This document shows positions 1 through 64,000 of a DNA stretch of 64,000 bases, in pieces. This stretch comes from Methanobacteriota archaeon (GTDB lineage: Archaea; Thermoplasmatota; Thermoplasmata; SG8-5; JAGLSY01). Positions within the stretch are counted from its first letter, which is position 1, and the number at the start of each line of letters is the position of its first letter. The position numbers and the translations under genes are program-made. The stretch spans positions 288,001-352,000 of the forward strand of contig JAEHCQ010000001.1 in the NCBI GenBank assembly GCA_020696385.1, in the 5' to 3' direction. Below the pieces are notes generated by a model. It ran no database searches. It was not told the DNA's origin and saw nothing but the letters and a program-made list of their open reading frames with translations.

Positions 1-117
1 ATTTATACCATGTTAATCATTTATTTTATATCCTATATGCAGTGAACATATTATCTACAGTTTACATTTTCGGGCATTTGCTAAGGCCCCTCGATGTGTA
101 GGGAAGGAGAAGGTAAA

Positions 118-3100
118 ATGGAATTTAAAAAATTGAATATCATGGGTGTTTTGATATCGATCATAATCGCTATCAGCATGGTGATGCCGGTAAGTCTAGC
201 CACGGATAATGATCAGAAAGCGTATACTGACGTGGAGGACATATACTATATTGATTTCACTGGGCCAGTCCTCGAGGAATGGTCCGACGCCCTGGACAAC
301 ATAGGTGTGAATGTTATCACCTATGTTCAGGGGAAAGGCTATGAGGTCAAGATGACGGACGCGAAAAAGACAATTGCCGAGGCATTGCCATATGTCAAAT
401 CCGTAATTATCCTGCCAGATGATGCAAAGATATCGCAAGACATAGCTACAAATGGAAATGATGTTGCCATATCCTTGATGCAATCCGCCAGTATGATGGA
501 CACCGTGCAGGAGATAGCGAATTATGTCGATGTCTTACAGGAAGGAGTGACATCAAATGGCTATGTCGTAAGAGGAACATTGAAGGATGTGGGAGTGTTG
601 AGCACACTGGCATCTTTTAAGGATGTTCATTACATTTCACCACACATTGAAGATGAACTCAAAGATGAAGCTGGCATGCAACAAATTGGTGGCTTCCTTT
701 GGGTTGATGATCCGGATAATGATCCCGACACACCATACAGAGACACAGGAGGCGGATTCGGAACATATGTCAATCATCTGGGATGGACAGGTGATGGAGT
801 TATCGTGGGTATTGCGGATACTGGTTTAGGCGACGGAACCACTGGAGATGCTAACCATATTGACTTTGAGAATCGAGTGATCGGTGGAACTGAATATGGA
901 GCTGGTGACTGGGCAGATGGACATGGTCATGGGACACATTGTGCAGGTCTTATAGTTGCTAATGGTTTCGAAGGAACAGGTGTGACTCACAGTGGATTCG
1001 GCAACTACTACGCTGGAATGGGATTGGCATATGATGCTGAAATATATGCACAGAAAATATTCACTGATGCTGGCGGTTGGTCTGGTCCAGCAGATTATTA
1101 TACAATTTTAGAAGATGCTCAAAGAGCTGGCGTGATGGTACACTCTAATTCATGGGGTGCTTCAACATATGGATCATATGATGGTCATGATGAAGCATAT
1201 GACCATGCGGTCAGAGATGCGGATGACAATGCAGCTGGAAACCAACAATTGATAATCACCGTTGCTGCGAGCAATGATGGATCAGGGACCAATACCATAG
1301 GCAGCCCTGGTAATGCGAAGAATGTTATAACCGTAGGAGCAACAGAGAATTACTGGCCAGATATGGCTAACTATGGAAATAATATTGATCCAAACACAGA
1401 TGCTGACAATCCTGATCAGATCATTGATTTCAGCTCAAGAGGCTGGACTGATGATAACAGAATCAAGCCAGATGTGGTCGCAGCAGGTTCTGGAACACTT
1501 TCTCCCCGTTCTACAGATGCTTCCATAGATTGTCTTTATGGAACTTACGACGATGATAACAGATACGAATGGTGCTCTGGAACATCCCAAGCCAACCCAA
1601 CAGTGGCTGGCGGTGTTGCAGTGATATACGAATGGTATCTGGCCACATACGGTCAGATCATAACACCTTCCATGGCCAAGGCATTGACAATAAACACAGC
1701 AGTGGACATTGGCGCAGCGGACATACCAAACAGAAATGAAGGGTGGGGAAGGATGTATTTGCCCACGATGATGGATCCTCCTGCACCATTTATCTTAAAG
1801 GACGAAGTGGGGGAATTAACAACAGGCGTGACAGATTCCTTCACATTCTCATATGCTGATGCATCAGAGCCAGTCAAGATCACTCTGGCATACACAGACC
1901 TATATGCACTGGATGGTGCGAACCCAACGCTTCAGAATCAAGTTAACCTTGAAATAGAAAGTCCATTGGGTGACATATACCATGGTAATGCATTCGCAGC
2001 TGGCTGGACACCGGCAAATACAGATCCGCAAGCGATTTGGGATACCACAGGGGATGGATATGATAATGTGAACAATGTAGAATGTGTTTACATACCACCG
2101 GGAAGTCTTCAAGTTGGCCAGTATACAGTCAGGGTCATTGGAACTAACATACCGGCAGATTGTGATTTTGATGGATCAGATGACCAGGATTACTCACTGG
2201 TCATTTACAATGGACTGGACGTATCAAGCACTGGAACTTGCGACCTGGATGCCCCCTTATACATGGGTGAGGACACAGCAACCATCACGGTGAAGGATGC
2301 TGACCTGAACACAAATGTAGCAGTCCAGACACATGGCATAACAGTTGACAGCGACACAGAACCAGGTGGAGAGAGCGTGACACTTACAGAGACCGGTGGG
2401 GACACTGGCATCTTCGTTGGAACGATCGATCTATCATTAACTGATGCAATTGGTGATCTTCATGTATCGCATGGTGACACAATAACCGCAACTTACACTG
2501 ATTTGGACGATGGCTTTGGTTCTCTGCAGGTTGTTACAGATACAGCTGTGATAGATGCCCAGGTCGGACCACCATCCAGCCTCACTGTCGATTGGTGGGG
2601 TGTGTCAAGTTTGACACTATTGGATGATGATGTCGAAGGTGGAGACCTCGGCTATACAACAGGAGGGGACCTGGAGAGCTTCGCGATCCGAACATTGGGT
2701 TCAAACTCTGGTGCCAGCTCCTGGGACTTCGGCAATGGCAATTATCAAGAATCTGGTGGAGAGAACTCGTGGCTCATAACACCGGCCTTGGCAATACCGG
2801 CCGGTGCGACCTCTGCTTCTCTGAGCTTCTGGCATTGGTGGGACTTCGAGACCACCAACTGGGATGGTGGTAATCTAAAGATATCCACCACAGGTGTTGG
2901 AGGCGCATACAGCTTGATGACCCCAAGTGGAGGACAGGCATATACTGGCACTATCCAGACAGGATACAATAATCCTATGGCGGGTCAGCAGGCTTGGACC
3001 AATGCCCAGGCAAGCTTTGTGGAATCCACCTTTGATCTATTTGCATATGCAGGACAGACCGTGCACATCAAATGGGATGCTGGAGTGGATGATTATGCCA

Positions 3101-3972
3101 CTACAGATGCTGGATGGAGAATTGATGATATCCTCGTCCAGGCGACTGGAAGCGGTGCGAACAATGACAATCTGCTCAACTGGACACTGTCCGGAGATGA
3201 TGGTGCTGGAGCCAATGATGTTGACCAGTATAACATATACAGATCAGCGGACAACCCTACAGGCCCATGGGTCGATGTAGCTAGCGTTCCAGCAGGAACC
3301 GATACCTACACAGACGCAGGCCGCGGTGAGTTCGATGGAACCACATGGTGGTACATCGTGCGCGCGCAGGACGCTGTGGGAAATGAGGACACTAACAACA
3401 ATGCAGTGCCAGAACCTGGTGGAGTGGCAGCAGTTCCATATGACATCGACACTAGCGCGGCCGCACCAGGTGATTGGGTCTTCGTATCCTTCCCTATAAC
3501 AGCGTCTGGAGATGTACTAACAGTTCTTGATGATGCGAACTGGGGCAATGGTGACACCACATGGGAGATCGTTAGCTGGTACGATCCGGTAGACGCAGAT
3601 CATTGGAAGACCTATGACAAAGCACAGTTCGCTGCAGGATTGGCGCAGGATATGCCAACCGTGGACAATGCGAAGGGTATGTGGGTGAAGCTCACAACAG
3701 CAGGATCACTCCTGAGTGTTGGAGAAGGACAAGAGCCAACAACCACAGATATCACTCTGAGCACTGGCTGGAACCTAATAGGCTATCCCGCCCAGGATGA
3801 TTCAACCTACGATGTTGGTGATCTGAAGACAGCGACAGGTGCGACCATGGTTGAAGGTTACGGTGCTGGACCATACAATATCGTCACACTCGCAGACAAC
3901 TATGTCTTGCAGCGTGGAGAGGCGTACTGGGTCAAGGTCGGCAGTGGAACAGTATGGACTGTGAACTGGTAA
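118..3972 (+). CDS. Secreted subtilisin-like S8 serine protease with propeptide, beta-sandwich/FN3-like modules and shared C-terminal domain
   Basis: Signal peptide; catalytic motifs GIADTG, DGHGHGTHCAG, AASNDG (oxyanion Asn) and SGTSQANP; KPDVVAAG. The ORF track starts at 94; ATG 118 after GGAGAAGG is preferred. Confidence 0.93.
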   Translation: MEFKKLNIMGVLISIIIAISMVMPVSLATDNDQKAYTDVEDIYYIDFTGPVLEEWSDALDNIGVNVITYVQGKGYEVKMTDAKKTIAEALPYVKSVIILPDDAKISQDIATNGNDVAISLMQSASMMDTVQEIANYVDVLQEGVTSNGYVVRGTLKDVGVLSTLASFKDVHYISPHIEDELKDEAGMQQIGGFLWVDDPDNDPDTPYRDTGGGFGTYVNHLGWTGDGVIVGIADTGLGDGTTGDANHIDFENRVIGGTEYGAGDWADGHGHGTHCAGLIVANGFEGTGVTHSGFGNYYAGMGLAYDAEIYAQKIFTDAGGWSGPADYYTILEDAQRAGVMVHSNSWGASTYGSYDGHDEAYDHAVRDADDNAAGNQQLIITVAASNDGSGTNTIGSPGNAKNVITVGATENYWPDMANYGNNIDPNTDADNPDQIIDFSSRGWTDDNRIKPDVVAAGSGTLSPRSTDASIDCLYGTYDDDNRYEWCSGTSQANPTVAGGVAVIYEWYLATYGQIITPSMAKALTINTAVDIGAADIPNRNEGWGRMYLPTMMDPPAPFILKDEVGELTTGVTDSFTFSYADASEPVKITLAYTDLYALDGANPTLQNQVNLEIESPLGDIYHGNAFAAGWTPANTDPQAIWDTTGDGYDNVNNVECVYIPPGSLQVGQYTVRVIGTNIPADCDFDGSDDQDYSLVIYNGLDVSSTGTCDLDAPLYMGEDTATITVKDADLNTNVAVQTHGITVDSDTEPGGESVTLTETGGDTGIFVGTIDLSLTDAIGDLHVSHGDTITATYTDLDDGFGSLQVVTDTAVIDAQVGPPSSLTVDWWGVSSLTLLDDDVEGGDLGYTTGGDLESFAIRTLGSNSGASSWDFGNGNYQESGGENSWLITPALAIPAGATSASLSFWHWWDFETTNWDGGNLKISTTGVGGAYSLMTPSGGQAYTGTIQTGYNNPMAGQQAWTNAQASFVESTFDLFAYAGQTVHIKWDAGVDDYATTDAGWRIDDILVQATGSGANNDNLLNWTLSGDDGAGANDVDQYNIYRSADNPTGPWVDVASVPAGTDTYTDAGRGEFDGTTWWYIVRAQDAVGNEDTNNNAVPEPGGVAAVPYDIDTSAAAPGDWVFVSFPITASGDVLTVLDDANWGNGDTTWEIVSWYDPVDADHWKTYDKAQFAAGLAQDMPTVDNAKGMWVKLTTAGSLLSVGEGQEPTTTDITLSTGWNLIGYPAQDDSTYDVGDLKTATGATMVEGYGAGPYNIVTLADNYVLQRGEAYWVKVGSGTVWTVNW

Positions 3973-4028
3973 GCAAAAGACCAAAGAAAAATGAGAGAGC
4001 TTTCGGGCTCTCTCCCATTTAACTTTTT
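3439..4028 (+). repeat. Copy 1 of a duplicated C-terminal-domain plus terminator cassette (copy 2 at 44776-45365)
   Basis: 177-aa C-termini are 148/177 identical by hand count. A 38-bp identical block lies at 3880-3917 and 45217-45254. Similarity continues past the stop codon into the hairpin. Confidence 0.95.
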
Positions 4029-4030
4029 AT
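3993..4030 (+). terminator. Hairpin plus T-rich terminator
   Basis: GAGAGAGC-TTTCGG-GCTCTCTC followed by CCATTTAACTTTTTATTTTTT, just downstream of the stop codon. Confidence 0.75.
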
Positions 4031-4394
4031 TTTTTCAAACTTTTACAAATAGTATAGGGGTTGATCCGTTCTTGAACTTTAGCCAGTAACTATTGTTAAA
4101 TGATGAGGGGGGGAAAAATATATATATGAATGATAGAAAAATATATATACTATAATAAAATGATATTATAAATAATTTTCATTCTTTTGAATTCAAACAA
4201 ATTAACAATATCATATCAAAAATTATATATATGCCAAATGGAAACATATATATAGTAAAAAAAACTCATAATATTTTAAGTGAATACTTATTTATAGCCC
4301 TATATCCAATATATATTTTTAACTTCGAAATCAAGATTTGAGATTAATAAAAACAATATCACATATTTTTTGTGATATCTTGGAGGGAGTAGGA

Positions 4395-7300
4395 ATGGAT
4401 ATAATGGGCATGCATACAAATAAGAAAATTGGAGCGAGCATATTGATCACCATGATGCTACTGGCATCACTTACAGGACTTATCGGATCAGGTGTTATGG
4501 ATTCGGATCCATTAGTGAGTGCTGAGCCGATCGACCTTTCACGGCAGATAACCTCAGACAGGATACCTATGAAAACTGGAAGCACTGTTTTGGATTCCAC
4601 ACCTGGGATAAGACAACTGACCGAGTACAGAGCGGATTATAAAGCAAGTGAGGGAGAAAATGTCATATTGGCAGCAGCAGAACCTCTGCAAATTAATTCC
4701 TTATTCCCGGATGTGGATACAGGAAGAACCGTTCTGCTTGAGATAGCATCTGGAATTGACAATGGTTCCTTCGTACCAGCGTATCTATATGCAGGTAATC
4801 AGGCCGCGGCTTATTCCAGAAATGATGTCGCACTCATGGAGCTGAACAGCTGGATGGATGGAAATATTGTCGCTGCAACCTACTGGGGATTGCAGGACAA
4901 GGAATTCGCTCCAGGGGAGTTCAATTGGCTTCTTGGAGGAGATCCAGCAGATGATGCCGCCATGAGGGAATATTATACAGCTCCTTATGGTCTGGACACC
5001 TTCCCCGCTTACCTTAATTCAGATACAGCAGGAGATCCAAATGATCTGATGAATGCTGGTGGTTTCGCAATAGACGGTGGATTTGCTGGAAAATACGACG
5101 GCAGTGGTGCTTTTTATTCAGATTGTGATTCAACTTCAACAGGAAGATGGGATGGCGCAGGAGGTGCAGTTCCAGAGTTCATTCAAGATGACCTGGACGC
5201 GAGGATCGCGACACCAAGTGATCTGACAATGACATTGAATGGTTCATATGACGATGTACTTGAGGAGGGAACTTTCTCATTGGCTATATCATCAATTGGG
5301 AACATGGGAGACCTTGGTTATGATTCAAACAAGTTCGTTACCACTTTCTTCATAGTTGATGATTACAACACTGTGGTTACCAGGAACAATGCCCTGGGGC
5401 CAACAGGTCCAGGATACACTGTCAAGGATTATAACATAAGATATTCCATGCAACAGTGGGTGGGAACTGATGAGGCACTTGATGGTTCACTAGACAGCAG
5501 AGGTGAAACGGTAACCTATCAGGACGTGGCCTTCTCCAGGAACCCGACAGTTAGAGCTGCAAATCTCGGCGGAGGGGCGATGCCCGCATGGAACCTGAAT
5601 GAACTGGGTGTCATAGCCGCGATATACGATGAAGAGACAATGGAAGTTCACCAGGCAGTTTACTATGACTTCGCAGACAATACACCAGATATTGCCATTC
5701 AGGCTACAGATGTTTCATACGGTCTACCACCGGTAGCGGTGGTCAATGAGACTGTGTTTGGTCCTACTTCAGTTGGCCAGACTACCTTCAATATAGGGTA
5801 CACTAACATAATCGATTGTACTCTTTACGTTGATGAAGATGAATTCGCTTCAACACCCTTCGACTGGTACAAATTATGGGAGGTCGGAGCTGGTGGCTGG
5901 GATGATTACACATTGGACTATGACACTGGTGACGTTTACCTAGAATACGAATGGTGGGCGGACACATCATACATCCACGGATGGCTCAATTATTCCGCAA
6001 CACCAAATAGTGGAGATATTGTTCCGGTTCACATATCGATCGATAATGCCGGGCGTTCATCTTCAGGATCAAATGTCAATGTAGGTATCTATGATGGAGA
6101 CCCGACCAGTGGTGGTGCTTTATTAGGTACACACGATGCAGGGGTCATGGCCTCTGGATCCACGGTTGATTTCACATATAATTGGGATTCCACAGGATAT
6201 CAGGGATACTACTCACTATGTATAATCCCAGATTATCTGGATGCAATATCCGAGTCAAATGAGAACAATAATATTGCTCCTGTGGACGTGTATATCGCAC
6301 CACCAATGGATGTCGGAGCCTTCGCGATCAGTTCACTGGTCGACCAGGCCACATATGAATGGGGGCCACGAAATATCAATGCCAACATTGGGAACATGGG
6401 AACAACATCTCAAGGACCCTTCCCGGTAAAGATCGAGATCAATCATCTCGGTTCTACCACATACCTACTCAATGATGATTGTGAAAGTGGAATACTACCA
6501 GGTTGGACACCAGATGGACCAGTCGCACCTGGCTGGGATCTAAGAGCTAATGCAGCCAACAGTCCTGCAACATCATGGGACTTCGGAGACGGTAATTATG
6601 GGGCTGGACCGCATGATTATAAACTGGAATTCGGACCTTTCGATCTGACAGGGGCTTTCACAAGTGCGGAATGGAAATGGTTCCATAACTACGATTGGGA
6701 AGCTGGCTGGGACGGTGGAGTTCTGGATGTCAGTGCCGATGGAGCCGCATGGACAAGGGTCGTATCGGCCAATGGCTATGATGCGGCTTTGGGAACTGGA
6801 TACTTCAATCCGATCGATGGAGATGCGGGTTCTGATGCTTTCACTGGGGCCAGTGGAGGATTCGTGGAGGATTCTGTGGATCTGACACCATGGCTTGGTG
6901 ACGGGACAGTCTGGGTAAGATACTGGGCTGGTGCTGATGATTTCGCAGGTGGAGGAACTGGCTGGAATGTCGATGATATCAGAATATCGAAGAAAACTGC
7001 TGCAGGTGGTTCTTTATTCACAGATGTCAAGGACACCACCCTCACACTGGGTCAGGGCGAGGGCGAGGAGATGACCTGGAACTATGACTTCAATGATGAG
7101 GCAGAATACCAGATATCTGTGATGACCATGCTACCAGGAGATGCAGTTGCAACCAACAATGAATCTGTTGTGAACATCTTCACCATGAACAGCATGCCGC
7201 CAGGACCAGCGACCGATGTGGCAACAGAGGTTGGAGGATCAGGCGGAGCCAGTGTGTACCAGCAGACCACGAGCGACATTGCTGTTGAGAACAACGGTGG

Positions 7301-9758
7301 AATCATAGACCATACCCGGACACATATGCCGGTTGACGGAACATCCGAGCAGATCGTGGAAGCAGTAACTCCCCCAACTCCGGATACCTGGAACAACTAC
7401 ACTGTGGCTTCAGATATGGCTGTTGAAGGAACAGTCACAAATGACTGGTCTTTCATCGATGAGAATCCTCCAACAGGAGACACCGAGACCATCGAGGAAG
7501 TACTCGGTCCTGCCTTGGTCAACATTATAAATGGCGAATCCTTTGAATCCGCCTGGCCAGCAGGCTGGACGGTCGGGGGCGCCTGGACAAGAAGTGCCAT
7601 TGTGACACCTCCATATCACTTAACCGTAAATGCGGAGTGTGATCCAGATTCAGGAGCTGGCGACCTCACCACTAATATAATGGACACATCCAGCTACGAC
7701 CCTCTTCAGTTGGATTTCGGATATATCGATTCAGGTGTAGAAGCTGGTGAAGGAACTGTCTGGGCTTACACAAGCACTGCAGGTGGTACATGGGTGCAAC
7801 TTTTAGATGCAAATGGAGCAGCCACGTTCACAAAATACAGTAATACCTGGACCTTTGGAGCAAACCCAGAATATTTCTGGACAGGATTCCAACTTGAATT
7901 CAGGCTGGGCGGTGCACAAGGCAATGACGAATGGGCCATTGATTATGTTTGGCTCAATGGTACGGGCGTCGGCGCACCTTCACTCGAGCACAAGTGGACA
8001 ACCGACAGCATCCCGGCAGGATATGATGCATTGAATCTCTACGTAAGGGGTCTTTCATCAAACCCGGCAGATGATGTCTTCAGTGTGTTCTGGTCAAACG
8101 ATGATGTGTCATACGCAGATACTGGAATCAACATAGACCAGGCTGGAATGTCAACATATCCATCATACAGTTTCCCACTTGGAGAATCTGGGGTATTGTA
8201 CATACAGGTCATTGATGACAATACCGGAGATGCTGTTTTGACAACATGTGAGATCGACTCGATACGGCTTGAGTGGTATGAGAATACAGCAACACCAGCG
8301 TCTTACAGCCTGGAACACCAATGGCAGTTCGAGGACGTAACAGCAGCAGACAGCCACACCTTCCACGCCTTTGTTGGGTGGGATGGTGCAGGAGCGGGCG
8401 ATGATACATTCGCCTACTATGGCTCTGCCACAGGTGCATTCGCAGGTGAGGAATTCCTGATGTTCACGGACACCACAGCGGCAATAGACGAATACACATA
8501 CCCACTGGGTGCCGGATACACTGGTGCTTTCTATGTAATGGTGGAAGATACAGCCACAGGAGATGCTGAAGACACTGTTTACATAGACACGATGTATGTG
8601 GATTCCGCAACCGGCGGTCTTGGAACGGCCAATGATATCGTACTCAGATGGACTCTATCATCAGACGATGGAGCAGGAGCGGACGATGTTATTGGTTATG
8701 ACATCTACAAGGCAGATGCAGCAGTAGGCAACTACTACGAAGGCGCATATGTACTTGAGACAACCATACCCGCTGGCACGAACAACTTTATTGACACCAA
8801 TGAGGCACTGGACCCAGAGAACTGCTGGTACTACGTAGTTGCTACAGATGGCACATACGATAGTGTGGCATCAGGAATCGTGTCCAAGTTCGACACACTG
8901 CCCGCGGCCATAAATGTATTAGCAAACGGAGTGACACCACTCAGTATATCGATAGGAACAGGCATTATCACCCTGACCGCGGATATACTGGACAATACCA
9001 CCATTGACGAGAATGTATTCCCATTCCTGATAGGAGCGGAATGGTTCGACACTACCGATCCGGGTGTTGGTTTGGCCAATGCAATAGCCTCTCCAATTGA
9101 TGTGTTCTGGGATGGACCTCTAGATAGCATATCTGTGGTCATTGATACATCAAGCTGGGGAGCTGGCGATCATATCGTGAGTGTTCGTGGTAGATCACCA
9201 AATGGTTGGGGACCTGTAACTACGGTTACAGTCACCGTATCAGCACCAGAATATCTGATACCTGTGGTAGCTGGATGGAACCTCGTATCGCTTCCATTAT
9301 TGCCTGGAGATACATCTCTGCCAAATGCATTGATGGATATTGACGGAGATACTACCTGGAACATGTTCCATCACTATGATGGAGCTGCAGCCTATCACTG
9401 GAAGACCTACAACTCGGCCTTCCCCGGACTTAACCACAATTACGTGGATGAGGAAATGGGAGCTTGGATATTCGTGGACACTGTGGGAGATGGCTTCATC
9501 AAGGTAACTGGCACAGATCCATCAGGTACTACGATAAACCTGGTGGCTGGCTGGAACATGGTCGGCTTCCCATCGCAGGTCGAGGGATATACCGCAGGTG
9601 ATCTGAAGACGGATTCCGGAGGATTGGTCACATCGGTGGAGCGCTTCAATGGAGCAGCAGCCTATGATATCGAAGTCATGCCGGACATCGACCAATTCCA
9701 GATCGGTGAGGGGTACTGGGTGTTCTCCACAGGAGCATATATCTGGACAATACCTTAG
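4395..9758 (+). CDS. Very large secreted modular protein (degenerate Omp28-like region, CARDB, MAM/immune-inhibitor-A-like sandwiches, FN3-like, C-terminal GWNL domain)
   Basis: Signal peptide; CARDB end motif (ISESNENNNIA); WDFGDGNY...WDGG...GWNVDDI sandwich; WTLSSDDGAGADDV module shared with the S8 protease; C-terminal GWNLVSLP...GWNMVGFP...GEGYWV. ORF track start is 4338; ATG 4395 after GGAGGGAG is preferred. Confidence 0.8.
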   Translation: MDIMGMHTNKKIGASILITMMLLASLTGLIGSGVMDSDPLVSAEPIDLSRQITSDRIPMKTGSTVLDSTPGIRQLTEYRADYKASEGENVILAAAEPLQINSLFPDVDTGRTVLLEIASGIDNGSFVPAYLYAGNQAAAYSRNDVALMELNSWMDGNIVAATYWGLQDKEFAPGEFNWLLGGDPADDAAMREYYTAPYGLDTFPAYLNSDTAGDPNDLMNAGGFAIDGGFAGKYDGSGAFYSDCDSTSTGRWDGAGGAVPEFIQDDLDARIATPSDLTMTLNGSYDDVLEEGTFSLAISSIGNMGDLGYDSNKFVTTFFIVDDYNTVVTRNNALGPTGPGYTVKDYNIRYSMQQWVGTDEALDGSLDSRGETVTYQDVAFSRNPTVRAANLGGGAMPAWNLNELGVIAAIYDEETMEVHQAVYYDFADNTPDIAIQATDVSYGLPPVAVVNETVFGPTSVGQTTFNIGYTNIIDCTLYVDEDEFASTPFDWYKLWEVGAGGWDDYTLDYDTGDVYLEYEWWADTSYIHGWLNYSATPNSGDIVPVHISIDNAGRSSSGSNVNVGIYDGDPTSGGALLGTHDAGVMASGSTVDFTYNWDSTGYQGYYSLCIIPDYLDAISESNENNNIAPVDVYIAPPMDVGAFAISSLVDQATYEWGPRNINANIGNMGTTSQGPFPVKIEINHLGSTTYLLNDDCESGILPGWTPDGPVAPGWDLRANAANSPATSWDFGDGNYGAGPHDYKLEFGPFDLTGAFTSAEWKWFHNYDWEAGWDGGVLDVSADGAAWTRVVSANGYDAALGTGYFNPIDGDAGSDAFTGASGGFVEDSVDLTPWLGDGTVWVRYWAGADDFAGGGTGWNVDDIRISKKTAAGGSLFTDVKDTTLTLGQGEGEEMTWNYDFNDEAEYQISVMTMLPGDAVATNNESVVNIFTMNSMPPGPATDVATEVGGSGGASVYQQTTSDIAVENNGGIIDHTRTHMPVDGTSEQIVEAVTPPTPDTWNNYTVASDMAVEGTVTNDWSFIDENPPTGDTETIEEVLGPALVNIINGESFESAWPAGWTVGGAWTRSAIVTPPYHLTVNAECDPDSGAGDLTTNIMDTSSYDPLQLDFGYIDSGVEAGEGTVWAYTSTAGGTWVQLLDANGAATFTKYSNTWTFGANPEYFWTGFQLEFRLGGAQGNDEWAIDYVWLNGTGVGAPSLEHKWTTDSIPAGYDALNLYVRGLSSNPADDVFSVFWSNDDVSYADTGINIDQAGMSTYPSYSFPLGESGVLYIQVIDDNTGDAVLTTCEIDSIRLEWYENTATPASYSLEHQWQFEDVTAADSHTFHAFVGWDGAGAGDDTFAYYGSATGAFAGEEFLMFTDTTAAIDEYTYPLGAGYTGAFYVMVEDTATGDAEDTVYIDTMYVDSATGGLGTANDIVLRWTLSSDDGAGADDVIGYDIYKADAAVGNYYEGAYVLETTIPAGTNNFIDTNEALDPENCWYYVVATDGTYDSVASGIVSKFDTLPAAINVLANGVTPLSISIGTGIITLTADILDNTTIDENVFPFLIGAEWFDTTDPGVGLANAIASPIDVFWDGPLDSISVVIDTSSWGAGDHIVSVRGRSPNGWGPVTTVTVTVSAPEYLIPVVAGWNLVSLPLLPGDTSLPNALMDIDGDTTWNMFHHYDGAAAYHWKTYNSAFPGLNHNYVDEEMGAWIFVDTVGDGFIKVTGTDPSGTTINLVAGWNMVGFPSQVEGYTAGDLKTDSGGLVTSVERFNGAAAYDIEVMPDIDQFQIGEGYWVFSTGAYIWTIP

Positions 9759-9782
9759 GGACATAAAGAAGTGCAACGTAAT

Positions 9783-9830
9783 GGGGAAGGTTCCAAGCCT
9801 TCCCCCCTTTTACTTTATTTTTACTTTTAT
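9783..9830 (+). terminator. Hairpin plus T-rich terminator
   Basis: GGGGAAGG...CCTTCCCC stem followed by T tracts, after the stop at 9758. Confidence 0.7.
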
Positions 9831-9943
9831 TTATTACTGCCTTCCAGATAGGAGATGGATATTGGATCTATTCAACTGGAGTATATCCGTGGATGATACC
9901 CTAACCTTAACAGATTTATACCCGCCTCTCTATTCCACTTCCA

Positions 9944-11728
9944 ATGCTCGAAGTAAAATTGCGAGATGCGACCATCAGGTCAGGGACTTATACTGGTGAT
10001 GGATGGAAGCTTCCAATTCCAAACATCCTGTTCCCGGAAAGCCACAGGATGGATGCACCTGGCTATGCGGGAGGGATACTGAAGGAAAGCGATGGGAAGG
10101 ACGGTCTGCAAATGGAGATAGGTGGAACATCTATCTCCCTACCTGCTTATTCTGGAGTTCCAAATGGATATGACCCAAAAGGCTGTGAATTGCCCAATTT
10201 TACGATTAAGGATAAGATCGCGGTCATCAGAGCCAGCATAACCGATGAAGAGATGATCGGCCTTCGCGAGAAGGCGGATATATTCATTCTCGAGGGAGCC
10301 GCCGAGCTGTATCAGAATCCCTTTAGATTTGTCGAGATCATGCTTCGCATCAGAGAGGGGATCGGCTATCAGGGCATTCTTTACTTGCCCGGTGTGGCCA
10401 TGCCTCACAATATCGGAGTCTTACTTTACCTTGGCGCGGACCTGCTGGATGCCACTCGTGTGGTATTCCTAACACGCAAGAAAATGTTCCTCACATCTGA
10501 TGGAACTGTACCCAATGAGGATATCGATGAAGGGGAATGCGCATGCCGTGGCTGTGATCTCGATGCCTCGGCGAACGATAGGTTACGGGAGCATAATTTC
10601 CTCGCACTCCAGACAGAGCTTCAACAGGTCAGGGGTAAGATCGCGAAGAGAGGCCTAAGGCAATTTATCGAATACCGGGCGAAGACCTCGCCAGATCTGG
10701 TGGCCATGCTCAGGCTGATGGATAAAAGATATCCGGATTTTGAGGAAAAGAGATTTCCAGTTATTGGACCCGAATTCCAGGCCACCACGAGGCTTTCACT
10801 TGAAAGACCGGATGTCAAGAGATTCCGCGAGCGCATGTTGACAAGATACTGGAAACCATCGGATCCAGATATTCTTCTGATATTGCCATGCTCTGCCAGA
10901 AAGCCCTATTCCAAGTCAAAGAGCCATCAGAAGTTCAGGGAAGTGATCGGCAATTCCAGGGTCGGACACAGGGTGCATGAGCTTATCATCACATCGCCCC
11001 TTGGCCTCGTGCCAAGGGACCTGGAGCTTACCTATCCCGCCCAGCATTATGATATTCCAGTTACCGGTCACTGGTACGAGGATGAGAAGAAGATGATCAA
11101 TGTACTTCTCAAAGAATACCTGGCCATAAACAAATATGATCACATCATCATTCATTTTGGTGATGATGAGATATTCGGCGACCAGGAATATCTGGATGGC
11201 GCTATATCCACGGCTGGTGAAAGACCAACAGATGCACAGTCCCTTGTGAATCTCCAGGACGCACTGGATAATATTCCACTATTGGACAGCAAGCCAGATT
11301 GGAAGAAAAGAACATTGGAAGAGGTCACCAATATGGCCAGATTCCAATGGGGTGAAGATGCAACCGATATCTTCCACGGTTGCAATGTCAAAGGTCGCTA
11401 TCCGATCCTCAAGATCAGGAAAGGAAATAAACAACTGGCCATGGTATCCGAGGCCAGTGGATTCCTTATTCCCACCCTGGACCTGGCGGAGCTCATGGTG
11501 GAGAAGGATCTGTACACGGTGAAGATGCATGATTTTGATCTGATTGGCAATCTGTTCGCGGTTGGAGTGGAGGAAGCCGATCCCCGGATAAGGATTGGGG
11601 ATGAGATCTGCATAATCGACCAGGACGGCTTATTAAGAGCAGCTGGCACTGCGAAGATGAATGCGGATGAGATGGTGCAGAGCACGAAAGGCGAAGCAGT
11701 GCGAGTGCGGCATAAAGCTAAGGTCTGA
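9944..11728 (+). CDS. arcS: Archaeosine synthase subunit alpha (TgtA2)
   Basis: TGT-like N-terminal region, LPCSARKPYSKSKSH motif, YPAQHYDIPVTGHW motif and a C-terminal PUA domain. Confidence 0.9.
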   Translation: MLEVKLRDATIRSGTYTGDGWKLPIPNILFPESHRMDAPGYAGGILKESDGKDGLQMEIGGTSISLPAYSGVPNGYDPKGCELPNFTIKDKIAVIRASITDEEMIGLREKADIFILEGAAELYQNPFRFVEIMLRIREGIGYQGILYLPGVAMPHNIGVLLYLGADLLDATRVVFLTRKKMFLTSDGTVPNEDIDEGECACRGCDLDASANDRLREHNFLALQTELQQVRGKIAKRGLRQFIEYRAKTSPDLVAMLRLMDKRYPDFEEKRFPVIGPEFQATTRLSLERPDVKRFRERMLTRYWKPSDPDILLILPCSARKPYSKSKSHQKFREVIGNSRVGHRVHELIITSPLGLVPRDLELTYPAQHYDIPVTGHWYEDEKKMINVLLKEYLAINKYDHIIIHFGDDEIFGDQEYLDGAISTAGERPTDAQSLVNLQDALDNIPLLDSKPDWKKRTLEEVTNMARFQWGEDATDIFHGCNVKGRYPILKIRKGNKQLAMVSEASGFLIPTLDLAELMVEKDLYTVKMHDFDLIGNLFAVGVEEADPRIRIGDEICIIDQDGLLRAAGTAKMNADEMVQSTKGEAVRVRHKAKV

Positions 11729-11758
11729 TTCATCAAGGATTTAAAAATACCCGAGCGA

Positions 11759-11852
11759 GCAGGCTCATGCGAATTTTTCTTTGTCACCCCTCTCTTTCTT
11801 TTAGAGCATGAGCCAGCACAGCGAGGACAAAAGAAAGAGTGGGGGGCGAAGC
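11759..11852. repeat. Structured intergenic element with interleaved inverted repeats
   Basis: GGCTCATGC (11762-70) pairs with GCATGAGCC (11806-14). CCCC-T-CTCTTTCTTTT (11787-802) pairs with AAAAGAAAGAG-T-GGGG (11829-44). GCGAAGC mini-hairpin at 11846-52. Confidence 0.6.
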
Positions 11853-11872
11853 AGTGCGAGTTAGGCATAAGG

Positions 11873-12778
11873 TCAAAAAGTAGTGATCTTTTTTGACCTG
11901 GATCTTCTGACTTTACCTCTTGTACGGACCTTTCTCACCGTCAATAGAATTCCTAGAAGAGTTAATGCGCCTCCAATTATCACCAGAATGGATCCAGGTG
12001 TTTCTCCGAGCAAAAGAAAGGCCAGAGCTGTTGAACCTATGGGCTCGGCCAGTAGACTTACAGATACGACTGATGCTGTCACATGTTTGAGCGCCCAGTT
12101 GTACAAAGTATGACCCAATAAGCCAGGTATGGCGGCCATGGCGATGAACAAGTAAAAATCTTCTTTTGGATAGGGGTAGAATTTCGTGGACGTGGTCAGG
12201 CACATGATAGCCAGGAATATGGCACAGAATATGTAGACCAAAAATGCATAGGAAAGAAGAGATACATCACGGCGCATCCTTCTTCCAGCCAGTATGTACA
12301 GACCTGCACACATTCCGGCAATGAGGGCAAAGACATTACCAATTATATTTCCTGCACCCATATCACCCCATGACAGAATGATTATTCCGAGAATGGCGAC
12401 GGTTATACCTAAGGCATTGGTCTTGGACACTGGCTCCTTCCACAGATAGTAGGATAATCCAGCCACCAGGATTGGATGGGCAGTTACAAGGATTACTGAA
12501 CTGGCCACCGTGGTTAATTCCAGAGAGCGTATCCATAGAGAAAAATGAGTTGCCAGCACTAAGCCAATGAGTGCTGTCTTGCCTATGCCCTTCCAGCCCA
12601 GTGATCTTATCTCATCCCGCTTGTAAAACAAGGCGAATGGTAGAAGGAACAGGGTGGTGAAAAAAAGCCTCCAGAAAGCGATGGCCAGTGCGGGAGCTGT
12701 GGCCCACCTTATGAGTATCGCTGAAAAGGATACTGAGATAACGGCGATCATGACCGCGAGCTCTGGCTTTTTCATCAT
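11873..12778 (-). CDS. EamA/DMT family transporter
   Basis: About 10 hydrophobic helices in two EamA-like halves; GHTLYNWAL and LAEPIG motifs. Confidence 0.9.
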   Translation of the reverse strand: MMKKPELAVMIAVISVSFSAILIRWATAPALAIAFWRLFFTTLFLLPFALFYKRDEIRSLGWKGIGKTALIGLVLATHFSLWIRSLELTTVASSVILVTAHPILVAGLSYYLWKEPVSKTNALGITVAILGIIILSWGDMGAGNIIGNVFALIAGMCAGLYILAGRRMRRDVSLLSYAFLVYIFCAIFLAIMCLTTSTKFYPYPKEDFYLFIAMAAIPGLLGHTLYNWALKHVTASVVSVSLLAEPIGSTALAFLLLGETPGSILVIIGGALTLLGILLTVRKVRTRGKVRRSRSKKITTF

Positions 12779-12811
12779 TGATGGATTGATAAGGTTGTAT
12801 ATATAGGATAT

Positions 12812-12856
12812 GAAAAAAGAAAGTAAAAGGGAAAAGGCCGCCTATGAGCGGCCTTT
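12812..12856 (-). terminator. Terminator of the acn-aclB-aclA-icd operon
   Basis: AAAGGCCGC/GCGGCCTTT stem (12833-12856) followed by a T-rich tract on the minus strand. Confidence 0.7.
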
Positions 12857-12876
12857 CATTCTATGCTTCCGCCTGA

Positions 12877-15111
<2,235 letters not shown>

Positions 15112-16974
15112 TTACTCCTTCATGTAAAGGATATCATCCCACGGATGCCTGTACATCGGTTGCTTCAATCTCTTCTGGTCCATATGATGACCCATGAAAC
15201 CAATGCTTCTTCCGAGAACGAAAAGACCGTTCAATGCACCCATATTGATGTATTCATCCGCCACATTCTTGGGGAATTCATTCCTCAGCATATCGGCGAA
15301 GCATATTCCAATGACACCATCCACATTCAATATGAGATTGTCACGCTTGGAAGTAGTTAATTTCTCAACTTCCAACGCATAGTCCAGCAATGGTGATTTC
15401 TTGAAGTTCTTCTTCACGTAGTTCTTCATCACTGTCACCCTCATATCCGGATTGTGCACGCTCTTCACACGGTGCCCGATACCCTGGATATTGACACCTT
15501 TGGCTTTCATCTCATCGATGAATTCCTGAGGCGTGAGTCCCCTATCATAAGCTGATGAGAACATCTGGGCAGCTCCGTCTATCGCGCCTCCGAACCTTGG
15601 CCCGATACATAGCAGGCCGCTCACAAGCGAAGAAATTAGATCCTTGCCAGCTCTTGTTGCGACGATCGTATTATGTGCACCGGAAACAGCTGGTCCATGG
15701 TCGGCTACGACCATGAGCACGTTCTCGATGAATTTGCAAGCGTATCTTGGCATCAATTTCTTGAACCACAGTATACTGAGAACACCGCCCAGACCGATAT
15801 CTTTCTTGAACACATCGGATATCGCCATGTCGCCATAGAATAGCTCCTCACCCCTCTCATCAGAGATGGTGGAGATAAAGCTGGATGGCTTTCTTATTTC
15901 TCCAGCCTTCATAGCCTTGGCATAATCTGCTGGCATTATCGGAGCAACTGGTTCTGGGCCTGGTTTTATCTTACCATTCTTGACCAGTTTCTTGTAGGTT
16001 TGATTGATCTTCAGAGCATAGTCATCGAAAGAATTTGGCACGATCGCGCCTGCTTTCTTCAATGCCTTGTTCTTGGCATCGGCTGTCTCGGCTTCCGCAT
16101 CCGCCTTGGCGCCCGCATGTCCGAATTGAACATCGGTCTTGAAGGCCTTGGCGCAGGTGCCAGTGACCCACATTACCAGTGGCTTCTTTATCTTCTTCTT
16201 ATCGAGAGCCTCGACGATATTATATTCATCAACTCCGCCGACCTCTCCCAAGCATACCAGCATCTTGACCTTCGGATTCTTCTCATATCTCATGAGATGA
16301 TCCATCAATGTGCTTCCTGGGTACATGTCGCCTCCGATGGCGATCCCTTCGTAGAGACCGTCGGTGTTACGGGCGATGATATTGTAAGCCTCATTGCTCA
16401 GACCGCCGGATTTGGATACGAAACCAACAGAGCCAGGTCTTCCGAGCTTGGACTCGATGATATTGTCGATCGTTCCCGCGGTATTACCTATCTTGAAAGC
16501 TCCGGCCTGAATTCCACCAACAGTGGCTGGTCCGATTATAACACGGTCCAGTTTCTTGGCCTTGGCGATAAGCTCCTTCATCCTACGCTCTGGCACGCCT
16601 TCTGCAATTACGACGATTGTTTTCAATTGCTTTATCTCGAAGGCTTCCTCAACAGATTTAGGTGCAGACCTGAATGATGCGAAACTGATCATCACATCCA
16701 CGTTTTTGTGCTTCTTTGCCGCGTCCTTCATGGACTTGAACACAGGGATCAATATCTCCTTTGGTCCGAAGAAGAACTTCTCCAGACCATCCTTGCCAGT
16801 CGGGTTGATGATAGCCGCGACCGATGGTGTTTCCCTGTCGCTTACATAATCGAAATCAAGCATTCTCTGGGTCGCTGCCACCTGCCTGTTGTAGATGAAG
16901 GCCTGTGTTGTTTTATCGAAAAGCTCGTATGATTTCTTTTCGGTCTTTTTCTGAGTTGTCTTTTTAGCAGCCAT
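15112..16974 (-). CDS. aclA: ATP citrate lyase alpha subunit
   Basis: [17 protein letters not shown], phospho-His QFGHAGA, and a citryl-CoA lyase domain ([30 protein letters not shown]). Confidence 0.95.
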
Positions 16975-16975
16975 C

Positions 16976-18253
16976 TTATTTACCTCCTTTCAAAGCCATG
17001 GAAACAATGTTCGTCATGTGAGTCTCCGGTCCATAGACCTCGATGTCCAGACCGATCTCTTCCTTTAGGGCTCCGATGTTCTTCAATCCAGCTGCATAAT
17101 TCGGTCCGCCCCTTCTGACATATATCTTGACATTCTGTTTCTTCAGTCTGTCACCGTATTCGCGAAGTGCTCGAATGATGCCAGTGAAAGTTTTAGCAAC
17201 ATCTGTGAAGTTGGCGATACCTCCGCCAACTATCAGGTACTTGCCCTTCTTATTCGGTTTCTGGGTCATCAGGTCCAGTATGGTCTTCGCATAAAGGTAA
17301 GTGAATTCCTCATTGGGATTTCCAGAGTATTCACCATAATTGGCCATCTCATCCATGAAGCCCAGATCGGTGATCGTGTCAGCGTAGATAACGGAAGCTC
17401 CGCCACCTGCGACCATGGTCCATATCCTTCCTTCTGGGTTCAATACGGTTAATTTCAGGGAAGAGCCGGTCTTTCCATCCAGCATGTCGATATACTCCTC
17501 CTCCGGAGTCCTTATTCTGCCAAATGGTGATGGGAACTCGACATCGCCCCATTTCTTGCCAGAAACAAATCGAGCAGTATCATCCAGCTTGGCAGCCAGA
17601 TCAAGTGGGTAAACATCCTTTCCCACGACAACCACTGGGTTTATCTCCAGATAAGCGAAGTTCAGGTCTGCGTAGAACTTGTACATGCCCTCGAAGAACT
17701 CTGCCAGCATCTTCTTGCGATCCTTTGGAGCCTTGGCCACGAGCTTCTTCTCAAACTCAGCGGCTGTTGGCATTTCACCCACTGGCACGAGCATCTTGGT
17801 CGCCTTCGCATCAATATCTCCAACATCCACTCCTCCTTCATGGTAGAAAAGAACAAGGTCGCCTTCCAATACCGAGGTAATGGCGAAGTAATACTCATCC
17901 TTCTGCTCATGTGGTATGAAGGGCTCGACAATGAAATGATCCAGTATGCCAGTTGTCTTTCCAACTGTGACTTTCTTGCTCATCCTTGCCTTGATCCATT
18001 TCTCGGCTTCTTTCCAGTCCGTATTAAGCAAAAGCAGCTTGCTCTTGCCTCGCCTCTTGATAAGCTGGTCTGGCTTCACGACCAACTTCTCCTTCAATAA
18101 CCATTTGTACTTATTTGGTAATTTCTTCATATCAGTCTCTGGTCCGATGGTGATATACCTGTCCTTGACAGGGTATTTACCGCCAGTGTAATCTTTCAAT
18201 AGGCGGGCCATCATCTTCTTTCCGTCCGCCTCTCTTATTGCTTTTTGTGCCAT
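16976..18253 (-). CDS. aclB: ATP citrate lyase beta subunit
   Basis: [48 protein letters not shown] and RRGGPNY motifs; abuts aclA. Confidence 0.95.
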
Positions 18254-18341
18254 TCTTTATTCCTCCTCTTTTTATTTTCTCTCGATATTCATTATTTTTT
18301 GGATATGTATATCTCATTCCTTAACGGGTAGGGCAATAGCC

Positions 18342-20276
18342 CTACTCCTTCACGGTGTAGGCCAGTAGTCCACCCTCGCATAGGATCTCCTTCTGTCTGT
18401 CCGATAAACTGTAGACCAATTCCAGTTCAATTCCCTTGGTCTTATTGACAAGGATAACTGGCTCACTGGCCATGATCTTCTGCTTGATACCAGGCATCTC
18501 GATCTCATCGCCCTGATCGACCTTGTCATAATCAGCCTCATTCTTGAAGGCCAGTGACACTATCCCGAAGTTCACAAGATTAGCCGCATGGATCCTCTCG
18601 ACGGATTTCGCGATAACGGCTTTCACACCAAGATACATGGGGCAAAGTGCCGCGTGCTCTCGTGAACTACCCTGGCCGTATGATTTCCCGGCCATGATGA
18701 TATTGTGTCTGCCTTTCTGCTTGTTCTCCATCGATCGTGTTGGGAAAGTGGTGTCCACTGGCTCGAAAACATATTCAGAATATTTTGGAACATTGGATCG
18801 ATACTTCAACCTGGCTCCTGCTGGCATGATATGGTCGGTGGTTATATTGTCCCCGACCTTGAGCATGATGTCTCCGATGATATCATCGGACATCCGATCA
18901 TTGCTTGGAGGGTTACCGATATTCGGACCCCTGTACACCTCGACATTGGATGGAGCATCCTGTGGGAATATGAACATGGAATCATCGATCAGGAAATTAT
19001 CTGGCATGTCCACATTCGGGAAATCAAGACCTGCAGTTCGGGGGTCTGTGAAAGTACCAGCTACTGCGGAAACAGCCGCGACCTCGGGGCTTATCAGATA
19101 AACCTGCGCGCTCTTTGTCCCGCTCCTTCCCTCGAAATTCCTATTATTCGTCCTGAGGGATATGGCATCGGTCTTCGGGCTCTGGTGATTTCCAATGCAA
19201 AAGCCGCATGCGGATTCCAATACCCTGGCACCACTGTCAATAAGGTCTGCCAGATATCCTTCCTTGGCGATCATCTGAAGCACCTGTCTTGAACCAGGGG
19301 CTATTCCGAATGATGTGTCTGGATGGGCTCGCTTGCCCTTCATTATCTTGGCAACCGTCACCATGTCCTTGTAGGATGAATTGGTGCATGAGCCAACGAG
19401 AACCTGATCCACTTTGGTGCCTGCCATCTCACTCACCTTGATGACCTTTCCCGGGCTATGAGGAGCGGCGGCCATTGGCTCGATCGTGCTTAGATCGAGA
19501 TCGATGACCTTGTCGTATTCCGCGTCATCGTCTGCGGCCATCGCTGTCCAGTCGCCTTCACGACCCTGTGCTCGAAGAAACTTGCGAGTTTCTTCATCTG
19601 AAGGGAATAAAGAAGTGGTGACTCCCATTTCGGCTCCCATATTCGTGATGGTAGCTCTCTCGGGAACTGATAAGGTGGCAACTCCAGGGCCAGCATATTC
19701 CATTATCACACCAACATTGCCCTTGACACTGAATATCTCCAGCATTTTCAGAACTACGTCCTTCGCGCTGACCCAGTCTGAAAGCTTGCCCACCAGGTTT
19801 ATCTTGTACACCCTGGGGCATGTGATGTAAAATGGTCCACCACCCATGGCGACTGCGACATCCAAACCGCCAGCACCGATGGAGATCATACCAATTCCAC
19901 CGCCTGTTGGAGTGTGGCTGTCCGAGCCAGTCATGGTCTTGCCTGGCTTTCCAAATCTCTCAAGGTGTACCTGGTGGCAAATTCCATTGCCAGCCTTTGA
20001 ATACACGATTCCGAACTTGGCGGCTACGGATTGCAGATATTTATGATCATCCGCATTCTCGAAACCTACCTGGACCGTGTTATGATCGACATAACTTACC
20101 GAAAGCTCGGTCTTGACCTTGTCAAGGCCCATTGCCTCGAATTGCAGATAAGCCATGGTACCTGTCGCGTCCTGGGTCAATGTCTGATCGATCTTGATGC
20201 CGATCTCGTTCCCAGGCACATATTCGCCCACTACCAAATGTTCCTCTAAAATCTTACGTGTCAAACTTCTACCCAT
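18342..20276 (-). CDS. acn: Aconitate hydratase (short ~640-aa type)
   Basis: TQDATGT, DHN, GICHQVH, DSHT, GSCTN, CGFCIG, NRNFEGR, TTDHI and GSSREHA motifs. ORF track start is 20285. Confidence 0.92.
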   Translation of the reverse strand: MGRSLTRKILEEHLVVGEYVPGNEIGIKIDQTLTQDATGTMAYLQFEAMGLDKVKTELSVSYVDHNTVQVGFENADDHKYLQSVAAKFGIVYSKAGNGICHQVHLERFGKPGKTMTGSDSHTPTGGGIGMISIGAGGLDVAVAMGGGPFYITCPRVYKINLVGKLSDWVSAKDVVLKMLEIFSVKGNVGVIMEYAGPGVATLSVPERATITNMGAEMGVTTSLFPSDEETRKFLRAQGREGDWTAMAADDDAEYDKVIDLDLSTIEPMAAAPHSPGKVIKVSEMAGTKVDQVLVGSCTNSSYKDMVTVAKIMKGKRAHPDTSFGIAPGSRQVLQMIAKEGYLADLIDSGARVLESACGFCIGNHQSPKTDAISLRTNNRNFEGRSGTKSAQVYLISPEVAAVSAVAGTFTDPRTAGLDFPNVDMPDNFLIDDSMFIFPQDAPSNVEVYRGPNIGNPPSNDRMSDDIIGDIMLKVGDNITTDHIMPAGARLKYRSNVPKYSEYVFEPVDTTFPTRSMENKQKGRHNIIMAGKSYGQGSSREHAALCPMYLGVKAVIAKSVERIHAANLVNFGIVSLAFKNEADYDKVDQGDEIEMPGIKQKIMASEPVILVNKTKGIELELVYSLSDRQKEILCEGGLLAYTVKE

Positions 20277-20378
20277 GATAATCAATCCTCTGTCTATTCG
20301 ATACTATTTTCAAACCCCCCTTTAACTGTTAATTAAAGGTTATCTATGCTAAGATATCACTGGGTAAAGTAAAAGAGG

Positions 20379-20409
20379 TTATTAAGAGTTTTTATTAAAC
20401 TCTTAATAA
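20379..20409. promoter_or_regulatory. Perfect 13-bp inverted repeat upstream of acn (candidate operator)
   Basis: TTATTAAGAGTTT-ttatt-AAACTCTTAATAA, about 100 bp upstream of the acn start. Confidence 0.5.
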
Positions 20410-20447
20410 TCTATAACTTTCTAAGAAAAATATTTAAAATGAAAGGT

Positions 20448-20474
20448 CGGAGGCCGAAATCACAACGGCCTCCG
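20448..20474 (-). terminator. Terminator hairpin
   Basis: CGGAGGCCG/CGGCCTCCG stem 10 bp past the stop at 20485; T-rich tail on the minus strand. Confidence 0.65.
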
Positions 20475-20484
20475 TTTATCTGTT

Positions 20485-21834
20485 TCATAGATCGCTGACA
20501 AAGGCCCCGGACATAGCGGCATCGTCTTTGAATTCGTCTGTCCAGTCATATCTGGAATCATACTCCTTCTTGTGATGCTTGTCAAAGTTCGAAAGGAAGC
20601 GGTTCTGATGCTTCTTCCAAATCTCTGGGCTGGTCAATCTCGTTGTGGCCATCTGATTGGATATGTCATACGATGTCACACTGTCCATGTCCTCGAAGGC
20701 CATCTTGGCGAAATTCTGGACAGCCTTCCTTGATTCTGCCAATACGGATACCAATAGGTCATCCTCCCCAAGAGTGTATGATACATAGGTAAGGTAAACA
20801 TTGTCTGGATACGCATATCCCGTGATCTTGGAGCGAATTGCTTGGTAATGCTTTGGAAGAACCCGTAAAGTTATGAGGAACCTGAACAGGCCTTCAGGAT
20901 GTTGTTTGGGCATCAGAAAATACGTTGGTTCGAGCATGGGTATGGTCCTTGTTTTGCTGACCGAGCTCATGTTCTGCATATTGTCCACAACGAAGTTCTT
21001 GAGATCTTCGAAATTGTTCACTTCAAAGATCACTGATGAATAATTCTTCTTCTCTGGCCTTGAAGCATAGAGCGGTTTGATATGCTCTGTTTCGAACTTG
21101 GGAACATCTGTCTTTATCTCATCCCATAATTTGGTCATTCCAGTCTTGCCAAACATCCTCACTATGACCGTGAAGGAATCTTTCTCGCTGGCATATTTTT
21201 TGAAGAGATCTGGGTTCTTTAAGGATCCGCCCTCTCCCGCAGGAGCTGAATAAATGAACCTGTCCGTATGGGCATTCATCTCGTTCTGAGGGAGCATAGG
21301 CAACCTTCGAACTATCTTCGAGATATCCATAGCATTGACTCCTTTGATGGAATTTATCTTATCATTAGCAAACTTATTTGCAGCTTCCCTGTCCTTTGCG
21401 AACATTGAAACAATAATGTCATCGTCCCCAAATGAATAGGAAACATAATTGACGAAGGCATTGCCATCTGTCTTGGTTGCCGCGATATTATCATATACTG
21501 ATTTGTAATTTTCAGGGTCCACCCTCAGAACGGCTATGTATCGATCCATATCTTCTGGATGTCCCTCTGGAAGTGGGAAATATATCGGGCTCATAATTGG
21601 GATGGTACGGGTCTGGCTAACTGAAGCCATGGCCATAACGTCCTTCAGGAAAACATTCTCCACAGCCTCGAACTTCTTCACATCCAGAAGTATGCTGACA
21701 TATCTCTTGCCTTCCTGACGAAGAGCATACAGGGGCTTTACATCGTCCCAATATAGATTTCTCTTCTCGCTCTCAAACACATTACAGAAATTACTCAATC
21801 CACCTTTTGGAAATAATCTAACTAACACTAACAT
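20485..21834 (-). CDS. Internally duplicated protein of tandem Lrp/AsnC ligand-binding (RAM)-like domains, no HTH seen
   Basis: The two halves align (KPLYA, SVS.TRTIP, HPE, LRV.P, YVSY..G.DD). The GDDDII...KINSIKGV pattern resembles AsnC C-terminal domains. Confidence 0.65.
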   Translation of the reverse strand: MLVLVRLFPKGGLSNFCNVFESEKRNLYWDDVKPLYALRQEGKRYVSILLDVKKFEAVENVFLKDVMAMASVSQTRTIPIMSPIYFPLPEGHPEDMDRYIAVLRVDPENYKSVYDNIAATKTDGNAFVNYVSYSFGDDDIIVSMFAKDREAANKFANDKINSIKGVNAMDISKIVRRLPMLPQNEMNAHTDRFIYSAPAGEGGSLKNPDLFKKYASEKDSFTVIVRMFGKTGMTKLWDEIKTDVPKFETEHIKPLYASRPEKKNYSSVIFEVNNFEDLKNFVVDNMQNMSSVSKTRTIPMLEPTYFLMPKQHPEGLFRFLITLRVLPKHYQAIRSKITGYAYPDNVYLTYVSYTLGEDDLLVSVLAESRKAVQNFAKMAFEDMDSVTSYDISNQMATTRLTSPEIWKKHQNRFLSNFDKHHKKEYDSRYDWTDEFKDDAAMSGAFVSDL

Positions 21835-21960
21835 ATCATAATCCTCCCTTATTGACTATGTATATCACAATGGCATTTGTACTATATATATATTCTCATT
21901 TTTGATATATTGTAAATTAATAATTGTTATTTTTTCGCATCCTATAGAAGATATACTGGC

Positions 21961-21974
21961 ATTGCGTAAATTAT
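21961..21974. promoter_or_regulatory. 14-bp motif ATTGCGTAAATTAT, copy 1
   Basis: Exact copy at 27421-27434. Both copies are intergenic and upstream of minus-strand genes in the TCA cluster. Confidence 0.35.
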
Positions 21975-22027
21975 GGGAGATGATGATGAAGAAGACCCTC
22001 GTCCAAAGGGCAAGGGTCTCATACACC

Positions 22028-22897
22028 TTAACCTTCCAATATCCTCTTGGCCGTGACGCCCACATCTGCCGGTGAATCCGCAACCGCGACACCCGCGGCC
22101 CTGAGAGCTTCCTTCTTTTCTGCTGCGGTTCCTTTTCCTCCAGCGATGATGGCACCTGCATGACCCATTCTCTTACCCTTTGGGGCTGTGGATCCGGCTA
22201 TAAATGCGACCACTGGCTTCGTCATGTGGTTCTTGATATATTCAGCTGCAATTTCCTCGTCAGTTCCACCGATCTCACCGATGAGCGCGACCATGTCGGT
22301 GTCTGGGTCATTATTGAACATCTCGAGAGCGTCCCTGTGTGAGGTTCCTATTACGGGATCTCCTCCGATACCGATGCAAGTGCTCTGGCCGATGCCAACT
22401 GCCGTAAGCTGAGCCGCGACCTCGTATGTGAGAGTTCCAGATCGGGATATGACACCGCATTTGCCAGGCATGAAGATACTAACTGGCAAAATACCCATCT
22501 TGCCAACACCTGGTGTGATGATACCAGGGCAATTAGGGCCTATAAGATTTGTCTTGCTGTTCTTCAGCTTGTTCTTGACCTTGACCATGTCCAATGTTGG
22601 AATTCCTTCGGTTATCAGAACCACCAGTTCGAGCTCCGCGTCTATGGCCTCCATGACCGCATCGGCCGCGAAGGGCGATGGAACGAATATGATGGAAGCA
22701 TTGGCGCCAGTCGCGGCTTTTGCATCCGCAACTGTATTGAAACATGGTATTCCCAGAACATCCTGGCCTGCTTTTCCTGGTCTAATGCCAGCGACTACCT
22801 TTGTTCCGCACTCCAGCATCTTCTCCGCATGGAACTGGCCTTCCTTGCCAAGTCCCTGAACCATTACTTTCGTGTGCTCTTTGAGTAATATTGCCAT
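22028..22897 (-). CDS. sucD: Succinyl-CoA synthetase alpha subunit
   Basis: [22 protein letters not shown] and RMGHAGAI motifs. ORF track start is 22906. Confidence 0.95.
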
Positions 22898-22898
22898 A

Positions 22899-24074
22899 TC
22901 ACGCACCTCCTATGCCTTCTGCAAGATCTGCAGCTTTCTTGGCCGCATCCGCAAAGCCCTGGGCTGTGTGGAAGTTCAATCCTGAATTGTTGATTATTTC
23001 CAGGCCCTCTTTGGCATTGGTCCCTTCCAATCTGACAACTATCGGAACTTCAACATTTCCGATATTTCTAATAGCTTCCACAACTCCATTGGCCACCTTG
23101 TCACATCGGACAATTCCACCAAAGATATTGATCAACACGCACTTGACATCCTTGTCGCTCATGAGAATGCGAAAAGCATTCTCCACTCCCTCGGCAGAGG
23201 CGGATCCTCCGACATCGAGGAAATTGGCTGGCTCGCTGCCACACTGCTTGATAAGATCCATGGTGGCCATTGCCAATCCCGCTCCATTCACCATGCAACC
23301 GACCTTGCCATCCAGCTTGATATAATTGAGATCGAACTTGGAAGCCTCGACCTCCAATGGATCTTCCTCACTGATATCACGGAGTTCCACATGGTGCTTT
23401 TGCCTGAATGCGGCATTGTCATCAAAGTTAACTTTCGCATCCAGTGCCATGGCTTCTCCTTCCTTTGTAACGATCATTGGATTGATCTCCGCCATGGAAG
23501 CATCCTCTTCGACGAACATCCTGTAAAGGTTCTGGAGCATCTTCACACCGCCCTTGAAGGCAGTTCCTTCAAGGCCCAATTTGAAGCAAACTTCCCTTGC
23601 CTGGAAAGGCATGAGACCAACAGCTGGATCGATCCAGATCTTGATAATCTTCTCTGGAGTTTCAGCAGCGACCTTTTCAATCTCCACGCCGCCCTCGGTG
23701 GAAGCGATTATCGCAACTCGTGATGTTTCACGATCCATCACGAATCCCAGGTACATCTCGCGGTCGATATTGGCTGCTTTTTCTACAAGAAGACGCTGGA
23801 CCAATTTTCCTTCTGGCCCGGTCTGATGGGTGATCAATGTCATGCCCATTATGTCCTTGGCAGCCTGTTCAGCCTCCTCCACGGTTGGAGTGAACTTCAC
23901 GCCCCCGCCCTTACCCCTGCCGCCGGCATGGATCTGAGCTTTGACAACAACTGGTCCGCCTTTCTCTTCGAAAAATCTTCTTACATCGCCCACTTCTGTG
24001 ACCATTTGTCCTTCTGGTACGGGTATTCCGTACTTGGCAAATATCTCCTTGGCCTGATATTCATGGATCTTCAT
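22899..24074 (-). CDS. sucC: Succinyl-CoA synthetase beta subunit
   Basis: [35 protein letters not shown] and [10 protein letters not shown] motifs. ORF track start is 24092. Confidence 0.95.
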
Positions 24075-24153
24075 TTTATCACCGTCAAACACAGACTAAA
24101 TAGTCCGCATGTACATTTGCAAGGGTAGTGAAAAGTCACTAATAAAGGTTTAT

Positions 24154-24216
24154 GAGTTCATAGAGTTAGGGAGTTCGTGGAGTTAACTCTACAAACTCCA
24201 AAAACTCTACAAACTC
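24154..24216. repeat. Palindrome of tandem ~9-bp units, (GAGTT)x4 then (AACTC)x4
   Basis: GAGTT at 24154, 24163, 24171 and 24180; AACTC at 24185, 24194, 24203 and 24212; centre GAGTTAACTC. Confidence 0.8.
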
Positions 24217-24813
24217 TTAGACACCCAGCGTTTCCTTGAATATCTTCTCCATCTGCGCTTTTGTCTTGGCATTGACCACGTCGTATATCGAATCACCATG
24301 CGCGTCCATGGACACGACCAGTGGACCGAATTCCTTGGCCTCGAAGACCCAGACGGCCTCAGGCATGCCCAGTTTATCAAGATAATAAACTGTCTTCACC
24401 TTTCCAAGACCTTTAGCGGCAAGAGCTCCGGCTCCTCCAGTGAATGAAACGTATGCGACATTGTGCTTCTTGAGTGCGGCCAGTGTGAGCGGTCCCATGC
24501 CGCCCTTGCCTATTATCAGCTTCACCGGGAACATGTCCAGGAACTTGGGCTCCAGGGTTTCCATCCTGTAGCTGGTCGTTGGTCCAGCGGATACAACTTG
24601 CCACTCATCGCCTTCCTTTTTCATCACAGGTCCTGCATGATAAAGCCCAAGGCCAGTCATGTCAAAACCCTCGACACCGCCGTCCTCCATCAGTTCCATG
24701 TGAGCCTCGTCACGAGCGGTGAAAACAGTACCGCTCAGGTAAACGACATCATTGACTTTCAACTTGGCAATTGTCTCTTCATCAACTGGTGTGGTTAATC
24801 TGTATTCGGTCAT
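24217..24813 (-). CDS. Class I fumarate hydratase / tartrate dehydratase family, beta subunit
   Basis: TARDEAH, AGPTTS.RM, IIGKGGM and LGMPEAVW motifs. Confidence 0.9.
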   Translation of the reverse strand: MTEYRLTTPVDEETIAKLKVNDVVYLSGTVFTARDEAHMELMEDGGVEGFDMTGLGLYHAGPVMKKEGDEWQVVSAGPTTSYRMETLEPKFLDMFPVKLIIGKGGMGPLTLAALKKHNVAYVSFTGGAGALAAKGLGKVKTVYYLDKLGMPEAVWVFEAKEFGPLVVSMDAHGDSIYDVVNAKTKAQMEKIFKETLGV

Positions 24814-25674
24814 TTATACCACCTCGCCATTCTTGTCAATTTTAATGCTCTGGCGTCTGTCGCACCAACACTGAACCACCATCCCGACCGGGAAAGTTGC
24901 CGGATGCCTATTTGTATATTCGATCTGAACCGCGAGAGATGTCGTATCTCCGCCCATTCCCATCGCTCCCACACCAAGTGAATTTATCATATCGAGAAGT
25001 TCCTTCTCCATTGCCGCGATCTCGGGCATTGGATTTGGCTCATCCAGTGGTCGGAGAAGTGCCTTTTTTGCCAGCTTGATCGCGATGTCCGCCCCTCCGC
25101 CAATTCCGATACCGATGACTGTTGGCGGACATGGTTTGCCACCCGCAAATTGAACCTGCTCGATTATCTTCTGTTTCATGACCTTGAAACCCTGCGCCGG
25201 TGTCAGCATCCAGAGCTTGGACATGTTCTCGCTTCCACCGCCTTTTGGGAAGACATAGACAGTTGCTCCATCGCCTTCCACCATGTCGATGGTCATAGCG
25301 GGCATATTGAACCCCAAATTGTTCTTGGGATTAGTGCCATCAAATGGATTCACCGTGTTCGGCCTCAATGGAACATCCATCGTGGCCTTCGCTATGGCCT
25401 TTGGAACGAGCTTTACCAGTTCCTTCAGGTATGGGAAATCATAGCCAGCTTTTATGAAGAATATCTGCACACCAGTATCCTGGCACATGGGAGCTTGTCC
25501 ATCGTGGGCCAGTTGGATATTTGTCAGTATGGCTTCTAATTGATTTTTAGCTGTTTCGTTCGTCTCTTTCGCATGCGCTTCCTTGATCTTCTCGTGCACA
25601 TCTGGCGGAAGCTCGATCACTCCATCCCTCATGCCCTTAACCAGAGCCTTCAATACTTTTTCTTCATCAAACAT
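24814..25674 (-). CDS. Class I fumarate hydratase / tartrate dehydratase family, alpha (Fe-S) subunit
   Basis: PMCQDTG, PKGGGSENMS, GGKPCPP and VQCW motifs; adjacent to the beta subunit. Confidence 0.9.
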   Translation of the reverse strand: MFDEEKVLKALVKGMRDGVIELPPDVHEKIKEAHAKETNETAKNQLEAILTNIQLAHDGQAPMCQDTGVQIFFIKAGYDFPYLKELVKLVPKAIAKATMDVPLRPNTVNPFDGTNPKNNLGFNMPAMTIDMVEGDGATVYVFPKGGGSENMSKLWMLTPAQGFKVMKQKIIEQVQFAGGKPCPPTVIGIGIGGGADIAIKLAKKALLRPLDEPNPMPEIAAMEKELLDMINSLGVGAMGMGGDTTSLAVQIEYTNRHPATFPVGMVVQCWCDRRQSIKIDKNGEVV

Positions 25675-26933
25675 TATGCATCACCTTTTACAAGTGGTAT
25701 AGTAAGGCTACCGGCTGGCATTATCACGAGATTAGGTTCCCTGCCCTTGCCTTTCATCTCCACGATCGCGGCTTCCAGTGCTTCCTGCACAGTTCCGAAA
25801 GGCTTCAGATGTGCCTTTCGCATCATCTCATCTGGCAGATCGGTAACCCCGTAAATACTGGCCCAGGTTCCTATCTGAGCCATCTTCGCCGCCTTGTGGT
25901 ATCCTAACTTGTACTCGCCCTCCAGCTTCTTCATTATTTCCTGTGGAGTGGCGGCACTTCCAAGCAGGTCGAGGAAGGCTTCTTCTCCCACTCCCATCCT
26001 GCACTTGGAGACAATGATGGTAACGCCGCCATCCTTCAATGCCAATTTACTGTTATCCAGTGCTTTCTGGCTCTGATAAAGATCGATGTCCATCGGATAC
26101 GGAGCTACGGAAATGACGATATCTGCTTTTTCAGCCAGTGGCACGCAGAACACTTCGTTCGCGCGCTCGATAGCCGCGTCGAAGCTCTGGAAAAGATCTC
26201 CAGCAGTAACTGCGTAAATACTGTGGTCGCCAGTCAGTACAGTCTGAATGGAAAACACATTGATATCCTTCAGCACGTTCATCGCATCTATCATGTCCTC
26301 ATGAACTGGATTTCCCTCAAGAGCCAGTGAGCGAGCGGAATCACTGAGCGCGGCCTTGTGGTTCATCTCGATTGTTTTGTAAGAGGCGACACCCGGAAGG
26401 AATGCTTTCCGACCCCCGGTGTACCCTGCGAAATAATGCGGCTCCACACTTCCAATAACTAGAACATTCTTGATCTCCGGCACGATCTTATTAAGGTACA
26501 TCTCGGTGCCATTTTTGGAAACACCCAGATACACCATATCTTCATCTTTTCGCGCATCGTGCGCGATTATTTTATCTTTAACTTCTTCGTACATGTCCCC
26601 GAATATGAATTGGTATTCCTCGTCAGTAGGTGCGCGGTGTACGCCAGTCGCCACAATGTAAGTGACATCCGCATGCGCGGTCAAGTCCTTCCGAAGAAGT
26701 TCCAACACCTTCTTCGTCGGTGTTGGTCTTGTCGCGTCATTCACGATGACCAGCATTCTCTCGGACTTCTTTGCAAAATCAGAAAAGGTATCCGTTCCTA
26801 TTGGATTCGCAAGCGCGTTATCCAGCACTTTGGCCTCGTCCTGAACATCGACCGAATTCGGCATCAGGATCGTATGCGGTAAATCAAAATCGATCTCAAC
26901 ACTTTCCTTTCCATATGGAATATTGAATTTCAT
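25674..26933 (-). CDS. larA: LarA-family nickel-pincer 2-hydroxy-acid racemase (substrate uncertain)
   Basis: NDATRP, ATGVHR, EPHYFAGYTGGRK, IEMNH and DLYQSQKA motifs; TAATG overlap with the fumarase alpha start. Confidence 0.88.
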   Translation of the reverse strand: MKFNIPYGKESVEIDFDLPHTILMPNSVDVQDEAKVLDNALANPIGTDTFSDFAKKSERMLVIVNDATRPTPTKKVLELLRKDLTAHADVTYIVATGVHRAPTDEEYQFIFGDMYEEVKDKIIAHDARKDEDMVYLGVSKNGTEMYLNKIVPEIKNVLVIGSVEPHYFAGYTGGRKAFLPGVASYKTIEMNHKAALSDSARSLALEGNPVHEDMIDAMNVLKDINVFSIQTVLTGDHSIYAVTAGDLFQSFDAAIERANEVFCVPLAEKADIVISVAPYPMDIDLYQSQKALDNSKLALKDGGVTIIVSKCRMGVGEEAFLDLLGSAATPQEIMKKLEGEYKLGYHKAAKMAQIGTWASIYGVTDLPDEMMRKAHLKPFGTVQEALEAAIVEMKGKGREPNLVIMPAGSLTIPLVKGDA

Positions 26934-27037
26934 CTTATTTCTCCCTGTGGGAAGGGAGAAAGAGAATGAGATTTATAACCGTATCTGTTAGATTCGAGTA
27001 GGAGGGCTGCGTTATTCAAGCCCCCTATACCAAAACA

Positions 27038-27340
27038 CTATTCCCCAGCAGGTCGCATGATCCTGGTATTCACATTGAGTACAAGCTGGTTCAGATGTTC
27101 CAATCCTTTCTGCCATTCTGGATCTTCGAACAATCGGTCATAGTCCTTGGTTGTCTCGAACTCGATAGTGAAAATAATATGACTCGAATCATCGCACCAG
27201 ACATTTAACTTCGCATCTATTTTCTCGCATATGTCCATCACCATGCAACTGTATTCTTCATCAAAAATATAGTTCATGTATTTCTTACTGGCTTCTTCAT
27301 CTTTGGGAATATCATATTCCATAAACCAAAGTACTGGCAT
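27038..27340 (-). CDS. Small protein, probable dimeric alpha/beta-barrel (NIPSNAP-like) fold
   Basis: 100 aa; GAGGTGA SD; the pattern IIFTIEFET...Y..LF.DPEWQK...NTRIMRP is typical of such barrels. Fold is inferred. Confidence 0.6.
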   Translation of the reverse strand: MPVLWFMEYDIPKDEEASKKYMNYIFDEEYSCMVMDICEKIDAKLNVWCDDSSHIIFTIEFETTKDYDRLFEDPEWQKGLEHLNQLVLNVNTRIMRPAGE

Positions 27341-27420
27341 CTGTCATCACCTCTTCTGAATTTCAGTATGTTCATTTGTCTTAATAGCCTTAACACAATT
27401 CGCATATATATACATTCATT

Positions 27421-27434
27421 ATTGCGTAAATTAT
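27421..27434. promoter_or_regulatory. 14-bp motif ATTGCGTAAATTAT, copy 2
   Basis: Exact copy of 21961-21974, in the divergent promoter region between 27340 and 27506. Confidence 0.35.
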
Positions 27435-27505
27435 ATATCATCTTCAGCAATAGGTTTAGGCTATAGTTTAGGGGCTTGGCTCCTATGATTAAGAGGATGA
27501 TGTAA

Positions 27506-28942
27506 ATGTCCGAAGAAATGTTCAAGGAATTGCAGGAGCTTTTAGGAGAGAACTTCACCACCAGCACGGCCGCCAGATATGCTTATTCATCAGATGCCAG
27601 CATATACAGGGCGATGCCCGATGCGGTGGCAAGGCCGATGAATACCGAAGAGGTATCCAAAATTGTGAAACTGGCCAATAAGTACAAGGTGCCGATCACA
27701 CCGCGAGGAGCGGGAACTGGCCTCTGTGGAGCAGCAGTTCCTATCAAGGGTGGCATCACCCTGGACATGCAAGCCATGAACAAAATTAAAAGTATAACAC
27801 CCGAGAATTTATTCTGTATAGTCGAGCCAGGTGTCATTTACGATCACCTGAACAATGAGCTGAAAAGCGCGGGATACCAGTTCCCTGGTTCTCCAGGCAG
27901 TGCGGAAGCCGCGAATATCGGTGGCATGGTGTCACTGAATGCCAGCGGTATGAGAGCCATCAAATACGGCGCGACAAGGGATTATGTTCTCGGCCTGGAA
28001 GTGGTTCTTCCAACCGGAGAGATCATGAGGGTCGGCACGCACACTCTGAAGAACAGCTCCGGCTACCAATTGGAGAAATTATTCGTGGGCTCCGAGGGCA
28101 CACTGGGTATCATTACCGAAGTTACTTTGAAGATCGTCGCTTTACCAAAGGCAGTGGCCGCGGCTTTGGTCAGCTTTGACAAGGTGGAGAAAGCGGGCCA
28201 GGCAATTTCCAATATAATCGCACATCCTATTATTCCAAGTTCCATGGAGATCATGGATAATACCTGTATCACCGCGGCAAACCGCGGGATCGATGCCGGA
28301 TTGCCAGATGTCCCAGCAATTCTGATAATCGAGGTTGATGGTCCCATCGAGGAAGTCGGCCGTGAGATCCGACAGGTCGAAGAGGTCTGTAAAGCAAGTG
28401 GAGCCACCCATATCATCGTATCCGATGATAAAGCCGTTTATGGCCTCTGGCACGAGGCCAGAAAGTCCGTCCTGCCAGCTCTGGGAGGATTCAGCCCGGA
28501 TCTGAAGATCGTATCACTTGCGGATGACATGGGTGTTCCGATCTCCAGGGTGGCTGATGCGGTCATAGGCTTCAAGGAAATATCCGATAGGAACAAGGTC
28601 ATAATTGCCACTTACGGTCATGCCAGTGATGGTAACCTTCACACTAAATTCCTCATCGATCCGAGCAAGGAAGATGACTGGAAAAGGGCGGAAAAGGCCG
28701 TGGAGGAGATCTATGATCTAGTTCTTTCCCTCGATGGGACAGTGACTGGCGAGCACGGTGTGGGAATGGCCAAAGCCCCTTACATGAAGAAGGAAAGGGC
28801 CACCGCGATCAAGACCATGAAGGCCATCAAGGACGCTCTCGATCCGAATAATATCATGAACCCAGGCAAGATGTTCGAATGGGAGAGCGATCACATAATT
28901 ATGAATCTCAGATACCCCGCGGAGGTGAACTTCGATGAGTGA
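27506..28942 (+). CDS. FAD-linked D-2-hydroxy-acid dehydrogenase, GlcD/Dld family
   Basis: PRGAGTGL, GSEGTLGIITE, GHASDGNLH, GEHGVG and DPNNIMNPGK motifs. Confidence 0.9.
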   Translation: MSEEMFKELQELLGENFTTSTAARYAYSSDASIYRAMPDAVARPMNTEEVSKIVKLANKYKVPITPRGAGTGLCGAAVPIKGGITLDMQAMNKIKSITPENLFCIVEPGVIYDHLNNELKSAGYQFPGSPGSAEAANIGGMVSLNASGMRAIKYGATRDYVLGLEVVLPTGEIMRVGTHTLKNSSGYQLEKLFVGSEGTLGIITEVTLKIVALPKAVAAALVSFDKVEKAGQAISNIIAHPIIPSSMEIMDNTCITAANRGIDAGLPDVPAILIIEVDGPIEEVGREIRQVEEVCKASGATHIIVSDDKAVYGLWHEARKSVLPALGGFSPDLKIVSLADDMGVPISRVADAVIGFKEISDRNKVIIATYGHASDGNLHTKFLIDPSKEDDWKRAEKAVEEIYDLVLSLDGTVTGEHGVGMAKAPYMKKERATAIKTMKAIKDALDPNNIMNPGKMFEWESDHIIMNLRYPAEVNFDE

Positions 28943-30113
28943 TGAAAAGAAGTATATCAAGGGCGATAAGCTGAAGGCATTGTATGACCAAACACTCCTC
29001 TGCACGTCCTGTGGATATTGTAAATCCGTATGCCCGGCCTTCAAGGGCACATTATGGGACCACAATACAGCCAGATCGAAGATGGTGCTGGCCTATGGTC
29101 TGTTGCAAGGCGACATACCAGTGGATGATTCAGTTGTTCAATCCATATTCGAATGCACCACCTGCGGAGATTGTATGCGCAGGTGTCCTTCCAATGTCAA
29201 GACAGTCGATGTGCTCATGGCTGCCAGGCAGGAACTGGCAGGCTTACATGAGGTTCCAGAGACCATGGAATTGGCTCTGGAAAATATTGAGAAGTTCGGC
29301 AATCCACAGGGAGAGCCAGCATCAGCCAGGGAGGAGTTCCTTCCAGATGAGGCAAAGGCCAAGCTGAGAACTGGCGGAGATGTACTGGTATTCCTGGGAT
29401 GCGTCGCTTCCAATACGGATATGAAGGTGACATCCGCCATTTTCAAGATACTGGAAAGGGCAGGAGTGAGCTACACCACACTTGGAGAGAAGGAGCCATG
29501 CTGTGGCTTCCTCAATTATCTGGCTGGTTACGAATCCGATGCCTTTGGAAAAAGTCTTCTGGAGCAGATCGAGACATTGAACCCGAGACCGAAAATGGTG
29601 GTCACGCCCTGTCCCGGATGCTACAGGACACTCCATCACATCTATCCCGAGAGCGGAGTGGATCTCGGCCTGGATTCCAGGCACATACTGGAATTCTTTG
29701 ACGAGCTTATCGAGAAAGGCGATCTCATTGTTACCAAGAAGCTAGAGGGGAATGTCCTTTACCACGACCCTTGTGATCTCGGTCGCCATGCGGAGATGTA
29801 TGACGAGCCCAGGAAATTGCTTTCACATTTTGCCGAAGTGAAGGAATTCAAATTCAATAGAGAACAAAGCCATTGCTGTGGAGGTGGGGGCGGTCTGCAA
29901 TCCACCAATTATGATATTTCATCATCCATGGCAAAAGCCAGACTTACCGAGGCCAATGAATTGGAGGGGGACTTCATTGTTTCCGCATGCCCGGCATGTA
30001 AATCCATGTTCTCCAATGCCGCATCTGATTTCAAAAAGGAGACTGGCAAGAAGTTCAAGGTCAGGGATCTGGTCGAGATAGTTCACAAGAACACCAAAGG
30101 CAGAGAAAGTTGA
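28935..30113 (+). CDS. Fe-S oxidoreductase with 2x[4Fe-4S] and two CCG domains (GlcF/HdrD-like)
   Basis: CTSCGYC..VCP, CTTCGDC..RCP, EPCCG, YHDPCDLGR and CCGGGGG motifs; overlaps the GlcD-like gene. Confidence 0.9.
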   Translation: MSDEKKYIKGDKLKALYDQTLLCTSCGYCKSVCPAFKGTLWDHNTARSKMVLAYGLLQGDIPVDDSVVQSIFECTTCGDCMRRCPSNVKTVDVLMAARQELAGLHEVPETMELALENIEKFGNPQGEPASAREEFLPDEAKAKLRTGGDVLVFLGCVASNTDMKVTSAIFKILERAGVSYTTLGEKEPCCGFLNYLAGYESDAFGKSLLEQIETLNPRPKMVVTPCPGCYRTLHHIYPESGVDLGLDSRHILEFFDELIEKGDLIVTKKLEGNVLYHDPCDLGRHAEMYDEPRKLLSHFAEVKEFKFNREQSHCCGGGGGLQSTNYDISSSMAKARLTEANELEGDFIVSACPACKSMFSNAASDFKKETGKKFKVRDLVEIVHKNTKGRES

Positions 30114-30277
30114 ATTATCTGTGAATGGCCACAAAGCATAAATAGGGTATATACGAAAAGATAAATATACTGTTCAGTATTACTGGGCATTATTCATATC
30201 AAGTTTGACAGACATACTGTGAAGTATAGTGGGCATACCCATGGTCATGTTTCGACTTGAATAAAAGGCGGAGGAAA

Positions 30278-31918
30278 ATGGCAGAAGCGGAAACAAGTGG
30301 TAGAATATGCCCCGTGTGCGATGAGAGCGTGCCGCTTGACTCAAAGTCATGTCCTTCCTGCAAGACCGATCTAACACTTTTTCAGGTTGATGGAGAAAGA
30401 GTGGAAATTGGAGAGGATGTCGAGATGGTGGGTCAGATTGACGGCCATATGGGCGACCTTATGAAGGCCGCGAATGGAGATCCTTATGCAACTCAGGCAC
30501 CTCAGGCAACTGCAGAAATGTTCGAATGTCCAGAATGTAATAAATTAATTCCAGAAGATGCCGCTGCTTGCCCAAATTGTGGCGTGGAATTTGCAGATGG
30601 AGATGTCTTCGAATGCCCATTATGCAAAACCCTGGTAGATATCAACACAGATGTGTGCCCCAGCTGTGGAGCGGAGTTTGGAGAGGATGAGGTTGAAGGG
30701 ACCGATGAAGTGGCCACTGAACCCATACCGGAACCAGTTACAGAGCCAATACCAGAGCCTGAGCCAGCAAAGGAACTGAGCTTTGCTGAAAGAATGAAGG
30801 CAATGAAAGAGGGCGGCTCCTCTGAGCCTGCTGCTGTTGCTGATCCCGTGGTCGCAAAAGAACCAGAGCCAGCTCCAGCAAAGGAACTGAGCTTTGCTGA
30901 AAGAATGAAGGCAATGAAAGAGGGAAAAGCACCCGATATCACACACACACCAGAGCCAGTCAAAGCACCAGTGGAAGAGCCAAAGGCGGAGCCAGTAGTA
31001 GAAGAATCGAAACCACAGCCAGTTGTTCAAGATAATATTCCTGCAAAGGTGGAACCAGCCCCGCAGGCACAACCTCAGCCCAGCCCGGAAAAGTCCCAGG
31101 CACCACCTGCGAAAGTGATATCCGCAGAGGACAGAGCCAATCTGAAACAGAAATACAAAGAATTACCAAAGCTCATTGGGGAAGTGAAGAGATATCTCGC
31201 TGTCGCTAAAAGATGCGAGATCAATGTGTCCAAAAGCAGAGGTCTCATTAACCAGGCTGTCGCGGCTGGAAAGAACAAGGATCTGGAAACCGCGGTAAGA
31301 TTGGTCGAAGAGGGAAAGGCAGGAATTAAAAAGATCATCTCCGAGCATATGGAAGAGAAGGTGCAAACTCTCAAGATCAAGGTCGATGAAGCAGCGACCA
31401 GTGGACAAACTTCGCCAATAATCCCAACCAGTATGGCGAAGATCCAGGAAGCTATGTCCGCATATGACTTTGACACTGTCCTTACAGAGGTCGAAAAGAT
31501 AGACTCATTGCTAAAAGAGACCGTGGGCGAAGATGTTCTGGATGCGAAGAGCGTTATCAGAAAAATGGGAATGACCATGGAGGATGCCCATGCGATGAAT
31601 ATCGAGATGGGAGAAGCTCTAAGCCTTTACAATGAGGCAAAGAAGGCTGCGGATAAGGAAGATTGGAACTCGGCCGCCATATTCGCGAAACAAGCCCAGG
31701 ACAGCCTGAATGAGATACTTCCCGTTCATATCAATACAGCCATGAAGAAGGCGAAAACAAGCTTGCTGGAAATAAAGATGATGAACATCGATATCGCCCA
31801 GCCAGTTGAGTTTCTGAAGAAAGCGAATATTGCAATGAAGGATAGGAACTATCCCGAGGCTCTACATTCGGTCAAGGAGTTCAAAGATTACCTTGACAAA
31901 GAGAATTATATTATGTGA
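30278..31918 (+). CDS. Zinc-ribbon (DZR) protein with Pro/Glu-rich linker and helical repeats
   Basis: Six CxxC motifs (three ribbons), a low-complexity linker and a helical C-terminal half. ATG 30278 follows GGAGG; track start is 30257. Confidence 0.8.
   Translation: MAEAETSGRICPVCDESVPLDSKSCPSCKTDLTLFQVDGERVEIGEDVEMVGQIDGHMGDLMKAANGDPYATQAPQATAEMFECPECNKLIPEDAAACPNCGVEFADGDVFECPLCKTLVDINTDVCPSCGAEFGEDEVEGTDEVATEPIPEPVTEPIPEPEPAKELSFAERMKAMKEGGSSEPAAVADPVVAKEPEPAPAKELSFAERMKAMKEGKAPDITHTPEPVKAPVEEPKAEPVVEESKPQPVVQDNIPAKVEPAPQAQPQPSPEKSQAPPAKVISAEDRANLKQKYKELPKLIGEVKRYLAVAKRCEINVSKSRGLINQAVAAGKNKDLETAVRLVEEGKAGIKKIISEHMEEKVQTLKIKVDEAATSGQTSPIIPTSMAKIQEAMSAYDFDTVLTEVEKIDSLLKETVGEDVLDAKSVIRKMGMTMEDAHAMNIEMGEALSLYNEAKKAADKEDWNSAAIFAKQAQDSLNEILPVHINTAMKKAKTSLLEIKMMNIDIAQPVEFLKKANIAMKDRNYPEALHSVKEFKDYLDKENYIM
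30764..30924 (+). repeat. Perfect 50-bp intragenic direct repeat, 2 copies
   Basis: 30764-30813 is identical to 30875-30924; encodes PAKELSFAERMKAMKEG. Confidence 0.95.
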
Positions 31919-31985
31919 GAACCGGACCTCTAGGCCTAAAAGTTCTCAAAATAAATTATTTATTGATACCATATCAATAATCAGA

Positions 31986-34292
31986 TCACATAAAAGATAT
32001 GACTTCCATTTCCCTTTCCAATATCTTAAGGTCCTGTGGGTCAAGTGTGCCAGGTGTCACAGACATCAGGAATATGGAATCACTTTCTGAAACATCATCT
32101 ATCAATCTTCTAAGGAATCTAAGGACAGCATCAAAACTGCTATTGCTTATGAGATATTCCAGGCCATCTATCAAAAGTATGCCTTTCTTGCCAGTATTCA
32201 GAATATCCTCGATCTTGTAAATGATCCTCTCAAGTGCTGGCTGTATCGTGTCCTCCGTGCTTTCCCTGTCAGTCAACCATAATAATTCCGCTTCGCCAAA
32301 ATCATAATCTCCCTTGAGGCGTCGGGGATTGGTCCTGCTTATACACATACCACCATATCCAAGGTCAAGTGTTTCGACAAATATCTCGAAACATTTTTCG
32401 GGACGATCCTCCTCCACCAAATAGCTTCTGGATATCTTCAAACTCTCTGATTTGGCTGTATTATCAAAGATCTCCGCCTCCTTTTCTTTGGGCTCTTCTT
32501 TGACAGGTTCTATATCTTCATCCTTCAGAACAGATTCCGCAAGGGATACGGTCGGGTTTGTGTTCATCAATTCACAATATGCTATGACCTTGTTCAGGGC
32601 TCCTTCGAGGAGTCTCACATTGCTGGTGTATATCTTGGCGATGAATTTCAATACATCATCCCCGATAACAAAACCAGCAACCTCTGACTTTTGCCTCAAT
32701 ATACTAACCCTGGTTTCAAGATCCGGAGCCTGCATATCAGTCACCAGGCCAGATTCAAAACGCGATACAAGTCTATCCTTTAGACCAGATATTTCTTTCA
32801 ATGGGCAGTCACTGGTCATGACTATCTGCTTATCCTCCTTGTGAAGGGCATTGAAGGTATGGAACAGCTCGTCCTGAACGGCTTCCTGATCTGCAATGAA
32901 TTGTATATCGTCTATCAAAAGAATGTCGAGCTTTCGATATCTGCTTCTGAAGGCCTTCATCTTATTGGATTTGGTAGCCTCGATGAATTCCTGCATGAAC
33001 TTCTCAGTGGTTATATAAAGGACCTTTCTGTCCTCATTATTACTGGCCACGTAATTCCCTATGGCATTGATCATGTGGGTCTTACCCAGGCCAACTCCAC
33101 TGCATATCAATAATGGATTGTAAACTGAAGAATCTGCTTTGGCAACAGCCAGTGAAGCTGCTTGTGAGAATCTGCTATTATCCCCGACAACGAAATTCTC
33201 AAAAGTGAATGTGGATATGAGCCCAGTATCCTTTGTCTTGAGGATATCGTCGAGCTTTCCCTTGTCTGTTTTCGCATTCTTGACAGCTCCGCATATTGGA
33301 CATTCATCAAGGCCACCCATTTCTCCACCACAGATACTGCATATATCCTCAGGTTCTCCGGCAGATGTTCTCTTCTTATTCATGACAATGGGGTCTGGCT
33401 CAGGGGTGGATTTGAATACTGGTTCTATGCTGGGAGCAGGTTTCTCAATTACTGGTTTGTCAGCAACCACAGGTTCTGCTTCCATAACCTGTTCTTTCTC
33501 TGGTTCTATGATCTCAGGTTCCACTGGATCATCCAATAGGTGTATCTTATCACTGAGATCCTCCATAGCGGCCTCTATGGCGGTTATCTTCATTGGATTC
33601 ATGAAAAGAGCCTGGAGCTTTTTCACCTCGGTCCCATGACCGATGGTGTCCATACTTTCCAGATCCCCCTTGAAAAATTCTATCTTCTTTATGTTCTCGG
33701 TGAATTCATCAAATATATGTTTCGCATCTACCATCGAGCCTTCAAGAGCATCCTGAAGGTTGTTCACGATATAACCTTCAGATTTCCATCCCTCCATTCT
33801 ATTTTGAAGGGCTTTCAATTCCTTGCTCGAACCTGTTTTCTTTGGTTCTTCATTATTGGTATCTCCCCACGAGATCCCCACTTTAGCTCGTGGTTTTTTC
33901 TTTGCAGATGGTTTCAGAACAGTGATGGAAGATTCTGGATGGGTAGAGATAAACTCATCCACCTCCAATCTACCTCTAACCTCTATCTCGCATTTATCAT
34001 CATAAGAATCCACCCAGGAAAGCTTGAGGGCCTTCTCGCCCTGCTTTGTTATTTGCAGGTCGGATCCGTCTCTTCTACCATAAACTGCTGCTGCTGGCAC
34101 TCCATTCTTGATTATCAGATATCCCTCAGATATCTGCCCATCTCTCTTCAGCATGCTCTTGACATAGCCCGTGAACTCATATTTCTTGAGCTTGATGAGA
34201 CTTTTCTTTAGAGTATCCTCTCCGCCATGGATGGTTCGGATCAACTTGCCCTCGGGCAGGAAATCATTAGACGTTAACAGCACCTCGCTCAA
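31986..34292 (-). CDS. DnaA-like AAA+ ATPase fusion: DUF2226-like, helical, Zn ribbon, DnaA domain III, DUF835
   Basis: aa 357-591: FTFENFVVG, YNPL..SGVGLGKTH, LLIDDIQF, ELFHTFN, TSD, RLVSRFESGL, PDLETR, SNVRLLEGAL. aa ~620-766: SYLVEE, CISRTNP, LWLT, LLIDGLEYLI, ILERE (DUF835 pattern). No domain IV. Confidence 0.88.
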   Translation of the reverse strand: MSEVLLTSNDFLPEGKLIRTIHGGEDTLKKSLIKLKKYEFTGYVKSMLKRDGQISEGYLIIKNGVPAAAVYGRRDGSDLQITKQGEKALKLSWVDSYDDKCEIEVRGRLEVDEFISTHPESSITVLKPSAKKKPRAKVGISWGDTNNEEPKKTGSSKELKALQNRMEGWKSEGYIVNNLQDALEGSMVDAKHIFDEFTENIKKIEFFKGDLESMDTIGHGTEVKKLQALFMNPMKITAIEAAMEDLSDKIHLLDDPVEPEIIEPEKEQVMEAEPVVADKPVIEKPAPSIEPVFKSTPEPDPIVMNKKRTSAGEPEDICSICGGEMGGLDECPICGAVKNAKTDKGKLDDILKTKDTGLISTFTFENFVVGDNSRFSQAASLAVAKADSSVYNPLLICSGVGLGKTHMINAIGNYVASNNEDRKVLYITTEKFMQEFIEATKSNKMKAFRSRYRKLDILLIDDIQFIADQEAVQDELFHTFNALHKEDKQIVMTSDCPLKEISGLKDRLVSRFESGLVTDMQAPDLETRVSILRQKSEVAGFVIGDDVLKFIAKIYTSNVRLLEGALNKVIAYCELMNTNPTVSLAESVLKDEDIEPVKEEPKEKEAEIFDNTAKSESLKISRSYLVEEDRPEKCFEIFVETLDLGYGGMCISRTNPRRLKGDYDFGEAELLWLTDRESTEDTIQPALERIIYKIEDILNTGKKGILLIDGLEYLISNSSFDAVLRFLRRLIDDVSESDSIFLMSVTPGTLDPQDLKILEREMEVISFM

Positions 34293-34383
34293 TGTACATC
34301 ATGCTTCTTATTTAAATAATTATAATATGGATGAGCATCCATTAGACCATAAATTACTGATATCATAGCTTATTCCATCAATA

Positions 34384-35184
34384 TCAGCCATACATATGCT
34401 GTGATACATCAGACACTGCTGGAGGTCGGGTAAGAGCTGGCTGTGCTTGCTTGACAGCCTTCTTGAGCTGACTTTCGAGAAGCTCTGCTTCATCGATAAG
34501 TGGCTGAGGATCTAGTTTGATCTTTGGCAGGAAATGGTCAAGAGACACTATCAGTCGAGCCGCAGCTCTGGCATCCGGGTAATCTGAATGAGCGTCGGCC
34601 AATAGACATATGACATCTCCACCCAGTCTTTCTGCCTCATACAGCAATACACCGGAAATACCGGTTATCACACCATTTTCAAGTGGTGTGAGACTTTTCA
34701 GGCCTTTTAATATCTCACGACTGGCATTCGAACTTGCAACACCGTAGGTATTACCATCATTATTGTCAGGGACACCATCCACCGTACTGGCCTTCGTGTT
34801 CACTATGCCTTCCACAGATATGATCTGCTTGATGCCCACTTTATCGGACCATTCGATTATATTATCAACAAGGGGCTTCATTAATTCGGTAGGGGGTGGA
34901 AATTCAGATGTCAGAACGACCACCTTGCTGCAGATATTACCATCCTCACACATAGGCTTTCCAGCATATATCCTAAGAGGAGGCATTGGAATAGAGTCTG
35001 TTACTATCGCAGTTGGATAGAAATGTCTGGATGAGACAGATCCCACATAATCAAGCTTGAGGATCTTTATCAGATAATTGGAAACAATAGTGCTGACCAT
35101 TCCAACACTCGGGAAACCTTCGATCAGTACCGCACCTTTCATATCGAATTCTTTTCTATTTATGATCTTTATATCATCTTCCAA
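34384..35184 (-). CDS. PAC2 family proteasome assembly chaperone
   Basis: EGFPSVGMVSTI, PPLRIY, GVITGISGVLL, YPDARAAA and terminal HbYX-like MYG. TTG 35184 after GGTGA is preferred; track start is 35265. Confidence 0.88.
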   Translation of the reverse strand: MEDDIKIINRKEFDMKGAVLIEGFPSVGMVSTIVSNYLIKILKLDYVGSVSSRHFYPTAIVTDSIPMPPLRIYAGKPMCEDGNICSKVVVLTSEFPPPTELMKPLVDNIIEWSDKVGIKQIISVEGIVNTKASTVDGVPDNNDGNTYGVASSNASREILKGLKSLTPLENGVITGISGVLLYEAERLGGDVICLLADAHSDYPDARAAARLIVSLDHFLPKIKLDPQPLIDEAELLESQLKKAVKQAQPALTRPPAVSDVSQHMYG

Positions 35185-35331
35185 AATATCACCACGCCAG
35201 GATATTGATTTCAGATACTTAATTCTGATGACATGAAGATTATCATCATAATATGGGTCAAGCACATGAAATTAGGGATAGAAAAGATACCAATCTTTAT
35301 CTACATGATGTCAATAAGACCATGATACAGG

Positions 35332-36222
35332 ATGGTGAGTGAATTGTCCGATGTTCAGAGCCAATTACTAAGAGGAAGTTTCAAGCTAACAAGAGTGGGC
35401 GTCACAGACGTCAAGAAACCTGTGATAATAAAGAGAGATAACAAGGAAGTGATGCTAGCCGCCAGCTTCGATATTTTTGTCGATCTCCCGGCCGAATTGA
35501 AGGGGTCTCATCTTTCCAGGAATCTAGAGGTTCTCTCCCGGGTATTGGATGAGAGCGTGAGGGATCATGCTGACAGCCTGGAAATACTGGCTGCAAAGAT
35601 ATGTTCCGAGCTTCTGGTCAGGCATGAATATGCAACCTGTTCCGAGGTGAACATCACAGCGGATTATTTCATGGAAAGAGAAGTGAATGGAGGTGCCAGT
35701 AGCCTGGAATCTTATCTTCTCAAGGCAACTGCCATAAGCTTCCGAAATGGTGAATCCAACAAATCCATAGGTGTGGAGGTCATCGGTATGACAGCCTGCC
35801 CATGTGCGATGGAAGAAGTGAGAGACAGATACCTTTCTCGCTACCCGGAGAGTGAGGAATTGCTTAGAGCAATTCCAATCATCACCCATAATCAGAGAAA
35901 TATCAGTAGTCTGGAGATAGATGTTCCGGTGAACTTCGATGTTGAAGCCGAGGATCTCATAAACATCCTCGAAGATTCATTAAGTAGCCCAACCAGAGAG
36001 ATATTGAAAAGAAAGCATGAGGCTGATATTGTCGAAAAATCTCATGCCAATCCAAAATTCGTGGAAGATGTCGTTAGAGACATACTCAGCGCGGTACTGG
36101 ATAAATATCAGGATATGCCAGACAATGTGAAGATAATGGCAAAGAGTGAAAGTCAGGAATCCATACACAAGCACAATGCATTTGCCGAAAGGGTCACAAC
36201 ATTGGGAGAGCTCAAAGCATGA
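35332..36222 (+). CDS. mptA: GTP cyclohydrolase MptA (FolE2/GCH-IB family)
   Basis: KGSHLSR, GMTACPCA, THNQR, NPKFVEDVVR and ESIHKHNA motifs. Confidence 0.9.
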   Translation: MVSELSDVQSQLLRGSFKLTRVGVTDVKKPVIIKRDNKEVMLAASFDIFVDLPAELKGSHLSRNLEVLSRVLDESVRDHADSLEILAAKICSELLVRHEYATCSEVNITADYFMEREVNGGASSLESYLLKATAISFRNGESNKSIGVEVIGMTACPCAMEEVRDRYLSRYPESEELLRAIPIITHNQRNISSLEIDVPVNFDVEAEDLINILEDSLSSPTREILKRKHEADIVEKSHANPKFVEDVVRDILSAVLDKYQDMPDNVKIMAKSESQESIHKHNAFAERVTTLGELKA

Positions 36223-36356
36223 AGCTCATGGGAGTATGTCATTTTTGTGGAAAGCCTGCGATGACAAGCTGTTCCTTATGCGGAAAAATATCCTGCAAGA
36301 GTTGTCTGGATTCACTCACAGGCGGATGCAGGAGTTGCACCAGCGGAAAAGAATGA
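36219..36356 (+). CDS. 45-aa zinc-finger microprotein (4 CxxC), absent from the ORF track
   Basis: MKLMGVCHFCGKPAMTSCSLCGKISCKSCLDSLTGGCRSCTSGKE; ATGA overlap with the mptA stop. Confidence 0.8.
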   Translation: MKLMGVCHFCGKPAMTSCSLCGKISCKSCLDSLTGGCRSCTSGKE

Positions 36357-36398
36357 GCTGAAGCTGGTAGCTTTAAAAATGTCAGATTAATAGAATAT

Positions 36399-36893
36399 CT
36401 AATCTGAGAGAAGTTCCATTGCTTCTTTCTCATCCATGTTCAGAGCTTTTAACATGTATGTCAAAGATTTCTTCTTTATCATACGTGTCGTGGTCTCATC
36501 AAGGAACTTTTCCATGGCGATCGGAGCCCTTGTGAAATAGCCCATTGCGAACTCGGAGAAATACAGGCCAGCATTTTCCTCATCTATCTCAGTGGCCTTG
36601 TTATAATATTCCTCGGCCTCATTGAAGCGTCCCATATCATTGCAGAAAGATGCGAGAGAAGTGACATAATAAACCTCTTCAGGGTCCAGCTCAGCAGCTT
36701 TCAGGTAGAGTTCCTGTATCTCCTCGGGCTTCACCTTGTGTACTCCCAGAGAAGCTTCAGCCTTACCGAAGTAAGCCCTTGCATTCTTCGGATCTTTTTT
36801 AATGATGTCATTGAACTTCTTTCTGGCTTTTTCATGTTCAAATTCCGCTAGTAGTATGTCCGCTTTGACCAGTTCGTCTTCAATGGTTGCCAT
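36399..36893 (-). CDS. Tetratricopeptide repeat protein
   Basis: DPKNARAYFGKA, YLKAAELDP and GRFNEAEEYYNKA TPR patterns. Confidence 0.85.
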   Translation of the reverse strand: MATIEDELVKADILLAEFEHEKARKKFNDIIKKDPKNARAYFGKAEASLGVHKVKPEEIQELYLKAAELDPEEVYYVTSLASFCNDMGRFNEAEEYYNKATEIDEENAGLYFSEFAMGYFTRAPIAMEKFLDETTTRMIKKKSLTYMLKALNMDEKEAMELLSD

Positions 36894-37129
36894 GATATAT
36901 CTCCATTGTTATATTGACAGGGCATTTAAAAAAGATTTTGGGATAGCTTTATAATCTAATACTTTAAATTGTCATAATGAGCTTGTGTGCCCAGGTTGCG
37001 CATGACCATGTTTTTCATCAAATATTCTATCAGTATATTGTCCACTGCCAGACATCGATTGTCTCGTATGTCAATTGCCGATTTTCAATAGCAATTTGAA
37101 TTATCTCACTTAAATCCGAATTATCCGAT

Positions 37130-40100
37130 TCAATATTCGGGAGGTATGACCTCTTCAGGTGAGACCGGAGGAGCTCCCTCTGGAGACATAGGAGGTGCAT
37201 CCTCAGGTGGCATTGAAGTACCATCTGCAGGCTGAGCGACGAATGCCGGCGGTGGTGGAGGAGGTGGTTGTTGGTACTGTTGCTGTGGTGGCTGATTGTT
37301 CTTTTTCACTATTATGACGATGATCAATAAGATGACCATTGCCAGAATTATCAACAATATCCACCACCAGTTCGAAGCACCATTATCGACATCGAGTTCG
37401 ATGGGATCCAGATCATTGGTCTGGCCATCTGAGACCGTGACAGGAATGGTGGTATCGTAATCTCCCTTAGATACCAGAAGATCATGGGTACCAACAGGAA
37501 CATCTAGCAGCTCGAACTCACCATTTTCATCGGTGATCTGTGAATATGTATCGCCATCCACTACGACCTGTACTAGGGCTCCCTCGATAGGGGTGCCATC
37601 AGCATCAATGATCTGGCCTCCGATATCGCCAGTTGGTGGAATGGGTTCATCTTCGGTGGTAAAAGCCCCGATCATATCATTATCCATCTTGTTACCTATC
37701 AGATCTCTGACCGCGCCCTCGAACATCACATTGTATTCCGTACCATAGGACAGCGAGTGATCTGGTGTGAAAGCGACCCTTGAGCCATCGGCATCCCAGA
37801 TGAAGGTTCCTGTGATCGTGTCATCCTCGACAAATACTTCACCATTTTTCCTGTATATCCTCATGCCAGCTTCCACACTGTCACGATCCATTTCTTCATT
37901 GAAAGTGAATGCGATATCGGTATCGACCGAAATATCATCTCCGGATGGAGCTATGGTGACCATGGGGGACTTGGTATCCCAGATCAGAGTGAATTCATCA
38001 TAAGCACTGTTACCCGCAAGGTCAAAGACAGTTAGCCTAATGACAAAGGTACCATCTATGTCGGATCTTATCGTGGTCTTATTATCATCATTAGATCCGA
38101 AATCGATATGATTGGCAAAGCCACTTTCTGTTGTCCAGGAATAGTAATCGATCCCACTGCCATGTTCTATGACCGTACTGAATTGTGTGAACTGCTTGTT
38201 CTCGGTCCTATTGGGTCCTATGTCGATAAATGGGATAACAGTATCCCAAACAAGTATGAAGGAATCAGTGGCATTGTTCCCTTCGAAATCATAGGCCAAG
38301 AAACTTATCTCGTATGTACCATCGATATCAGCTTCCATCTGGGTATACATATTATATGGATCCCAAAAGCTGATGGAACCAGGACCAGATACCTGTGCCC
38401 ATTCATATCCATCAACACCAGATTCTGTATCAATGGCTACACCATATTGTGTAAAAGCCGAGCTCTCCCATCTGTCAGGACCAGCTTCAACATCAGGTGG
38501 TGTCGAGTCCGGGACAAAGGTTGTGAAACTCCATGTATGAGTTGGAGGTGAATTTCCATAGATATTTGTGCCCCCACTTACCCGCATGCCGATCGTCTCG
38601 GCATATGTCCAATCACTGTGGGTCCAGGTAGCAGTATCAGACACTACATTGGTGGTGGACCAGCCCGAGAATGACCAGCCACCTGGATCAGTACCTGAGG
38701 TCTGTACCAATGCAGGATTCGAACCTGTGTTCATAGTCCCATCATATACGACACTGACACTCTGGTCAATAGCAATTCCAGCGGAGCCGCTAGCTGGGGT
38801 AGTGGATATCACCTCTGGAATTGGATGTCCAACATAGACATCGTCAATATGCCAGTAATCCATACCAGCACCGCTACCACCAGTCTGTGAGAATCTGAGT
38901 TGGAAAGATGAGTGTATGGCATCAGCAGAAAGGAGATAAGTACGATCATACGTCGCCCCCTCGGATGCTCCACCGAAGAATGTCTCCAGCCATACCCATG
39001 TTCCAATATCATTCATATAATACAGTTCAAGGTCTTCGCCGCCATCGGGGTTCTCACTGAAAATACCACTGCCTTCCTGTATCCAACATTCTACTTCCAC
39101 TATTGAAAGGCCGGATGTGTCAATGAACCAGGAATCCACATTTACCAATCCACCTGACGTGTACATTGACCATGATCCAGAGTTCGAGATCTGGGTTCCA
39201 ACTCCTGAGAATGTGGGATTATCCGATGTCCAGTTCAAACCAGTGCTACCACCGAATACACCGAACTCAAAGTCATCAAGCCATGGAGCTGTGAAAAATA
39301 CGTCTGTGGTTATCTGTGCCGTATCCAATCTCATGGAATCATTCTGAGAGATAATAGTTATGAGAGAAGTGTTTGAATCACCTGGAATCGCACCCCCTGG
39401 AATAGTAACACGGACAATTACCTGGACTGATGCATTGACCGGTACCATGACATTGGATATGTCCATGGTATCTGCCGCGTTCCTGAGAGTCACTGGCCAT
39501 GTACTTCCAGATACTGAAAGATTGTATGTGTCATTTAATAATCCAGTATTTGTGATCGTTATAGTGTAATCCAATACGCCACCTGCCGAAGATGCGTCAG
39601 TTTGGTAACTGGGGGATACATCCAATCGGTATGGTGGTGTGACATTACCATTGAGAAGCCAGTATATGATATCATCCAGAAGCACAGCCCTATCACCTGT
39701 GCTATCATCAACAGCAGTCAGATCAAAGGCCGTGTATACCACCCTGTAAGTTCCTGTATCCGCCCTGGTCGCGATATTTGCAGTGGATGTGGTAGTGAAT
39801 ATTGTATGACCATCATTTATAGGATCATTATCTGTCCTGTATGCCCATATACCTGGATTGACAGTACCTTGATCCCCAAGGTATGTGTCATTATCCGTGA
39901 TGATGTCTCCTGGAACACCATTTATAGTGAAAGGGGAAGCTGTGTTTCCCTCAAAAGCAAGGTAATTCGAATGCAGATAGGTATTGTACCAGGGTGTCCA
40001 CGTAGCTCCATTAACAGAATCATAACCTGCCAGACAACTGGATAAATACAATTTACCACCAGCATCCAGATATGTTCCGATATTGGCTCTATCGGTCGGA

Positions 40101-41659
40101 CTGAAAGTTCCGTCATTTGGGGATACCGCACTATCATCATAGGAATTACCTGTTGCCCAGATAATTATCTCATAGACGAGTAAGTCAGCCGCAGATGGAA
40201 CTCCATCGACCGCGTATTCCCACACATCGTAGGAATAACCTGTCGAATCCAATGCAGCCATTATCTCGACCTCCGTATTTAGGCTAGTGATCGCACCACC
40301 ATCATCATCCACATACAGTATCATTCCAGGAACAATCGTCATGATCATTTCCATATCAGATATAGTACTGTTACCCTGAGAAGTGGCTGTTATATTGGCA
40401 TAGTCTATATCTCCTTTAGCTGCCGCGCCCGGTATGTTCACGCGAGCGATGAATTGTGAATTATTACCAGCAGATATGGAAATAGTGGTTATATTTATTG
40501 TATCGCCGGCATCGCGGAATATCACTGGCCATGAATTATTCTGCGCAGATAGATCATAGGTATCATTGCTCGACCCATTGTTCCATATTATGAATCCATA
40601 ATCTGCAGAGGCACCAGGACTTTCCCGTTGAATGGTTGATGTAACCGGAGTCATATCGAAATCATAAGGAGGCAATGCCTGTGTCTGTATCTGGACCATA
40701 TCAGAATCAGTAGTATTACCCTGTGATGTGGCTGTTATGAACGCTGCATCCACTTGCCAGGACGTAGCTCCACCTGGGATGCTCACACGGGCAATGAAGC
40801 TGCCAGTGCTTCCATTTGTTATAAAAATATTAGATATATTAGTGGTGTCGCCAATGTCCCTGAATATTACAGGCCATGCGTTTCCACCTACTGAAAGATT
40901 ATAAGTGTCATTGCTTGTGCCGATATTATCGATGCTGAGAATATGATCCACATCTGATCCTGGACCACCGGCAGCACTTTGGAGATCGGGGTATAGATCC
41001 AAGGAAAAGGCAGGAGGTGGCCCTACATATACATCGTCTATATGCCAGTAATCAAAACTTCCCCCACTTCCACCTGTTTGGTAGAATCTTATTTGGAAAT
41101 TTGAATGGCAGGCATCTAATGGCAATATATGATCCACATTATAGACAGTACCAGGAGCGTCCACATTGCCAAAGAAAGTATCCAGCAAGACCCATGAAGA
41201 TACATTGTTAAGATAATATATTTCAATATTCTCGGTAAGTGTATCTGGAGCTTCGCTTCCCCCAAAGGCCCCTCCTTTACGAATGTAGCAGCTGAATGAG
41301 ATGTTGAGATAGGCACTCGTATCTATACTGGAAGAATTCAATGTAACTGTTCCACCCTGTGTGTACATGGAGTAAATGCCTGACTGGGATGTTGATGTAT
41401 CCACACCATAAGTTCCTGTGCCAAGTACACCGGTCCAGTTGAACCCCGTACTTCCACCGAAGTTACCGGTTTCAAAATCATCCAGCCAAGGAATAGGAAA
41501 AGCCATAGGGGATCCGGCATTACCATTGTCTTGAGAAATCGTATTGCCTGAATATCCCGCCATGATAGGTCCCGCGCTCATGAGGAGCAATAACCCTACC
41601 AGTAGAACCGAAATCATTCCCCTAACTTGCCCACTTTTCATATTATCGAATGAACTCAT
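37130..41659 (-). CDS. Large membrane-anchored surface protein with repeated beta-sandwich and Ig-like modules
   Basis: Signal peptide; 2x PWLDDFE...YWHIDDVYVG; 3x NDTY.LS...WPV..R modules; PKD-like, Big_5-like and carboxypeptidase-regulatory-like modules; C-terminal TM helix and P/Q-rich tail. Confidence 0.82.
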   Translation of the reverse strand: MSSFDNMKSGQVRGMISVLLVGLLLLMSAGPIMAGYSGNTISQDNGNAGSPMAFPIPWLDDFETGNFGGSTGFNWTGVLGTGTYGVDTSTSQSGIYSMYTQGGTVTLNSSSIDTSAYLNISFSCYIRKGGAFGGSEAPDTLTENIEIYYLNNVSSWVLLDTFFGNVDAPGTVYNVDHILPLDACHSNFQIRFYQTGGSGGSFDYWHIDDVYVGPPPAFSLDLYPDLQSAAGGPGSDVDHILSIDNIGTSNDTYNLSVGGNAWPVIFRDIGDTTNISNIFITNGSTGSFIARVSIPGGATSWQVDAAFITATSQGNTTDSDMVQIQTQALPPYDFDMTPVTSTIQRESPGASADYGFIIWNNGSSNDTYDLSAQNNSWPVIFRDAGDTINITTISISAGNNSQFIARVNIPGAAAKGDIDYANITATSQGNSTISDMEMIMTIVPGMILYVDDDGGAITSLNTEVEIMAALDSTGYSYDVWEYAVDGVPSAADLLVYEIIIWATGNSYDDSAVSPNDGTFSPTDRANIGTYLDAGGKLYLSSCLAGYDSVNGATWTPWYNTYLHSNYLAFEGNTASPFTINGVPGDIITDNDTYLGDQGTVNPGIWAYRTDNDPINDGHTIFTTTSTANIATRADTGTYRVVYTAFDLTAVDDSTGDRAVLLDDIIYWLLNGNVTPPYRLDVSPSYQTDASSAGGVLDYTITITNTGLLNDTYNLSVSGSTWPVTLRNAADTMDISNVMVPVNASVQVIVRVTIPGGAIPGDSNTSLITIISQNDSMRLDTAQITTDVFFTAPWLDDFEFGVFGGSTGLNWTSDNPTFSGVGTQISNSGSWSMYTSGGLVNVDSWFIDTSGLSIVEVECWIQEGSGIFSENPDGGEDLELYYMNDIGTWVWLETFFGGASEGATYDRTYLLSADAIHSSFQLRFSQTGGSGAGMDYWHIDDVYVGHPIPEVISTTPASGSAGIAIDQSVSVVYDGTMNTGSNPALVQTSGTDPGGWSFSGWSTTNVVSDTATWTHSDWTYAETIGMRVSGGTNIYGNSPPTHTWSFTTFVPDSTPPDVEAGPDRWESSAFTQYGVAIDTESGVDGYEWAQVSGPGSISFWDPYNMYTQMEADIDGTYEISFLAYDFEGNNATDSFILVWDTVIPFIDIGPNRTENKQFTQFSTVIEHGSGIDYYSWTTESGFANHIDFGSNDDNKTTIRSDIDGTFVIRLTVFDLAGNSAYDEFTLIWDTKSPMVTIAPSGDDISVDTDIAFTFNEEMDRDSVEAGMRIYRKNGEVFVEDDTITGTFIWDADGSRVAFTPDHSLSYGTEYNVMFEGAVRDLIGNKMDNDMIGAFTTEDEPIPPTGDIGGQIIDADGTPIEGALVQVVVDGDTYSQITDENGEFELLDVPVGTHDLLVSKGDYDTTIPVTVSDGQTNDLDPIELDVDNGASNWWWILLIILAMVILLIIVIIVKKNNQPPQQQYQQPPPPPPPAFVAQPADGTSMPPEDAPPMSPEGAPPVSPEEVIPPEY

Positions 41660-41740
41660 CTGTATCTCTCCATTATGGATATATCTTGATTGGTATCGTT
41701 GACTATATAATTGACTACTTATTTAAAAAATCGTACAAGA

Positions 41741-42241
41741 TCATTCCTGGTAAAAAGTAATGGTCTTCACATCACTAACTGTTTTGATCTTCTCTATGAT
41801 CTTCGCTGGGATCGGAGTATCGGTTATGATATAGAGCAAGCCAGCAGAAGTAGCAGGGCATTGTGCCTGTCTAATAGAAATACCGCCTTCGCCGATTATG
41901 CTGGTGATCTCACCCATGGTCCCTGGCTTTCCAGTATAACAGATATCCAATCCAATAACACCCCAACCCATGTTCAGAGCCATATTGGCAAGATTACATG
42001 TAGGACTCAATTTAGAATATATCTCGTACAATCGTGGATTGTCATTGATGGTCTTGACAGTGGATGTCACCACTCTCTTGTCCTTATCAAGCGCGGTGGC
42101 CAACTGAGAATGTGACATGGCGACCTTGTCGAAATATAATTTCATCTTATCGACCTTTATGCCAGTTTCCAGCATGTACTTTGCCACAATAGCCTGCGAT
42201 GGCAAGCGGGAAAATTCATCCTCTATCTTTCTCCACATCAT
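41741..42241 (-). CDS. ACT-domain regulator of amino acid metabolism (COG2150-like)
   Basis: PSQ..VA..ML..G N-terminus and C-terminal ACT pattern PG.MG.I...I...GISIRQ, LYIIT. Confidence 0.8.
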   Translation of the reverse strand: MMWRKIEDEFSRLPSQAIVAKYMLETGIKVDKMKLYFDKVAMSHSQLATALDKDKRVVTSTVKTINDNPRLYEIYSKLSPTCNLANMALNMGWGVIGLDICYTGKPGTMGEITSIIGEGGISIRQAQCPATSAGLLYIITDTPIPAKIIEKIKTVSDVKTITFYQE

Positions 42242-42495
42242 ATGATGAAACAGGATGATGATATATAGGGATTTCTGTTGATCTTAAAATATGGTAACAA
42301 CTAGGCATAAATAATATACCATATCATTGAATCGAGTTGAATAAGTAATAGATAAAACATAACAAAATATTAATTCATTGTGCTAGATTATTGCAATAAA
42401 TGTTATATATATTAACTATATTAATATGTGCTAACATCTAACATTAATGTATCAAAATAGTACAATTGAAGTTAGAGACAAAGAGGAGGAATAAG

Positions 42496-45309
42496 ATGAA
42501 ATTGAAATTATTAGCAGTCACAGTGACTGCCATGTTGATAATGAGTGGGTTTGGACTATTAGCTGTTAGTGGTGACACTGGAGAATCGGTCCAACTGAAT
42601 AGTGGAGTAACTGCCAGTTATGGCCTCATTCCAGATTATGAGCCAAATGCATTCGTACCCAGGACGATCCTCATGGAGGACTTCACGAATTGGGGATGTG
42701 TTCCCTGTGCGGATTACGCCACATATTTGGACCCGGCACTGGACAATTACAATTATGAAGAGATCGCACCAATTTACTATCATTGGTACTTCCCAGATCC
42801 AGAAGATGCAGTAGACAATTACATGGAACTGGAGCAGGATCCGACAGAGGTCGAGGTCTACTATTCGAGACAGAGGAATGATAACAACTATGCGCCCAAC
42901 ACATACATTGATGGTTGGGACTATCCTGAGACCCGGGATCAAGCTGCACTCGAATCGTATTTTGACGGGCGCTTGAACCAATCAGCATACCCTGCCAATA
43001 TTACAATAACCACTTCAGGTGCTATTGACGATATTGGGCTGACTGGCTCAATTGACATCAATGTCATGATAGAAGAGCCTATTTCAAACGCTGGGGACCT
43101 GAGATTGTTCGCTCAATTATGGGAGAATAACATCACAAGGACCGTTCAGGGAGATGCACCACCATATCCAAATGGTGAAACGTGGATGAGATGGGCATGC
43201 TGGGATATGGTGCTGACCGAGGACGGATATGATATTTCAGCATTGGATACCCCTGGGGAATATATAGACCTCAATGTGCCTTTCGACATTGAAGCGGAAT
43301 GGGATCCTGACGAGATTGGAATGACGGTGTTTGTAACACATGCGACTATTGACAATTACTTGGTTGAACAGGCCAAAGTCGAGCTCTTTGACAATGCTGC
43401 TCCGGCAGTGACATTGGTGTCTCCAGCCCCCGCAGTTGCCGAGCAGATCTTGAGCGGTTCTGTGGACATTGAATGGACAGCTTCAGATCTTGAAGATGTG
43501 GATGATTCCACCCTTGATATCTCCATTGATTATAGTGCAGATGGCGGTTCATCATGGACAACCATTTATTCCGGAACTGACAACAATGTTGCTCCATACA
43601 CATACACGTGGGACACCACAACTGCAATAGAAGGTGACGGAATTGGCTACAAGATTAAAGTCATAGCTGTTGATTCAGGAGGTTTTACTGGCAATGGCGC
43701 AAGTCAGGAATTGCTTTCAATAGACAATGTCGTGGATGACACATGGTTCTTCCAGATGGATGGGCCTTTTGACCTTAATACGGCACCTGCAGAGACAAGT
43801 GCTAATATTGCAACGGTAATCGTACCTGACGGTGGAGATTATCTGGTAGGGGCCTGGGAGACCACACAGACCTTCTCAGGTAAGAGCATAAACGGCGATT
43901 GGACATTCAACGTATATGGAAAGAGCCCTGATCCTCAGTTACAAGGTTACCTGTATGCCAAGATGTTCACATCATCAAATCCTGGAACTCCATTGGATAC
44001 AACCATTCTTGACACAGAGGATGTAGGAACCTTCCAGGCAAGCAATCTTTTCACTTGGACAGATTCATTGACTGGAACAATTGGAGATGGAGACGGCGTG
44101 ATCGTAGAGATTTGGTTAAGTGCAGTAGGAGGCCCATGGCCACCATTATCACTCGAATCCGCCAATCCTGGATTTGATACTGGTACCACTTCATGGACTT
44201 ATGCCGATGTTGCAGACGGAAATGGAGATGTTACCGGGAATCATCAAACCTCCGCAGGGAATCCTGGTGGTTATGTTGATGTTTACATGACTCCCCCCAC
44301 AAGAGGTTCAGATCCAAGAGAGATAGGGTGTGGTTACTGGGAGATCCCAATAACTACAGGGTGCATACCTTCTGTAGCTACCTTGGAATTCGATTGGACT
44401 TGCTTGCAGGTGGGCAGTGATCTAGAATTCACTTATGCCTATGTCTTCCTCGACACATGGTCAGGCGGACCAGGTGGAGGAACCCCTGACCTTATTTCAG
44501 CTTCGGTTTGGAATCAAGCTGTAAGCTCAACCTCAGGCTGGGCTTCAGTTGGTCCCATTGATGTGAGTGGTATCATGAATGCTGACACCACATACTTCCT
44601 GAAGCTGGTGTGGAGAACTGCTTATCTTAGAGGTTCTGGCACTTATGAGTTAGGATTTGACAATGCCAAGGTATCCTGGGAACAACCATCACCATCGTTT
44701 GAAATGGAATACGATTATGGTACAACGCAGTCAAATGTTGAGCCAACCATCGGGACCGGAGCACCACCAGTGAACTACGATGTCGACACTAGCGCAGCAG
44801 TAGCTGGAGATTGGGTCTTTGTATCATTCCCAATAACTGCATCCGGAGATGTGTTAACAGTTCTCGATGATGCGAACTGGGGTAATGGCGACACCACATG
44901 GGAGACCATCTGCTGGTACGATCCAACTGAGGTCGATCATTGGAAGACCTATGACAAGGCACAATTCGCTGCTGGTATCGCACAGGACATGCCAAACGTG
45001 AACAATGCTATGGGCATGTGGGTGAAACTCACAACAGCAGGAGCACTCCTGACTGTTGGCCAGGGACAAGAACCAACAAGCACAGGTATCAGTCTGGATG
45101 CTGGTTGGAACCTAGTTGGTTATCCCGCACAGGATGATTCAACCTACGATGTTCTGGACCTGAAAACAGCGACAGGCGCATCCATGGTTGAAGGCTACGG
45201 TGCTGGACCATACGGAATCGTCACACTCGCAGACAACTATGTCTTGCAGCGTGGTGAGGCGTACTGGGTCTATGTCGGAGTCGGCGGAACCTGGACAGTC
45301 AACTGGTAA
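42496..45309 (+). CDS. Secreted Omp28/thioredoxin-like (CxxC) modular protein with shared C-terminal domain
   Basis: Signal peptide; LMEDFTNWGCVPC; APNTYIDG; C-terminal 177 aa nearly identical to the S8 protease. ATG 42496 follows GAGGAGG; track start is 42466. Confidence 0.82.
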   Translation: MKLKLLAVTVTAMLIMSGFGLLAVSGDTGESVQLNSGVTASYGLIPDYEPNAFVPRTILMEDFTNWGCVPCADYATYLDPALDNYNYEEIAPIYYHWYFPDPEDAVDNYMELEQDPTEVEVYYSRQRNDNNYAPNTYIDGWDYPETRDQAALESYFDGRLNQSAYPANITITTSGAIDDIGLTGSIDINVMIEEPISNAGDLRLFAQLWENNITRTVQGDAPPYPNGETWMRWACWDMVLTEDGYDISALDTPGEYIDLNVPFDIEAEWDPDEIGMTVFVTHATIDNYLVEQAKVELFDNAAPAVTLVSPAPAVAEQILSGSVDIEWTASDLEDVDDSTLDISIDYSADGGSSWTTIYSGTDNNVAPYTYTWDTTTAIEGDGIGYKIKVIAVDSGGFTGNGASQELLSIDNVVDDTWFFQMDGPFDLNTAPAETSANIATVIVPDGGDYLVGAWETTQTFSGKSINGDWTFNVYGKSPDPQLQGYLYAKMFTSSNPGTPLDTTILDTEDVGTFQASNLFTWTDSLTGTIGDGDGVIVEIWLSAVGGPWPPLSLESANPGFDTGTTSWTYADVADGNGDVTGNHQTSAGNPGGYVDVYMTPPTRGSDPREIGCGYWEIPITTGCIPSVATLEFDWTCLQVGSDLEFTYAYVFLDTWSGGPGGGTPDLISASVWNQAVSSTSGWASVGPIDVSGIMNADTTYFLKLVWRTAYLRGSGTYELGFDNAKVSWEQPSPSFEMEYDYGTTQSNVEPTIGTGAPPVNYDVDTSAAVAGDWVFVSFPITASGDVLTVLDDANWGNGDTTWETICWYDPTEVDHWKTYDKAQFAAGIAQDMPNVNNAMGMWVKLTTAGALLTVGQGQEPTSTGISLDAGWNLVGYPAQDDSTYDVLDLKTATGASMVEGYGAGPYGIVTLADNYVLQRGEAYWVYVGVGGTWTVNW

Positions 45310-45365
45310 GCAGGAGAAAGAAAGAAATGAGAGAGCCCTATGGGCTCTCTCCCATTTAATTTTTT
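44776..45365 (+). repeat. Copy 2 of the C-terminal-domain plus terminator cassette
   Basis: See 3439-4028. Confidence 0.95.
45329..45365 (+). terminator. Hairpin plus T-rich terminator
   Basis: GAGAGAGCCC-TAT-GGGCTCTCTC followed by CCATTTAATTTTTT. Confidence 0.75.
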
Positions 45366-45444
45366 AATAAAATCACCATCATAATCAAATATGAAAACAT
45401 ATTCACAGTTACATATCATTCAATAATTAACAGAGGAAGATAAA

Positions 45445-48123
45445 ATGAAGAAAACACAGCTCAGCATGATAATAGTAGGAATATTGACATTGGCCCTAAT
45501 GATGCCAATCTTTACTAGCTTAGTAGAGAGTAGACCTGCAGAGGAAAGCACACCGGCTTCTGTACCCATGCATCCCGACGATTTCGTTGTGGACTGGTGG
45601 ACCTCCCCAGAATACCCATTGGGAGCAAATTGGACAACAGGGCTCGGTGGGGATATCATAACTGTATATATCCAGTTCAACAGCAGCTATATCGATTATG
45701 CTGAATTGCAAAATGCAAAATGCACCACGATTTGTACTGTGAATCCTACTTGGGAAGTCATGACCTACACGGGCGCGGACAATATCTGGTCCTGCAACCT
45801 CCCCGGCGACTGGGACGTGGGATGGGACGTATACCAATATTCCACAAACTCAGGTGAATACACTGCTTTCCAAATATATGTCGAGAACTCAACATCTTGG
45901 GATTATGGAGTTTACCCTGATGAAGATGGTGATGGCAATTACCAAGCATACGACACGTGGCCACACATATATCCAGCAATCCCACCGACCCAGATCAATG
46001 CCACCACTCAAGTCTCCAAGGCGGTTCTGTACCCTGGAGAGACATTCGATGTTTTTGGAAGCGCGCATTACTGGCCAAGCACTTCATACCCTGGCAATTA
46101 TTCTAGGCTTATTCCTGTTACAGAGACCAATGTGTCTATAACTCTCAATCCGACCTACGATGGAAAGACCGATGCCAATGGTGATTATTCCTTCACTATC
46201 CAGGCCCCTACAACACCAGGATTCTACAATATCAGTACAGACATGACAAATGATACCAAGAACTGGGCTGGCAATGAATCAAGGAATGTGCCATGTGTGT
46301 CTGGTGATGTGATGATCCAGGTTCTGGATATCGATATCGATGTAAATGCAGTTCCCAATGCCACCTACCCGGACAAGAATATTTCTGTCAATGGAGATGC
46401 ATTATGGGAAGATGCCAGCGCAGTGGCGACCTCTCCGGTTAACATCACGATAGTGGAGACTGGCGACTATTGGAATACAAACACAGATGCTGCTGGACTC
46501 TATGATCAGATCATAACTGTTCCAAGCACTCCCAACACTTACACTGTGAATGTGGAAGTCGAGGATGCGGCTACTGGCCATATCAAGACTGGACAGACCA
46601 CGATAGAGGTCCAGACACCGACAATGAACCTGACAGCCGAGTCCAGTGCCAGCACAGCACTCCCGGATCAGACCCTGACCATAACTGGACATGCGGAGTA
46701 TGGGAACGGAGACAATGCGACAAATGCCGAGGTCAATATCACATTGAACGGTGTCGCTGATGTGTACTGGAACAGTACGACAGATGCCAATGGGGATTAT
46801 TCCATTGATATCACCACACCTTTGACCCCGGATACCTACACTATCAATATCACAGCAGAGAGCCCATTGTACACGGGCTTGATGGCCTACAATGAGACCG
46901 ACATTTTGGTAACGGCGGTTCCAGTGCCAGATCTTGTATTGGCAAACACGGACATAATCATAACAGCCGCAGATGGTCTATTCGATGGCGAGGACATTGA
47001 CATAACCGTTAAAATTAAAAACACAGGCATAGCCAATGCGACTGGCGTGTTGGTCACCTTTGATATTAATGACATCGAGATAGATAACAAGACCATTGAC
47101 GTATCACAGGGTGGAAGCACCAATATCACCATCACCTGGGAAGCTGTACAGGGCAATAACACACTCAATATCTCTGTGGATCCTCTGAATGCGATCGAGG
47201 AATCATTCGAGAACAATAACAATGCCTCAAAGATTCTGATCATAGACATCGACACAGATGGGGATGGAATAGGAGATTCATCAGATATCGACATTGATGG
47301 GGATGGATACAACAATACGGATGATGAATTCCCACTGGACGATGATGAATGGCTGGATACGGATGGGGACAGCGAGGGCGACAATGAGGACACCGATGAT
47401 GATAATGACGGTGTGCTGGATGTCGATGACGCATTCCCATTAGATGATACAGAGGACACGGATACCGATGGCGATGGTGTCGGAGATAATGCAGATACCG
47501 ACGATGATGATGACGGTGTGCTGGATGTTAACGACTCATTCCCATTGGACGATACCGAGACAGAGGACTATGATGGTGACGGTATTGGAGACAATGCAGA
47601 CACCGATGATGATGAAGATGGCTATCTGGATGCGACAGAGGATCCCGAACTGCATGACACGGACAATGATGGATTGACCAATGATATCGACAATGACGAT
47701 GATAATGATGGAAAGGTCGATACAGCAGACACCATGCCTTATGACACGGACAATGATGGATTGACCAATGCCGAAGACACCGATGATGATGGTGACGGAG
47801 TATTGGACAAGGACGAGGATCTGAACTGGAACGGAATAGTGGACGATGATGAGACCGACTGGACCAACTCCGACACAGATGGAGATGGGGTGAATGACAA
47901 GGATGACTATGCTCCACTTGATCCAGAGGTCATGTTCAGCACGGATGTTGAGGATGATAGCGGAAGCATAATGCCATTTGCCATTCTTGGAATAGTATTG
48001 ATAGTCGTGGCTGTCGTAGCTATAATGATGATGGGAAAAGGCAAGGGACCGAATAAAACAGGAGAAGAAGCACCTTCAGAGACCGAGCCAGAAGCTCAGA
48101 AAGAGGAAATACCAGAACAGTGA
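45445..48123 (+). CDS. Membrane-anchored surface protein with Ig-like modules, CARDB and thrombospondin type-3 (DxDxDG) repeats
   Basis: Signal peptide; TDANGDYS repeats; PDL...EESFENNN; many DTDGDG/DDDNDG repeats; C-terminal TM helix. Confidence 0.85.
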   Translation: MKKTQLSMIIVGILTLALMMPIFTSLVESRPAEESTPASVPMHPDDFVVDWWTSPEYPLGANWTTGLGGDIITVYIQFNSSYIDYAELQNAKCTTICTVNPTWEVMTYTGADNIWSCNLPGDWDVGWDVYQYSTNSGEYTAFQIYVENSTSWDYGVYPDEDGDGNYQAYDTWPHIYPAIPPTQINATTQVSKAVLYPGETFDVFGSAHYWPSTSYPGNYSRLIPVTETNVSITLNPTYDGKTDANGDYSFTIQAPTTPGFYNISTDMTNDTKNWAGNESRNVPCVSGDVMIQVLDIDIDVNAVPNATYPDKNISVNGDALWEDASAVATSPVNITIVETGDYWNTNTDAAGLYDQIITVPSTPNTYTVNVEVEDAATGHIKTGQTTIEVQTPTMNLTAESSASTALPDQTLTITGHAEYGNGDNATNAEVNITLNGVADVYWNSTTDANGDYSIDITTPLTPDTYTINITAESPLYTGLMAYNETDILVTAVPVPDLVLANTDIIITAADGLFDGEDIDITVKIKNTGIANATGVLVTFDINDIEIDNKTIDVSQGGSTNITITWEAVQGNNTLNISVDPLNAIEESFENNNNASKILIIDIDTDGDGIGDSSDIDIDGDGYNNTDDEFPLDDDEWLDTDGDSEGDNEDTDDDNDGVLDVDDAFPLDDTEDTDTDGDGVGDNADTDDDDDGVLDVNDSFPLDDTETEDYDGDGIGDNADTDDDEDGYLDATEDPELHDTDNDGLTNDIDNDDDNDGKVDTADTMPYDTDNDGLTNAEDTDDDGDGVLDKDEDLNWNGIVDDDETDWTNSDTDGDGVNDKDDYAPLDPEVMFSTDVEDDSGSIMPFAILGIVLIVVAVVAIMMMGKGKGPNKTGEEAPSETEPEAQKEEIPEQ

Positions 48124-48151
48124 GGTAAGCAAAGCGGAATAGGTAATACAC

Positions 48152-51100
48152 ATGCAGCTCAGCACTTACAGAAGGACATCGCAGATAGCATTCCTGATCA
48201 TCACACTGTCAGGAATACTCTTTGGGCTGAGCACGACTGGAATTATCTATCCTTATTTCTTCTGTTATTCATGTCCATGGGATGTGGGAGCTTGCCCTAT
48301 CGGAATACTGGAACATTCGGTCATTGATATTCAGATCGAAGGATTGTTCTGGACTGGTATGGCCATGCTTGGTTTCCTCATCGGATTCCTGGTCCTGATG
48401 GGAATGATGTTCGGAAGAGGATTCTGCGGCTGGGGATGCCCAATTGGCGCACTTCAGGATGTCACCAATAAAACTGGTATTGGCAAATACTTGAACAAAA
48501 AGATAGGTGGAGAGATCGATCACCGTGTCAAGTACATCAAATATCTCATATTGATAGCAATACCCTTCCTATCTTACTATTACATGGACCTGTTCTATAC
48601 CACGTTCTGTCCGGTAGGTGGCATTACTGGAACCGTACCGACACTGATCTTCTATGCCTCGGACTGGACCCTGGGAACCACCTTCCCGATAAAGATCACT
48701 TCCATCGTGCTTTTCGTTATACTGATACTATTGGTCGTTAGAGGATGGTGCAAGTACCTGTGTCCAGTGGGCGCATTCTTGGCTCCACTGAATTACAAAT
48801 CCGCTATTAACCTATCAAGGAATGAGGGATCATGTACCAACTGCAATCTCTGTGAAAGAGCATGCCCTATGGATGTAAAGGGCATGGGGAGACATGAGGA
48901 TGCGGAGTGCATCCTATGTGGCCGATGCGTAGACAATTGCAGGCATGGATCTCTGAAGCTGGGTTCCAGATTCGCAAAAGGAAAGATGGCTGGTTTCCTG
49001 CCATGGATCATCGTCGTATTGCTTGCATCATCACTCATGGTCGCCGGAGCCTACAATGCAGGCTATGAACGTGTGGATGCTATCAATGCCATACCTTGCT
49101 TGGGATGCCTGGCTCTTGATCCTGTGAGCCCGGATGAATGGTTCTTCAGTGATTCGGACACGATCAATGAGGATGGTACTGGAAATCATCAAGACTTTGT
49201 TATGGAGGATCTTGGCAATAGCCCCGTGTTCCTTCATTATCGAACCATAGTATGTGCGGCATGCGATGAGATGGAGCCGCATATAGAGGAATTGGAAGAT
49301 GAGTATGGGGAACAGATCAAGTTCATACACATCAATCTCGATCTCGCACCTGAGGATGAGGTGGACAGTTACTATGATTACGATGTACTGGGTGAGGTGG
49401 ATGACACTTCAGGAGTTCCACTTTTTGCCATAGTCACCCTCAATGAGACCGCGGACGGAGTTGTACCGGTATTCAAATCAGTATATGGTTCATCCAGTGA
49501 TGCTGGTGCTTCCAAGAAAGATGATCTGAAGATCGTCATAGAAGAAGCTATTGCAAGATACCAGGAAGCAGCTGGACCGATCTCTGTTGTAGATACAGGC
49601 AAGATGCCTTTTGTCGAGCTTTTCGTTGATGAGGCATGTGTCAATTGCCCGGTCACAGAAGAGGTCCTAATGGAATTCGAACATGATGGCATCTCCAACT
49701 ATGTGGCATACAATACGAATTCCCCGACCACATCAGGCAATTATTCCAGCTATATGGAAAGCTTTTATCAATTGGATATAAATGATAATCCAAATGGCAG
49801 TCTGGGTCACCCATGGGCCATCTTCAATGGAGGTCCGGTCAATAAACTTGGCGGGGGATCAATGGCAAACTTGGATGATGTCGCAGACCTGTATATGACG
49901 TTGATATCCAGCTCGGACATGGCAGATACAAATATCTCCATCGAAGGGGAATTGAGCGAGTCATCTGGAGCCTTAGAAACAAGCATGTCGATCCTCAATA
50001 TAGAAAACTCCACCCATTCGGTTCTTGTCAAGGCCATGCTTGTGGAGAAAGTATCCAGATTCCCAAATATCCATGGAGATCCAATACCAAATGCCTTCAT
50101 AGATCTCATAGTGAATCAGACCTATGATCTGGTAGGAAATGAGATAGAGTTCGTCAATATCACATGGGATGGAACTGATGCACTGGCTTATTCGGATTTC
50201 AGACTAAGCAATCTTGGTGTGGTCATAACCATCTGGCAGGATGGAGTGCTTGTGAACTCGAAGATGATAGATGCTGGCCTGGAGGAAGTACTTCTCTGGG
50301 AAGTTGATAAGGATGTCAAGGCCATAGAGACCAACAGTTCCGCAACATTCGACCTGACACTATGGAACTATCAGGATACTGCAATTCCAGTTAACCTTTC
50401 CAGCATACAGTTAACCTCCCTAAACCAATGGACCGTGGATCTATCTGATAATGATCTCACTATCCCGGCCATGGGATCTCAGATCTTGACAGTGGAAGTC
50501 GGCAATGTCGCCAGTTCTATTGGCGACATTGCCGAGTTCAACATCAGGGCTAGAGGGGTCTATGACAGCACCATTGACATTAGTCAAAAGCTCACACTTC
50601 TGGTAAAGGATGACATAATTCCTCCAATAATAGCCAGTACCGGACACACACCGGTGGATGCGAAATCCACCGACCTCATTGAAATGTCTGCAGTGGTCGG
50701 GGATCTATCACCTGTCGAAGTGAAGGTGCTTTATTACTCCTGCACTGACGAGGTATGCTCCGCCACCTTCGAGATCAATATGACAACGACTGACGGTAAT
50801 ACCTACACCGCCAGTGCTTATGCGATAGAAGATATACATAATATATTCCATTACAAGATAATCGCAGAGGATGAGGCAGGAAATATCCAGGAAAGTGAAT
50901 GGCTGGATGCACATCTCATACCTGTGGAAGAGGGACATCATGGAGAAGAAACCTCAGACCCAGAAGCCTTCAATACCATGGGCATCGCGGTATTGATATT
51001 GTTCGCAATGGTCGCTATTGGATTGAATATTGCAAGGATAGTTCGGAAACCGAAGAAGTCTGGCAAGACTGTTGAGAAGACAGATGATATCGAAGAGGAT

Positions 51101-51157
51101 GAAGAAGCGGATGAACAGGATATCGTGGAAGAAGATACATCAGATCAGGATGAGTAA
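48152..51157 (+). CDS. Membrane NapH/MauN-like polyferredoxin fused to thioredoxin and Omp28-like CxxC domains
   Basis: GRGFCGWGCP, RGWCKYLCP, CTNCNLCERACP and CILCGRCVDNC; then a TM helix, CLGC, CAAC, VELF....CVNCP and a final TM helix. Confidence 0.82.
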   Translation: MQLSTYRRTSQIAFLIITLSGILFGLSTTGIIYPYFFCYSCPWDVGACPIGILEHSVIDIQIEGLFWTGMAMLGFLIGFLVLMGMMFGRGFCGWGCPIGALQDVTNKTGIGKYLNKKIGGEIDHRVKYIKYLILIAIPFLSYYYMDLFYTTFCPVGGITGTVPTLIFYASDWTLGTTFPIKITSIVLFVILILLVVRGWCKYLCPVGAFLAPLNYKSAINLSRNEGSCTNCNLCERACPMDVKGMGRHEDAECILCGRCVDNCRHGSLKLGSRFAKGKMAGFLPWIIVVLLASSLMVAGAYNAGYERVDAINAIPCLGCLALDPVSPDEWFFSDSDTINEDGTGNHQDFVMEDLGNSPVFLHYRTIVCAACDEMEPHIEELEDEYGEQIKFIHINLDLAPEDEVDSYYDYDVLGEVDDTSGVPLFAIVTLNETADGVVPVFKSVYGSSSDAGASKKDDLKIVIEEAIARYQEAAGPISVVDTGKMPFVELFVDEACVNCPVTEEVLMEFEHDGISNYVAYNTNSPTTSGNYSSYMESFYQLDINDNPNGSLGHPWAIFNGGPVNKLGGGSMANLDDVADLYMTLISSSDMADTNISIEGELSESSGALETSMSILNIENSTHSVLVKAMLVEKVSRFPNIHGDPIPNAFIDLIVNQTYDLVGNEIEFVNITWDGTDALAYSDFRLSNLGVVITIWQDGVLVNSKMIDAGLEEVLLWEVDKDVKAIETNSSATFDLTLWNYQDTAIPVNLSSIQLTSLNQWTVDLSDNDLTIPAMGSQILTVEVGNVASSIGDIAEFNIRARGVYDSTIDISQKLTLLVKDDIIPPIIASTGHTPVDAKSTDLIEMSAVVGDLSPVEVKVLYYSCTDEVCSATFEINMTTTDGNTYTASAYAIEDIHNIFHYKIIAEDEAGNIQESEWLDAHLIPVEEGHHGEETSDPEAFNTMGIAVLILFAMVAIGLNIARIVRKPKKSGKTVEKTDDIEEDEEADEQDIVEEDTSDQDE

Positions 51158-51177
51158 GAATTAGACTGAAAACATCC

Positions 51178-51858
51178 TTATGATCCGGGCTTCCATTGCG
51201 CCTTGATCTTCTTGTATTCTTTCTGTGTCTTGATCATCCACTTGATCTTGTTCCTTTTGCCTTTATGATTACGCACAGAGGTTATGACCATGATGTCTGG
51301 ACATTGGACTGCTTTTGCTCCATGTACATCTCGCACCCTCACACTTAACTCGATATCCTCCAAGTAAGAGTCCTCACTGAATCCTCCAGTTTTCAAAAAG
51401 AAATCCCTGCGGTATGATGAGTTTCCCCCGAATAACATAGTGTACCGGGATTGCCGTGTTCGCCAGTTGAATATCCTAAATGAAAGCCTATTTCTGAAGC
51501 CATCCTCCATGGGCCACAGAAGCCCGCCAGCAGCCATGACAACAGGATCCTTGCGATACACTTCCATGTACTTCCTGATCCAATCCCCAGGTGCGGTGGT
51601 GTCAGCATCGATAAAAAGGATGACTTCGCCTTTGGCCTCCTTTACACCCACGTTCCTGGCATTCCAAACACCGCCCTTATCCAGATCCAGTACACGGTCG
51701 GCTAACTTACCAGCCACCTCGACCGTATTATCCGTGGTATTATTGACGACCACGATTATCTCATAATTCCCATCATAATCCTGATCCTTCAGAGCCTGGA
51801 GGGTCTTGGTTATACGACTGGCCTCGTTCATGGCCGGAATTACCACACTGCAATCCAT
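51178..51858 (-). CDS. Glycosyltransferase family 2
   Basis: SVVIPAMNE, ARNVG, FIDAD and GGF..EDIEL motifs. Confidence 0.92.
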   Translation of the reverse strand: MDCSVVIPAMNEASRITKTLQALKDQDYDGNYEIIVVVNNTTDNTVEVAGKLADRVLDLDKGGVWNARNVGVKEAKGEVILFIDADTTAPGDWIRKYMEVYRKDPVVMAAGGLLWPMEDGFRNRLSFRIFNWRTRQSRYTMLFGGNSSYRRDFFLKTGGFSEDSYLEDIELSVRVRDVHGAKAVQCPDIMVITSVRNHKGKRNKIKWMIKTQKEYKKIKAQWKPGS

Positions 51859-51914
51859 GCCATTGGTTAAGTCATGGGATTATTAAAAATGAGAATATGA
51901 AAATAAGAAAAAAT

Positions 51915-51944
51915 ATGAAAGGCGGGAAGAATATCGCCTTTCAT
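51915..51944 (-). terminator. Terminator hairpin
   Basis: ATGAAAGGCG/CGCCTTTCAT stem with a T-rich tail on the minus strand, downstream of the gene ending at 51977. Confidence 0.6.
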
Positions 51945-51976
51945 TTGTTGGGCTTTATCTTAATGTGTGGCCAAGT

Positions 51977-53434
51977 CTATGGCAATGTCCTGACCCGCTT
52001 GATGCCACGGTATGCGATAGCTCCAACTGCCACACCTGCTGTCGCTATCAGAGCAAGCTCGGCAATCGCATAAACAGGGTTGACAAAACCAATGCCGATA
52101 TCTAGGAACAGGGCATTTGCCACATAGCTGGGGTCATGGAAAATATCATGCCCCATCGGGTAGATATATCCGCCAAGGAATATGATGCCATTGACATATC
52201 CATCATCATTGTCCGATGGCCATTCTATATTCTCACCCGCATGGATCTGGAATGTCATGTTCTTCTCCTCCTTGTCCACTGTGACATTGCTCACCCAGCT
52301 CATGACACCTACTTTCTGCCAGTTATCCTTGAAGATCACCTCGTCCTTGGTCAATTGCTGTGCACCATCCGGAATGCCGTCCGTGGACATGATATCAGCA
52401 TGTCCACCTGTGAAGGTCTCGATCTCGGCTATCCCAGATGCGTTTTTTGTTGTAGCATTAAGGAATGCCACATCCAACCAGTCCTGAACAAAGGTGGGTA
52501 TGAAAGTTCCAAAGGCTGTGGCTGTCTCCAGCATCAGATAATTATCCTTGCTCTGATAATCCCAGTCCTTTATCCAATGGTCGAACTTGAATTCAGTTGT
52601 CAATGATTTACCAGCAAACTCTTTGGTCCCTGTCTCTTCAGAATTTATGACCTTGCTGCCATCATGCGTCACCCTGTACCACGGTATGCTGGCATTGAAA
52701 TCATCCACTCTGGTTCCCATGTGGAAAGTGAAGGCTACATCATGCGCTTTCCCATCTCTTTCCTCACCAGGCCTGGAGCCATCATCATTCACACCTGGCT
52801 CATTATCCCAGATCTTGGAGTAGAGCAAGTTCTTATTGCTCAGGGTGAATGTCCATTCCTTCTCTGTTGTTCCCACTGTGGATACTTCAGTTATTTCGGA
52901 TACATCCCAGCTCCTGTTAAGATCCAGGATCTTGTGTACTGGCTCGACAGATCCAATACTGAAATTAGAAAGACCACAGCCTGCATTGTCAAAGTCAAAA
53001 AGACCATTGTCAGCCCCGATCATCTCATTGTTCCAGGGATCGAGATATCCATCATCAGTGAACTCAATAAGAGCTGCCAATTTCTGAACATACACCGTCA
53101 GAACTGGAATACCTGTTTCTGGCATCATCATGCCACCACTCTCAGATCTTACTTCCGCTCCTCCCAGGAATCTTAGATGTGCTGATACTATGGTTATTGA
53201 ATTATTATGTGTCTCATTACCATACACGACACCGAACCATGCGAAAGCATTGCCCTTGGTCATATTGATCGCCACATAGTCTCCACCATCCCATTCCGTG
53301 GTTGTTCCAGTCTCTATCTCTATCATATCTTCAAGCTCTAGTGTCTCGGCCCTTGCCATCCCCGGAGCCAGAGCCCCAAAGCATAGAAGGAGGGAAAGGG
53401 ACATCACCGTAATTTTTGTCAACATCATTCTCAT
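51977..53434 (-). CDS. Hypothetical membrane-anchored beta-rich protein
   Basis: Signal peptide, beta-rich ectodomain ending IFHDPS, C-terminal TM helix and basic tail. Confidence 0.75.
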   Translation of the reverse strand: MRMMLTKITVMSLSLLLCFGALAPGMARAETLELEDMIEIETGTTTEWDGGDYVAINMTKGNAFAWFGVVYGNETHNNSITIVSAHLRFLGGAEVRSESGGMMMPETGIPVLTVYVQKLAALIEFTDDGYLDPWNNEMIGADNGLFDFDNAGCGLSNFSIGSVEPVHKILDLNRSWDVSEITEVSTVGTTEKEWTFTLSNKNLLYSKIWDNEPGVNDDGSRPGEERDGKAHDVAFTFHMGTRVDDFNASIPWYRVTHDGSKVINSEETGTKEFAGKSLTTEFKFDHWIKDWDYQSKDNYLMLETATAFGTFIPTFVQDWLDVAFLNATTKNASGIAEIETFTGGHADIMSTDGIPDGAQQLTKDEVIFKDNWQKVGVMSWVSNVTVDKEEKNMTFQIHAGENIEWPSDNDDGYVNGIIFLGGYIYPMGHDIFHDPSYVANALFLDIGIGFVNPVYAIAELALIATAGVAVGAIAYRGIKRVRTLP

Positions 53435-53541
53435 ACCTCTGATAAGGACATTGCCGATCAGGGGGTATATAAGGCCATGAAGCAGTTTTCCTGCCCATTG
53501 TTTCCTATGTTTTTAAATAGGATGTTTACAAATGAAATAGC

Positions 53542-54387
53542 ATGAAAAAGGATGTTGAAAATGCTATGGGCGATAATATGGAAAAAGATTCTAGGGCTGT
53601 GGAAAATCCCATATCTTCTATCTTCGATCTATCCGAAGATGTGGCAAAGCAGGCTCCTGTGATCAAGAGCATGGTGAAATACGCATCTGCTTTCATCTTC
53701 ATATGGCTATTTGTTAATTTCATCCTGATGCTGGTCTTTCTGGGTTCTAATTTTCTCTTATTCCTGATAATGGTAGGGGTTTTCATAACTGGTATCATGG
53801 CCATCATACTCCTTCGAAGGATGAGCCGCTTCTTCAAGTATTATGTTGCCAGGCACAGGTCCATAACTGCTGTGAGGGAGATGGATCCAATGGTGTATGC
53901 ACCCAAGGGAAACAATGCTATTGAGAGGTTCATGACATTCCTCAGAGGACATAATAAGGATCTCTATGGCACGAATGTCGAGGTCGCGATGCCCGGGATT
54001 GTACAAGGCCAACTGGGGAAAAGCTACAGCTTTGACACTTATATCAAGGAATCTCCTGGAACCCTATGGAATATCTTCGGTCTGGGAAAACACGGCTTCT
54101 CCATCTATGTGAAATATTTCGATCATTCACCCACTATCAATGAGATCAAGGCTTTCAAGGACGCGGTCGAGGATGTGACTGCCAGGACCAGGGTGCCACC
54201 ATCAAGGGTCGTCGCTCTCTGGGAGAGGAAAGAGGATGAGATCCTGAGTGACGATACTTACAAATTCGTTATGGAAAATATGGTCAAGGGAAAGCATAGG
54301 GTGAGGACATTCGCTTGCTCAATGGAGATCGTTTCCGAGACCGATGGCACTTATGATTTTATTCCATATATGCCGTACTCTGCCTGA
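53542..54387 (+). CDS. Hypothetical membrane protein (2 TM) with possible restriction-endonuclease-like C-terminal fold
   Basis: Two hydrophobic helices. VQGQLGKSYSFD...IYVKYF resembles Mrr-like folds (weak). Confidence 0.6.
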   Translation: MKKDVENAMGDNMEKDSRAVENPISSIFDLSEDVAKQAPVIKSMVKYASAFIFIWLFVNFILMLVFLGSNFLLFLIMVGVFITGIMAIILLRRMSRFFKYYVARHRSITAVREMDPMVYAPKGNNAIERFMTFLRGHNKDLYGTNVEVAMPGIVQGQLGKSYSFDTYIKESPGTLWNIFGLGKHGFSIYVKYFDHSPTINEIKAFKDAVEDVTARTRVPPSRVVALWERKEDEILSDDTYKFVMENMVKGKHRVRTFACSMEIVSETDGTYDFIPYMPYSA

Positions 54388-54429
54388 TGTATTATCAAAT
54401 GCCTCTTGGTTTTTGACATTTCAGTAGCT

Positions 54430-54825
54430 TCATTTTGAAAAATCGAACCAATAAGGCATTTTACGAAACCTATAATGATCCTTTATCTGCTCTCTGTAAA
54501 GCTCCTTGTAAAACTCATTGAACTTCCTGGCATGAAGCACACCTTCCCTGGTTATGAAGATCTTGTACCTGCCATCCACCTTCTCCATCTTGATAAAACC
54601 ATCTTCCAGAAGTGCCTGGATGACCTTTTCCGTCATGTAATGATTGGAGCGAATTTCATGCTTGATATCTTCCTTGGACAGGGGGTGTGTGAACTCCTCA
54701 AGAAGCATGTCCAATTTTTCTTCCAATCCTGTCTGATAAAGGTCTATGCCCAGCTCGGATACCAGGCGATTGAGAACAAAACAAGAATATATCTTTGAAT
54801 CCTTGTATCTTCTCTCTTCGGGCAT
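54430..54825 (-). CDS. Winged helix-turn-helix protein
   Basis: LSKEDI...LLEDGFI....GRYKIFITREG wing pattern. Confidence 0.65.
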   Translation of the reverse strand: MPEERRYKDSKIYSCFVLNRLVSELGIDLYQTGLEEKLDMLLEEFTHPLSKEDIKHEIRSNHYMTEKVIQALLEDGFIKMEKVDGRYKIFITREGVLHARKFNEFYKELYREQIKDHYRFRKMPYWFDFSK

Positions 54826-54905
54826 AACCCTTCAATGACATGCTTCGATAAAAGGATTATGGAATCATTTATTGAATATCTCCAAGCTTTATCATTTGGA
54901 AGACC

Positions 54906-55691
54906 TCATTTCAATTTCTTGACCCTTTTGCCTATCATCTTTTTGATATCTTCATAGGATGGGGGTGGCCCCTTTTGAGCGACCTTACCATCAATATACA
55001 CGGCATCCAGTATTCCCCATTCATGGAAGGTCGCCATATTGAAAGTATCGATTTCCTGAAAATCCACTTTATCACCGAATTCAACCGCCGCCCGCTTAGC
55101 TCTTTCAAAAACGATATTACTGGCTGGACACCATCCATTCTTGAATGCCATCACCGTGACCTTTCCTGGATCGGTCCGTGGCTTTTTCACCTGCTTGACC
55201 CATTTTGGAGGTTTCGCATCATCCGTGAAAGGCTTCCACAAGAGCACCGCCATGCCATCCTTGTCAACCGCCTTGTATCCCTGCTTCTTGAACCAACTGG
55301 CCTTCATCCAGAAAGGCATTGACACACCCCAGGCCGCAATACCCTTTGCGCCCTTCTGCATAGCATCTTCCTCGGCAGCTTTCAAAAGAGCCTTTCCCAT
55401 GCCCTTCTTCTGAAAATTTCCACGTCCTTCTTTGTAGCCATGGACCCAGACACACAAGATGAAGTAAAGATCATTGCCTTCGACATGAGATCTCTCGATC
55501 GGTAGATACTGGATCATTCCACCAATATTCTCCTCATCATCGGTGGCAAGCTTTGCCATGAAACCGGAATCCCTCATATTATTCAACCATTTTTCTTTGT
55601 GATTCCCAGATTCTTTCATCTCCTCGCTCCAGTCTTCAAGGCAGTTGCAGAACAGTTCTTCATGCTCAGATGATAGGTCAATGATCTTCAT
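54906..55691 (-). CDS. GNAT acetyltransferase with C-terminal thioredoxin-like/YoaP-like domain
   Basis: GMIQYLP, FQKKGMGKALL, NGWCP and VYIDGK....GPP motifs. Confidence 0.8.
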   Translation of the reverse strand: MKIIDLSSEHEELFCNCLEDWSEEMKESGNHKEKWLNNMRDSGFMAKLATDDEENIGGMIQYLPIERSHVEGNDLYFILCVWVHGYKEGRGNFQKKGMGKALLKAAEEDAMQKGAKGIAAWGVSMPFWMKASWFKKQGYKAVDKDGMAVLLWKPFTDDAKPPKWVKQVKKPRTDPGKVTVMAFKNGWCPASNIVFERAKRAAVEFGDKVDFQEIDTFNMATFHEWGILDAVYIDGKVAQKGPPPSYEDIKKMIGKRVKKLK

Positions 55692-55786
55692 TGGATGATG
55701 ATGTGTTTCCGGACTTAATAGTCTTTTGAATGGGGAAAGATATTAGAAAGTGGAGGCAATCTATGACCTATATTGGAGTTGAAATA

Positions 55787-56014
55787 ATGGAAATACATGA
55801 CAGAGTTGAAGCAGCCCTGGAAAAGGTAAGACCCGGATTGATGATGGATGGCGGAAATGTCGAGCTTGTCGAGGTAACTGACGATAATATCGTCAAAGTG
55901 AAACTTGTCGGAGCTTGCGGTGGCTGTCCAATGAGCCAGATGACCCTGAAAATGTTCATCGAAAAGGTTGTCAAGGAAAATGTTCCAGAGATCAAATCAG
56001 TAGAGAATATATAG
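55787..56014 (+). CDS. NifU/Nfu-type Fe-S cluster carrier
   Basis: VRP.LMMDGGNVE, GACGGCP.S.MTLK. Start is uncertain (55763 or 55787). Confidence 0.9.
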   Translation: MEIHDRVEAALEKVRPGLMMDGGNVELVEVTDDNIVKVKLVGACGGCPMSQMTLKMFIEKVVKENVPEIKSVENI

Positions 56015-56099
56015 GATTAATTTTCCATTTATTCAATTGGAGCATAAGCTAATATCGATAGATATGTACATTTATCATTATCATTTCTCATAATTGACA

Positions 56100-56462
56100 T
56101 TATACATCATTCATCAATTTCTTCAGCTTCCTGTAGAATTCTTCCTCATCTATTCGGCCTTCTGAATAATATCTGTAAAGTTCCTTTGTGGCCTGCTGTC
56201 TCAGATGGATCGCTCCAACAAAGACCACGATAGCCATTATTCCAAAGGATAATAGGGATATGATCCCCCCTATCCTTCCAGGGGTCAATTCCCATGATGG
56301 CTCACTGGTCTCTTCAATAGGTGTTCTCATAAAAAACCCCTCCTCTTCTACATTCTCCTGCGGCATTGGCATCATCAGATACATGCCAAGCAGGAATATC
56401 ACTGTACATCCGATCGCTGCTAAAGCGAATAGTATAGATCCTTTCTTCATCTCTATCACCAT
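56100..56462 (-). CDS. Small membrane protein with C-terminal SHOCT-like motif
   Basis: Two TM helices; LYRYYSEGRIDEEEFYRK. Confidence 0.7.
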   Translation of the reverse strand: MVIEMKKGSILFALAAIGCTVIFLLGMYLMMPMPQENVEEEGFFMRTPIEETSEPSWELTPGRIGGIISLLSFGIMAIVVFVGAIHLRQQATKELYRYYSEGRIDEEEFYRKLKKLMNDV

Positions 56463-56472
56463 AACCTACTAT

Positions 56473-56527
56473 AGTGGTCAAAGTTCATAACCAAAATGAG
56501 GAAAAATGACCACTTACTGGTCACTTT
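56473..56527 (+). repeat. Left 55-bp inverted repeat
   Basis: 48/55 match to the reverse complement of 62316-62370; outer 19 bp identical; contains TGACCA-N5-TGGTCA (56507-56523). Confidence 0.92.
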
Positions 56528-56581
56528 CACCCTACTCCCCCCTGTTCTTATTCTTATACCTCGGACGACTATCTTTACATA

Positions 56582-57805
56582 ATGGTGACATTAGATAAGA
56601 TAGTCCGATTGGCAAATGAAGGCCAATTCGATTCTTCTGGCCCGAAGATCTATGACCTGAACAATATCAATATGCAGAAGGTCAAGACACTGGGTGAGGG
56701 GACGAAACATGATATCTGCGCATCCACAGCATCAAAGCGGCAGGTGGCGGATGTCTCGGGCAGAATAGGAGATGTGGTGAAAGCTGGAGTATGCCATGCT
56801 TTCACTCCTGATGGTCGTTGTGTAGGGATGTTCAAGACCCTTTTCACGAACGCGTGCCAGCATGAATGTAAATATTGTCCAAATGCCACATTGAGCCATC
56901 GCCCGAAGATCCAGAAATACACACCTGAAGAATTGGCCAAGCTCACGCTCATGCTTTATCGCGGCAATTATGTAGAGGGTCTTTTTTTGAGTTCCGGTAT
57001 TGCTGGCAATGAGGATCAGACCATGGAGGATATGATCGAATCCGTTAGACTTCTCAGAGAGAAATATAGTTTCCAGGGTTACATTCATATGAAGATCCTC
57101 CCGGGCGCGTCCTATGAGCATATCAAGCAGGCCAGTGAGCTTGTGGATCGTGTCAGCATAAATATTGAAACACCTTCGAAATCATACATGAGCGAACTCA
57201 GCTCGACCAAGGATTATGACAATGATATTCTTCAGCGTCAGAAGTACATTCGCCATAATATTGGCAAGGGTCGATTTCCCGCTGGCCAGACAACCCAATT
57301 CATCGTAGGAGCGGCACAGGAAACTGACAAAGAGATATTCAAATCCATGCTGAATGAGTATGAGGAGATGGAGGTGAAAAGATCATATTTTTCAGCATTC
57401 AATTCAGTGAAGGGGACGGAGCTGGAGAACACGCCATCACAACCCCAATGGCGTGAGAATAAACTGTATCAAGTGGATTGGCTGCACAGGATATACAAGT
57501 TCCAGAATAAGGAGATAGAGCATGCCTTTGATGAGGATGGATTCCTTTTCAATAAGGATCCGAAACTGTCCATCGCTCTCAATATCATAGACTCAGCCAT
57601 AGATCCGAACGAGGCCACCCAGGAACAGCTTTTGAGAATTCCTGGTATTGGCCCAAAGAGCGCGTATGGCATACTGAAATTACGAAAAAGAGAAAGGATA
57701 TGGAAAAATGAGCAACTGGCTCGAATCGGGGTGGTGACCAAACGAGCCAGGTACTTCTTGAAATTGAACGGGTGGGAATACTCCTCGCTGGAGGATTGGT
57801 CATGA
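56582..57805 (+). CDS. Putative DNA modification/repair radical SAM protein (TIGR03916-like) with HhH motif
   Basis: GVCHAFTPDGRC, CQHECKYC, EGLFLSSG, GYIHMKILPG, AGQTTQFIVGA, RE.KLYQ.DWL.RIY and LLRIPGIGPKSA motifs. Confidence 0.92.
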   Translation: MVTLDKIVRLANEGQFDSSGPKIYDLNNINMQKVKTLGEGTKHDICASTASKRQVADVSGRIGDVVKAGVCHAFTPDGRCVGMFKTLFTNACQHECKYCPNATLSHRPKIQKYTPEELAKLTLMLYRGNYVEGLFLSSGIAGNEDQTMEDMIESVRLLREKYSFQGYIHMKILPGASYEHIKQASELVDRVSINIETPSKSYMSELSSTKDYDNDILQRQKYIRHNIGKGRFPAGQTTQFIVGAAQETDKEIFKSMLNEYEEMEVKRSYFSAFNSVKGTELENTPSQPQWRENKLYQVDWLHRIYKFQNKEIEHAFDEDGFLFNKDPKLSIALNIIDSAIDPNEATQEQLLRIPGIGPKSAYGILKLRKRERIWKNEQLARIGVVTKRARYFLKLNGWEYSSLEDWS

Positions 57806-57842
57806 AATTAATGAGTAATATGAATTTCATGGAGTTGGTAAT

Positions 57843-58436
57843 TTGATAAGCCATGTGCCAAACGAATTTCTTCAGTATCTCAAACTTCACAAGGACTGCT
57901 CCCCATCACTAATGAACAAAGCATCTGGCCTATGTTCGCAACAGCTGGATGTTTCTACAGATTTGGAGCATATCAGGATAAGGAAAATGGTGAATAGCGT
58001 ACTGACGGAGATACATCTCATGAGGGCTTTCGTGCGGCTTTCCCCCATCGGTGAGAAGGTGCTTTACGGTTATATCAAGCCCAAGCATGACATCGTTCCA
58101 AGGGTGGGATATTTTCTTTCCAGGAGATTCCCGAACACGATAATCATACTGGGAAACAATACCAGAAGCTGGATATCCATCAATAATAATGGCAAGACCA
58201 CCAGATCCAAGGGCGGTCCACTGTCCGAAACAGTGGAGCGCGTTAAGGATCAGATGGCGGATAATAAAGAGGCAGATACTGAAGACCTGTGGAAAACATA
58301 CTATTGGAGCCAGTACATCGATGATAGAAGGAATGTCAAGTATCACAAGAAGAATATGCCCAAAAAACACATGGATGCGACCGGTATCAAAGTGGCTAGA
58401 AATCAAAACAAAATAACATTGGATGATTTTGAATAG
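57843..58436 (+). CDS. DUF4130 / TIGR03915-like partner protein
   Basis: EIH.MRAFVR, P.HDI, F.RRF, LWKTYY.S....R.N......MPKK; usual position after the rSAM gene; TTG start. Confidence 0.82.
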   Translation: MISHVPNEFLQYLKLHKDCSPSLMNKASGLCSQQLDVSTDLEHIRIRKMVNSVLTEIHLMRAFVRLSPIGEKVLYGYIKPKHDIVPRVGYFLSRRFPNTIIILGNNTRSWISINNNGKTTRSKGGPLSETVERVKDQMADNKEADTEDLWKTYYWSQYIDDRRNVKYHKKNMPKKHMDATGIKVARNQNKITLDDFE

Positions 58437-58472
58437 GCCTAAATTCTAATACGATGCACACTTGTAGATAAT

Positions 58473-59309
58473 ATGATGAAAGGAAAGGTAGTTATCATAA
58501 CGGGAGCCACGTCCGGCATAGGAAAGGAGACCGCCCTCAGCCTGGCAGAGATGGGAGCTACCATCGTTATAGCGGCCCGGAATATCGAAGCTGGAGAGAA
58601 GGTCAAGAAGGAAATAATCCAAGCCACCAAGAACAACAATATCGATTGCTTTCAATGTGATCTGACCTCCCTGGATTCAGTAAGGGAGTTCTGCGATAGT
58701 TTCAAAGAAAAATATGAACGTCTTGACGTACTCATCAATAATGCTGGCACTTGGGATTTTGAAGGAAGAAAAGAAAGCAAAGACATGATAGAGAATATCT
58801 TTGCAGTGAACTTTGTAGCTCCTTTTCTCATGACCCATATTCTTATTGATATGCTAAAGAAAAGTGCTCCATCCAGAATTATCAGTCTTTCTTCGGGCCT
58901 TCATACGGGCACGATAAACTTTGATGATATCGAGTTCAAAGAGGACTGGTCCGGGTTCAAGGCCTACCGCCAATCTAAATTAGCGATCATCCTTTTCACA
59001 AGGAAGCTGGCCAATGATCTTAAAGATGCGAGTGTGACGGTCAATTGCATCCATCCAGGAATGGTATCGACCAAACTGGGAAGAGATGCTGGAGGGGTTT
59101 CAAAATTGTTCTTCAGGGTATTCGGCAAAAAACCCAAGGTTGGAGCAGAGACATCCATCTACCTTGCCAGTTCTCCAGATGGAGGAACGATCACTGGTGA
59201 ATATTGGTACAAATGCAAGGTGGGCAAGGCATCGGATGAATCCATGGATCTGGAGGCCGCTGAAAGATTGTGGAAGGTTGGATTGGATTATATTGGAGCT
59301 GTGAAGTAA
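58473..59309 (+). CDS. SDR oxidoreductase (retinol-dehydrogenase-like)
   Basis: TGATSGIG, LINNAG, YRQSK and HPGMV motifs. Confidence 0.92.
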   Translation: MMKGKVVIITGATSGIGKETALSLAEMGATIVIAARNIEAGEKVKKEIIQATKNNNIDCFQCDLTSLDSVREFCDSFKEKYERLDVLINNAGTWDFEGRKESKDMIENIFAVNFVAPFLMTHILIDMLKKSAPSRIISLSSGLHTGTINFDDIEFKEDWSGFKAYRQSKLAIILFTRKLANDLKDASVTVNCIHPGMVSTKLGRDAGGVSKLFFRVFGKKPKVGAETSIYLASSPDGGTITGEYWYKCKVGKASDESMDLEAAERLWKVGLDYIGAVK

Positions 59310-59310
59310 T

Positions 59311-59898
59311 ATGGAGATAACAGAGACATTCTATGCAAAGAACCGCAAAGAATGGCGGAATTGGCTAGAGACCAATCATGATTCCAAAAAGGAGATTTGG
59401 TTGATCAGATACAAGAAGCATACTGGAAAGCCAGTGGTGAGCTATGATGATTCCGTAGAGGAAGCATTGTGCTTTGGATGGATCGACTCCACTGTCAAAA
59501 GAGTTGATGATGAATATTATGTCCAGCGTATAACTCCAAGAAGAATGAAAAGTATCTGGTCAGTCCCAAACATCAAGCGGGTGAGGAAGATGTTGGACGA
59601 AGGCTTGATGACAGAACATGGGCTGGCCAAAATACCGGATGAGGTGATGGAAGCTGCTAAGACTGGCAATGTAATATCGTCGCAGACCGTGATACCAGAT
59701 GAGATACCGATGATTCGGGAGCTTGAAGAAGCACTGGCCGATAATAAGAAGGCCAGTGATACCTGGGACTCGCTGACACCGTCCCTGAGAAAGCGATATA
59801 TATACTGGATAAATGATGCAAAGAGGGATGAGACCCGCATTCGGCGTATCGATAAGTTGGTCAAAATGCTGGAAGATGGGAAACAAGAGTTGATGTGA
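59311..59898 (+). CDS. YdeI/OmpD-associated family protein
   Basis: WRNWL..NH, EALCFGWIDS, TPRR..S.WS and AKRDETR..R motifs. Confidence 0.9.
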   Translation: MEITETFYAKNRKEWRNWLETNHDSKKEIWLIRYKKHTGKPVVSYDDSVEEALCFGWIDSTVKRVDDEYYVQRITPRRMKSIWSVPNIKRVRKMLDEGLMTEHGLAKIPDEVMEAAKTGNVISSQTVIPDEIPMIRELEEALADNKKASDTWDSLTPSLRKRYIYWINDAKRDETRIRRIDKLVKMLEDGKQELM

Positions 59899-59902
59899 TA
59901 TT

Positions 59903-60460
59903 ATGACAGGCGAACCAATGATCGTGCCCGATATTCAAACAGAGAGAATGACACTTCGCCAGCTGACAGAAGATGATATGGATTTCATCTTCGACATGTT
60001 CAGCAGGCCGGAGACCAACCTGTATGTGGCGGATGATGATGTCAAGACCATGGAGGAAGCCGTGGAACTCTACGAGACCTTCATCAAACCAAAACCATAC
60101 CTTTTCAGACTGGGCATGGTGTTGAAAGAAGATGGCAATCTCATCGGAACCCTGGGCTTATATGGAATAAACATTGAAGATAGAAAGGGGAAGTTGGGAG
60201 TCGATCTCTTCAAGGAGCATTGGGGAAAAGGATTGATGAGCGAGGCCGTGCAGGCTCTGATACGATACGGGTTCGAGGAAATGAATTTGAACAGGATAGA
60301 GGCCTCGGCAGACCCGGGTAACCACAGATCTCTCAACCTCATCAAGAGAACTGGCATGGTCAAGGAAGGCGTGAAGAGGCAGGTGGATTGGTATGAGGGG
60401 AGATTCCACGATGATGTGTTATTTTCCATACTTCGAGAAGAATGGCAAGCTCGTAATTAA
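59903..60460 (+). CDS. GNAT acetyltransferase, RimJ/RimL-like
   Basis: TERMTLR, WGKGLMSEA and LNRIEA...N..S motifs. Confidence 0.9.
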   Translation: MTGEPMIVPDIQTERMTLRQLTEDDMDFIFDMFSRPETNLYVADDDVKTMEEAVELYETFIKPKPYLFRLGMVLKEDGNLIGTLGLYGINIEDRKGKLGVDLFKEHWGKGLMSEAVQALIRYGFEEMNLNRIEASADPGNHRSLNLIKRTGMVKEGVKRQVDWYEGRFHDDVLFSILREEWQARN

Positions 60461-60463
60461 AGA

Positions 60464-61084
60464 TCAAACCTTACCCCAGATGAACTTCCTGGCTCCATCG
60501 TCTGGAACAGTGGCGATGAAGGCATATAGGTTTCTCTTTTTTAGGTCTGGTAGGTCACCGATCTCCAATATCTTCCTTACAAATTTCAGAGCCGCGTAGA
60601 ATCTTGTTGTAAGCTCTTGTTGATGGTACTCATCCGCTCTCCTCGAACTGGTGATGATCGCGGCAAATATCTTGGGAGATCTGGCACTGTTCACCATCAG
60701 GAGTTTGGTAAGGTCCTGGGCGATCAGTCTTTCATCGTACATTCTCGGACCCTTCCATTCGACAAATATCGGAACATTATCCCTTATCACGAAATCAAAA
60801 TTACCAGCCTGTCCTCTATTCAGAGCAGCTCGTTGCGTTGTCTTCGGCCTGCCCAATCCGAATTCTTTCCAGGCATACTTCACAAGGGTCGGATGATTGG
60901 GTATGAGCATGGGTCTTTTCCACACATCGACCCCTTCCATCTCATAGTGCTTTGAAACATAATGCGAGAACTGGTGATGGAAATATTCTTCATTCAGTAT
61001 CAGTCCTCTCTTTCCAGCTCTGACGGTCTCTTCAGTATTGTCCAGTATCTGGTCAAAGATGGATTGTATGTCTCTTATCCTCAT
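60464..61084 (-). CDS. Hypothetical protein with possible PD-(D/E)xK nuclease fold
   Basis: LNEEYF helix, GNFDFVI...FVEWK and QDLTKL; antisense to its neighbours. Confidence 0.55.
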   Translation of the reverse strand: MRIRDIQSIFDQILDNTEETVRAGKRGLILNEEYFHHQFSHYVSKHYEMEGVDVWKRPMLIPNHPTLVKYAWKEFGLGRPKTTQRAALNRGQAGNFDFVIRDNVPIFVEWKGPRMYDERLIAQDLTKLLMVNSARSPKIFAAIITSSRRADEYHQQELTTRFYAALKFVRKILEIGDLPDLKKRNLYAFIATVPDDGARKFIWGKV

Positions 61085-61181
61085 GATATCACTGTCCCCT
61101 GTGACTATATGGCAATATTATTATTAAATCATACCGAAGCGATTCAATAAACTCTTTATCACATTACTACAATCACAACCC

Positions 61182-62231
61182 ATGGTCCAGGATTTCAAAT
61201 GCCAAAGCTGTGCCGCTCCCCTCAAATTCGATCCCAGTGAGAAAGGATTGAAGTGTGAATATTGTGGGTCCACAGAGGTCATCATGGTTGAGAGAAAGGC
61301 CATTCTGGAACATGACCTTTTTTCTGCCCCAGCCAACATTGGCTGGGGCACGAATACCAAGAGCATCACATGCGAATCCTGCGGAGCGAAGACATCGGCC
61401 GATCTGAAGATATCCGGGAATTGCGCCTTTTGTGGTTCCAATTTTGTCAAGGAATTGGAACCAGATCCAAACCTGATAAGGCCAGAGAGTTTGATACCCT
61501 TTTCAATAGAGAAGGACAATGCACTGTCTCTTTTCAAAAAATGGCTGGGTAAGGGATTTTTCCGTCCATCCAATCTAAAAAAGCTTGGTAGACTGAAGAA
61601 CATACATGGTATCTACATCCCCTTCTGGACATATGATTGTAATGCCCACTCAAATTGGACTGCCATGAGCGGTTATCATTACTACGTCACCGAGACCTAT
61701 AGGACAGATGAAGGAACAAAGACCAGACAGGTTCGAAAGACGAGATGGGTTCCATCGAATGGGAGAAGGCAGGGATTTTACAATGATGTTCTCGTGCCAG
61801 CTTCCAAAGGTCTGGATCATGATCTTGCAAGTAAGATATATCCATTCCATCTCCAACAATTGACACCGTACAAGTCTGAATTCCTCGCAGGCTGGATGGC
61901 CGAGGAATATGCAATATCATTGCCTGAAGGATGGCTGGTCGCACAGAAAAAGGTTCGAAGTTCAGAATACTCCGAATGCTCCAGAGATGTCCCAGGCGAC
62001 ACGCATACAGGGTTAAGCGTACACACGACCCTGACTGATCCAAAATACAAGCATGTTCTACTCCCTGTCTGGGTCGCCTCCTATCATTATAAGAAAAAAC
62101 TTTATCATTTTCTTGTCAATGGACAGACTGGAGAGGTACAGGGCGAGGCTCCGATATCTTGGCTCAAGGTCGCAGCTGTGATCCTTGCTGTAGCGGGTGT
62201 GGTCATGACTATCTGGCTATTATCGAATTGA
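61182..62231 (+). CDS. Zinc-ribbon protein with C-terminal TM helix
   Basis: Four CxxC motifs, P..LIPF, YIPFWTYD, LLPVW and VNGQTGEV.GEAP.S..K; C-terminal TM helix. Confidence 0.82.
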   Translation: MVQDFKCQSCAAPLKFDPSEKGLKCEYCGSTEVIMVERKAILEHDLFSAPANIGWGTNTKSITCESCGAKTSADLKISGNCAFCGSNFVKELEPDPNLIRPESLIPFSIEKDNALSLFKKWLGKGFFRPSNLKKLGRLKNIHGIYIPFWTYDCNAHSNWTAMSGYHYYVTETYRTDEGTKTRQVRKTRWVPSNGRRQGFYNDVLVPASKGLDHDLASKIYPFHLQQLTPYKSEFLAGWMAEEYAISLPEGWLVAQKKVRSSEYSECSRDVPGDTHTGLSVHTTLTDPKYKHVLLPVWVASYHYKKKLYHFLVNGQTGEVQGEAPISWLKVAAVILAVAGVVMTIWLLSN

Positions 62232-62315
62232 TGCTCCTCCTTCTTTATCATATATCATAATATGATCATTGTATTATGATTCAATGATACTACTGGCATA
62301 TATTTTTGATTCTGA

Positions 62316-62370
62316 AAAGTGACCATAAAGTGGGGATTTTTGCTCAATTTAGTTATGAACTTTGACCACT
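62316..62370 (-). repeat. Right 55-bp inverted repeat
   Basis: Reverse complement matches 56473-56527 at 48/55 positions. Confidence 0.92.
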
Positions 62371-62417
62371 CTATTTAGTATTAGACTTCGGGAAAAGGGG
62401 TCTAGGATGTGAAAAAA

Positions 62418-62546
62418 ATGAACTACAATAAAAAAGTCGTGCAGGCATTGAGAAAGGTTGGCCGAACGGTCAGATCAGAGCTAACAGCAGCAGAAAGAGC
62501 GAGCCCAGCTGTATTGAGACATGTGGCAGCCCACTGGGGCGGTTGA
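62418..62546 (+). CDS. Micro-ORF 1 (42 aa, basic)
   Basis: MNYNKKVVQALRKVGRTVRSELTAAERASPAVLRHVAAHWGG; GGATGTGA SD-like element upstream. Confidence 0.5.
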   Translation: MNYNKKVVQALRKVGRTVRSELTAAERASPAVLRHVAAHWGG

Positions 62547-62571
62547 TCAGGAAGATGATGGAGGTAAGAAC

Positions 62572-62691
62572 ATGATAAAAATATTGATAGATGCGATACA
62601 CAAATCTGTTAAGGACGATGATACAGTTGGAAAAGACAAGAAAATAAGCCCTTCGCTCAATTGCATCCCTCTTTACGATAGAGCAGTATAA
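62572..62691 (+). CDS. Micro-ORF 2 (39 aa)
   Basis: MIKILIDAIHKSVKDDDTVGKDKKISPSLNCIPLYDRAV; GGAGGT SD 6 nt upstream. Confidence 0.55.
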   Translation: MIKILIDAIHKSVKDDDTVGKDKKISPSLNCIPLYDRAV

Positions 62692-62708
62692 AGTGGGAGA
62701 GTGCCAAG

Positions 62709-62840
62709 ATGATCGTAACAGTAAAACATGACCTTTATGCTGATCTTCAGAGGATCGAGAATAGGGGGAAAAAGAATGCAAAGAAATTTTCTATCCTCAA
62801 TATCCTGAGCAGATCTAAAAGAAGAACTGGAGGGAGATAG
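62709..62840 (+). CDS. Micro-ORF 3 (43 aa, basic; similar to the N-terminus of the 63759 ORF)
   Basis: MIVTVKHDLYADLQRIENRGKKNAKKFSILNILSRSKRRTGGR; GGGAGAG SD; motif shared with 63759. Confidence 0.65.
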   Translation: MIVTVKHDLYADLQRIENRGKKNAKKFSILNILSRSKRRTGGR

Positions 62841-62948
62841 ATGAGTGATCAGGATGAATTTACAAACACCATTAGACTCCTTCTCTTTGGAGAGGATGAT
62901 GAAGATAAAATAGCAGATATTGAGATAGCAGACCATTCGCCAATATGA
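62841..62948 (+). CDS. Micro-ORF 4 (35 aa, acidic)
   Basis: MSDQDEFTNTIRLLLFGEDDEDKIADIEIADHSPI; GGAGGGAG SD; ATG abuts the previous TAG. Confidence 0.55.
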   Translation: MSDQDEFTNTIRLLLFGEDDEDKIADIEIADHSPI

Positions 62949-63032
62949 ATGGTCGACTATCTCCCCTCATTTTGATCATTATTACATTTTATACACCATG
63001 TTTAAAATATTTTCATCCACATATCCCGGCTC

Positions 63033-63575
63033 ATGCAGGGTTTGGAGATAAAAAGAATTCCCAGAGAAGAGCTGATTGACAGGGTTACGATATTTTCCTA
63101 CGAATCAGACAGCTATTATCGTGTGACCATCAATGAAAAGAATGATGGGTGGTCGATAGATCTTAAGCGTAAGGAGTTCCCCCAGACCTTTATAAAAAAT
63201 GATTCCACAGATAAGCTAGTACATGATTTCAAGGGAGATTCAGAGATATATCTGGCATACCTTGATGGAAAGGAAGCTGGTCAGTTGCAGATCGAGTTCC
63301 AAGAATACAATAAAAGCATAAGAGTTTGGGATATAGATATCTGGCCAGGATACCGTAGAAAGGGTATCGGAAAGGCTCTTATGGACCTGTGTAAGAAGAG
63401 AGCGGTGGATATCAATGCCAGACGTATAGTTCTGGAAGTGCAATCATCGAACTCAAAGGCAATTGAATTCTACCTGGCCATGGGCTTCAAGCTCATTGGA
63501 TTGGATGGAAGCCATTATTGTAATGATGATATGGATAGAGGAGAGGTCAGATTGGAGATGGCCATACACCTTTGA
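63033..63575 (+). CDS. GNAT acetyltransferase (streptothricin-acetyltransferase-like)
   Basis: YRRKGIGKALM and LEVQSSN..AI.FY..MGF.L.GLD motifs. Confidence 0.9.
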   Translation: MQGLEIKRIPREELIDRVTIFSYESDSYYRVTINEKNDGWSIDLKRKEFPQTFIKNDSTDKLVHDFKGDSEIYLAYLDGKEAGQLQIEFQEYNKSIRVWDIDIWPGYRRKGIGKALMDLCKKRAVDINARRIVLEVQSSNSKAIEFYLAMGFKLIGLDGSHYCNDDMDRGEVRLEMAIHL

Positions 63576-63650
63576 TCTTGATAATATATTTTACACTCGA
63601 GTAAAAGGCAAATATAAATGCCTTATTTTCTCAAGCAACAATCTATTGCT

Positions 63651-63685
63651 ATTATGTGACAATAGTGATGCATTATGTGACAATA
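63651..63685. promoter_or_regulatory. 14-bp direct repeat, 21-bp period, upstream of the 63759 ORF
   Basis: ATTATGTGACAATA at 63651-64 and 63672-85. Confidence 0.5.
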
Positions 63686-63758
63686 TTAGATTAGGCATTA
63701 AAAACATATTTATGATAGTTCCAACAATGGGCAATATGTATTTTGATTGGGTGAAGAC

Positions 63759-64000
63759 ATGGGTCGCGACATATACGCAGATTTGGAAAAGATAGAGGAA
63801 CGCGGAAAGCGTAAGAAAAAGGGATTCCTTTCTTTCATGGGCGGAAAGGAGCCAGGGGAAGAATCGCCCCCAGTTCACACAGTTTCTGCCTTCAGTGGTA
63901 ACCCGGACCCACCGACAGCTCCAACTCCCAAGCCAAAGCCTGTGGAGCAGGAGATCATTGAGACCGAGGAATGGATACCACTCAAGGGTCGAAAATTAAA
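63759..64000 (+). CDS. Partial CDS running off the window; basic N-terminal helix then Pro-rich linker
   Basis: GGGTGA SD; open frame MGRDIYADLEKIEERGKRKKKGFLSFMGGKEPGEESPP... to the window end. Confidence 0.7.
   Translation, partial: MGRDIYADLEKIEERGKRKKKGFLSFMGGKEPGEESPPVHTVSAFSGNPDPPTAPTPKPKPVEQEIIETEEWIPLKGRKL

What the first reader, a model, noticed from the sequence alone, without database searches (positions are those of the whole stretch)
24217..30113. Putative racemase/D-dehydrogenase bypass replacing malate dehydrogenase
Seen: a LarA homologue with intact nickel-pincer motifs is translationally coupled (TAATG) to the fumarase-type genes, a GlcD/GlcF-like pair is transcribed divergently nearby, and mdh is absent from the cluster. 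Where lactate racemase has a C-terminal DQW motif (as I recall it), this protein has LGYHKAAK, a basic patch suited to a second carboxylate. Known: the LarA family includes malate and 2-hydroxyglutarate racemases, and GlcD-type enzymes oxidise D-2-hydroxy acids. Inference: fumarate -> L-malate -> D-malate -> oxaloacetate via FAD/Fe-S. A higher-potential acceptor than NAD+ could raise oxaloacetate enough to run ACL in the ATP-forming direction, giving an undescribed TCA variant. Alternative substrates are 2-hydroxyglutarate, tartrate or lactate.
Basis: partly seen in the sequence, partly recalled or inferred. Interest (0 to 1): 0.85.

Follow-up and report, generated by a model that had tools for sequence, protein, structure and literature searches.

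The report
Malate racemase route replacing malate dehydrogenase
An uncultured archaeon whose citric-acid-cycle gene cluster has no malate dehydrogenase carries in its place a nickel-dependent malate-racemase-like gene fused in translation to fumarase, beside a flavin/iron-sulfur D-hydroxyacid dehydrogenase, and the same trio recurs in many related archaea, including gut methanogens.

Summary
A LarA homologue with every nickel-pincer residue overlaps the start of the genome's only fumarase (TAATG). A GlcD flavoprotein and an HdrD/GlcF-like CCG iron-sulfur protein are transcribed divergently.

The window belongs to a non-methanogenic Thermoplasmata archaeon. Its 94.5%-complete genome has larB, larC and larE, but no Ldh_1, Ldh_2 or Mqo type malate dehydrogenase.

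LarA is closest to malate racemase Mar2 and keeps two of Mar2's three specificity motifs. The GlcD has a lysine where mouse D-lactate dehydrogenase has Ile407 in its hydrophobic side-chain pocket. That lysine is kept in 24 of 25 orthologues with data.

In 251 class genomes, 145 have class I fumarase. Of these, 101 have LarA and no known malate dehydrogenase, 11 have both, 18 have only the dehydrogenase, and 15 have neither. Elsewhere LarA sits directly before, or is fused to, the CCG protein; one such fusion is annotated "HdrD1" in Ca. Methanoplasma termitum.

Best reading (about 55%): fumarate <-> L-malate <-> D-malate <-> oxaloacetate, with an unknown electron partner. It is not a strict replacement, because some relatives keep mdh in the same locus. 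Substrate and direction are untested, and ATP-forming citrate lyase has a precedent. I found no paper describing this route.

The parts
25674..26933 (-). LarA-family nickel-pincer enzyme, 419 aa; probable malate racemase
   Evidence: Pfam Lar_N 191.7 bits and LarA_C 60.2 bits. Best NCBIfam model is malate racemase LarAH6 at 374.8 bits (cut-off 500), against lactate racemase at 300 (cut-off 460). Best solved structure is Mar2 6d6z, E 5e-65. Motifs HYF / YQSQK / LGYHK are kept in 98 of 102 clade rows.
24814..25674 (-). Class I fumarate hydratase alpha subunit, translationally coupled to LarA (TAATG)
   Evidence: Pfam Fumerase 309.7 bits. NCBIfam fumarate hydratase NF004885 at 330.7 bits, above its cut-off of 276; TtdA at 229.7, below its cut-off of 365. 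Only copy in the genome. The only Lyase_1 family member is PurB.
24217..24813 (-). Class I fumarate hydratase beta subunit
   Evidence: Pfam Fumerase_C 131.7 bits. TIGR00723 at 189.2 bits, above its cut-off of 145.15; fumarate hydratase NF004708 at 218.9, below its cut-off of 269.
27038..27340 (-). 100-aa ORF upstream of LarA, in the place where relatives carry Mdh, a TrmB-like gene and an AMP-binding_C-repeat gene; function unknown
   Evidence: No Pfam hit. Found only in the same-genus locus L046, at 88% identity. No Mdh remnant in 26800-27700.
27506..28942 (+). GlcD-family FAD D-2-hydroxyacid dehydrogenase, 478 aa, with Lys in the side-chain pocket; proposed D-malate dehydrogenase
   Evidence: Pfam FAD_binding_4 and FAD-oxidase_C. 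Nearest solved structures are LctD 7qh2 and mouse LDHD 8jdc. The positions of Ile407 and Trp351 of mouse LDHD are Lys and Leu here. The Lys is kept in 24 of 25 orthologue rows with data and is absent from the three paralogues in this genome.
28935..30113 (+). HdrD/GlcF/TfrB-like iron-sulfur protein (two [4Fe-4S] motifs plus two CCG domains), overlapping GlcD by 8 nt; proposed electron-transfer subunit
   Evidence: Pfam CCG x2 and Fer4_8. Best NCBIfam model is TfrB at 150.2 bits (cut-off 385). It is the closest protein in this genome to the CCG proteins that are adjacent or fused to LarA in other families (36-38% identity).
12877..24092 (-). Same-strand TCA gene cluster downstream of FumB: SucC, SucD, a 449-aa AsnC-domain protein, aconitase, AclB, AclA and monomeric IDH
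   Evidence: Pfam and NCBIfam. The whole arrangement is syntenic in L046.

Best explanation
A three-protein module carries the malate/oxaloacetate step of this archaeon's TCA-type pathway in place of an NAD-dependent malate dehydrogenase.

Step 1 (by strong homology): FumAB interconverts fumarate and L-malate.

Step 2 (inferred): the LarA homologue, loaded with the nickel-pincer nucleotide made by LarBCE, racemises L- and D-malate using its two catalytic histidines.

Step 3 (inferred): the GlcD flavoprotein interconverts D-malate and oxaloacetate. Electrons pass through FAD and the [4Fe-4S] and CCG clusters of the HdrD-like subunit to or from an unidentified partner. Candidates are a thiol/disulfide couple, a quinone, or the complex-I-like (Fpo/Nuo) complex encoded elsewhere in the genome.

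The module can run in either direction. The data do not say whether the cluster works oxidatively or reductively.
For: 1. larA overlaps the start of the sole fumarase and lies in an IDH-AclAB-Acn-SucCD-FumAB cluster.

2. None of the three known malate dehydrogenase types was found in the genome. larC, larE and larB are clustered at C47:60474-62781.

3. LarA scores best against the malate racemase model and structure. It shares with Mar2 the Q before the carboxylate-binding Lys, and the H-K in helix 14 where lactate racemase has Trp. Desguin et al. propose that this Lys binds malate's second carboxylate (PMC7583248, passages).

4. GlcD has Lys at the pocket position that is Ile407 in mouse LDHD and Asn443 in human D2HGDH (PMC10589216, passages; alignment). 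The Lys is present in 24 of 25 orthologue rows with data. The one exception, L175 with Ile, comes from a family without LarA.

5. In 251 class genomes: 145 have class I fumarase; of these 101 have LarA and no Ldh_1 or Ldh_2, 11 have both, 18 have only Mdh and 15 have neither. Only 7 of 119 LarA genomes lack the fumarase. Mqo was found in 0 of 251.

6. Close LarA and GlcD orthologues co-occur: both in 75 genomes, GlcD only in 5, LarA only in 18, out of 251.

7. Gene-fusion and operon evidence links the three proteins.
- LarA directly precedes CCG in 8 of 20 regions I fetched and is fused to it in 3.
- 17 proteins of 695-789 aa carry LarA plus CCG domains in the big protein search.
- Methanococcoides vulcani has the gene order larA-glcD-CCG.

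8. In relatives G010 and G020 the GlcD-CCG pair diverges from an mdh...larA operon. All of these genes therefore sit at the malate node.
Against: - No enzyme activity is known for any member of this LarA clade that I could identify.
- LarA is below the curated cut-offs of both malate racemase models (374.8 against 500; 287.3 against 462).
- The loop after the catalytic His is Y-F, not Mar2's Y-K.
- GlcD's nearest solved relatives are D-lactate dehydrogenases and a glycolate oxidase, not D2HGDH. Mouse LDHD has no activity on D-malate.
- Mdh coexists with the module in 11 of the 145 fumarase-bearing genomes, in three of them in or beside the same locus. The module is therefore not simply a substitute.
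- The genome has a malic enzyme that could bypass the step.
- 15 fumarase-bearing genomes have neither LarA nor Mdh.
- The phyletic counts are dominated by two families (f7 with 25 genomes, f9 with 37) and are not independent events.
- The genome is 94.5% complete, so a missed mdh cannot be excluded.
- The electron partner is unknown.
Confidence: 0.55

Rival explanations
1. The module acts on 2-hydroxyglutarate. LarA racemises L- and D-2-HG and GlcD/CCG oxidises D-2-HG to 2-oxoglutarate. The purpose would be metabolite repair, or supply of a 2-HG stereoisomer. The malate step would be handled some other way.
For: A Lys in the GlcD pocket would also suit a C5 carboxylate. D2HGDH enzymes act on both D-2-HG and D-malate (abstracts; passages). 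2-HG racemases exist in the LarA superfamily. IDH is in the same cluster.
Against: The LarA signature matches Mar (Q-K, H-K). It does not match the NQT motif reported for 2-HG racemase groups. larA is translationally coupled to fumarase, not to IDH. Relatives place Mdh in the locus. GlcD is more distant from D2HGDH (E 2.5e-48) than from LDHD-type enzymes.
Confidence: 0.12
2. The missing Mdh step is bypassed by malic enzyme plus a carboxylase. LarA and GlcD/CCG only salvage stray D-malate, for example D-malate made by promiscuous 2-hydroxyacid dehydrogenases, and are not on the main carbon path.
For: A malic enzyme is present, as is a SerA-like D-2-hydroxyacid dehydrogenase. A published rTCA reconstruction for another Thermoplasmatota class lists only 'mae' at this step (figure legend of PMC12220078). 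15 fumarase-bearing genomes manage with neither LarA nor Mdh.
Against: A repair function does not explain translational coupling to the sole fumarase inside the TCA cluster. It also does not explain the near-universal presence of LarA where Mdh is missing: 101 of 116 Mdh-less fumarase genomes. A racemase and a D-specific dehydrogenase would be redundant for repair alone.
Confidence: 0.12
3. The module uses lactate or another monocarboxylic 2-hydroxyacid. LarA is a lactate racemase feeding a GlcD/Fe-S D-lactate dehydrogenase.
For: GlcD's best solved matches are LctD and mouse LDHD. GlcD plus Fe-S D-lactate dehydrogenases are known in sulfate reducers (recalled, not checked here).
Against: LarA lacks the F-F loop and Trp358 of lactate racemase and scores 300 against a cut-off of 460. 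The hydrophobic pocket of LDHD is replaced by Leu and Lys. The genomic company is fumarase and Mdh, not lactate permease.
Confidence: 0.08
4. LarA is not a racemase here. It is the substrate-oxidising subunit of a new nickel-pincer-dependent malate:acceptor oxidoreductase that hands electrons directly to the CCG protein.
For: LarA-CCG fusions and larA-CCG gene pairs occur without an adjacent glcD in families f7, f9, f24, f26, f29 and f32.
Against: Both catalytic histidines needed for two-sided proton transfer are invariant. A GlcD orthologue of 52-59% identity is present elsewhere in all 25 f7 genomes and all 37 f9 genomes sampled. Methanococcoides places glcD between larA and CCG. No route from a hydride carrier to one-electron clusters without flavin is known (general knowledge).
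Confidence: 0.08
5. Tartrate pathway. LarA epimerises tartrate stereoisomers and the FumAB-type hydratase dehydrates tartrate to oxaloacetate.
For: Characterised malate racemases also epimerise tartrate. In Campylobacter loci larA lies near a DcuB transporter, larC and Fum/Ttd-like genes of 35-38% identity.
Against: FumA passes the fumarate hydratase cut-off and fails the TtdA cut-off. It is the only fumarase in a genome with an otherwise full TCA gene set.
Confidence: 0.05

Closest known systems
Malate racemase Mar2 (LarAH6) of Thermoanaerobacterium thermosaccharolyticum, PDB 6d6z; also Mar1 and LarAH62
   Same: Same fold family and the same cofactor-binding and catalytic residues. It is the best structural-database match. 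It shares Q-K in helix 11 and H-K in helix 14.
   Different: The window protein is below the NCBIfam cut-off (374.8 against 500). Its loop is Y-F rather than Y-K. It belongs to a distinct, tightly conserved clade found in archaea, Campylobacter, Veillonella and Desulfobacterales. No physiological role in a TCA cycle has been proposed for Mar enzymes in the passages I read.
Malate:quinone oxidoreductase (Mqo)
   Same: Works like it in one respect: an NAD-independent, flavin-dependent link between malate and oxaloacetate that can coexist with NAD-Mdh (passage in PMC9768450).
   Different: Unrelated proteins. Mqo acts directly on L-malate and needs no racemase. Mqo was found in 0 of 251 class genomes.
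[quoted passage not shown]
   Same: GlcD/VAO-family FAD enzymes that turn D-malate into oxaloacetate (abstracts; passages).
   Different: The window GlcD is nearer to LDHD/LctD (E 1e-82) than to D2HGDH (E 2.5e-48). Its pocket uses Lys at the Ile407/Asn443 position rather than the Thr/Asn/Lys set of D2HGDH. It has a CCG Fe-S partner.
Lactate racemase LarA plus D-lactate dehydrogenase (lactate utilisation)
   Same: Same logic: a nickel-pincer racemase feeding a stereospecific dehydrogenase.
   Different: The lactate-specific residues are absent, and the gene context is fumarase and TCA genes.
Thiol:fumarate reductase TfrAB and heterodisulfide reductase HdrD
   Same: The CCG subunit's best NCBIfam match is TfrB. 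The design is the same: a catalytic subunit plus a [4Fe-4S]/CCG subunit.
   Different: All scores are far below the cut-offs. This organism has no McrA, so a CoM/CoB disulfide is unlikely to be the partner here.
ATP-citrate-lyase-containing citric acid cycle of Desulfobacter postgatei
   Same: ACL working in the ATP-forming direction in an oxidative cycle (title seen; content recalled).
   Different: That cycle is not known to use a racemase or D-malate.

Membership tests
LarA superfamily (nickel-pincer nucleotide 2-hydroxyacid racemases/epimerases) | Lar_N and LarA_C domains | tested here: met
   191.7 and 60.2 bits, both above the cut-offs.
LarA superfamily (nickel-pincer nucleotide 2-hydroxyacid racemases/epimerases) | Two catalytic His, the Lys cofactor tether, the His Ni ligand, Arg75, and Tyr/Gln/Lys carboxylate binders | tested here: met
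   H99, H166, K176, H192, R69, Y286, Q287 and K290 align to the L. plantarum residues. They are invariant in 28 sequences.
LarA superfamily (nickel-pincer nucleotide 2-hydroxyacid racemases/epimerases) | Cofactor biosynthesis genes larB, larC and larE in the genome | tested here: met
   LarB 231.3 bits, LarE 260.6 bits and LarC 172.3 bits, all above their cut-offs and adjacent on C47. The LarC frame is 259 aa and covers only profile positions 2-235 of 375.
Malate racemase, LarAH6 family (NCBIfam NF052593) | Score at or above the curated cut-off of 500 | tested here: not met
   374.8 bits. It is the best-scoring model but below the cut-off.
Malate racemase (Mar2 specificity motifs of Desguin et al. 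2020) | Q before the helix-11 Lys; a positively charged Lys in helix 14; Y-K in the loop after the catalytic His | tested here: inconclusive
   Q289-K290 met. H346-K347 met. The loop is Y167-F168, not Y-K.
Malate racemase | Racemisation of malate in vitro | not testable with these tools
   Needs an enzyme assay.
Lactate racemase (NCBIfam NF033504) | Score at or above 460; F-F loop; Trp358 | tested here: not met
   300 bits. The loop is Y-F. H-K stands in place of the DQW stretch.
GlcD/LDHD-type FAD D-2-hydroxyacid dehydrogenase | FAD_binding_4 and FAD-oxidase_C domains; glycolate-moiety site (Arg347, His398, His405, Glu442, His443 of mouse LDHD) | tested here: met
   Domains. R, H, H and E-H all align (residue list from PMC10589216).
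Glycolate oxidase GlcD (TIGR00387) | Score at or above 567.9 | tested here: not met
   425.5 bits.
D-lactate dehydrogenase, LDHD type | Hydrophobic side-chain pocket (Val101, Trp351, Ser365, Ile407) | tested here: not met
   The aligned residues are Leu, Leu, Ser and Lys.
D-2-hydroxyglutarate/D-malate dehydrogenase, D2HGDH type | Pocket residues Thr390, Asn443 and Lys401 | tested here: inconclusive
   The pocket is positively charged but through a different residue: Lys at the Asn443-equivalent position and Leu at the Thr390-equivalent position. I did not see a residue-level alignment to 6lpn.
HdrD/GlcF/TfrB-type CCG iron-sulfur proteins | Two [4Fe-4S] Cys motifs and two CCG domains | tested here: met
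   Pfam. 17 of the 44 invariant columns in 18 homologues are cysteines. No equivalog cut-off is reached (TfrB 150.2 against 385; GlcF 70.7 against 333).
Class I (Fe-S) two-subunit fumarate hydratase | Alpha and beta subunits above the family cut-offs | tested here: met
   Alpha: NF004885 at 330.7, above 276. Beta: TIGR00723 at 189.2, above 145.15, but NF004708 at 218.9, below 269.

The most novel reading that the evidence does not exclude
The LarA-type malate racemase, the Lys-pocket GlcD and the HdrD-like CCG protein together form a widespread archaeal substitute for malate dehydrogenase. They would link oxaloacetate and malate through D-malate to an iron-sulfur/disulfide-level electron pool. 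The module would serve most anaerobic Thermoplasmata, including the methanogenic Methanomassiliicoccales, and occurs also in Methanococcoides, Methanolobus and Asgard genomes. In Methanomethylophilaceae the racemase is fused to the protein annotated 'HdrD1'. Part of what is modelled as the energy-conserving heterodisulfide reductase of these methanogens would then be a carbon-metabolism enzyme, for example a thiol:oxaloacetate oxidoreductase analogous to thiol:fumarate reductase.
Probability: 0.3. Interest if true: 0.9.

Novelty: new variant of a known kind. Interest (0 to 1): 0.78.

Why it matters
If true, this is a so far undescribed way to run the malate/oxaloacetate step of the TCA cycle. 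It goes through the 'unnatural' D-enantiomer, uses a nickel-pincer enzyme, and does not use NAD.

It would explain why so many anaerobic Thermoplasmata genomes appear to lack malate dehydrogenase. In my sample, 101 of 145 fumarase-bearing genomes have LarA and no known Mdh.

It would give malate racemases, the largest predicted LarA group, a physiological role. It would make central metabolism in these archaea depend on nickel.

It would also change how the 'HdrD' genes of Methanomassiliicoccales are read in models of methanogen energy conservation.

It can be tested directly, because cultured organisms carry the module.

Tried and rejected
- Complex prediction with the window's LarA and CCG protein, each with its own alignment: no answer, score 0.12 against a mark of 0.32, controls not run. 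This is no evidence either way.
- The look-up of sequencing runs for RNA over 24217-30113: none was listed.
- A pseudogene remnant of Mdh, or of the relatives' TrmB-like or AMP-binding_C genes, between larA and glcD: none found. The best tblastn E-value was 0.29.
- A DAO / Pyr_redox_2 / DUF1667 cluster, which is the divergent neighbour of larA in 31 of 80 loci, is not in this genome. I therefore did not use it for the mechanism here.
- A class II fumarase: the only Lyase_1 protein is PurB.
- A methanogenic lifestyle for this organism: no McrA.
I used NCBIfam model scores and the printed PDB alignments instead.
- Supplementary tables of Desguin 2020 and Urdiain-Arraiza 2024 (gene-context data, group logos) and of Borrel 2014 (TCA scheme) were not readable. 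They may already list a fumarase or CCG association for this LarA group.
- Literature searches for a described link returned nothing on this pathway:
  - 'malate racemase': 10 papers, 8 listed.
  - Methanomassiliicoccales/HdrD/lactate racemase.
  - LarA/CCG/nickel-pincer/heterodisulfide.
  - Methanoplasma termitum/HdrD/fused.
  - Methanomassiliicoccales/malate dehydrogenase.
  - D-malate/racemase/TCA cycle/archaea.

Full report
**What is in the window**

The five genes of the finding are real.
- FumB, 24217-24813(-)
- FumA, 24814-25674(-)
- A LarA homologue, 25674-26933(-)
- On the other strand, a GlcD-family flavoprotein, 27506-28942
- An iron-sulfur protein with two [4Fe-4S] motifs and two CCG domains, 28935-30113

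The LarA stop and the FumA start share one base (TAATG). FumA and FumB abut. GlcD and CCG overlap by 8 nt.

Downstream on the LarA strand lie SucC, SucD, a 449-aa AsnC-domain protein, aconitase, AclB, AclA and a monomeric isocitrate dehydrogenase. LarA therefore sits at the head of a TCA gene cluster. A 100-aa ORF without family (27038-27340) lies between LarA and the divergent GlcD.

**The organism**

Contig titles of the closest loci name Thermoplasmata/Thermoplasmatota MAGs. The whole arrangement is syntenic in L046, where LarA is 94% identical.

The genome is 2.28 Mb, 94.48% complete, in 50 contigs of which 10 are large. It has no McrA, so it is not a methanogen. It has a NuoH/FpoH homologue.

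**Is malate dehydrogenase really missing?**

- Ldh_1_N, Ldh_2 and Mqo profiles gave 0 matches in the genome. The same searches found them in 13, 5 and 2 of 14 control genomes.
- tblastn with four Mdh proteins of relatives gave nothing at E<=1e-3. NCBIfam confirms those four as Mdh.
- The window's FumAB is the only fumarase. The single Lyase_1 protein is PurB.
- A TfrA/SdhA-like flavoprotein next to a 2-oxoacid:acceptor oxidoreductase subunit, a malic enzyme and a SerA-like dehydrogenase are encoded elsewhere.
- larC, larE and larB lie together on contig C47.

**What kind of LarA**

All cofactor-binding and catalytic residues align with L. plantarum LarA. They are invariant in 28 homologues.

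The best NCBIfam model is the LarAH6 malate racemase at 374.8 bits, below its cut-off of 500. Lactate racemase scores 300, LarAH10 293 and LarAH5 287. The best solved structure is Mar2 (E 5e-65).

Desguin et al. name three specificity regions (passages of PMC7583248).
- Helix 11: matches Mar2. Q-K, where LarA has V-K.
- Helix 14: matches Mar2. H-K, where LarA has the DQW Trp. They propose that this Lys binds malate's second carboxylate.
- The loop after the catalytic His: Y-F here, between Mar2 (Y-K) and LarA (F-F).

The motif set HYF / QK / HK is kept in 98 of 102 rows of this clade. The clade spans Thermoplasmata, Methanolobus, Methanococcoides, two Borrarchaeum (Asgard) MAGs, Campylobacter, Veillonella and Desulfobacterales. 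The four exceptions are L105_2 and L179_2 (the same gene seen twice), L108 and L122.

The later survey by the same group states that predicted malate racemases are the largest LarA group and occur in archaea. In the passages I read it gives no physiological role (PMC11770544).

**What kind of GlcD**

Its nearest solved relatives are LctD, mouse LDHD and a glycolate oxidase (E about 1e-81). Human D2HGDH is more distant (2.5e-48). This counts against D-malate, because mouse LDHD does not act on D-malate or D-2-HG (PMC10589216 passages).

That paper attributes the inactivity to a hydrophobic pocket (Val101, Trp351, Ser365, Ile407). D2HGDH has a polar, positive pocket (Thr390, Asn443, Lys401).

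In the printed alignment the window protein keeps the glycolate-binding residues. It has Leu at Trp351 and Lys at Ile407, which is the position of Asn443 in D2HGDH.

The Lys is present in 24 of 25 orthologue rows with data; L105 and L179 are the same contig. The one exception, L175 with Ile, is from family f12, which has no LarA. The three GlcD paralogues of this genome lack the Lys.

A positive charge in the side-chain pocket fits a dicarboxylic D-2-hydroxyacid. It cannot separate D-malate from D-2-HG.

**Gene neighbourhoods elsewhere**

Among the 80 best loci from genome contigs (of 195 confirmed; many are short contigs, so the counts are lower bounds):
- fumA directly follows larA in 3: L046, L104, L106.
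- FumAB lies within about 5 kb in 5 more Thermoplasmata loci, often with ACL and IDH.
- A GlcD homologue is in 7 loci.
- An Mdh homologue is in 5 loci.
- In 31 loci larA diverges from a different flavoprotein set: DAO+BFD, Pyr_redox_2 and DUF1667. That set is absent from this genome.

Within the window's order, larA sits directly upstream of fumA in 6 of 9 LarA-bearing genomes sampled: G000, G002, G006, G007, G012 and G020 (coordinates).

In G010 and G020 the GlcD-CCG pair diverges from an operon that begins with Mdh and continues through an AMP-binding_C-repeat gene to larA. GlcD-CCG is followed there by HdrC-, HdrB- and HdrA-like genes. G006 has Mdh about 3 kb upstream of larA-fumA.

The window looks like the same locus without Mdh. 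No Mdh remnant is left.

**The LarA-CCG link**

I fetched 20 regions, chosen by me and mostly from genomes with long contigs.
- LarA is followed on the same strand by a 364-373 aa CCG protein in 8: families f7, f24, f26, f29, f32.
- LarA is one 781-792 aa ORF with the CCG protein in 3: family f9.
- One region is ambiguous.
- 8 have no adjacent CCG gene.

Pfam confirms Lar_N + LarA_C + Fer4_8 + 2xCCG in the fusion.

The big protein search lists 17 proteins of 695-789 aa that carry LarA plus CCG domains. One is AIZ55939.1 / A0A0A7LA29 of Ca. Methanoplasma termitum. Its sources name it 'HdrD1', 'CoB--CoM heterodisulfide reductase subunit D' and 'nickel-dependent lactate racemase'.

In a tree of 20 CCG proteins the LarA-linked and LarA-fused ones group together with the CCG of the Methanococcoides vulcani larA-glcD-CCG operon (support 83/98). 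The window's CCG is the closest protein in this genome to that group: 36-38% identity, against 29-32% for its paralogues.

GlcD orthologues of 52-59% identity are present in all 25 f7 genomes and all 37 f9 genomes, tens of kb away from larA.

The three genes are thus linked pairwise in every combination in different lineages: fusion, operon, or divergent pair. This is the classical signature of one functional unit. It fits racemase plus D-specific flavoprotein plus electron-transfer subunit better than a flavin-free LarA dehydrogenase, because both catalytic histidines are invariant.

**Phyletic pattern**

The sample was 251 class genomes of at least 85% completeness, drawn by the tool.

| Feature | Genomes with it (of 251) |
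|---|---|
| Lar_N | 119 |
| Ldh_1_N | 114 |
| Ldh_2 | 30 |
| Mqo | 0 |
| Class I fumarase | 145 |

Combining the lists for the 145 fumarase-bearing genomes:

| LarA | Mdh (Ldh_1 or Ldh_2) | Genomes |
|---|---|---|
| yes | no | 101 |
| yes | yes | 11 |
| no | yes | 18 |
| no | no | 15 |

Only 7 LarA genomes lack the fumarase.

By family the pattern is nearly exclusive.
- f7: LarA 25/25, Mdh 0/25.
- f9: LarA 37/37, Mdh 0/37.
- f13: LarA 0/39, Mdh 39/39.
- f20: LarA 0/34, Mdh 34/34.
- f16: no LarA, but Ldh_2 in 5/5.

Close LarA (at least 43% identity) and close GlcD (at least 47%) co-occur in 75 genomes. 5 have GlcD only and 18 have LarA only.

Caveats:
- Relatives are not independent.
- Two families give 62 of the 101.
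- Aerobic acidophile families with class II fumarase account for most Mdh-only genomes, so lifestyle is confounded.
- Lar_N counts any LarA subfamily; 26 of the 119 are distant, at 42% identity or less to the window protein.
- Three genomes flagged as unpublished (G098, G199, G260) are among the Mdh-positive f13 counts, and two of them among the GlcD matches. No other claim rests on them.

**Mechanism and direction**

I read the module as FumAB, then a LarA racemase, then GlcD/CCG: fumarate <-> L-malate <-> D-malate <-> oxaloacetate. Only the fumarase step rests on strong homology. The other two are inferred.

The partner of the CCG protein is unknown. Its best model is TfrB, the thiol-oxidising subunit of thiol:fumarate reductase, far below the cut-off. 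Relatives append Hdr-like genes. This genome has a complex-I-like module.

From recalled standard potentials (oxaloacetate/malate about -170 mV, CoM-S-S-CoB about -140 mV), a disulfide-level partner would make the step near-reversible. It could then serve a reductive branch, as in methanogens: Borrel et al. say Methanomassiliicoccales have an incomplete reductive TCA cycle (passage). It could equally serve an oxidative cycle.

Its ACL part is not new (Moller et al. 1987; title seen).

**Known or new**

Six literature searches found no paper that connects LarA-type racemases with the malate dehydrogenase step, with fumarase operons, or with HdrD/CCG proteins.

- A recent rTCA reconstruction for another Thermoplasmatota class fills the step with 'mae' only (figure legend). 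The gap is therefore visible in print but unexplained.
- I could not read the supplements that may hold LarA gene-context tables.

I rate the finding a new variant of a known kind: known enzyme families in a new pathway role. Confidence in the core reading is about 0.55.

Noticed in passing
L147:7881-10226 (G085) and P0009 (Ca. Methanoplasma termitum): The protein annotated 'HdrD1' / heterodisulfide reductase subunit D in Ca. Methanoplasma termitum is a 780-aa fusion of a full LarA homologue with the CCG/Fe-S protein. Models of energy conservation in Methanomassiliicoccales that use 'HdrD' may need to take this into account. I could not tell which hdrD copy of M. luminyensis is the LarA-linked one.
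   Followed up: partly
L048-L084 and L090, L096, L108 (31 of 80 loci), e.g. L063:8446-9912: In many Thermoplasmata larA diverges from a three-gene set. The set is a DAO+BFD flavoprotein, a Pyr_redox_2 protein and a DUF1667 protein. The flavoprotein's nearest models are type-2 glycerol-3-P oxidase and L-2-HG oxidase, both below their cut-offs. The substrate and the relation to LarA are unexplained. The set is absent from the window's genome.
   Followed up: partly
L179 (G010:C112) 1-5086 and L177 (G020:C28) 1710-8000: In two relatives GlcD-CCG is followed by HdrC-like, HdrB-like and HdrA-like genes. This hints at a flavin-based electron-bifurcating partner for the D-hydroxyacid dehydrogenase.
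   Followed up: no
L179:10580-11712 (= L105), second larA: A second LarA paralogue (45% identity) lies directly after the first. His replaces the helix-11 carboxylate-binding Lys (YQSQH). The gene is cut by the contig end.
   Followed up: no
L161:9672-11009, L162:2718-4007, L179:7475-8911: A 429-478 aa protein made of three or four AMP-binding_C domain repeats sits immediately upstream of larA in three relatives. Its function is unknown.
   Followed up: no
window 20485-21834 (-): A 449-aa protein with an Lrp/AsnC ligand-binding domain and an internal duplication: both halves hit the same homologues. It is conserved between aconitase and sucCD (97% in L046, 51% in L161) and recurs near larA in L062, L068 and L076. 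A paralogue is on C44.
   Followed up: partly
L144:10711-11577, L148:10156-12027, L149:9910-11463, L159:6620-7948: A Pterin_bind (dihydropteroate-synthase-like) gene follows larA or larA-CCG in families f7 and f9. It may be coincidence or a link to pterin or 2-hydroxyglutarate chemistry.
   Followed up: no
window 31986-34292 (-): A 768-aa ORF combines a bacterial-type DnaA ATPase domain with DUF835. This is an unusual pairing for an archaeon.
   Followed up: no
L110, L111, L121 and other Campylobacter loci: In Campylobacter MAGs the same LarA clade lies with larC, a DcuA/DcuB C4-dicarboxylate transporter and Fum/Ttd-like hydratase genes. This suggests a malate or tartrate uptake pathway in bacteria.
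   Followed up: no

Follow-up and report, generated by a model that had tools for sequence, protein, structure and literature searches.

DnaA, the bacterial initiator, has an AAA+ domain of the initiator-clade fold, with Walker A and B motifs, sensor I, the box VII arginines and sensor II. All of these recur in a protein encoded in the window, the 64,000-nucleotide stretch of a Thermoplasmatota genome that was analysed here. However, the archaeal protein lacks domain I, domain IV and DnaA-box binding, its flanking domains are archaeal, four of nine positions that contact single-stranded DNA (ssDNA) are changed, and its host already has Orc1/Cdc6. A DnaA-clade AAA+ module without domain IV is also found in Hda and DnaC/IstB, where it serves as a regulator or loader. 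Nevertheless, the archaeal sequence is much closer to DnaA proper. Its matches to Hda (TIGR03420, 82.3 bits against a cut-off of 194.8) and to IstB (Pfam, 37.4 bits) are weak, its score for NF038214 is far below the cut-off of 200, and no clamp-binding or helicase-binding N-terminus was identified in it.

The C-terminal DUF835 domain has relatives of its own. FlaH/ArlH, a KaiC-like protein of the archaellum motor, superposes on it (model residues 269-428 against 4yds: Z 15.5, rmsd 3.3 Å over 151 residues; against 4wia: Z 14.5), and a weak NCBIfam FlaH match was obtained (7e-4). The difference is that DUF835 lacks the Walker A loop, and no archaellum genes lie near the DnaA-like gene. DUF835, also called 'iKaiC', has been described as an output domain of archaeal response regulators with a REC-DUF835 arrangement (Galperin et al. 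2018, PMC5847659). According to that article, these regulators share the Pfam family with the window protein, carry it at the terminus of signalling-type multidomain proteins and occur in Methanomicrobia and Thermoplasmata, whereas the window protein has a DnaA ATPase and an N-domain in place of the receiver domain. The word DnaA does not occur in that article. A search of the literature found no published description of a DnaA domain III/DUF835 architecture, in line with the first-pass annotation of the locus, which knew of none.

Architecture of the DnaA-like gene

The ORF list and the translation gave a frame that starts with TTG and is uninterrupted over 768 codons. The features of the gene are the following.

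34309..34316, minus strand: AT-rich, TATA-like box that precedes the TTG start by about 20 nt, seen from sequence alone
31986..34292, minus strand: DnaA-like gene, 768 codons plus stop, with N-domain, helical bundles, zinc ribbon, DnaA domain III and DUF835
33918..34265, minus strand: N-terminal beta-rich domain (aa 10-125), model pLDDT > 90 over aa 11-120, no Pfam family
33531..33827, minus strand: helical region (aa 156-254), about two three-helix bundles with a conserved W-x3-G-Y-x-V motif
33288..33341, minus strand: zinc ribbon CxxC-x11-CxxC (aa 318-335) in a disordered linker, model pLDDT about 73-87
32520..33224, minus strand: DnaA-type AAA+ domain III (aa 357-591; IIIa plus lid IIIb), catalytic motifs all intact
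31989..32426, minus strand: DUF835 domain (aa 623-768), FlaH/KaiC-like RecA fold without the Walker A loop

The TATA-like box is possibly the gene's own promoter, in which case the leader would be short or absent.

The source genome is a draft of 50 contigs, which would be compatible with an assembly chimera; a decaying pseudogene is the related alternative. However, the order of the domains is the same in 117 of the 120 best relatives listed by the database search, all with both PF00308 and PF05763 and coming from several independent sources, and the ORF is therefore not misassembled at its junctions. Moreover, the GC content is flat over the junctions (0.41-0.47), the catalytic residues are invariant within the long open frame, and the structure models are confident (pLDDT 80.8 and 91.0). 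A chimera or pseudogene, whose probability was negligible, is ruled out by the conserved architecture.

Pfam Bac_DnaA matches aa 360-519 (E 2.8e-61), and this is the single match of the family in the whole source genome. In a phmmer search of the PDB, B. subtilis DnaA (8bv3/8btg) aligned with aa 360-591 without a gap over 232 residues (E 1.5e-77), the initiator-specific helices being kept within this alignment. The model of domain III superposes on 8bv3 with Z 31.1 and an rmsd of 1.3 Å over 235 residues at 54% identity. The five motifs quoted as intact in the first-pass annotation are all present in the translation and are near-invariant in 114 relatives: GLGKTH of Walker A and DD of Walker B in 114/114 each, the sensor I Asp and the sensor II Arg in 113/114 each, and the box VII arginines R507 and R511 in 114/114 and 112/114. 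The accompanying claim that domains I and IV have been replaced also stands, since neither DnaA_N nor Bac_DnaA_C (Pfam) matches the protein at E ≤ 1; DnaA_N has no match at E ≤ 10 either when aa 1-130 are searched alone.

The N-terminal region had been called DUF2226-like, and this name was not confirmed. Pfam contains nothing that matches aa 1-130 at E ≤ 10, and PF09987 (DUF2226) has no match in the whole genome at E ≤ 1 or in 401 genomes of the phylum at E ≤ 1e-5. A language-model look-up of the N-domain did point to DUF2226 clusters, at 0.88 (173 of 256 shared features), which is under the tool's line of 0.9 and counts as a lead only. A resemblance to PatA_N/DUF4388 came up as a similar lead (0.84, the family being on 12% of the cluster's members), and the genome contains no PF14332 match at E ≤ 1. 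Solved structures gave no Foldseek match to the N-terminal half at E ≤ 0.001 (best 0.08). The best VIA matches of this half were generic helical bundles (Z 7.0; EzrA 5.9), and the N-terminal beta-rich domain reached Z 5.6 at best against 48,161 chains. The N-domain has 74 matching representatives among 1.84 billion, and across these it is fused to DnaA III, DUF835, coiled coils or zinc ribbons.

Between the N-domain and domain III, the modelled helices span aa 156-171, 177-183, 187-213, 220-229 and 233-254, mostly with pLDDT > 90, and W169, G173 and V176 are nearly invariant. A 459-aa paralogue in the source genome shares the helical region; for two paralogues of the N-terminal regions in this genome, Pfam gave no match at E ≤ 1. 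The zinc ribbon noted ahead of domain III is indeed in the translation, although its four cysteines are present in only 44 of the 114 relatives and absent from 70.

At the C-terminus, DUF835 (PF05763) was identified as expected, over aa 629-762 (E 2.4e-26; 92.5 bits against a cut-off of 33.1; profile positions 3-136 of 136). The model of this end is a FlaH/KaiC-like alpha/beta domain and not the helix-turn-helix (HTH) of DnaA domain IV. The family consensus after the first strand is E-E-x-R-P, with no G-K-[ST]; PF06745, the family of active KaiC ATPases, is not among the matches of the protein at E ≤ 1, and the P-loop is absent. The FlaH fold and the missing G-K-[ST] agree with the view of DUF835 as a degenerate KaiC-like domain. 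The genome holds five DUF835 genes and 27 PF06745 KaiC-family matches, which makes the suggested KaiC/DUF835 setting plausible.

Replication initiation and ssDNA contacts

The NCBIfam model of DnaA, TIGR00362, matches aa 348-630 with 331.7 bits, near its cut-off, and JGI entries of relatives carry the name 'chromosomal replication initiator protein DnaA'. Both would fit a true initiator of the DnaA type that replaces Orc1/Cdc6 or adds to it. However, such an initiator is highly improbable. The score is slightly below the equivalog cut-off of 343.9, and the match spans only positions 94-371 of the 437 in the profile. The protein lacks domains I and IV and ends in a FlaH-like fold; without domain IV, it cannot recognise an origin in the manner of DnaA. 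Two Orc1/Cdc6 genes are present elsewhere in the genome, at 423.8 and 256.6 bits against a curated cut-off of 181.3. No replication genes are conserved near the DnaA-like gene in 12 related loci, and forms of the same protein exist that have no DnaA module. Since the host has normal starters and the DnaA core sits between archaeal domains, the gene almost certainly serves something other than replication start, and its earlier description as not an origin-binding initiator is upheld. The naming has a practical side, as relatives are recorded publicly as 'chromosomal replication initiator protein DnaA' or 'DnaA/Hda family protein'. Because of such names and the near-cut-off TIGR00362 score, genome surveys could wrongly report DnaA-dependent replication in Thermoplasmatota.

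Nine ssDNA-contact positions of the ISM and the B-motif were compared (B. subtilis numbering: E183, N187, I190, I193, R202, K222, E223, T225 and E228). T225 was added on account of its conservation in bacteria and of the Aquifex structure. The roles of the other residues are those given in PMC10721633 and PMC8235120; in the former, the phosphate-binding Lys of B. subtilis DnaA (K222) is called essential and R202 and E228 are base-capture positions. Among bacterial DnaAs, the contact positions are kept in 69-73 of 73, and the K222 position is Lys in 71 of 73. The window protein keeps five of the nine (E430, I437, R449, E470 and E475) and has changed the other four (N187 to Q, I193 to T, K222 to Q and T225 to V), which are mostly altered throughout its clade as well. 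The bacterial residue is found at N187 in 38 of the 114 relatives, at I190 in 33, and at I193 and T225 in 4 each. The K222 position is Lys in 15 and Arg in 9 (24 with either), whereas R449 (R202) is kept in 113 and E475 (E228) in all 114. Judged by these residues, canonical DnaA-style ssDNA capture is unlikely in the clade of the window protein. The ssDNA sensor proposed in the first-pass annotation is thus weakened by the four changes, while the five contacts that are kept still speak for it.

A broader proposal is that the protein is a nucleic-acid factor that binds ssDNA or melts DNA in an ATP-dependent manner, in replication restart, repair or chromosome organisation, by means of a DnaA filament and zinc ribbons, while the N-domain and DUF835 would have a regulatory role. 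This is an appreciable possibility, but an unlikely one. It can draw on the initiator-specific helices kept in the gapless alignment to B. subtilis DnaA, the near-universal base-capture residues, the zinc ribbon before domain III together with those of the neighbouring partner protein, and an HTH that ends one N-domain relative. Furthermore, paralogues from other Thermoplasmatota classes, two of them with DUF835 (L094 and L098), retain all nine bacterial contacts, and a DNA-linked role is possible for this reason. However, the essential Lys is Gln in the window protein and is rare among its relatives, as are Ile and Thr at the I193 and T225 positions, and the R202 and E228 positions may be kept for structure. 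The zinc ribbon is missing from most relatives, and the rest of the system seems to have survived two losses of the DnaA module.

The convergent partner and a proposed oligomerising switch

The only neighbour conserved across the 12 related loci is a convergent zinc-ribbon/helical gene, which in the window has the following position.

30257..31918, plus strand: partner gene, 553 aa, with DZR zinc ribbons, a Pro/Glu-rich linker that contains a repeated short helical motif, and a helical domain of about 250 aa

In 10 of the 12 loci, the partner and the DnaA-like gene are arranged tail-to-tail, and the partner is retained though the gene surroundings differ between loci; it is absent from two related loci that carry a 611-616-aa form. 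In the window, the pair is flanked by a PAC2-family gene and the gene of the GTP cyclohydrolase FolE2, both housekeeping-like. The partner also lies 6-12 bp from the genes of DnaA-less N-domain plus DUF835 proteins of about 356 aa in the three f8 loci that were fetched, and by coordinates it stands beside such genes in 6/6 genomes of family f8. Its Pfam DZR match (1.3e-11) and a PDB profile search, which returned zinc-finger matches only, concern the zinc ribbons, one of which shares 46-52% identity with the ribbon at the C-terminus of long DnaA-module paralogues. A word-based homologue search found nine close relatives, two of them named, both as 'hypothetical protein'. An Atlas look-up led to Thermoplasmatota hypothetical clusters; its EzrA lead (0.79) was not relied on. 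A link between the presence of the partner and the helical-bundle region was considered and dropped, as the G383 protein has a divergent N-terminus and keeps the partner, and two N-domain-bearing forms are without it. Complex prediction of partner aa 292-553 with aa 8-258 and with aa 352-768 of the DnaA-like protein scored 0.00 in both runs against a mark of 0.32, which in a setup without controls gives no verdict.

From the sequences, we lean towards the gene being the ATPase-bearing form of a two-gene module specific to Thermoplasmata, which would act as an ATP-gated oligomerising switch and not as a replication initiator. The invariant Walker, sensor and arginine-finger residues are read most naturally as those of an ATP-gated oligomerising module, as already suggested at first pass. 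At the centre of the two-gene module would stand a protein with an N-domain and a C-terminal DUF835, the latter a FlaH/KaiC-like fold that lost its P-loop, encoded tail-to-tail with the zinc-ribbon/helical-repeat protein. In the window lineage, the stretch between the two ends of the core protein holds two helical bundles, a complete DnaA domain III and, in some members, a zinc ribbon. The conserved residues suggest that ATP binding would lead to head-to-tail oligomers, in which, as in DnaA filaments, each protomer would supply the box VII arginine that completes the ATP site of its neighbour, and that the oligomers would come apart upon hydrolysis. This cycle would control the action of the N-domain and DUF835 ends on their partners. 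From gene order, the zinc-ribbon/helical neighbour is a candidate for this role, and perhaps KaiC-family ATPases are too.

AAA+/STAND-like ATPases with variable termini and shuffled architectures are common in defence. The window protein could on this ground be the NTPase sensor of an anti-virus defence system, and PADLOC does give weak matches (mad8, 9.2e-05; DrmD, 0.0016). However, these are matches to a generic P-loop and the partner gene has none. The DnaA-like gene is present as a single copy in the genome, its flanks are of the housekeeping kind, and its surroundings vary by locus while the partner is constant. Pfam searches of the protein and of the neighbouring genes detected no nuclease and no other effector domain. 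A defence function is therefore very unlikely.

If the protein is indeed an oligomerising switch, the family would offer natural constructs in which the ATP-dependent self-assembly of DnaA is split from origin recognition. Together with the graded loss of ssDNA contacts within one family, such constructs would make the function of a DnaA filament without DNA boxes directly testable. They also give a first handle on DUF835 proteins and on the zinc-ribbon/helical partner.

Distribution and evolution of the DnaA module

The spread of the DnaA module across Thermoplasmatota, the erosion of its ssDNA contacts and the conserved convergent partner are new here. The module was found in at least 45 of 401 sampled genomes of the phylum and sits in at least five architectures; domain IV was present in none of the 10 DnaA-module proteins of Thermoplasmatota that were scanned. 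The central ATPase of the bacterial initiator has crossed domains and has long been kept with its catalytic residues intact. In the DUF835 tree, which like the other trees is the result of quick searches with a bacterial sample biased to the nearest DnaAs, DnaA-less forms nest among DnaA-bearing forms at two places. The ATPase therefore looks accessory and not part of the core, and the DnaA module appears to have been dropped on two occasions from a system that otherwise persisted.

The deeper-branching members, namely the long coiled-coil or HEAT forms and the f26 forms of about 430 aa, have kept all bacterial ssDNA-capture residues, or all but conservative changes. It is conceivable, if rather doubtful, that a Thermoplasmatota ancestor took up the bacterial DnaA ATPase core once, that the core then radiated into ATP-driven filament formers, and that deep members still stretch or melt DNA beside Orc1/Cdc6. 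On this view the window protein would be a derived member whose switch had turned from DNA to protein partners, and archaea would possess a second, DnaA-like DNA-opening activity. The N-domain, DnaA III, DUF835 and double zinc ribbons are also found reshuffled among other proteins.

Domain content and predicted fold of the query

The gene that encodes the protein under study (the query) has a flat GC content of 0.41-0.47, and an AT-rich, TATA-like stretch was read by eye about 20 nt upstream of its start codon.

31986..34292, - strand: DnaA-like/DUF835 gene, 768 open codons, TTG start

Pfam assigns aa 360-519 to Bac_DnaA (E 2.8e-61) and aa 629-762 to DUF835 (E 2.4e-26); neither DnaA_N nor Bac_DnaA_C matched at E <= 1. 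The NCBIfam DnaA equivalog TIGR00362 matched aa 348-630 with 331.7 bits, below its cut-off of 343.9, and covered profile positions 94-371 of 437, which is domain III only. The Hda profile gave 82.3 bits against a cut-off of 194.8. B. subtilis DnaA (8bv3, 8btg) could be aligned with aa 360-591 without gaps (E 1.5e-77), and the DnaA proteins of T. maritima and A. aeolicus gave E values of 1.2e-62 and 1.1e-38.

Among the 120 best relatives listed by a word-indexed search, 117 contained both PF00308 and PF05763, and two of the three lacking the full pair were shorter records. The 117 proteins (491-850 aa) came from NCBI, JGI, ENA and Logan assemblies, and an artefact is given next to no probability. 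The relatives are named 'DnaA/Hda family protein [Thermoplasmata archaeon]', 'chromosomal replication initiator protein DnaA' or 'hypothetical protein' in their sources. The second name would make the query a true replication initiator, which is held to be highly improbable for a protein that resembles DnaA in domain III only. The databases already contain and automatically name these proteins, and the novelty appears to lie in the description and not in the sequences. No publication joining DnaA with DUF835 was found, although a mention may exist in Makarova et al. 2017 or in supplements. The word 'DnaA' is absent from the DUF835 study of Galperin et al. 2018 (PMC5847659), and the available portions of PMC3984812, the Ori-Finder-Arch preprint and PMC11706807 do not mention an archaeal DnaA homologue. 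In the available part of PMC11880632, an opinion article of 2025 on initiation in archaea, DnaA is regarded as bacterial only.

The ATPase motifs were compared in 114 relatives of 600-800 aa, out of 121. Walker A (GLGKTH), the Walker B DD and box VII R507 were present in all 114, the sensor I Asp and the sensor II Arg each in 113, and box VII R511 in 112. A zinc ribbon with all four Cys was found in 44/114.

The query was modelled in two parts (aa 1-345 and 341-768) by AlphaFold2 with 54-row alignments. The model of aa 341-768 had a mean pLDDT of 91.0; its residues 17-251 superposed on domain III of B. subtilis DnaA (Z 31.1, rmsd 1.3 A, 235 residues), and its residues 269-428 on 4yds, a structure of the KaiC-like archaellum protein FlaH (Z 15.5, rmsd 3.3 A, 151 residues). 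A second FlaH structure, 4wia, gave Z 14.5 with the DUF835 part. The first-pass annotation had named a DnaA-IV helix-turn-helix at the C-terminus as one finding that would overturn it; since this end superposes on FlaH, the predicted fold argues against such a helix-turn-helix. Past its first strand the DUF835 family consensus reads E-E-x-R-P, without G-K-[ST], and the strand equivalent to Walker B ends in Asp. These features agree with the name 'iKaiC' (inactivated KaiC-like) used for DUF835 in the available text of PMC5847659. Two of the five DUF835 genes of the query's genome stand in tandem (461-aa and 597-aa frames, contig C22:97442-99605, loci L121 and L124), and their products have C-termini that are TPR-like by eye.

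The model of aa 1-345 (mean pLDDT 80.8) contains a confidently modelled beta-rich domain (aa 10-125, the N-domain) and helical region (aa 156-254), followed by a disordered linker that carries the zinc ribbon. The N-domain matched no solved structure, and aa 1-130 had no Pfam match at E <= 10. DUF2226 (PF09987) was not matched in the query's genome at E <= 1 or in 401 genomes of the phylum at E <= 1e-5, nor was DUF4388/PatA_N in the query's genome at E <= 1. A language-model atlas linked the N-domain to DUF2226 clusters (0.88) and to a PatA_N-bearing cluster (0.84), both below the tool's line for more than a lead. The first-pass label 'DUF2226-like' is accordingly a lead. An exhaustive phmmer search of 1.84 billion representatives found the N-domain in only 74 proteins (E <= 0.001). 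Ten longer ones were scanned for domains: six carried Bac_DnaA and three DUF835, two of these three (346 and 480 aa) without DnaA, while a double zinc ribbon ended two proteins and an HTH one. In the query's genome, one paralogue continues from the N-domain into a long coiled coil, and another, a 459-aa protein (locus L131), shares the W-x3-G-Y-x-V helical region of the query (31% identity over aa 143-246). The 459-aa protein has a C-terminal roadblock-like alpha/beta domain by eye, without a Pfam match, and its gene is preceded on the same strand, at a distance of about 40 bp, by a gene of the KaiC family (256-aa frame; contig C22:164942-167050).

ssDNA contacts and origin of the DnaA module

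The available part of PMC10721633 describes the structure of origin opening in B. subtilis: Lys222 (called essential) and Glu223 contact phosphates, Arg202, Glu228, Asn187 and Glu183 capture bases, and Ile190 and Ile193 are flanking residues. The equivalents of E. coli V211 and K243 are given as conserved ssDNA residues in the portion available of PMC8235120. The query position is the B. subtilis position plus 247 in the gapless alignment.

Table. ssDNA-contact positions of B. subtilis DnaA: times kept in 73 bacteria and 114 relatives, and query residue
E183: 73/73; 103/114; E430
N187: 73/73; 38/114; Q434
I190: 70/73; 33/114; I437
I193: 69/73; 4/114; T440
R202: 72/73; 113/114; R449
K222: 71/73; 15/114 (plus 9 Arg); Q469
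E223: 71/73; 46/114; E470
T225: 70/73; 4/114; V472
E228: 73/73; 114/114; E475

Judged from these alignments, constraint in the query's clade is strict on catalytic and oligomerisation residues, and the putative DNA-contact surface is relaxed. All nine contact positions are kept in five ORFs of other classes (loci L094, L098, L099, L105 and L106) and eight in L100, which keeps open a possible DNA-linked ancestral role of the module. With the surface relaxed in one clade and retained in other classes, a DNA-acting ATPase is a rather unlikely alternative.

When one genome per prokaryote species was scanned, 597 relatives were found; the best 80 comprised seven loci of archaea and 73 dnaA genes of bacteria, the latter from Bacillota, Chloroflexota and six further phyla and with 43-55% identity in domain III. 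A quick, unrooted maximum likelihood tree of domain III with a short search was made from 141 rows: 73 bacterial, biased to the nearest DnaAs, 30 from archaeal loci, every third family member and the query. One branch separates all bacteria (SH-aLRT 92); 44 rows make up the DnaA-DUF835 clade of the query's class (support 88). This fits a single transfer followed by radiation. The query is much closer to B. subtilis DnaA than Aquifex DnaA is (264 versus 136 bits), which argues that the archaeal set may lie within bacterial diversity.

Among 401 species-level genomes of the phylum, the family profile matched 73 (E <= 1e-30), some via DUF835 only. The match covered the DnaA part in at least 45 (count of listed rows), and DnaA and DUF835 shared a frame in at least 12 to 15; these counts are lower bounds because just two or three candidates were scored per genome. 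Searched genomes of the large families f5 (0/26), f15 (0/36) and f23 (0/53) gave no match to the module, and f2 was matched in 2/48 via the DUF835 part only. Ten ORFs of differing size all carried Bac_DnaA by Pfam, four carried DUF835, and none carried Bac_DnaA_C or DnaA_N. The architectures were:

N-terminal region, DnaA, DUF835
HEAT repeats, DnaA, DUF835, zinc ribbon
long coiled coil, DnaA, double zinc ribbon
proteins of ~430-440 aa, common in family f26 (profile matched 23/24 genomes)

A defence NTPase, as another reading of such a module, is considered quite improbable. In the short f26 proteins (L111-L119), 7/9 ORFs start with G-[LIF]-[LI]-[DE]-W-[FI]-[KR] and a Lys/Arg run, which looks like an amphipathic, possibly membrane-binding segment; the linker of the partner protein, described below, also has a short motif of this kind.

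The convergent gene pair

The genes flanking the query gene in the window are:

upstream, same strand as the query gene: PAC2-family protein
other flanking genes: GTP cyclohydrolase FolE2, TPR protein, Fe-S/CCG protein, large surface protein

None of these is recurrent across 12 related loci. The sole recurring neighbour is the convergent downstream gene 30257..31918, the partner, which is tail-to-tail with the query gene in 10/12; the two loci without it have a 611-616-aa form of the query. In the partner, zinc ribbons (Pfam DZR, 1.3e-11) are combined with a linker rich in Pro and Glu, in which a short helical motif is repeated, and with a ~250-aa helical domain that matched no family and no solved structure. 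In a profile scan of 401 genomes, this helical domain (E < 1e-30) was found only in the query's genome (G000), G383, G230, G314, G389, G096 and 6/6 genomes of family f8. In f8 the partner is convergent with a ~356-aa gene, 6-12 bp apart (three loci directly, three from coordinates), whose product has the N-domain (31% identity, E 4e-12 to 8e-08) and DUF835 (44-49% identity) and lacks both the helical bundles and the DnaA module.

A quick tree of DUF835 with a short search and long branches was made from 48 rows, with own-genome paralogues as the root. In it, the f8 proteins nest within a starred clade of DnaA-bearing ones, and another protein without DnaA is placed next to the clade of the query. 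The simplest reading of this tree is that the middle part of the protein was lost twice. Between the zinc ribbon of the partner and the C-terminal ribbon of the long DnaA paralogues identity is 46-52%, which links the two gene families in the manner of a fusion.

The conserved unit is the convergent pair of [N-domain ... DUF835] and [zinc ribbon ... helical domain]. The first gene carries the DnaA ATPase and the helical bundles as an insert, which is dispensable for the pair. Wherever present, the DnaA insert retains all catalytic residues. Since it is catalytically intact yet dispensable, the query is somewhat favoured to be an ATP-gated self-assembly switch that controls what its two ends do with partners, and not an initiator. 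Such a switch would bind ATP, form arginine-finger oligomers and contact the product of the neighbouring gene, and it may be linked to the 27 KaiC-family matches and five DUF835 genes of its genome. The probability remaining is left to explanations that were not thought of.

The stop codons of the query and partner genes are 67 bp apart (31919-31985; 6-12 bp in the f8 pairs), and with so short a gap the 3' ends of the convergent transcripts may overlap. The partner's linker (aa ~165-240) contains two near-identical copies of the 14-residue E-L-S-F-A-E-R-M-K-A-M-K-E-G, and related copies are present in aligned partner homologues. At one locus without the partner (L129:6732-9353, genome G096), the 611-aa DnaA-DUF835 gene is followed immediately, on the same strand, by two genes for small Ras/Rab-like GTPases that have a C-terminal extension in common. 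The predicted surface protein of the window (37130-41659, - strand; 1509 aa) contains Big_5 (Ig-like), carboxypeptidase-regulatory-like and reelin-subrepeat-like domains, a membrane anchor at its C-terminus and a tail rich in Pro and Gln.

Follow-up and report, generated by a model that had tools for sequence, protein, structure and literature searches.

The DNA analysed here is a stretch of 64,000 nucleotides, which we refer to as the window. Close to one end, a block of seven genes occupies positions 56582 to 62231, on both strands, between the arms of a long inverted repeat. Five plus strand genes encode a radical SAM protein (rSAM; TIGR03916, 56582-57805), a DUF4130 protein (TIGR03915, below its cut-off, 57843-58436), an SDR protein (58473-59309), a YdeI/OmdA protein (59311-59898), and a GNAT protein (59903-60460). 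An unnamed open reading frame of 206 codons follows on the minus strand (60464-61084). The last gene, again on the plus strand, encodes a double zinc-ribbon membrane protein (61182-62231). For the 206-residue product and the zinc-ribbon protein, no relative was found in Pfam, in NCBIfam or among solved structures. An earlier note on this DNA had listed rSAM, DUF4130, SDR, YdeI and GNAT genes as cargo, and had seen no transposase. Family searches agree on both counts: no transposase, recombinase or integrase family was detected among the seven cargo proteins and three neighbours. The GC content of the block is that of its flanks. We conclude that the cargo, as judged from sequence, is a set of ordinary chromosomal genes rather than one mobile unit.

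In a repeat search, the arms were placed at 56470-56527 and 62316-62373. Each is 58 nt long, the two are 86% complementary, and 5788 nt lie between them. No other inverted repeat within positions 55000-64000 comes near this length, the runners-up being 24-26 nt. The earlier description, of a 55-bp repeat with a perfect outer 19 bp, is confirmed. With blastn, one arm aligns to the other with 48 of 55 positions identical (87.3%), and there is no difference between the outer 19-mers. Allowing up to three mismatches, the outer 19-mer occurs twice in the window, against an expected 0.02 occurrences, and none of 100 shuffled sequences contained two or more. By both comparisons, with shuffles and with expectation, the similarity is far beyond chance.

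Each arm contains one copy of a conserved 50 nt block, which we call the module (columns 16-65 of an alignment of 17 copies, described below). The left copy, at 56474..56523, falls inside the arm previously noted at 56473-56527, and points towards a gene on the minus strand. Three hexamers, all on the minus strand and named on the module strand, can be recognised. Half-site A (TGACCA, 56518..56523) matches at six of six positions and half-site B (TGGTCA, 56507..56512) completes a perfect TGACCA-N5-TGGTCA palindrome with it. Half-site C (TGACCA, 56475..56480) also matches at six of six positions, and is 33 bp from B, centre to centre. A putative mini-ORF of 10 codons plus stop (56456..56488, minus strand) opens at an ATG that is invariant in the module. 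Its TGA stop sits within a GGTGAT ribosome-binding site at 56455-56460. The gene behind the left copy (56100..56450, minus strand) encodes a 116-residue membrane protein, with a weakly SHOCT-like C-terminus, and was found in two of the order's 22 genomes. Its start is likely the ATG at 56450, 4 nt past GGTGAT, rather than the one at 56462; the equivalent ATG is used in the closest congener (G002).

The right copy, at 62320..62369, points towards an operon on the plus strand (62409..63575). Half-sites A (62320..62325) and C (62363..62368) are both TGACCA, while B is degenerate (TGGGGA, 62331..62336, four of six positions). From the invariant ATG, a putative mini-ORF of seven codons plus stop runs from 62355 to 62378. 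The operon comprises small ORFs, at 62409-62546, 62572-62691, 62709-62840 and 62841-62948, and then a GNAT gene at 63033-63575. A ribosome-binding-site-like AGGATGTGA and the ATG of the first small ORF (62418) occupy 62404..62420. Counterparts of the small ORFs were detected in five genomes (G001, G003, G012, G014, G011). In all of these except G003, representing two families, orthologous copies of the right-hand type precede the small-ORF/GNAT operon.

The 2.28-Mb genome (G000) has three copies of the module in total. A search by blastn of the arm against the genome, which the earlier note had proposed, returned one further copy only. This is unpaired, on another contig (C33), and in a promoter position, upstream of a gene for a 107-residue protein with an N-terminal anchor. 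Similarity between the right and third copies runs 19 nt past the end of the arm, through CTAT, and resumes at the ribosome-binding and start region, since the 17 nt at 62404..62420 recur before the third copy's gene. A single unpaired copy of this kind favours outward promoters or operators over transposon ends. Across the order, which consists of uncultured Thermoplasmata archaea, the module is found in 12 of 22 genomes spanning three families, with one to three copies in each and 17 overall, those of G000 included. Orthologous copies in G011, G018 and G013 precede an operon of a small ORF and a bactofilin gene. Searches of 179 genomes from elsewhere in the class gave no hits for the module, and control hits were also zero. 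Among 185,579 species genomes there were nine exact matches, all in Thermoplasmata/'Methanomassiliicoccales' metagenome-assembled genomes, with one match per 8-kb stretch. Scanning genome contigs added no genomes to those already in the comparison set, and degenerate module patterns found nothing in metagenome contigs or viral contigs.

All 17 copies align without gaps. Between genera, identity is 0.60-0.86 in the block and 0.29-0.33 in the flanks. Each module has three TGACCA-type half-sites, with spacing that is invariant in every copy: 11 bp from A to B, and 33 bp from B to C, centre to centre. A and B form the palindrome TGACCA-N5-TGGTCA, and C is an additional TGACCA(C). Given the 33 bp between B and C, all three half-sites would be presented on a single face of the helix. 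Half-site C scores at least five of six in all 17 copies, B in 13 and A in eight; either A or B does so in all 17. Invariant TTTT-CTC and TATGAAC boxes are located between the half-sites. In every case, the block is followed by GGTGAT, AGGATGTGA or GGAGG, and then a start codon. Attempts to find an RNA element in the block were negative. RNAalifold predicts no pairs across the module alignment, and a stem between B and C has no compensatory pairs (81.7% paired, compared with 81.2% in shuffles). A search of Rfam gave no matches at E values up to 1. On these three grounds, a hairpin or riboswitch was rejected.

The alignment also bears on the 4-bp direct repeat. As the earlier note stated, CTAT is outside both ends, at 56469-56472 and 62371-62374. 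Its interpretation as a target duplication does not stand. CTAT follows seven of the 17 copies, at columns 67-70, and the other six of these are in no such inverted pair. Hence, CTAT belongs to the motif. Note that the right-hand CTAT falls within the right mini-ORF.

Synteny among congeners separates the two arms. The closest, G002, carries all seven cargo genes at the corresponding location, colinear with G000 and with the segment in the same orientation. It has the left arm only; 41 bp stand in place of window positions 62232-62994, and the left flank differs from that of G000. In G003 the converse is true. The right copy adjoins the zinc-ribbon gene, and there is no left copy, and no SHOCT gene, between NifU and rSAM. 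Inverted pairing of the arms is confined to G000 among the four congeners. In family f4, the rSAM, DUF4130, GNAT and 206-codon ORF genes are colinear on single contigs, and the module copies are on other contigs. We conclude that the arms are independent module copies, not ends of a unit. The first suggestion of the earlier note, a cargo transposon or invertible segment, would have gained support from an empty site with a single CTAT in relatives, and none was found for the whole unit. Given conserved synteny across both ends, and neither an empty site nor an autonomous partner, that suggestion is not supported; the note itself had named these findings as refuting it.

Most probably, then, the arms are two of three copies of a lineage-specific promoter/operator-leader module, of about 50 bp, each facing its own gene. 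The promoter/operator assignment is drawn from position and conservation. It agrees with the second suggestion of the earlier note, outward promoters or operators carrying TGACCA half-sites, which gains support from the unpaired copy in a promoter position and from orthologous copies preceding a ribosome-binding site and start codon. The copies would form an inverted repeat simply because two outward-facing transcription units flank a 5.7-kb block of ordinary genes. We suggest that a candidate DNA-binding regulator, dimeric or of higher order, occupies the half-sites around the core promoter, and may co-control the genes behind all copies, three of them in this genome. The divergent rSAM promoter, which seems to be leaderless and is some 55 bp distant, might be a second target of the left copy. 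Where transcription starts, and whether the regulator would repress or activate, are matters of inference. The palindrome formed by A and B was also sought elsewhere. With up to one mismatch, TGACCA-N5-TGGTCA occurs at 16 places in the genome, compared with five for a control. Two of the 16 belong to the modules, and five recur at a shared position in a set of paralogous genes about 990 codons long. With paralogous coding repeats set aside, there is no enrichment elsewhere in the genome, so the regulon would be limited to full modules.

No regulator gene consistently adjoins module copies. Two candidates were considered and rejected. An AAA_16 ATPase gene is upstream of three copies, but there are at least 11 paralogues in G000, none of which is beside any of the G000 copies. 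A winged-helix-like ORF, at 54430-54825 in the window, has DNA matches in module-free genomes (G006, G007, G008, G009, G016 and G020). We also set aside replication-origin boxes, an arrangement that would be hard to reconcile with copies in three separate promoter positions, rather than around one AT-rich unwinding region.

The core promoter was approached by scoring TATA-like boxes, using a simple count of matches to TTTAWATA. A promoter model derived by EM from the upstream regions of 35 tRNA genes was too weak to use. Just upstream of the block, at columns -7 to -2, a canonical TATA-like box is present in seven of the nine copies outside the genus. The best box inside the block, at column 44, is present in only five of the 17 copies. 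Neither candidate is universal. If the box at columns -7 to -2 is used, most of the conserved block would lie in the transcribed leader.

A different reading is that the block works post-transcriptionally, as a 5' leader. The transcript would begin upstream of, or at, half-site B, and a leader peptide of 7-10 codons (M-N/T-F/I/L-D-H/Q...) would control translation of the main gene, its stop being in or beside the ribosome-binding site of that gene. The TGACCA boxes could still be an operator. Consistent with this, in the seven of nine copies mentioned above, 21-25 nt separate the end of the TATA-like box from half-site B. Furthermore, the ATG at columns 51-53 is invariant in all 17 copies, and 16 have an in-frame stop within 10 codons, giving a mini-ORF of 7-10 codons that a DNA operator leaves unexplained. 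In seven copies the stop codon coincides with the TGA in GGTGAT, and substitutions include CAC to CAT, which is synonymous, and exchanges between F, I and L. However, the codon pattern is not clearly that of a coding sequence; for codon 2, the third position is the most conserved. Half-site C falls on codons 3-5, and the reverse complement of its TGACCAC also matches site B. Hence, this overlap alone would explain conservation of the mini-ORF. Nor does a ribosome-binding site precede the mini-ORF, and the in-frame stop follows from a fixed 30-nt spacing that is common to related copies. RNA structure, as noted above, is unsupported. We consider this leader reading to be quite unlikely.

The two elements might also be combined. 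Three phased TGACCA boxes, with an embedded leader ORF of 7-10 codons (MNFDH...), would then make up an archaeal control device, hitherto undescribed and known from a single Thermoplasmata order. On the sequences compared here, we regard this as a tentative proposal and doubt that it is correct. If true, transcription and leader translation would jointly set output. The regulon would be tiny: operons in which proteins of 38-50 residues precede a bactofilin or a GNAT acetyltransferase, together with small anchored proteins and the SHOCT-like protein. A literature search of limited coverage found no description of the motif, and no start-site maps for the lineage.

Mobility of the intervening DNA fares worse than either form of leader control. 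Recombination between inverted repeats as long as these is conceivable in principle and, whether site-specific or homologous, an exchange between the 86%-identical copies would flip the 5.8-kb block. However, no recombinase family was detected within the segment or next to it, the orientation in G002 is unchanged, and the arms are paired in G000 only. Flipping would also swap like promoters, so that no obvious switch results. An invertible segment is therefore very improbable. Hardest to credit is a non-autonomous cargo transposon mobilised by a transposase in trans, with the arms as terminal inverted repeats and CTAT as the target-site duplication; the 58-nt inverted arms, with no mismatch in the outer 19-mer and with CTAT beyond each end, have the right form, but the genome has no second paired copy and no element with such ends, viral contigs gave no matches, and the base composition, motif-borne CTAT, and separate histories of arms and cargo described above all speak against it.

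These results dispose of a false lead: the striking 58-bp inverted repeat, for all that it seems to be bounded by a target duplication, does not mark a new cargo transposon. We are left with a sharply defined, putative cis-regulatory element, conserved across an archaeal order that is represented here by metagenome-assembled genomes alone. Few cis-regulatory elements and regulators are known in such organisms. The module boundaries, invariant positions and target genes are material for DNA-affinity or in vitro binding screens, and several conserved small ORFs, which automatic annotation would miss, have been flagged. A promoter/operator is ordinary in kind and the value of the finding is modest.

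Several known systems share features with this locus. Like MITEs and other non-autonomous transposons, it has inverted arms with an identical 4 nt outside both. Unlike them, the module has no family of paired-end copies, partner transposase or empty site; the 4 nt are part of the motif, and the arms are conserved separately, as orthologues. Hin/Gin-type switches and shufflons are invertible DNA segments bracketed by inverted repeats. Our segment also lies between inverted repeats but, unlike those systems, has no recombinase gene and was seen in no alternative orientation; the arms are probably outward promoters, not recombination sites. Short upstream ORFs or leader peptides control expression in bacterial attenuation, and the MAGDIS ORF upstream of AdoMet decarboxylase does so in eukaryotes. 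The module similarly places a very short conserved ORF directly before a gene, overlapping its ribosome-binding site. It differs in that translation of the mini-ORF is putative, a DNA half-site explains the conservation equally well, and no ribosome-binding site is ahead of it. In Thermococcales, the glycolytic motif TATCAC-N5-GTGATA is bound by TrmB-family regulators, and is a promoter-proximal operator of 6-N5-6 form. Our module, for which binding is a prediction, differs in sequence (TGACCA-N5-TGGTCA), in carrying a further, phased half-site at a distance of 33 bp together with two more invariant boxes, and in numbering one to three copies per genome. Like TrmB-type operators, it has palindromic half-sites, with a 5-nt spacer, beside what would be the core promoter. 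Within one lineage it likewise recurs ahead of several operons that are unlinked, and it is conserved between genera where the flanks are not.

Comparative analysis supports a lineage-specific archaeal cis-regulatory module, a putative promoter/operator, with two copies in the window. The left copy (~56470-56527, minus strand) faces a SHOCT-like gene and the right copy (62316-62373, plus strand) faces an operon of small ORFs and a GNAT gene. A duplicated promoter/operator was one of two readings offered by the earlier note for these inverted arms; position, copy pattern and deep conservation favour it. A 16-mer search, with up to 2 mismatches and inspection of contexts, showed that other genera have genuine, diverged copies. 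A degenerate 38-nt pattern, with up to 3 mismatches allowed, was run on a sample of 201 genomes of the class and matched 16 times, in 11 genomes. Each of these belongs to the order of the window; the 179 class genomes outside this order gave none, and the reversed control pattern had no matches. Including a more diverged copy in G004, another genome of the order, the count rises to 17 copies (1-3 per genome), spread over 12 of the order's 22 genomes. Note that a copy cut at the end of contig C390, in the congener G001, was left out. Among 185,579 species genomes, the exact degenerate pattern matched 9 stretches, all of this lineage, once per stretch. Degenerate patterns had no match in the viral or metagenome contigs scanned.

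The 17 copies align without gaps across 70 columns. Mean pairwise identity between genera is 0.29 in the 42 nt upstream of column 1, 0.31 in columns 1-15, 0.68 in columns 16-32, 0.60 in columns 33-50, 0.84 in columns 51-65, 0.43 in columns 66-85, and 0.33 in columns 86-125. The conserved block, columns 16-65, corresponds to 56474-56523 (-) and 62320-62369 (+), essentially the arms. The repeated TGACCA half-sites reported in the arms resolve into three boxes at fixed spacing. Matches of at least 5 of 6 positions occur in 8 of 17 copies for half-site A (TGACCA, columns 16-21), 13 for B (TGGTCA, columns 27-32), and all 17 for C (TTGACCA(C), columns 58-65); every copy has a good A or a good B. A TTTT-CTC box (columns 34-41) is conserved and TATG (columns 50-53) is invariant. 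Together, A and B make up a palindrome with 6-N5-6 layout. Centre to centre, A is 11 bp from B, and B is 33 bp from C, equivalent to one and approximately three helical turns; such phasing is relevant to DNA, not RNA. A TGACCA-N5-TGGTCA-like palindrome also lies at the same internal position in five paralogous ~990-aa genes (C11:85-118 kb) of the window's genome, G000. This genome has at least 11 paralogues of ~1000-aa AAA_16/STAND-type ATPases (these and the ~990-aa genes are on contigs C11, C46, C49, C44, C2, C48, and C33).

Each arm had been described as pointing outward into a gene, and every copy likewise faces a gene start. Downstream of all 17 is a ribosome-binding-site-like sequence (GGTGAT, AGGATGTGA or GGAGG), presumably complementary to the 16S 3' end, and then a start codon. 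Right-type copies (G000, G001, G012, G014, and G011-C54) precede a 38-50-aa ORF, a RIEERG-motif ORF, another small ORF, and GNAT. Those of the bactofilin type (G011-C82, G018, and G013) precede a 38-43-aa ORF and then bactofilin. An anchored protein of ~100 aa follows C33-type copies (G000, G002, G003-C8, and G005), and the SHOCT-like protein follows left-type copies (G000 and G002). The left-type start is probably at 56450, not 56462, because GGTGAT is followed by 4 nt and ATG. Mutual alignment between the first small ORFs of different copies is weak. The small-ORF run in the window (62409-62948) comprises ORFs of 45, 39, 43, and 35 aa, with counterparts behind the orthologous module in G001, G003, G012, G014, and G011; the run is not junk. 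Its first ORF is apparently present in two tandem versions (62409-62546 and 62572-62691). The 43-aa ORF (62709-62840, containing DLYADLQRIENRGKK) resembles the N-terminus of a larger ORF after the GNAT gene (63747-63998, containing DIYADLEKIEERGKRKKK), and also a 131-aa protein in G003. No Pfam match was found for this small paralogous family.

The other reading, a non-autonomous cargo transposon or invertible segment, draws on the repeat itself. The 58-nt arms are 86% complementary, with 5788 nt between them, and the runner-up inverted repeats in 55000-64000 are merely 24-26 nt. Identity of 48/55 was reproduced by blastn, and the outer 19-mer is exact in both arms, as claimed. With up to 3 mismatches, this 19-mer matches twice in the window, compared with 0.02 matches expected; 0 of 100 shuffles had two or more. 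CTAT is indeed present outside both ends (56469-56472 and 62371-62374) but is not a 4-bp target duplication, as it recurs at solo copies. The right-hand CTAT occupies columns 67-70, where 7 of 17 copies have the same letters. These include G000-C33, G002-C29, G001-C74, G003-C312, G004-C31, and G017-C11, none in such an inverted pair. The orthologous left copy of G002 has CTTA at these columns. The left-hand CTAT of G000 is a 4-nt coincidence within AT-rich sequence.

In G000 (2.28 Mb, 94% complete), where the window is C11:288001-352000, the 19-mer occurs exactly three times, in the two arms and at C33 44415-44433. More sensitive searches of this genome found no others. The C33 copy is solitary and lies upstream of genes for an N-terminally anchored protein of 107 aa and a membrane protein of 211 aa. 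It is 92% identical to the right arm over 52 nt (87% for arm versus arm). This likeness extends 19 nt outward beyond the arm end, across CTAT, to 62389, and returns at 17 nt, AGGATGTGAAAAAAATG, containing the ribosome-binding site and start codon. Hence, similarity spans the promoter-leader, and does not halt at a transposon end. In both G000 and G002, a ~95-nt repeat is inserted between this third copy and its ribosome-binding site; it contains two strong hairpins, and the MFE of 118 nt is -45.5 kcal/mol. It lies at C33 ~44438-44554 (locus cut-out L003:1524-1640) and at the orthologous site in L017 (G002:C29), with at least 14 more partial copies across G000 (C11, C22, C33, C44, C46, C47, and C48). 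The repeat has no Rfam match and resembles small elements of the MITE or REP kind.

The arms are separable in congeners. G002, of the same genus (86% DNA identity), has a single 7341-nt alignment colinear with 54908-62231, taking in the left copy and the entire seven-gene cargo, and resuming at 62995-63571. In place of the intervening 763 nt (62232-62994; right arm and small-ORF run), G002 has 41 nt of AT-rich sequence unrelated to them (L005:8830-8870). No right-type copy was found elsewhere in this 93% complete genome. The 763-nt stretch is present in G000, G001, G003, and another family of the order, f4. Most simply, it was deleted in G002, where the zinc-ribbon gene is now immediately followed by GNAT. 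In G003, NifU is followed by ~300 bp and then rSAM, without the SHOCT-like gene, left copy or SDR gene; a right-type copy immediately follows the zinc-ribbon gene. This NifU-rSAM spacer (L006:2150-2400) has two copies of the 15-mer TCGGGCCTGGAAGTT, ~170 nt apart, flanking a stretch with a GC-rich hairpin. Part of the repeat has a reverse-complement copy upstream of the module in G001:C74; possibly this is a further small repeat that was inserted. In G001 (L007) the 206-aa ORF is divergent from rSAM, and a right-type copy is ahead of the small ORFs and GNAT gene. Of the four congeners, G000 alone has the inverted pair. Within the order, the SHOCT-like protein was found in two of the 22 genomes, G000 and G002. 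Since the arms occur singly in congeners, the right copy is old, and its left counterpart was added, together with the gene behind it, in the G000/G002 lineage.

The cargo annotation (rSAM and DUF4130, SDR, YdeI/OmdA, GNAT; 56582-62231) holds on profile search, and no transposase or recombinase family was matched, in line with the absence claimed. The rSAM is TIGR03916 (349 bits, over cut-off). Its DUF4130 partner (57843-58436) is short, at 197 aa, scoring 89 bits against TIGR03915, under the cut-off of 112 and covering only positions 103-236 of 243. The zinc-ribbon protein is a 349-aa membrane protein with a double zinc-ribbon; neither it nor the 206-aa ORF has a family match or a relative among solved structures. 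Cargo GC content (0.42-0.47) equals that of the flanks. In f4, rSAM, DUF4130, GNAT and the 206-aa ORF are colinear on one contig each (G012:C35, G013:C180, G007:C3, and G018:C242), with a partial match in G014:C33. Module copies of these genomes are on other contigs (G012:C6, G013:C97, G018:C189, and G014:C13); the degenerate-pattern search found none in G007. The cargo is thus an old chromosomal neighbourhood. With G002 keeping the cargo and left arm only, G003 the right arm only, and the cargo colinear in f4, a transposon is rejected, and an invertible segment made very unlikely, by the criteria of the note: synteny is kept, arms are separable, and copies are unpaired. Searches of the genome and relatives found unpaired copies in putative promoter positions, and no paired copies around other cargo, as a duplicated promoter/operator predicts.

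A structured RNA is not supported: RNAalifold on 13 copies found no consensus pairs, the single plausible stem (B:C) has 0 compensatory pairs (81.7% paired versus 81.2% in column shuffles) with its central U-A broken in 5 of 13 copies, and the three G000 loci had no Rfam match at E up to 1. A mini-ORF, M-N/T/F/Y/S, F/I/L, D, H/Q/R ... (MNFDH...), begins at the invariant ATG (columns 51-53); 16 of the 17 copies have it at a length of 7-10 codons (56456-56488 (-) and 62355-62378 (+) in the window). Its TGA stop coincides, in 7 copies, with that of GGTGAT, inside the next gene's ribosome-binding site. The mini-ORF may be a leader peptide or, equally, a by-product of half-site C and fixed spacing; its substitutions are compatible with either.

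The organism is an archaeon, and archaeal promoter rules therefore apply to the putative promoter/operator. In archaeal promoters, a TATA box precedes the start site by ~26 nt, and the BRE lies upstream of that box. Of the 9 copies outside the genus, 7 have a canonical TATA-like box (TTTTAATA, TTTAATA) at columns -7 to -2; G017 has one at column +5. The predicted start is then near half-site B; A and B would bracket the start site, and C would be in the leader. A second TATA-like box (TTTAGTTA, TTGATATA) is at column 44 in 5 copies, among them the right arm and C33 copy. This predicts a start ~10 nt past half-site C, and B and C would be symmetric around the TATA box. The left copy is ~55 bp from the rSAM ATG, which is itself preceded by a TATA-like TTCTTATTCTTATAC, 22-36 nt away, suggesting a leaderless rSAM transcript. 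For the module, judged by sequence, half-site placement in either TATA model would be a classic operator position.

Follow-up and report, generated by a model that had tools for sequence, protein, structure and literature searches.

The window is the whole 64,000-nt stretch of DNA that was analysed, and all positions are counted from its first nucleotide. An 801-nt gap between a 349-aa gene (stop at 62231) and a GNAT acetyltransferase gene (start at 63033) is filled by four plus-strand ORFs. ORF1 (62418-62546; 42 aa, net charge +6) stands first behind a conserved upstream element and is followed by ORF2 (62572-62691; 39 aa), ORF3 (62709-62840; 43 aa, net charge +9) and ORF4 (62841-62948; 35 aa, net charge -9). 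The spacers between them are 25, 17 and 0 nt. The start of ORF4 directly adjoins the TAG of ORF3, and with a spacer of 0 nt the two ORFs therefore lie in one frame across this single TAG. The coordinates bear out the preliminary description of this DNA, which had listed four consecutive plus-strand ORFs of these lengths and spacings and had set a strongly basic ORF3 against a strongly acidic ORF4. The transcription unit probably ends in a T-rich stretch read from the sequence after ORF4 (62957-62995, plus strand), of which the first 16 nt complement the SD region of ORF4 (62825-62840; inverted pair I14). A scan of the locus for bacterial-type promoters and terminators returned nothing beyond chance.

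Start sites were scored with a 5-mer SD score learned from the gene starts of this genome; the consensus was taken from gene starts because 16S rRNA is absent from this assembly. The SD-like strings quoted earlier, one for each ORF, are all present, and all four starts score at least 2.09, a level found in 46% of 1260 long-ORF starts and 12% of 4610 random ATGs. The SD-like site of ORF1 (62405-62412, plus strand; score 2.09) lies 5 nt before the ATG and is part of a leader that the same genus places before a different small gene as well. Scores were 3.15 for ORF2 (SD core GGAGGT) and 3.12 for ORF4, and 18 of 18 small-ORF starts in relatives scored 2 or more. Alternative starts are available to ORF1 (in-frame GTG at 62409) and to ORF2, where an upstream in-frame ATG at 62521 would give a 56-aa form overlapping ORF1. 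The protein collection has ORF2 on record as the 56-aa form only, and exact matches to ORF1 and ORF3 are absent from it.

Within 561 nt, four non-overlapping ATG-initiated ORFs, each 35 aa or longer and all on one strand, were obtained in 0 of 5000 dinucleotide shuffles and 1 of 20,000 random genome windows; the four-ORF arrangement is not chance. Hexamer scores were 0.48, 0.63, 0.32 and 0.68 for ORF1 to ORF4, all at or above the 96th percentile of 2945 decoy small ORFs (median -0.34; median for 40-codon pieces of real genes, 0.64). A 103-aa antisense ORF scored -0.54. In protein-guided alignments with saturated synonymous sites, pN/pS was 0.57 in the called frame of the first-ORF set (1.05 and 1.02 in the shifted frames), 0.59 for the ORF4 pair (1.01 and 2.11) and 0.57 for the ORF3-like set (0.83 and 1.31), with 0.26 for the GNAT control. 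A pN/pS of about 0.57 amounts to weak constraint. ORF3 and a 129-aa protein encoded downstream were compared over 20 codons, giving pN 0.30 and pS 0.95 in frame versus 0.41/0.48 and 0.41/0.43 in the shifted frames. The small-protein reading had been made to depend on conservation of frame and SD site in related genomes, and both are kept. The four pieces, which it had been thought might be fragments of one decayed gene, do not align as parts of a single gene.

The upstream element (62300-62396, plus strand; about 100 nt; alignment of 11 copies), a putative promoter/operator or leader, was matched by a sequence model at E 7.7e-23. It contains TGACCA-type half-sites at 62319-62325, 62331-62337 (degenerate) and 62362-69. 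A putative archaeal promoter box, AT-rich and TATA-like, lies just before the first half-site (62297-62307, plus strand), and AT-rich stretches occur at the same place in other copies in the 11-copy alignment. The right arm of a long inverted repeat (62316-62373) sits inside the element. The distance from this arm to the ORF1 start, previously given as 47 bp, needs correction: the arm ends at 62373 and the ATG begins 44 nt later. The left arm (56470-56527, minus strand) is a second, opposite-facing copy of the element before the gene for a 120-aa small membrane protein (56462..56100, minus strand), in which a 'DUF1707 SHOCT-like' match (E 4.8e-4) falls below the cut-off. A transposon reading of the 5.8 kb between the arms was rejected, since the arms are promoter copies, one facing outward and one inward, that each precede a gene of their own, and the intervening genes (radical-SAM, DUF4130, GNAT and, by eye, a 278-aa dehydrogenase-like ORF) are ordinary. 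Mobile-element genes were searched for nearby and none was found.

At least four copies of the element are present in this genome, the other three preceding a transporter-like ORF and the genes of two small proteins, one of them a membrane protein and the other with a hydrophobic stretch at its N-terminus. Within the order, the model matched 4 of 4 genomes in family f1, 9 of 9 in f4, 2 of 2 in f2 and 1 of 2 in f3; outside it, weak matches only were obtained, in 8 of the 133 genomes searched. An SD-led ORF of 38-47 aa is first behind 17 of the 29 copies examined. Behind that first ORF comes a bactofilin gene or an ORF3-like gene, the latter often followed in turn by a gene of 49-57 aa. Bactofilin Pfam matches were above the cut-off in both of the 2 proteins scanned, and this genome gave none. 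In f4 a first ORF of 38-43 aa stands directly before the bactofilin gene, and at bactofilin loci the gene behind the first ORF starts within 0-20 nt of it or overlaps it. Three element copies in G002, the closest relative, have no first ORF behind them, so that the first ORF cannot be the sole factor acting on the element. Folding of the element with RNAalifold gave 6 pairs, 0 of them compensatory, at -1.1 kcal/mol and with no covariation support, and the locus had 0 Rfam matches at E<=1. A pattern scan of genome contigs with the element core yielded at least 119 stretches, nearly all of them chance matches in unrelated bacteria, with one Thermoplasmata record.

ORF1 and ORF2 were compared with first ORFs of related genomes by Smith-Waterman alignment, and scores were set against shuffled sequences. 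The N-terminal 18 residues of ORF1 match the 47-aa first ORF of a genome of the same genus, G001 (0 of 5000 shuffles reach the score); for the C-terminal 24 residues, the second half, no relative was detected. The 3' half of ORF1 was also tried as a frameshifted copy of the relatives' C-terminus and this was discarded, as the other frames give alignment scores of only 15-21 (values taken without a shuffle control). ORF2 is related over its full length to the 44-aa first ORF of G003 (0 of 5000 shuffles), with a C-terminus 5 residues shorter than those of its relatives; against the 47-aa ORF of G001, 36 of 5000 shuffles reached its score. Direct comparison of ORF1 with ORF2 was not significant (2098 of 5000 shuffles). 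By these alignments, ORF1 and ORF2 are tandem members of a genus-level family of first ORFs. Both ends of the first ORF are kept within the genus, and the 90% cluster of the G001 first ORF has 5 members, all of them intact at 47 aa and with at most 4 substitutions. In family f4, first ORFs (38-44 aa) stand before a bactofilin or an ORF3-like gene. When a profile of 15 of them was applied, its score was reached by 351 of 1000 shuffles for ORF1, 240 for ORF2, 47 for the G001 ORF and 161 for the G003 ORF. ORF1 agrees with the f4 first ORFs in being first after the element, in size and in having an SD site 5-7 nt before its start, with ORF2 second in line; since the profile does not rise above shuffles, the link across families rests on position, size and SD and not on sequence. 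Structure prediction for ORF1 together with 16 first ORFs was uninformative, giving one long helix of moderate confidence (pLDDT 71) with no DNA-binding fold evident.

ORF3 contains the core motif D-[LI]-Y-x-[DE]-L-x-x-I-E-x-R-G with a basic tail behind it. In the family sharing this core, L, I and G are invariant and D, Y, E and R near-invariant, and ORF3 has all of these residues (D8, Y10, L13, I16, E17, R19 and G20). The motif, of about 30 residues, is alone in ORF3, occurs in two or three copies in longer relatives and heads the 129-aa neighbour (first part at 63759-64000, plus strand, continuing past the end of the window), where it is joined by a Pro-rich linker to a conserved C-terminal domain. 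ORF3 was matched to this neighbour by tblastn at E 8.5e-4 and to three ORF3-like proteins from another family of the order by Smith-Waterman alignment (0, 0 and 1 of 5000 shuffles). Within the order, 21 of 21 other genomes have the motif; in the rest of the class, 0 of 179 genomes from other orders do. At E<=1e-3 the family has 64 representatives, including multi-motif proteins and about 20 short ones (46-67 aa); at 50% identity the stand-alone proteins fall into about 20 separate clusters, and two of these (46 and 48 aa) share 40-48% identity with ORF3. Judged by these residues and relatives, ORF3 is a minimal single-motif member of an unnamed, order-specific family. A word-based homologue search with ORF3 gave no match, and no relative of the motif family was found in viral contigs.

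The 129-aa neighbour has 37 relatives. Assignment of its C-terminal domain to SHOCT was rejected, the likeness being an impression only: the Pfam model matched 0 of 16 family members at E<=1. An ESM Atlas search with the 129-aa protein gave no usable match. A second ORF3-like gene of this genome, on contig C48, overlaps its downstream partner by ATGA. The predicted structure of this 57-aa partner is a confident beta-beta-alpha-beta arrangement (pLDDT 87), for which Foldseek returned no match at E<=0.001 and VIA-align returned generic matches only (best Z 5.7), so that the model points to no function.

The single relative of ORF4 is found in G001, where a 41-aa ORF occupies the syntenic site (0 of 5000 shuffles by Smith-Waterman alignment). 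ORF4 is present in 2 of 22 genomes of the order, with relatives in one other species only; a word search for the family recovered just the two known members. The G001 relative is a separate ORF with its own SD site, in a frame different from that of the preceding ORF, and this acidic ORF likewise comes after a +9 protein. ORF4 was also considered as a diverged member of the 49-57-aa partner family and this was rejected (hhalign probability 0.3; HMM score not above shuffles).

G001 and G003 also have a cassette at this site, differing in its genes, and content at the site differs in every species of the genus. In G002, the closest relative (GNAT 83% identical), the syntenic position is an 80-bp gap with no cassette, from which it follows that the cassette is dispensable. 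G016 has only a 31-aa GNAT remnant after its cassette. The GNAT acetyltransferase gene itself (63033-63575, plus strand; Pfam PF00583, E 8.8e-16) has no SD site at its start (score 0.59), and its upstream stretch is kept in cassette-less G002; for these two reasons it probably lies outside the operon as a separate unit, and its transcript may be leaderless. At its core, the proposal of the preliminary description, a regulated operon of real small proteins, agrees with all the comparative evidence. Of the 19 loci that a metagenome scan with the GNAT protein recovered, every one encoded a distant generic acetyltransferase (27-44% identity); close relatives of the locus were not among them.

Other readings were weighed against this evidence. 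It is highly improbable that the open frames arose by chance in a non-coding control region, or that ORF3, the TAG and ORF4 are read through as one 79-aa protein. The absence of ORF1 and ORF3 from the protein collection and the frame common to ORF3 and ORF4 point that way; the shuffle and window counts, hexamers, SD scores, pN/pS values, relatives and the constraint between ORF3 and its neighbour all point the other way, and no Rfam family was matched. Read-through by pyrrolysine insertion was rejected, TAG not being rare as a stop (229 of 1261 long ORFs, 18%) and neither a PylS match over the cut-off nor a tRNA with a CUA anticodon among the 36 tRNAs reported by ARAGORN being found in this genome, which is 94% complete. 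Quite unlikely, in turn, is a graveyard of gene fragments that are open and non-functional, with ORF1 a broken duplicate of a first ORF, ORF3 an orphaned N-terminus from a paralogue of the 129-aa protein and ORF4 a remnant left behind a nonsense TAG. Such decay would account for the match of ORF1 to its relative being limited to 18 residues, the missing 5 residues of ORF2, an ORF3 that is motif only, the single TAG within one frame, the GNAT remnant of G016, and a site whose content varies between all species of the genus and which in G002 is without a cassette. Stand-alone motif proteins of 46-67 aa, however, form about 20 clusters of their own, two of them 40-48% identical to ORF3, and the ORF4 relative in G001 is separate, with its own SD site and in another frame than the ORF before it; SD sites and gene-like hexamer scores have been kept in all four ORFs, and in-frame change is biased to synonymous sites.

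Two further readings concern ORF3 with ORF4 and the first ORFs. In one, ORF3 and ORF4, like ORF3-like genes and their partners elsewhere, would be addiction pairs in which a basic toxin is neutralised by a co-translated partner. Opposite charges (+9 and -9), abutting stop and start codons here and an ATGA overlap in the C48 pair, patchy presence among close relatives and the acidic ORF behind a +9 protein in G001 would all suit such a pair. It is unlikely all the same: ORF1 to ORF4 are without a match in Pfam, NCBIfam, PHROGs and PADLOC models, mobile-element genes are absent nearby, viral contigs hold no relatives, and the motif, found in every genome of the order searched and heading larger, widely kept proteins, is unlike a selfish module. 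The usual 49-57-aa partner, moreover, does not look acidic by eye and has no resemblance to ORF4. In the other reading, the first ORFs would be cis-acting leader peptides whose translation, and not whose product, sets downstream expression. A first ORF directly after the element in 17 of 29 copies, held at 38-47 codons and with no sequence recognisably kept between families, would be expected of a leader, as would the bactofilin-locus genes that start 0-20 nt behind it or overlap it. The probability of this reading is nonetheless judged low, given an in-frame pN/pS of 0.57 across the whole length, both ORF ends kept within the genus, 5 of 5 intact members of the G001 cluster with at most 4 substitutions, and downstream ORFs that have SD sites of their own; alternative RNA pairing with covariation was not found within the element, the region folded.

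The best explanation, and probably the correct one, is that the gap holds a genuine four-gene small-protein cassette with its own conserved upstream element. A genuinely translated operon governed by a common control element is likely, because the hexamers, the SD sites, relatives for every ORF, the frame-specific synonymous excess and the conserved element all argue for it. A DNA-binding regulator would act on the half-sites, so switching the cassette together with a regulon of small membrane- and envelope-related proteins, and one transcript would carry all four ORFs and end in the T-rich stretch after ORF4. Winged-helix candidates for such a regulator are encoded nearby, among them a 131-aa ORF at 54430-54825. 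ORF3 may act through the common motif, occupying the target of the multi-motif proteins (a membrane surface or a partner protein) and thereby modulating them, and ORF4 may pair with ORF3 through opposite charge. This specific mechanism of competition and partnering is advanced tentatively and is rather unlikely to hold in its particulars.

A wider proposal, at present doubtful, is that the element, the first-ORF micro-proteins and the motif family make up an undescribed, order-specific control circuit in which one regulator governs tiny proteins that tune membrane-associated scaffolds. The scaffolds would be bactofilin in some families and multi-motif proteins in all, and motif-only proteins such as ORF3 would be competitive modulators of their larger relatives. 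Thermoplasmata are known, as a class and not for this lineage in particular, for lacking a cell wall. No comparable operon, element or motif was met for Thermoplasmata in the portions of the literature available. In metagenome-assembled genomes small proteins are routinely overlooked, and here 2 of 4 ORFs are absent from the protein collection. The locus offers a DNA element that marks a candidate regulon across the order, a micro-ORF first in 17 of the 29 copies examined and a motif confined to the order. If the proteins are made, they would open up the control of membrane or cytoskeleton in a lineage that lacks a genetic system, and would exemplify motif-only proteins at work alongside larger relatives; should they not be made, the locus still shows fast turnover of a cassette between sister species.

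Several known systems were compared with the cassette. Type II toxin-antitoxin modules share with it tiny adjacent genes, coupled stop and start codons, opposite charge and patchy occurrence among close relatives; here, by contrast, no known toxin or antitoxin domain is present, and the family of the basic member is found in every genome of the order searched. Bacterial leader and arrest peptides are likewise short ORFs of fixed length translated first after a control region, and differ from the first ORFs in that the latter show constraint over the whole ORF, are followed by genes with SD sites and lie behind an element lacking covarying alternative pairing. In the cdrS-ftsZ2 operon of haloarchaea, a small regulator gene is co-transcribed with a cytoskeletal gene, and the 38-43-aa first ORF directly before the bactofilin gene in f4 resembles this arrangement; unlike it, this genome has no bactofilin match, and the first ORF is a predicted single helix (pLDDT 71) with no evident DNA-binding fold. 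Small proteins of archaea are known from ribosome profiling and mass spectrometry in Haloferax and Methanosarcina, and the four ORFs resemble them as un- or under-annotated genes of fewer than about 50 codons in an intergenic gap, with their own SD sites and often lineage-specific; they differ in standing four in a row behind an element present in most of the order, in including one with the motif of a larger protein and in being known from sequence alone. MicroProteins, a concept from plants and animals, consist of a motif only and modulate larger relatives by competition. ORF3 is like them in that, of the 129-aa protein whose gene lies 0.9 kb downstream, it has the N-terminal motif alone and not the C-terminal domain; it is unlike them in that the short motif-only forms here are an old, widespread branch of their own family, to which competition is extended by analogy. 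If the proposed circuit is true, it would be a prokaryotic counterpart of microProtein regulation.

ORF1 to ORF4, four small plus-strand ORFs in an 801-nt gap flanked by a zinc-ribbon/membrane ORF of 349 aa (stop at 62231) and by a GNAT gene (plus strand, start at 63033), were re-read from contig C11 of a 2.28-Mb assembly (94% complete), and the cassette that they form is likely real, translated and co-regulated. The four consecutive ORFs of the preliminary description were recovered exactly, with the same sizes and spacers: ORF1 (62418-62546, 42 aa), ORF2 (62572-62691, 39 aa), ORF3 (62709-62840, 43 aa) and ORF4 (62841-62948, 35 aa), separated by 25, 17 and 0 nt. An alternative GTG start for ORF1 lies at 62409, and use of an in-frame ATG upstream of ORF2 (62521) would give an overlap with ORF1. 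A bacterial-type terminator scan found nothing at the cassette end; the transcript likely ends in the T-rich stretch after ORF4 (62957-62995). A 16-nt inverted pair (62825-62840 and 62957-62972, 81% complementary) joins the ORF4 Shine-Dalgarno (SD) region with the stretch immediately past the ORF4 stop, and could mask the SD or aid transcript ending.

The inverted-repeat arms (58 nt each, 56470-56527 and 62316-62373, 86% complementary) are two copies of one promoter-type element, each facing its own gene. The right arm (plus strand) precedes ORF1 and ends 44 nt before it, correcting the 47 bp given earlier. The left arm (minus strand) precedes a 120-aa small membrane protein (56100-56462) with a weak match to 'SHOCT-like DUF1707' (E 4.8e-4, under the cut-off), and this pair is also present in the closest relative, G002. 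The 5.8 kb between the arms was rejected as a transposon because its content is ordinary genes. Contig C33 bears a third copy, in front of a gene for a ~100-aa protein whose N-terminal part has a hydrophobic stretch. A fourth, weaker copy outside the window (C11:2863-2946, E 1.6e-11) precedes a long ORF judged by eye to be multi-pass transporter-like; this fourth copy is conserved in G002 (C28:43815). The element comprises two inverted TGACCA-type half-sites with 5 nt between them and an invariant third half-site ~25 nt downstream. Since RNAalifold returned no compensatory pairs (0/6, -1.1 kcal/mol) and an Rfam search with the element gave no match, it is better read as a protein-binding DNA site. 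A sequence model based on an alignment of 11 copies matched genomes of the order in families f1 (4/4), f4 (9/9), f2 (2/2) and f3 (1/2); beyond the order, matches were weak only and came from 8 of 133 further genomes. At locus L002 (G000:C33, about 1575-1670), and also in G002:C29, a ~95-nt insert separates the element from the SD of a small secreted-type gene; blastn with this insert found 13 more partial copies across the genome, which marks it as a small dispersed repeat (MITE-like).

Downstream content was surveyed for 29 element copies. An SD-led ORF of 38–47 aa came first in 17 of them (the "first ORF"); a 30-aa case in G004 was doubtful, and behind the remaining 11 lay a transporter-like gene, a different small gene of membrane or secreted type, or no clear gene. 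An SD score of at least 2 was obtained for every one of the 18 small-ORF starts examined in relatives, and GGTGAT stood 5–7 nt ahead of the start in 14/14 from family f4. At seven loci the first ORF was followed by a bactofilin gene (Pfam PF04519 over cut-off in both proteins scanned), for which this genome gave no match; alternatively, it was followed by an ORF3-like gene, usually then by a 49–57-aa gene. In G016 (L039, contig C64) the order was first ORF, 27-aa ORF, two 49-aa genes and a GNAT remnant (C-terminal 31 aa, 71% identical to the GNAT following the cassette here), so the cassette-GNAT neighbourhood predates the family split.

ORF2 matched the 44-aa first ORF of G003 over its full length (score met by 0/5000 shuffles) and the 47-aa first ORF of G001 (36/5000), its C-terminus being 5 residues shorter than in these relatives. 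ORF1 also matched the G001 protein (0/5000), with similarity limited to the first 18 residues; its last 24 gave no match with all frames compared, and its predicted structure was a single helix of moderate confidence. Direct comparison of ORF1 with ORF2 was not significant (2098/5000). Linked through the G001 and G003 proteins, the two are read as probable tandem paralogues, ORF1 having diverged or been partly rebuilt. All five members of the 90% cluster around the G001 first ORF retain the full 47 aa (at most 4 substitutions), and one source labels this ORF a "hypothetical protein". A profile of 15 family f4 first ORFs left ORF1, ORF2 and the G001 and G003 proteins unrecognised (351, 240, 47 and 161 of 1000 shuffles reached their scores); first ORFs across families have place, size and SD in common, and shared descent was not borne out by the profile.

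In ORF3 a basic tail comes after a motif whose invariant and near-invariant residues are all present. Located 0.9 kb downstream, a 129-aa protein begins with this motif as well (tblastn E 8.5e-4), and so does a second ORF3-like gene, of 57 aa, on contig C48; the stop of the latter and the start of its 57-aa partner overlap by ATGA (C48:109450-109790; L094 1331-1671). Two tandem repeats of ~36 nt lie immediately upstream of the C48 pair, with no element copy present; the partner has a confidently predicted beta-beta-alpha-beta fold, and its model gave no specific match among known structures. A full-library profile search with the motif family returned 64 representatives, including ~20 stand-alone forms (46–67 aa), two of which (46 and 48 aa) are 40–48% identical to ORF3, and proteins carrying 2–3 motifs. 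The motif was found in 21/21 other genomes of the order vs 0/179 genomes of the class's other orders. In the 37 relatives of the 129-aa protein (78–196 aa), a Pro-rich linker stands between the motif and a C-terminal domain that is conserved; a SHOCT-like identity of this domain was not supported (0/16 members match Pfam SHOCT). Further relatives (P0049-P0055, P0080, P0083, P0088) included a 2102-aa protein in which stretches of the C-terminal domain occur 7 times, proteins of 300–400 aa with 2–3 motifs, and proteins of 83–105 aa with a low-complexity linker between two motifs. The sole relative of ORF4 (net charge -9) lies at the syntenic site in G001 and is a 41-aa ORF with a net charge of -4 (0/5000 shuffles); no others were found among 22 genomes of the order or by word search. 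Membership of ORF4 in the 49–57-aa partner family was rejected on profile comparison.

The syntenic sites differ within the genus. G001 has the element, a first ORF and an ORF4-like gene; G003 has the element and first ORF only; in G002 (GNAT 83% identical) the flanking genes are ~80 bp apart, and the element and ORF1-4, about 690–750 bp in all, are absent. Hence the site is an old one within the genus, its content varies by species and the cassette is dispensable. Three other element copies in G002 have no first ORF behind them, so the first ORF cannot be the sole factor reading the element.

Chance ORFs were considered as an explanation. Four ATG ORFs, each 35 aa or longer and none overlapping, shared a strand within 561 nt in 0/5000 dinucleotide shuffles and in 1/20000 windows drawn at random from this genome. 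Training on the starts of 1260 long ORFs of this genome gave an SD consensus that is the classical GGAGGTGA set, a score of 2 being attained by 46% of real starts vs 12% of 4610 random ATGs. The preliminary description had assigned each ORF its own SD-like site, and on this scale all four scored at least 2.09 (ORF1-4: 2.09, 3.15, 2.26 and 3.12); the flanking GNAT and 349-aa genes scored 0.59 and 0.87. In-frame hexamer scores were 0.48, 0.63, 0.32 and 0.68, none of them lower than the 96th percentile of 2945 decoy small ORFs, whose median was -0.34; 40-codon segments cut from real genes had a median of 0.64. A 103-aa antisense ORF over ORF1-3 (62470-62781, minus strand) had a decoy-like hexamer score (-0.54) and is best ignored. 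ORF3 and ORF4 would be joined if the intervening TAG were read through; a tRNA-CUA was not found among 36 tRNAs, a PylS search gave no match up to the cut-off, and TAG terminates 18% of long ORFs, which together make read-through unlikely.

A graveyard of gene fragments was weighed on substitution patterns. pN/pS was computed on protein-guided codon alignments for the called frame and two shifted frames, a coarse test only, given the saturation of synonymous sites among the species available. First ORFs (seven pairs) gave 0.57 vs 1.05 and 1.02 (shifted), ORF4 with its relative gave 0.59 vs 1.01 and 2.11, and ORF3-like genes (two pairs) gave 0.57 vs 0.83 and 1.31; in the called frame the partner family gave 0.29 and the GNAT control 0.26. 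Over 20 codons, ORF3 and the 129-aa neighbour (start 63759) gave pN 0.30 and pS 0.95 in frame vs 0.41/0.48 and 0.41/0.43 shifted. The dN/dS comparison with relatives proposed earlier thus placed the synonymous excess in the called frame alone (0.57-0.59 vs 0.83-2.11), and the substitution pattern is that of translated sequence under weaker constraint than the adjacent enzyme. Leader peptides were another alternative. The GNAT gene that follows has no SD, an AT-rich box lies ~25–30 nt ahead of its ATG (within 63000-63035), and this upstream stretch is conserved in G002, which lacks the cassette. GNAT probably forms a unit separate from the cassette, possibly leaderless; its protein may resemble streptothricin-type acetyltransferases. 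A toxin-antidote pair was the remaining alternative, and searches of ORF1-4 gave no match in Pfam, NCBIfam, PHROGs or PADLOC.

Because these libraries give ORF1-4 no name, the best reading of function rests on anatomy. ORF1-4 would be very small proteins regulated together, as part of a regulon with a membrane or envelope character. The role of ORF3 would depend on the motif that it shares with larger proteins carrying several copies, the simplest case being that it takes up their target, and ORF4 would be its partner of opposite charge; this joint mechanism is a doubtful proposal. As literature searches gave nothing on such an element, motif or operon, and no family model covers the ORFs, the cassette is put forward as an undescribed system.
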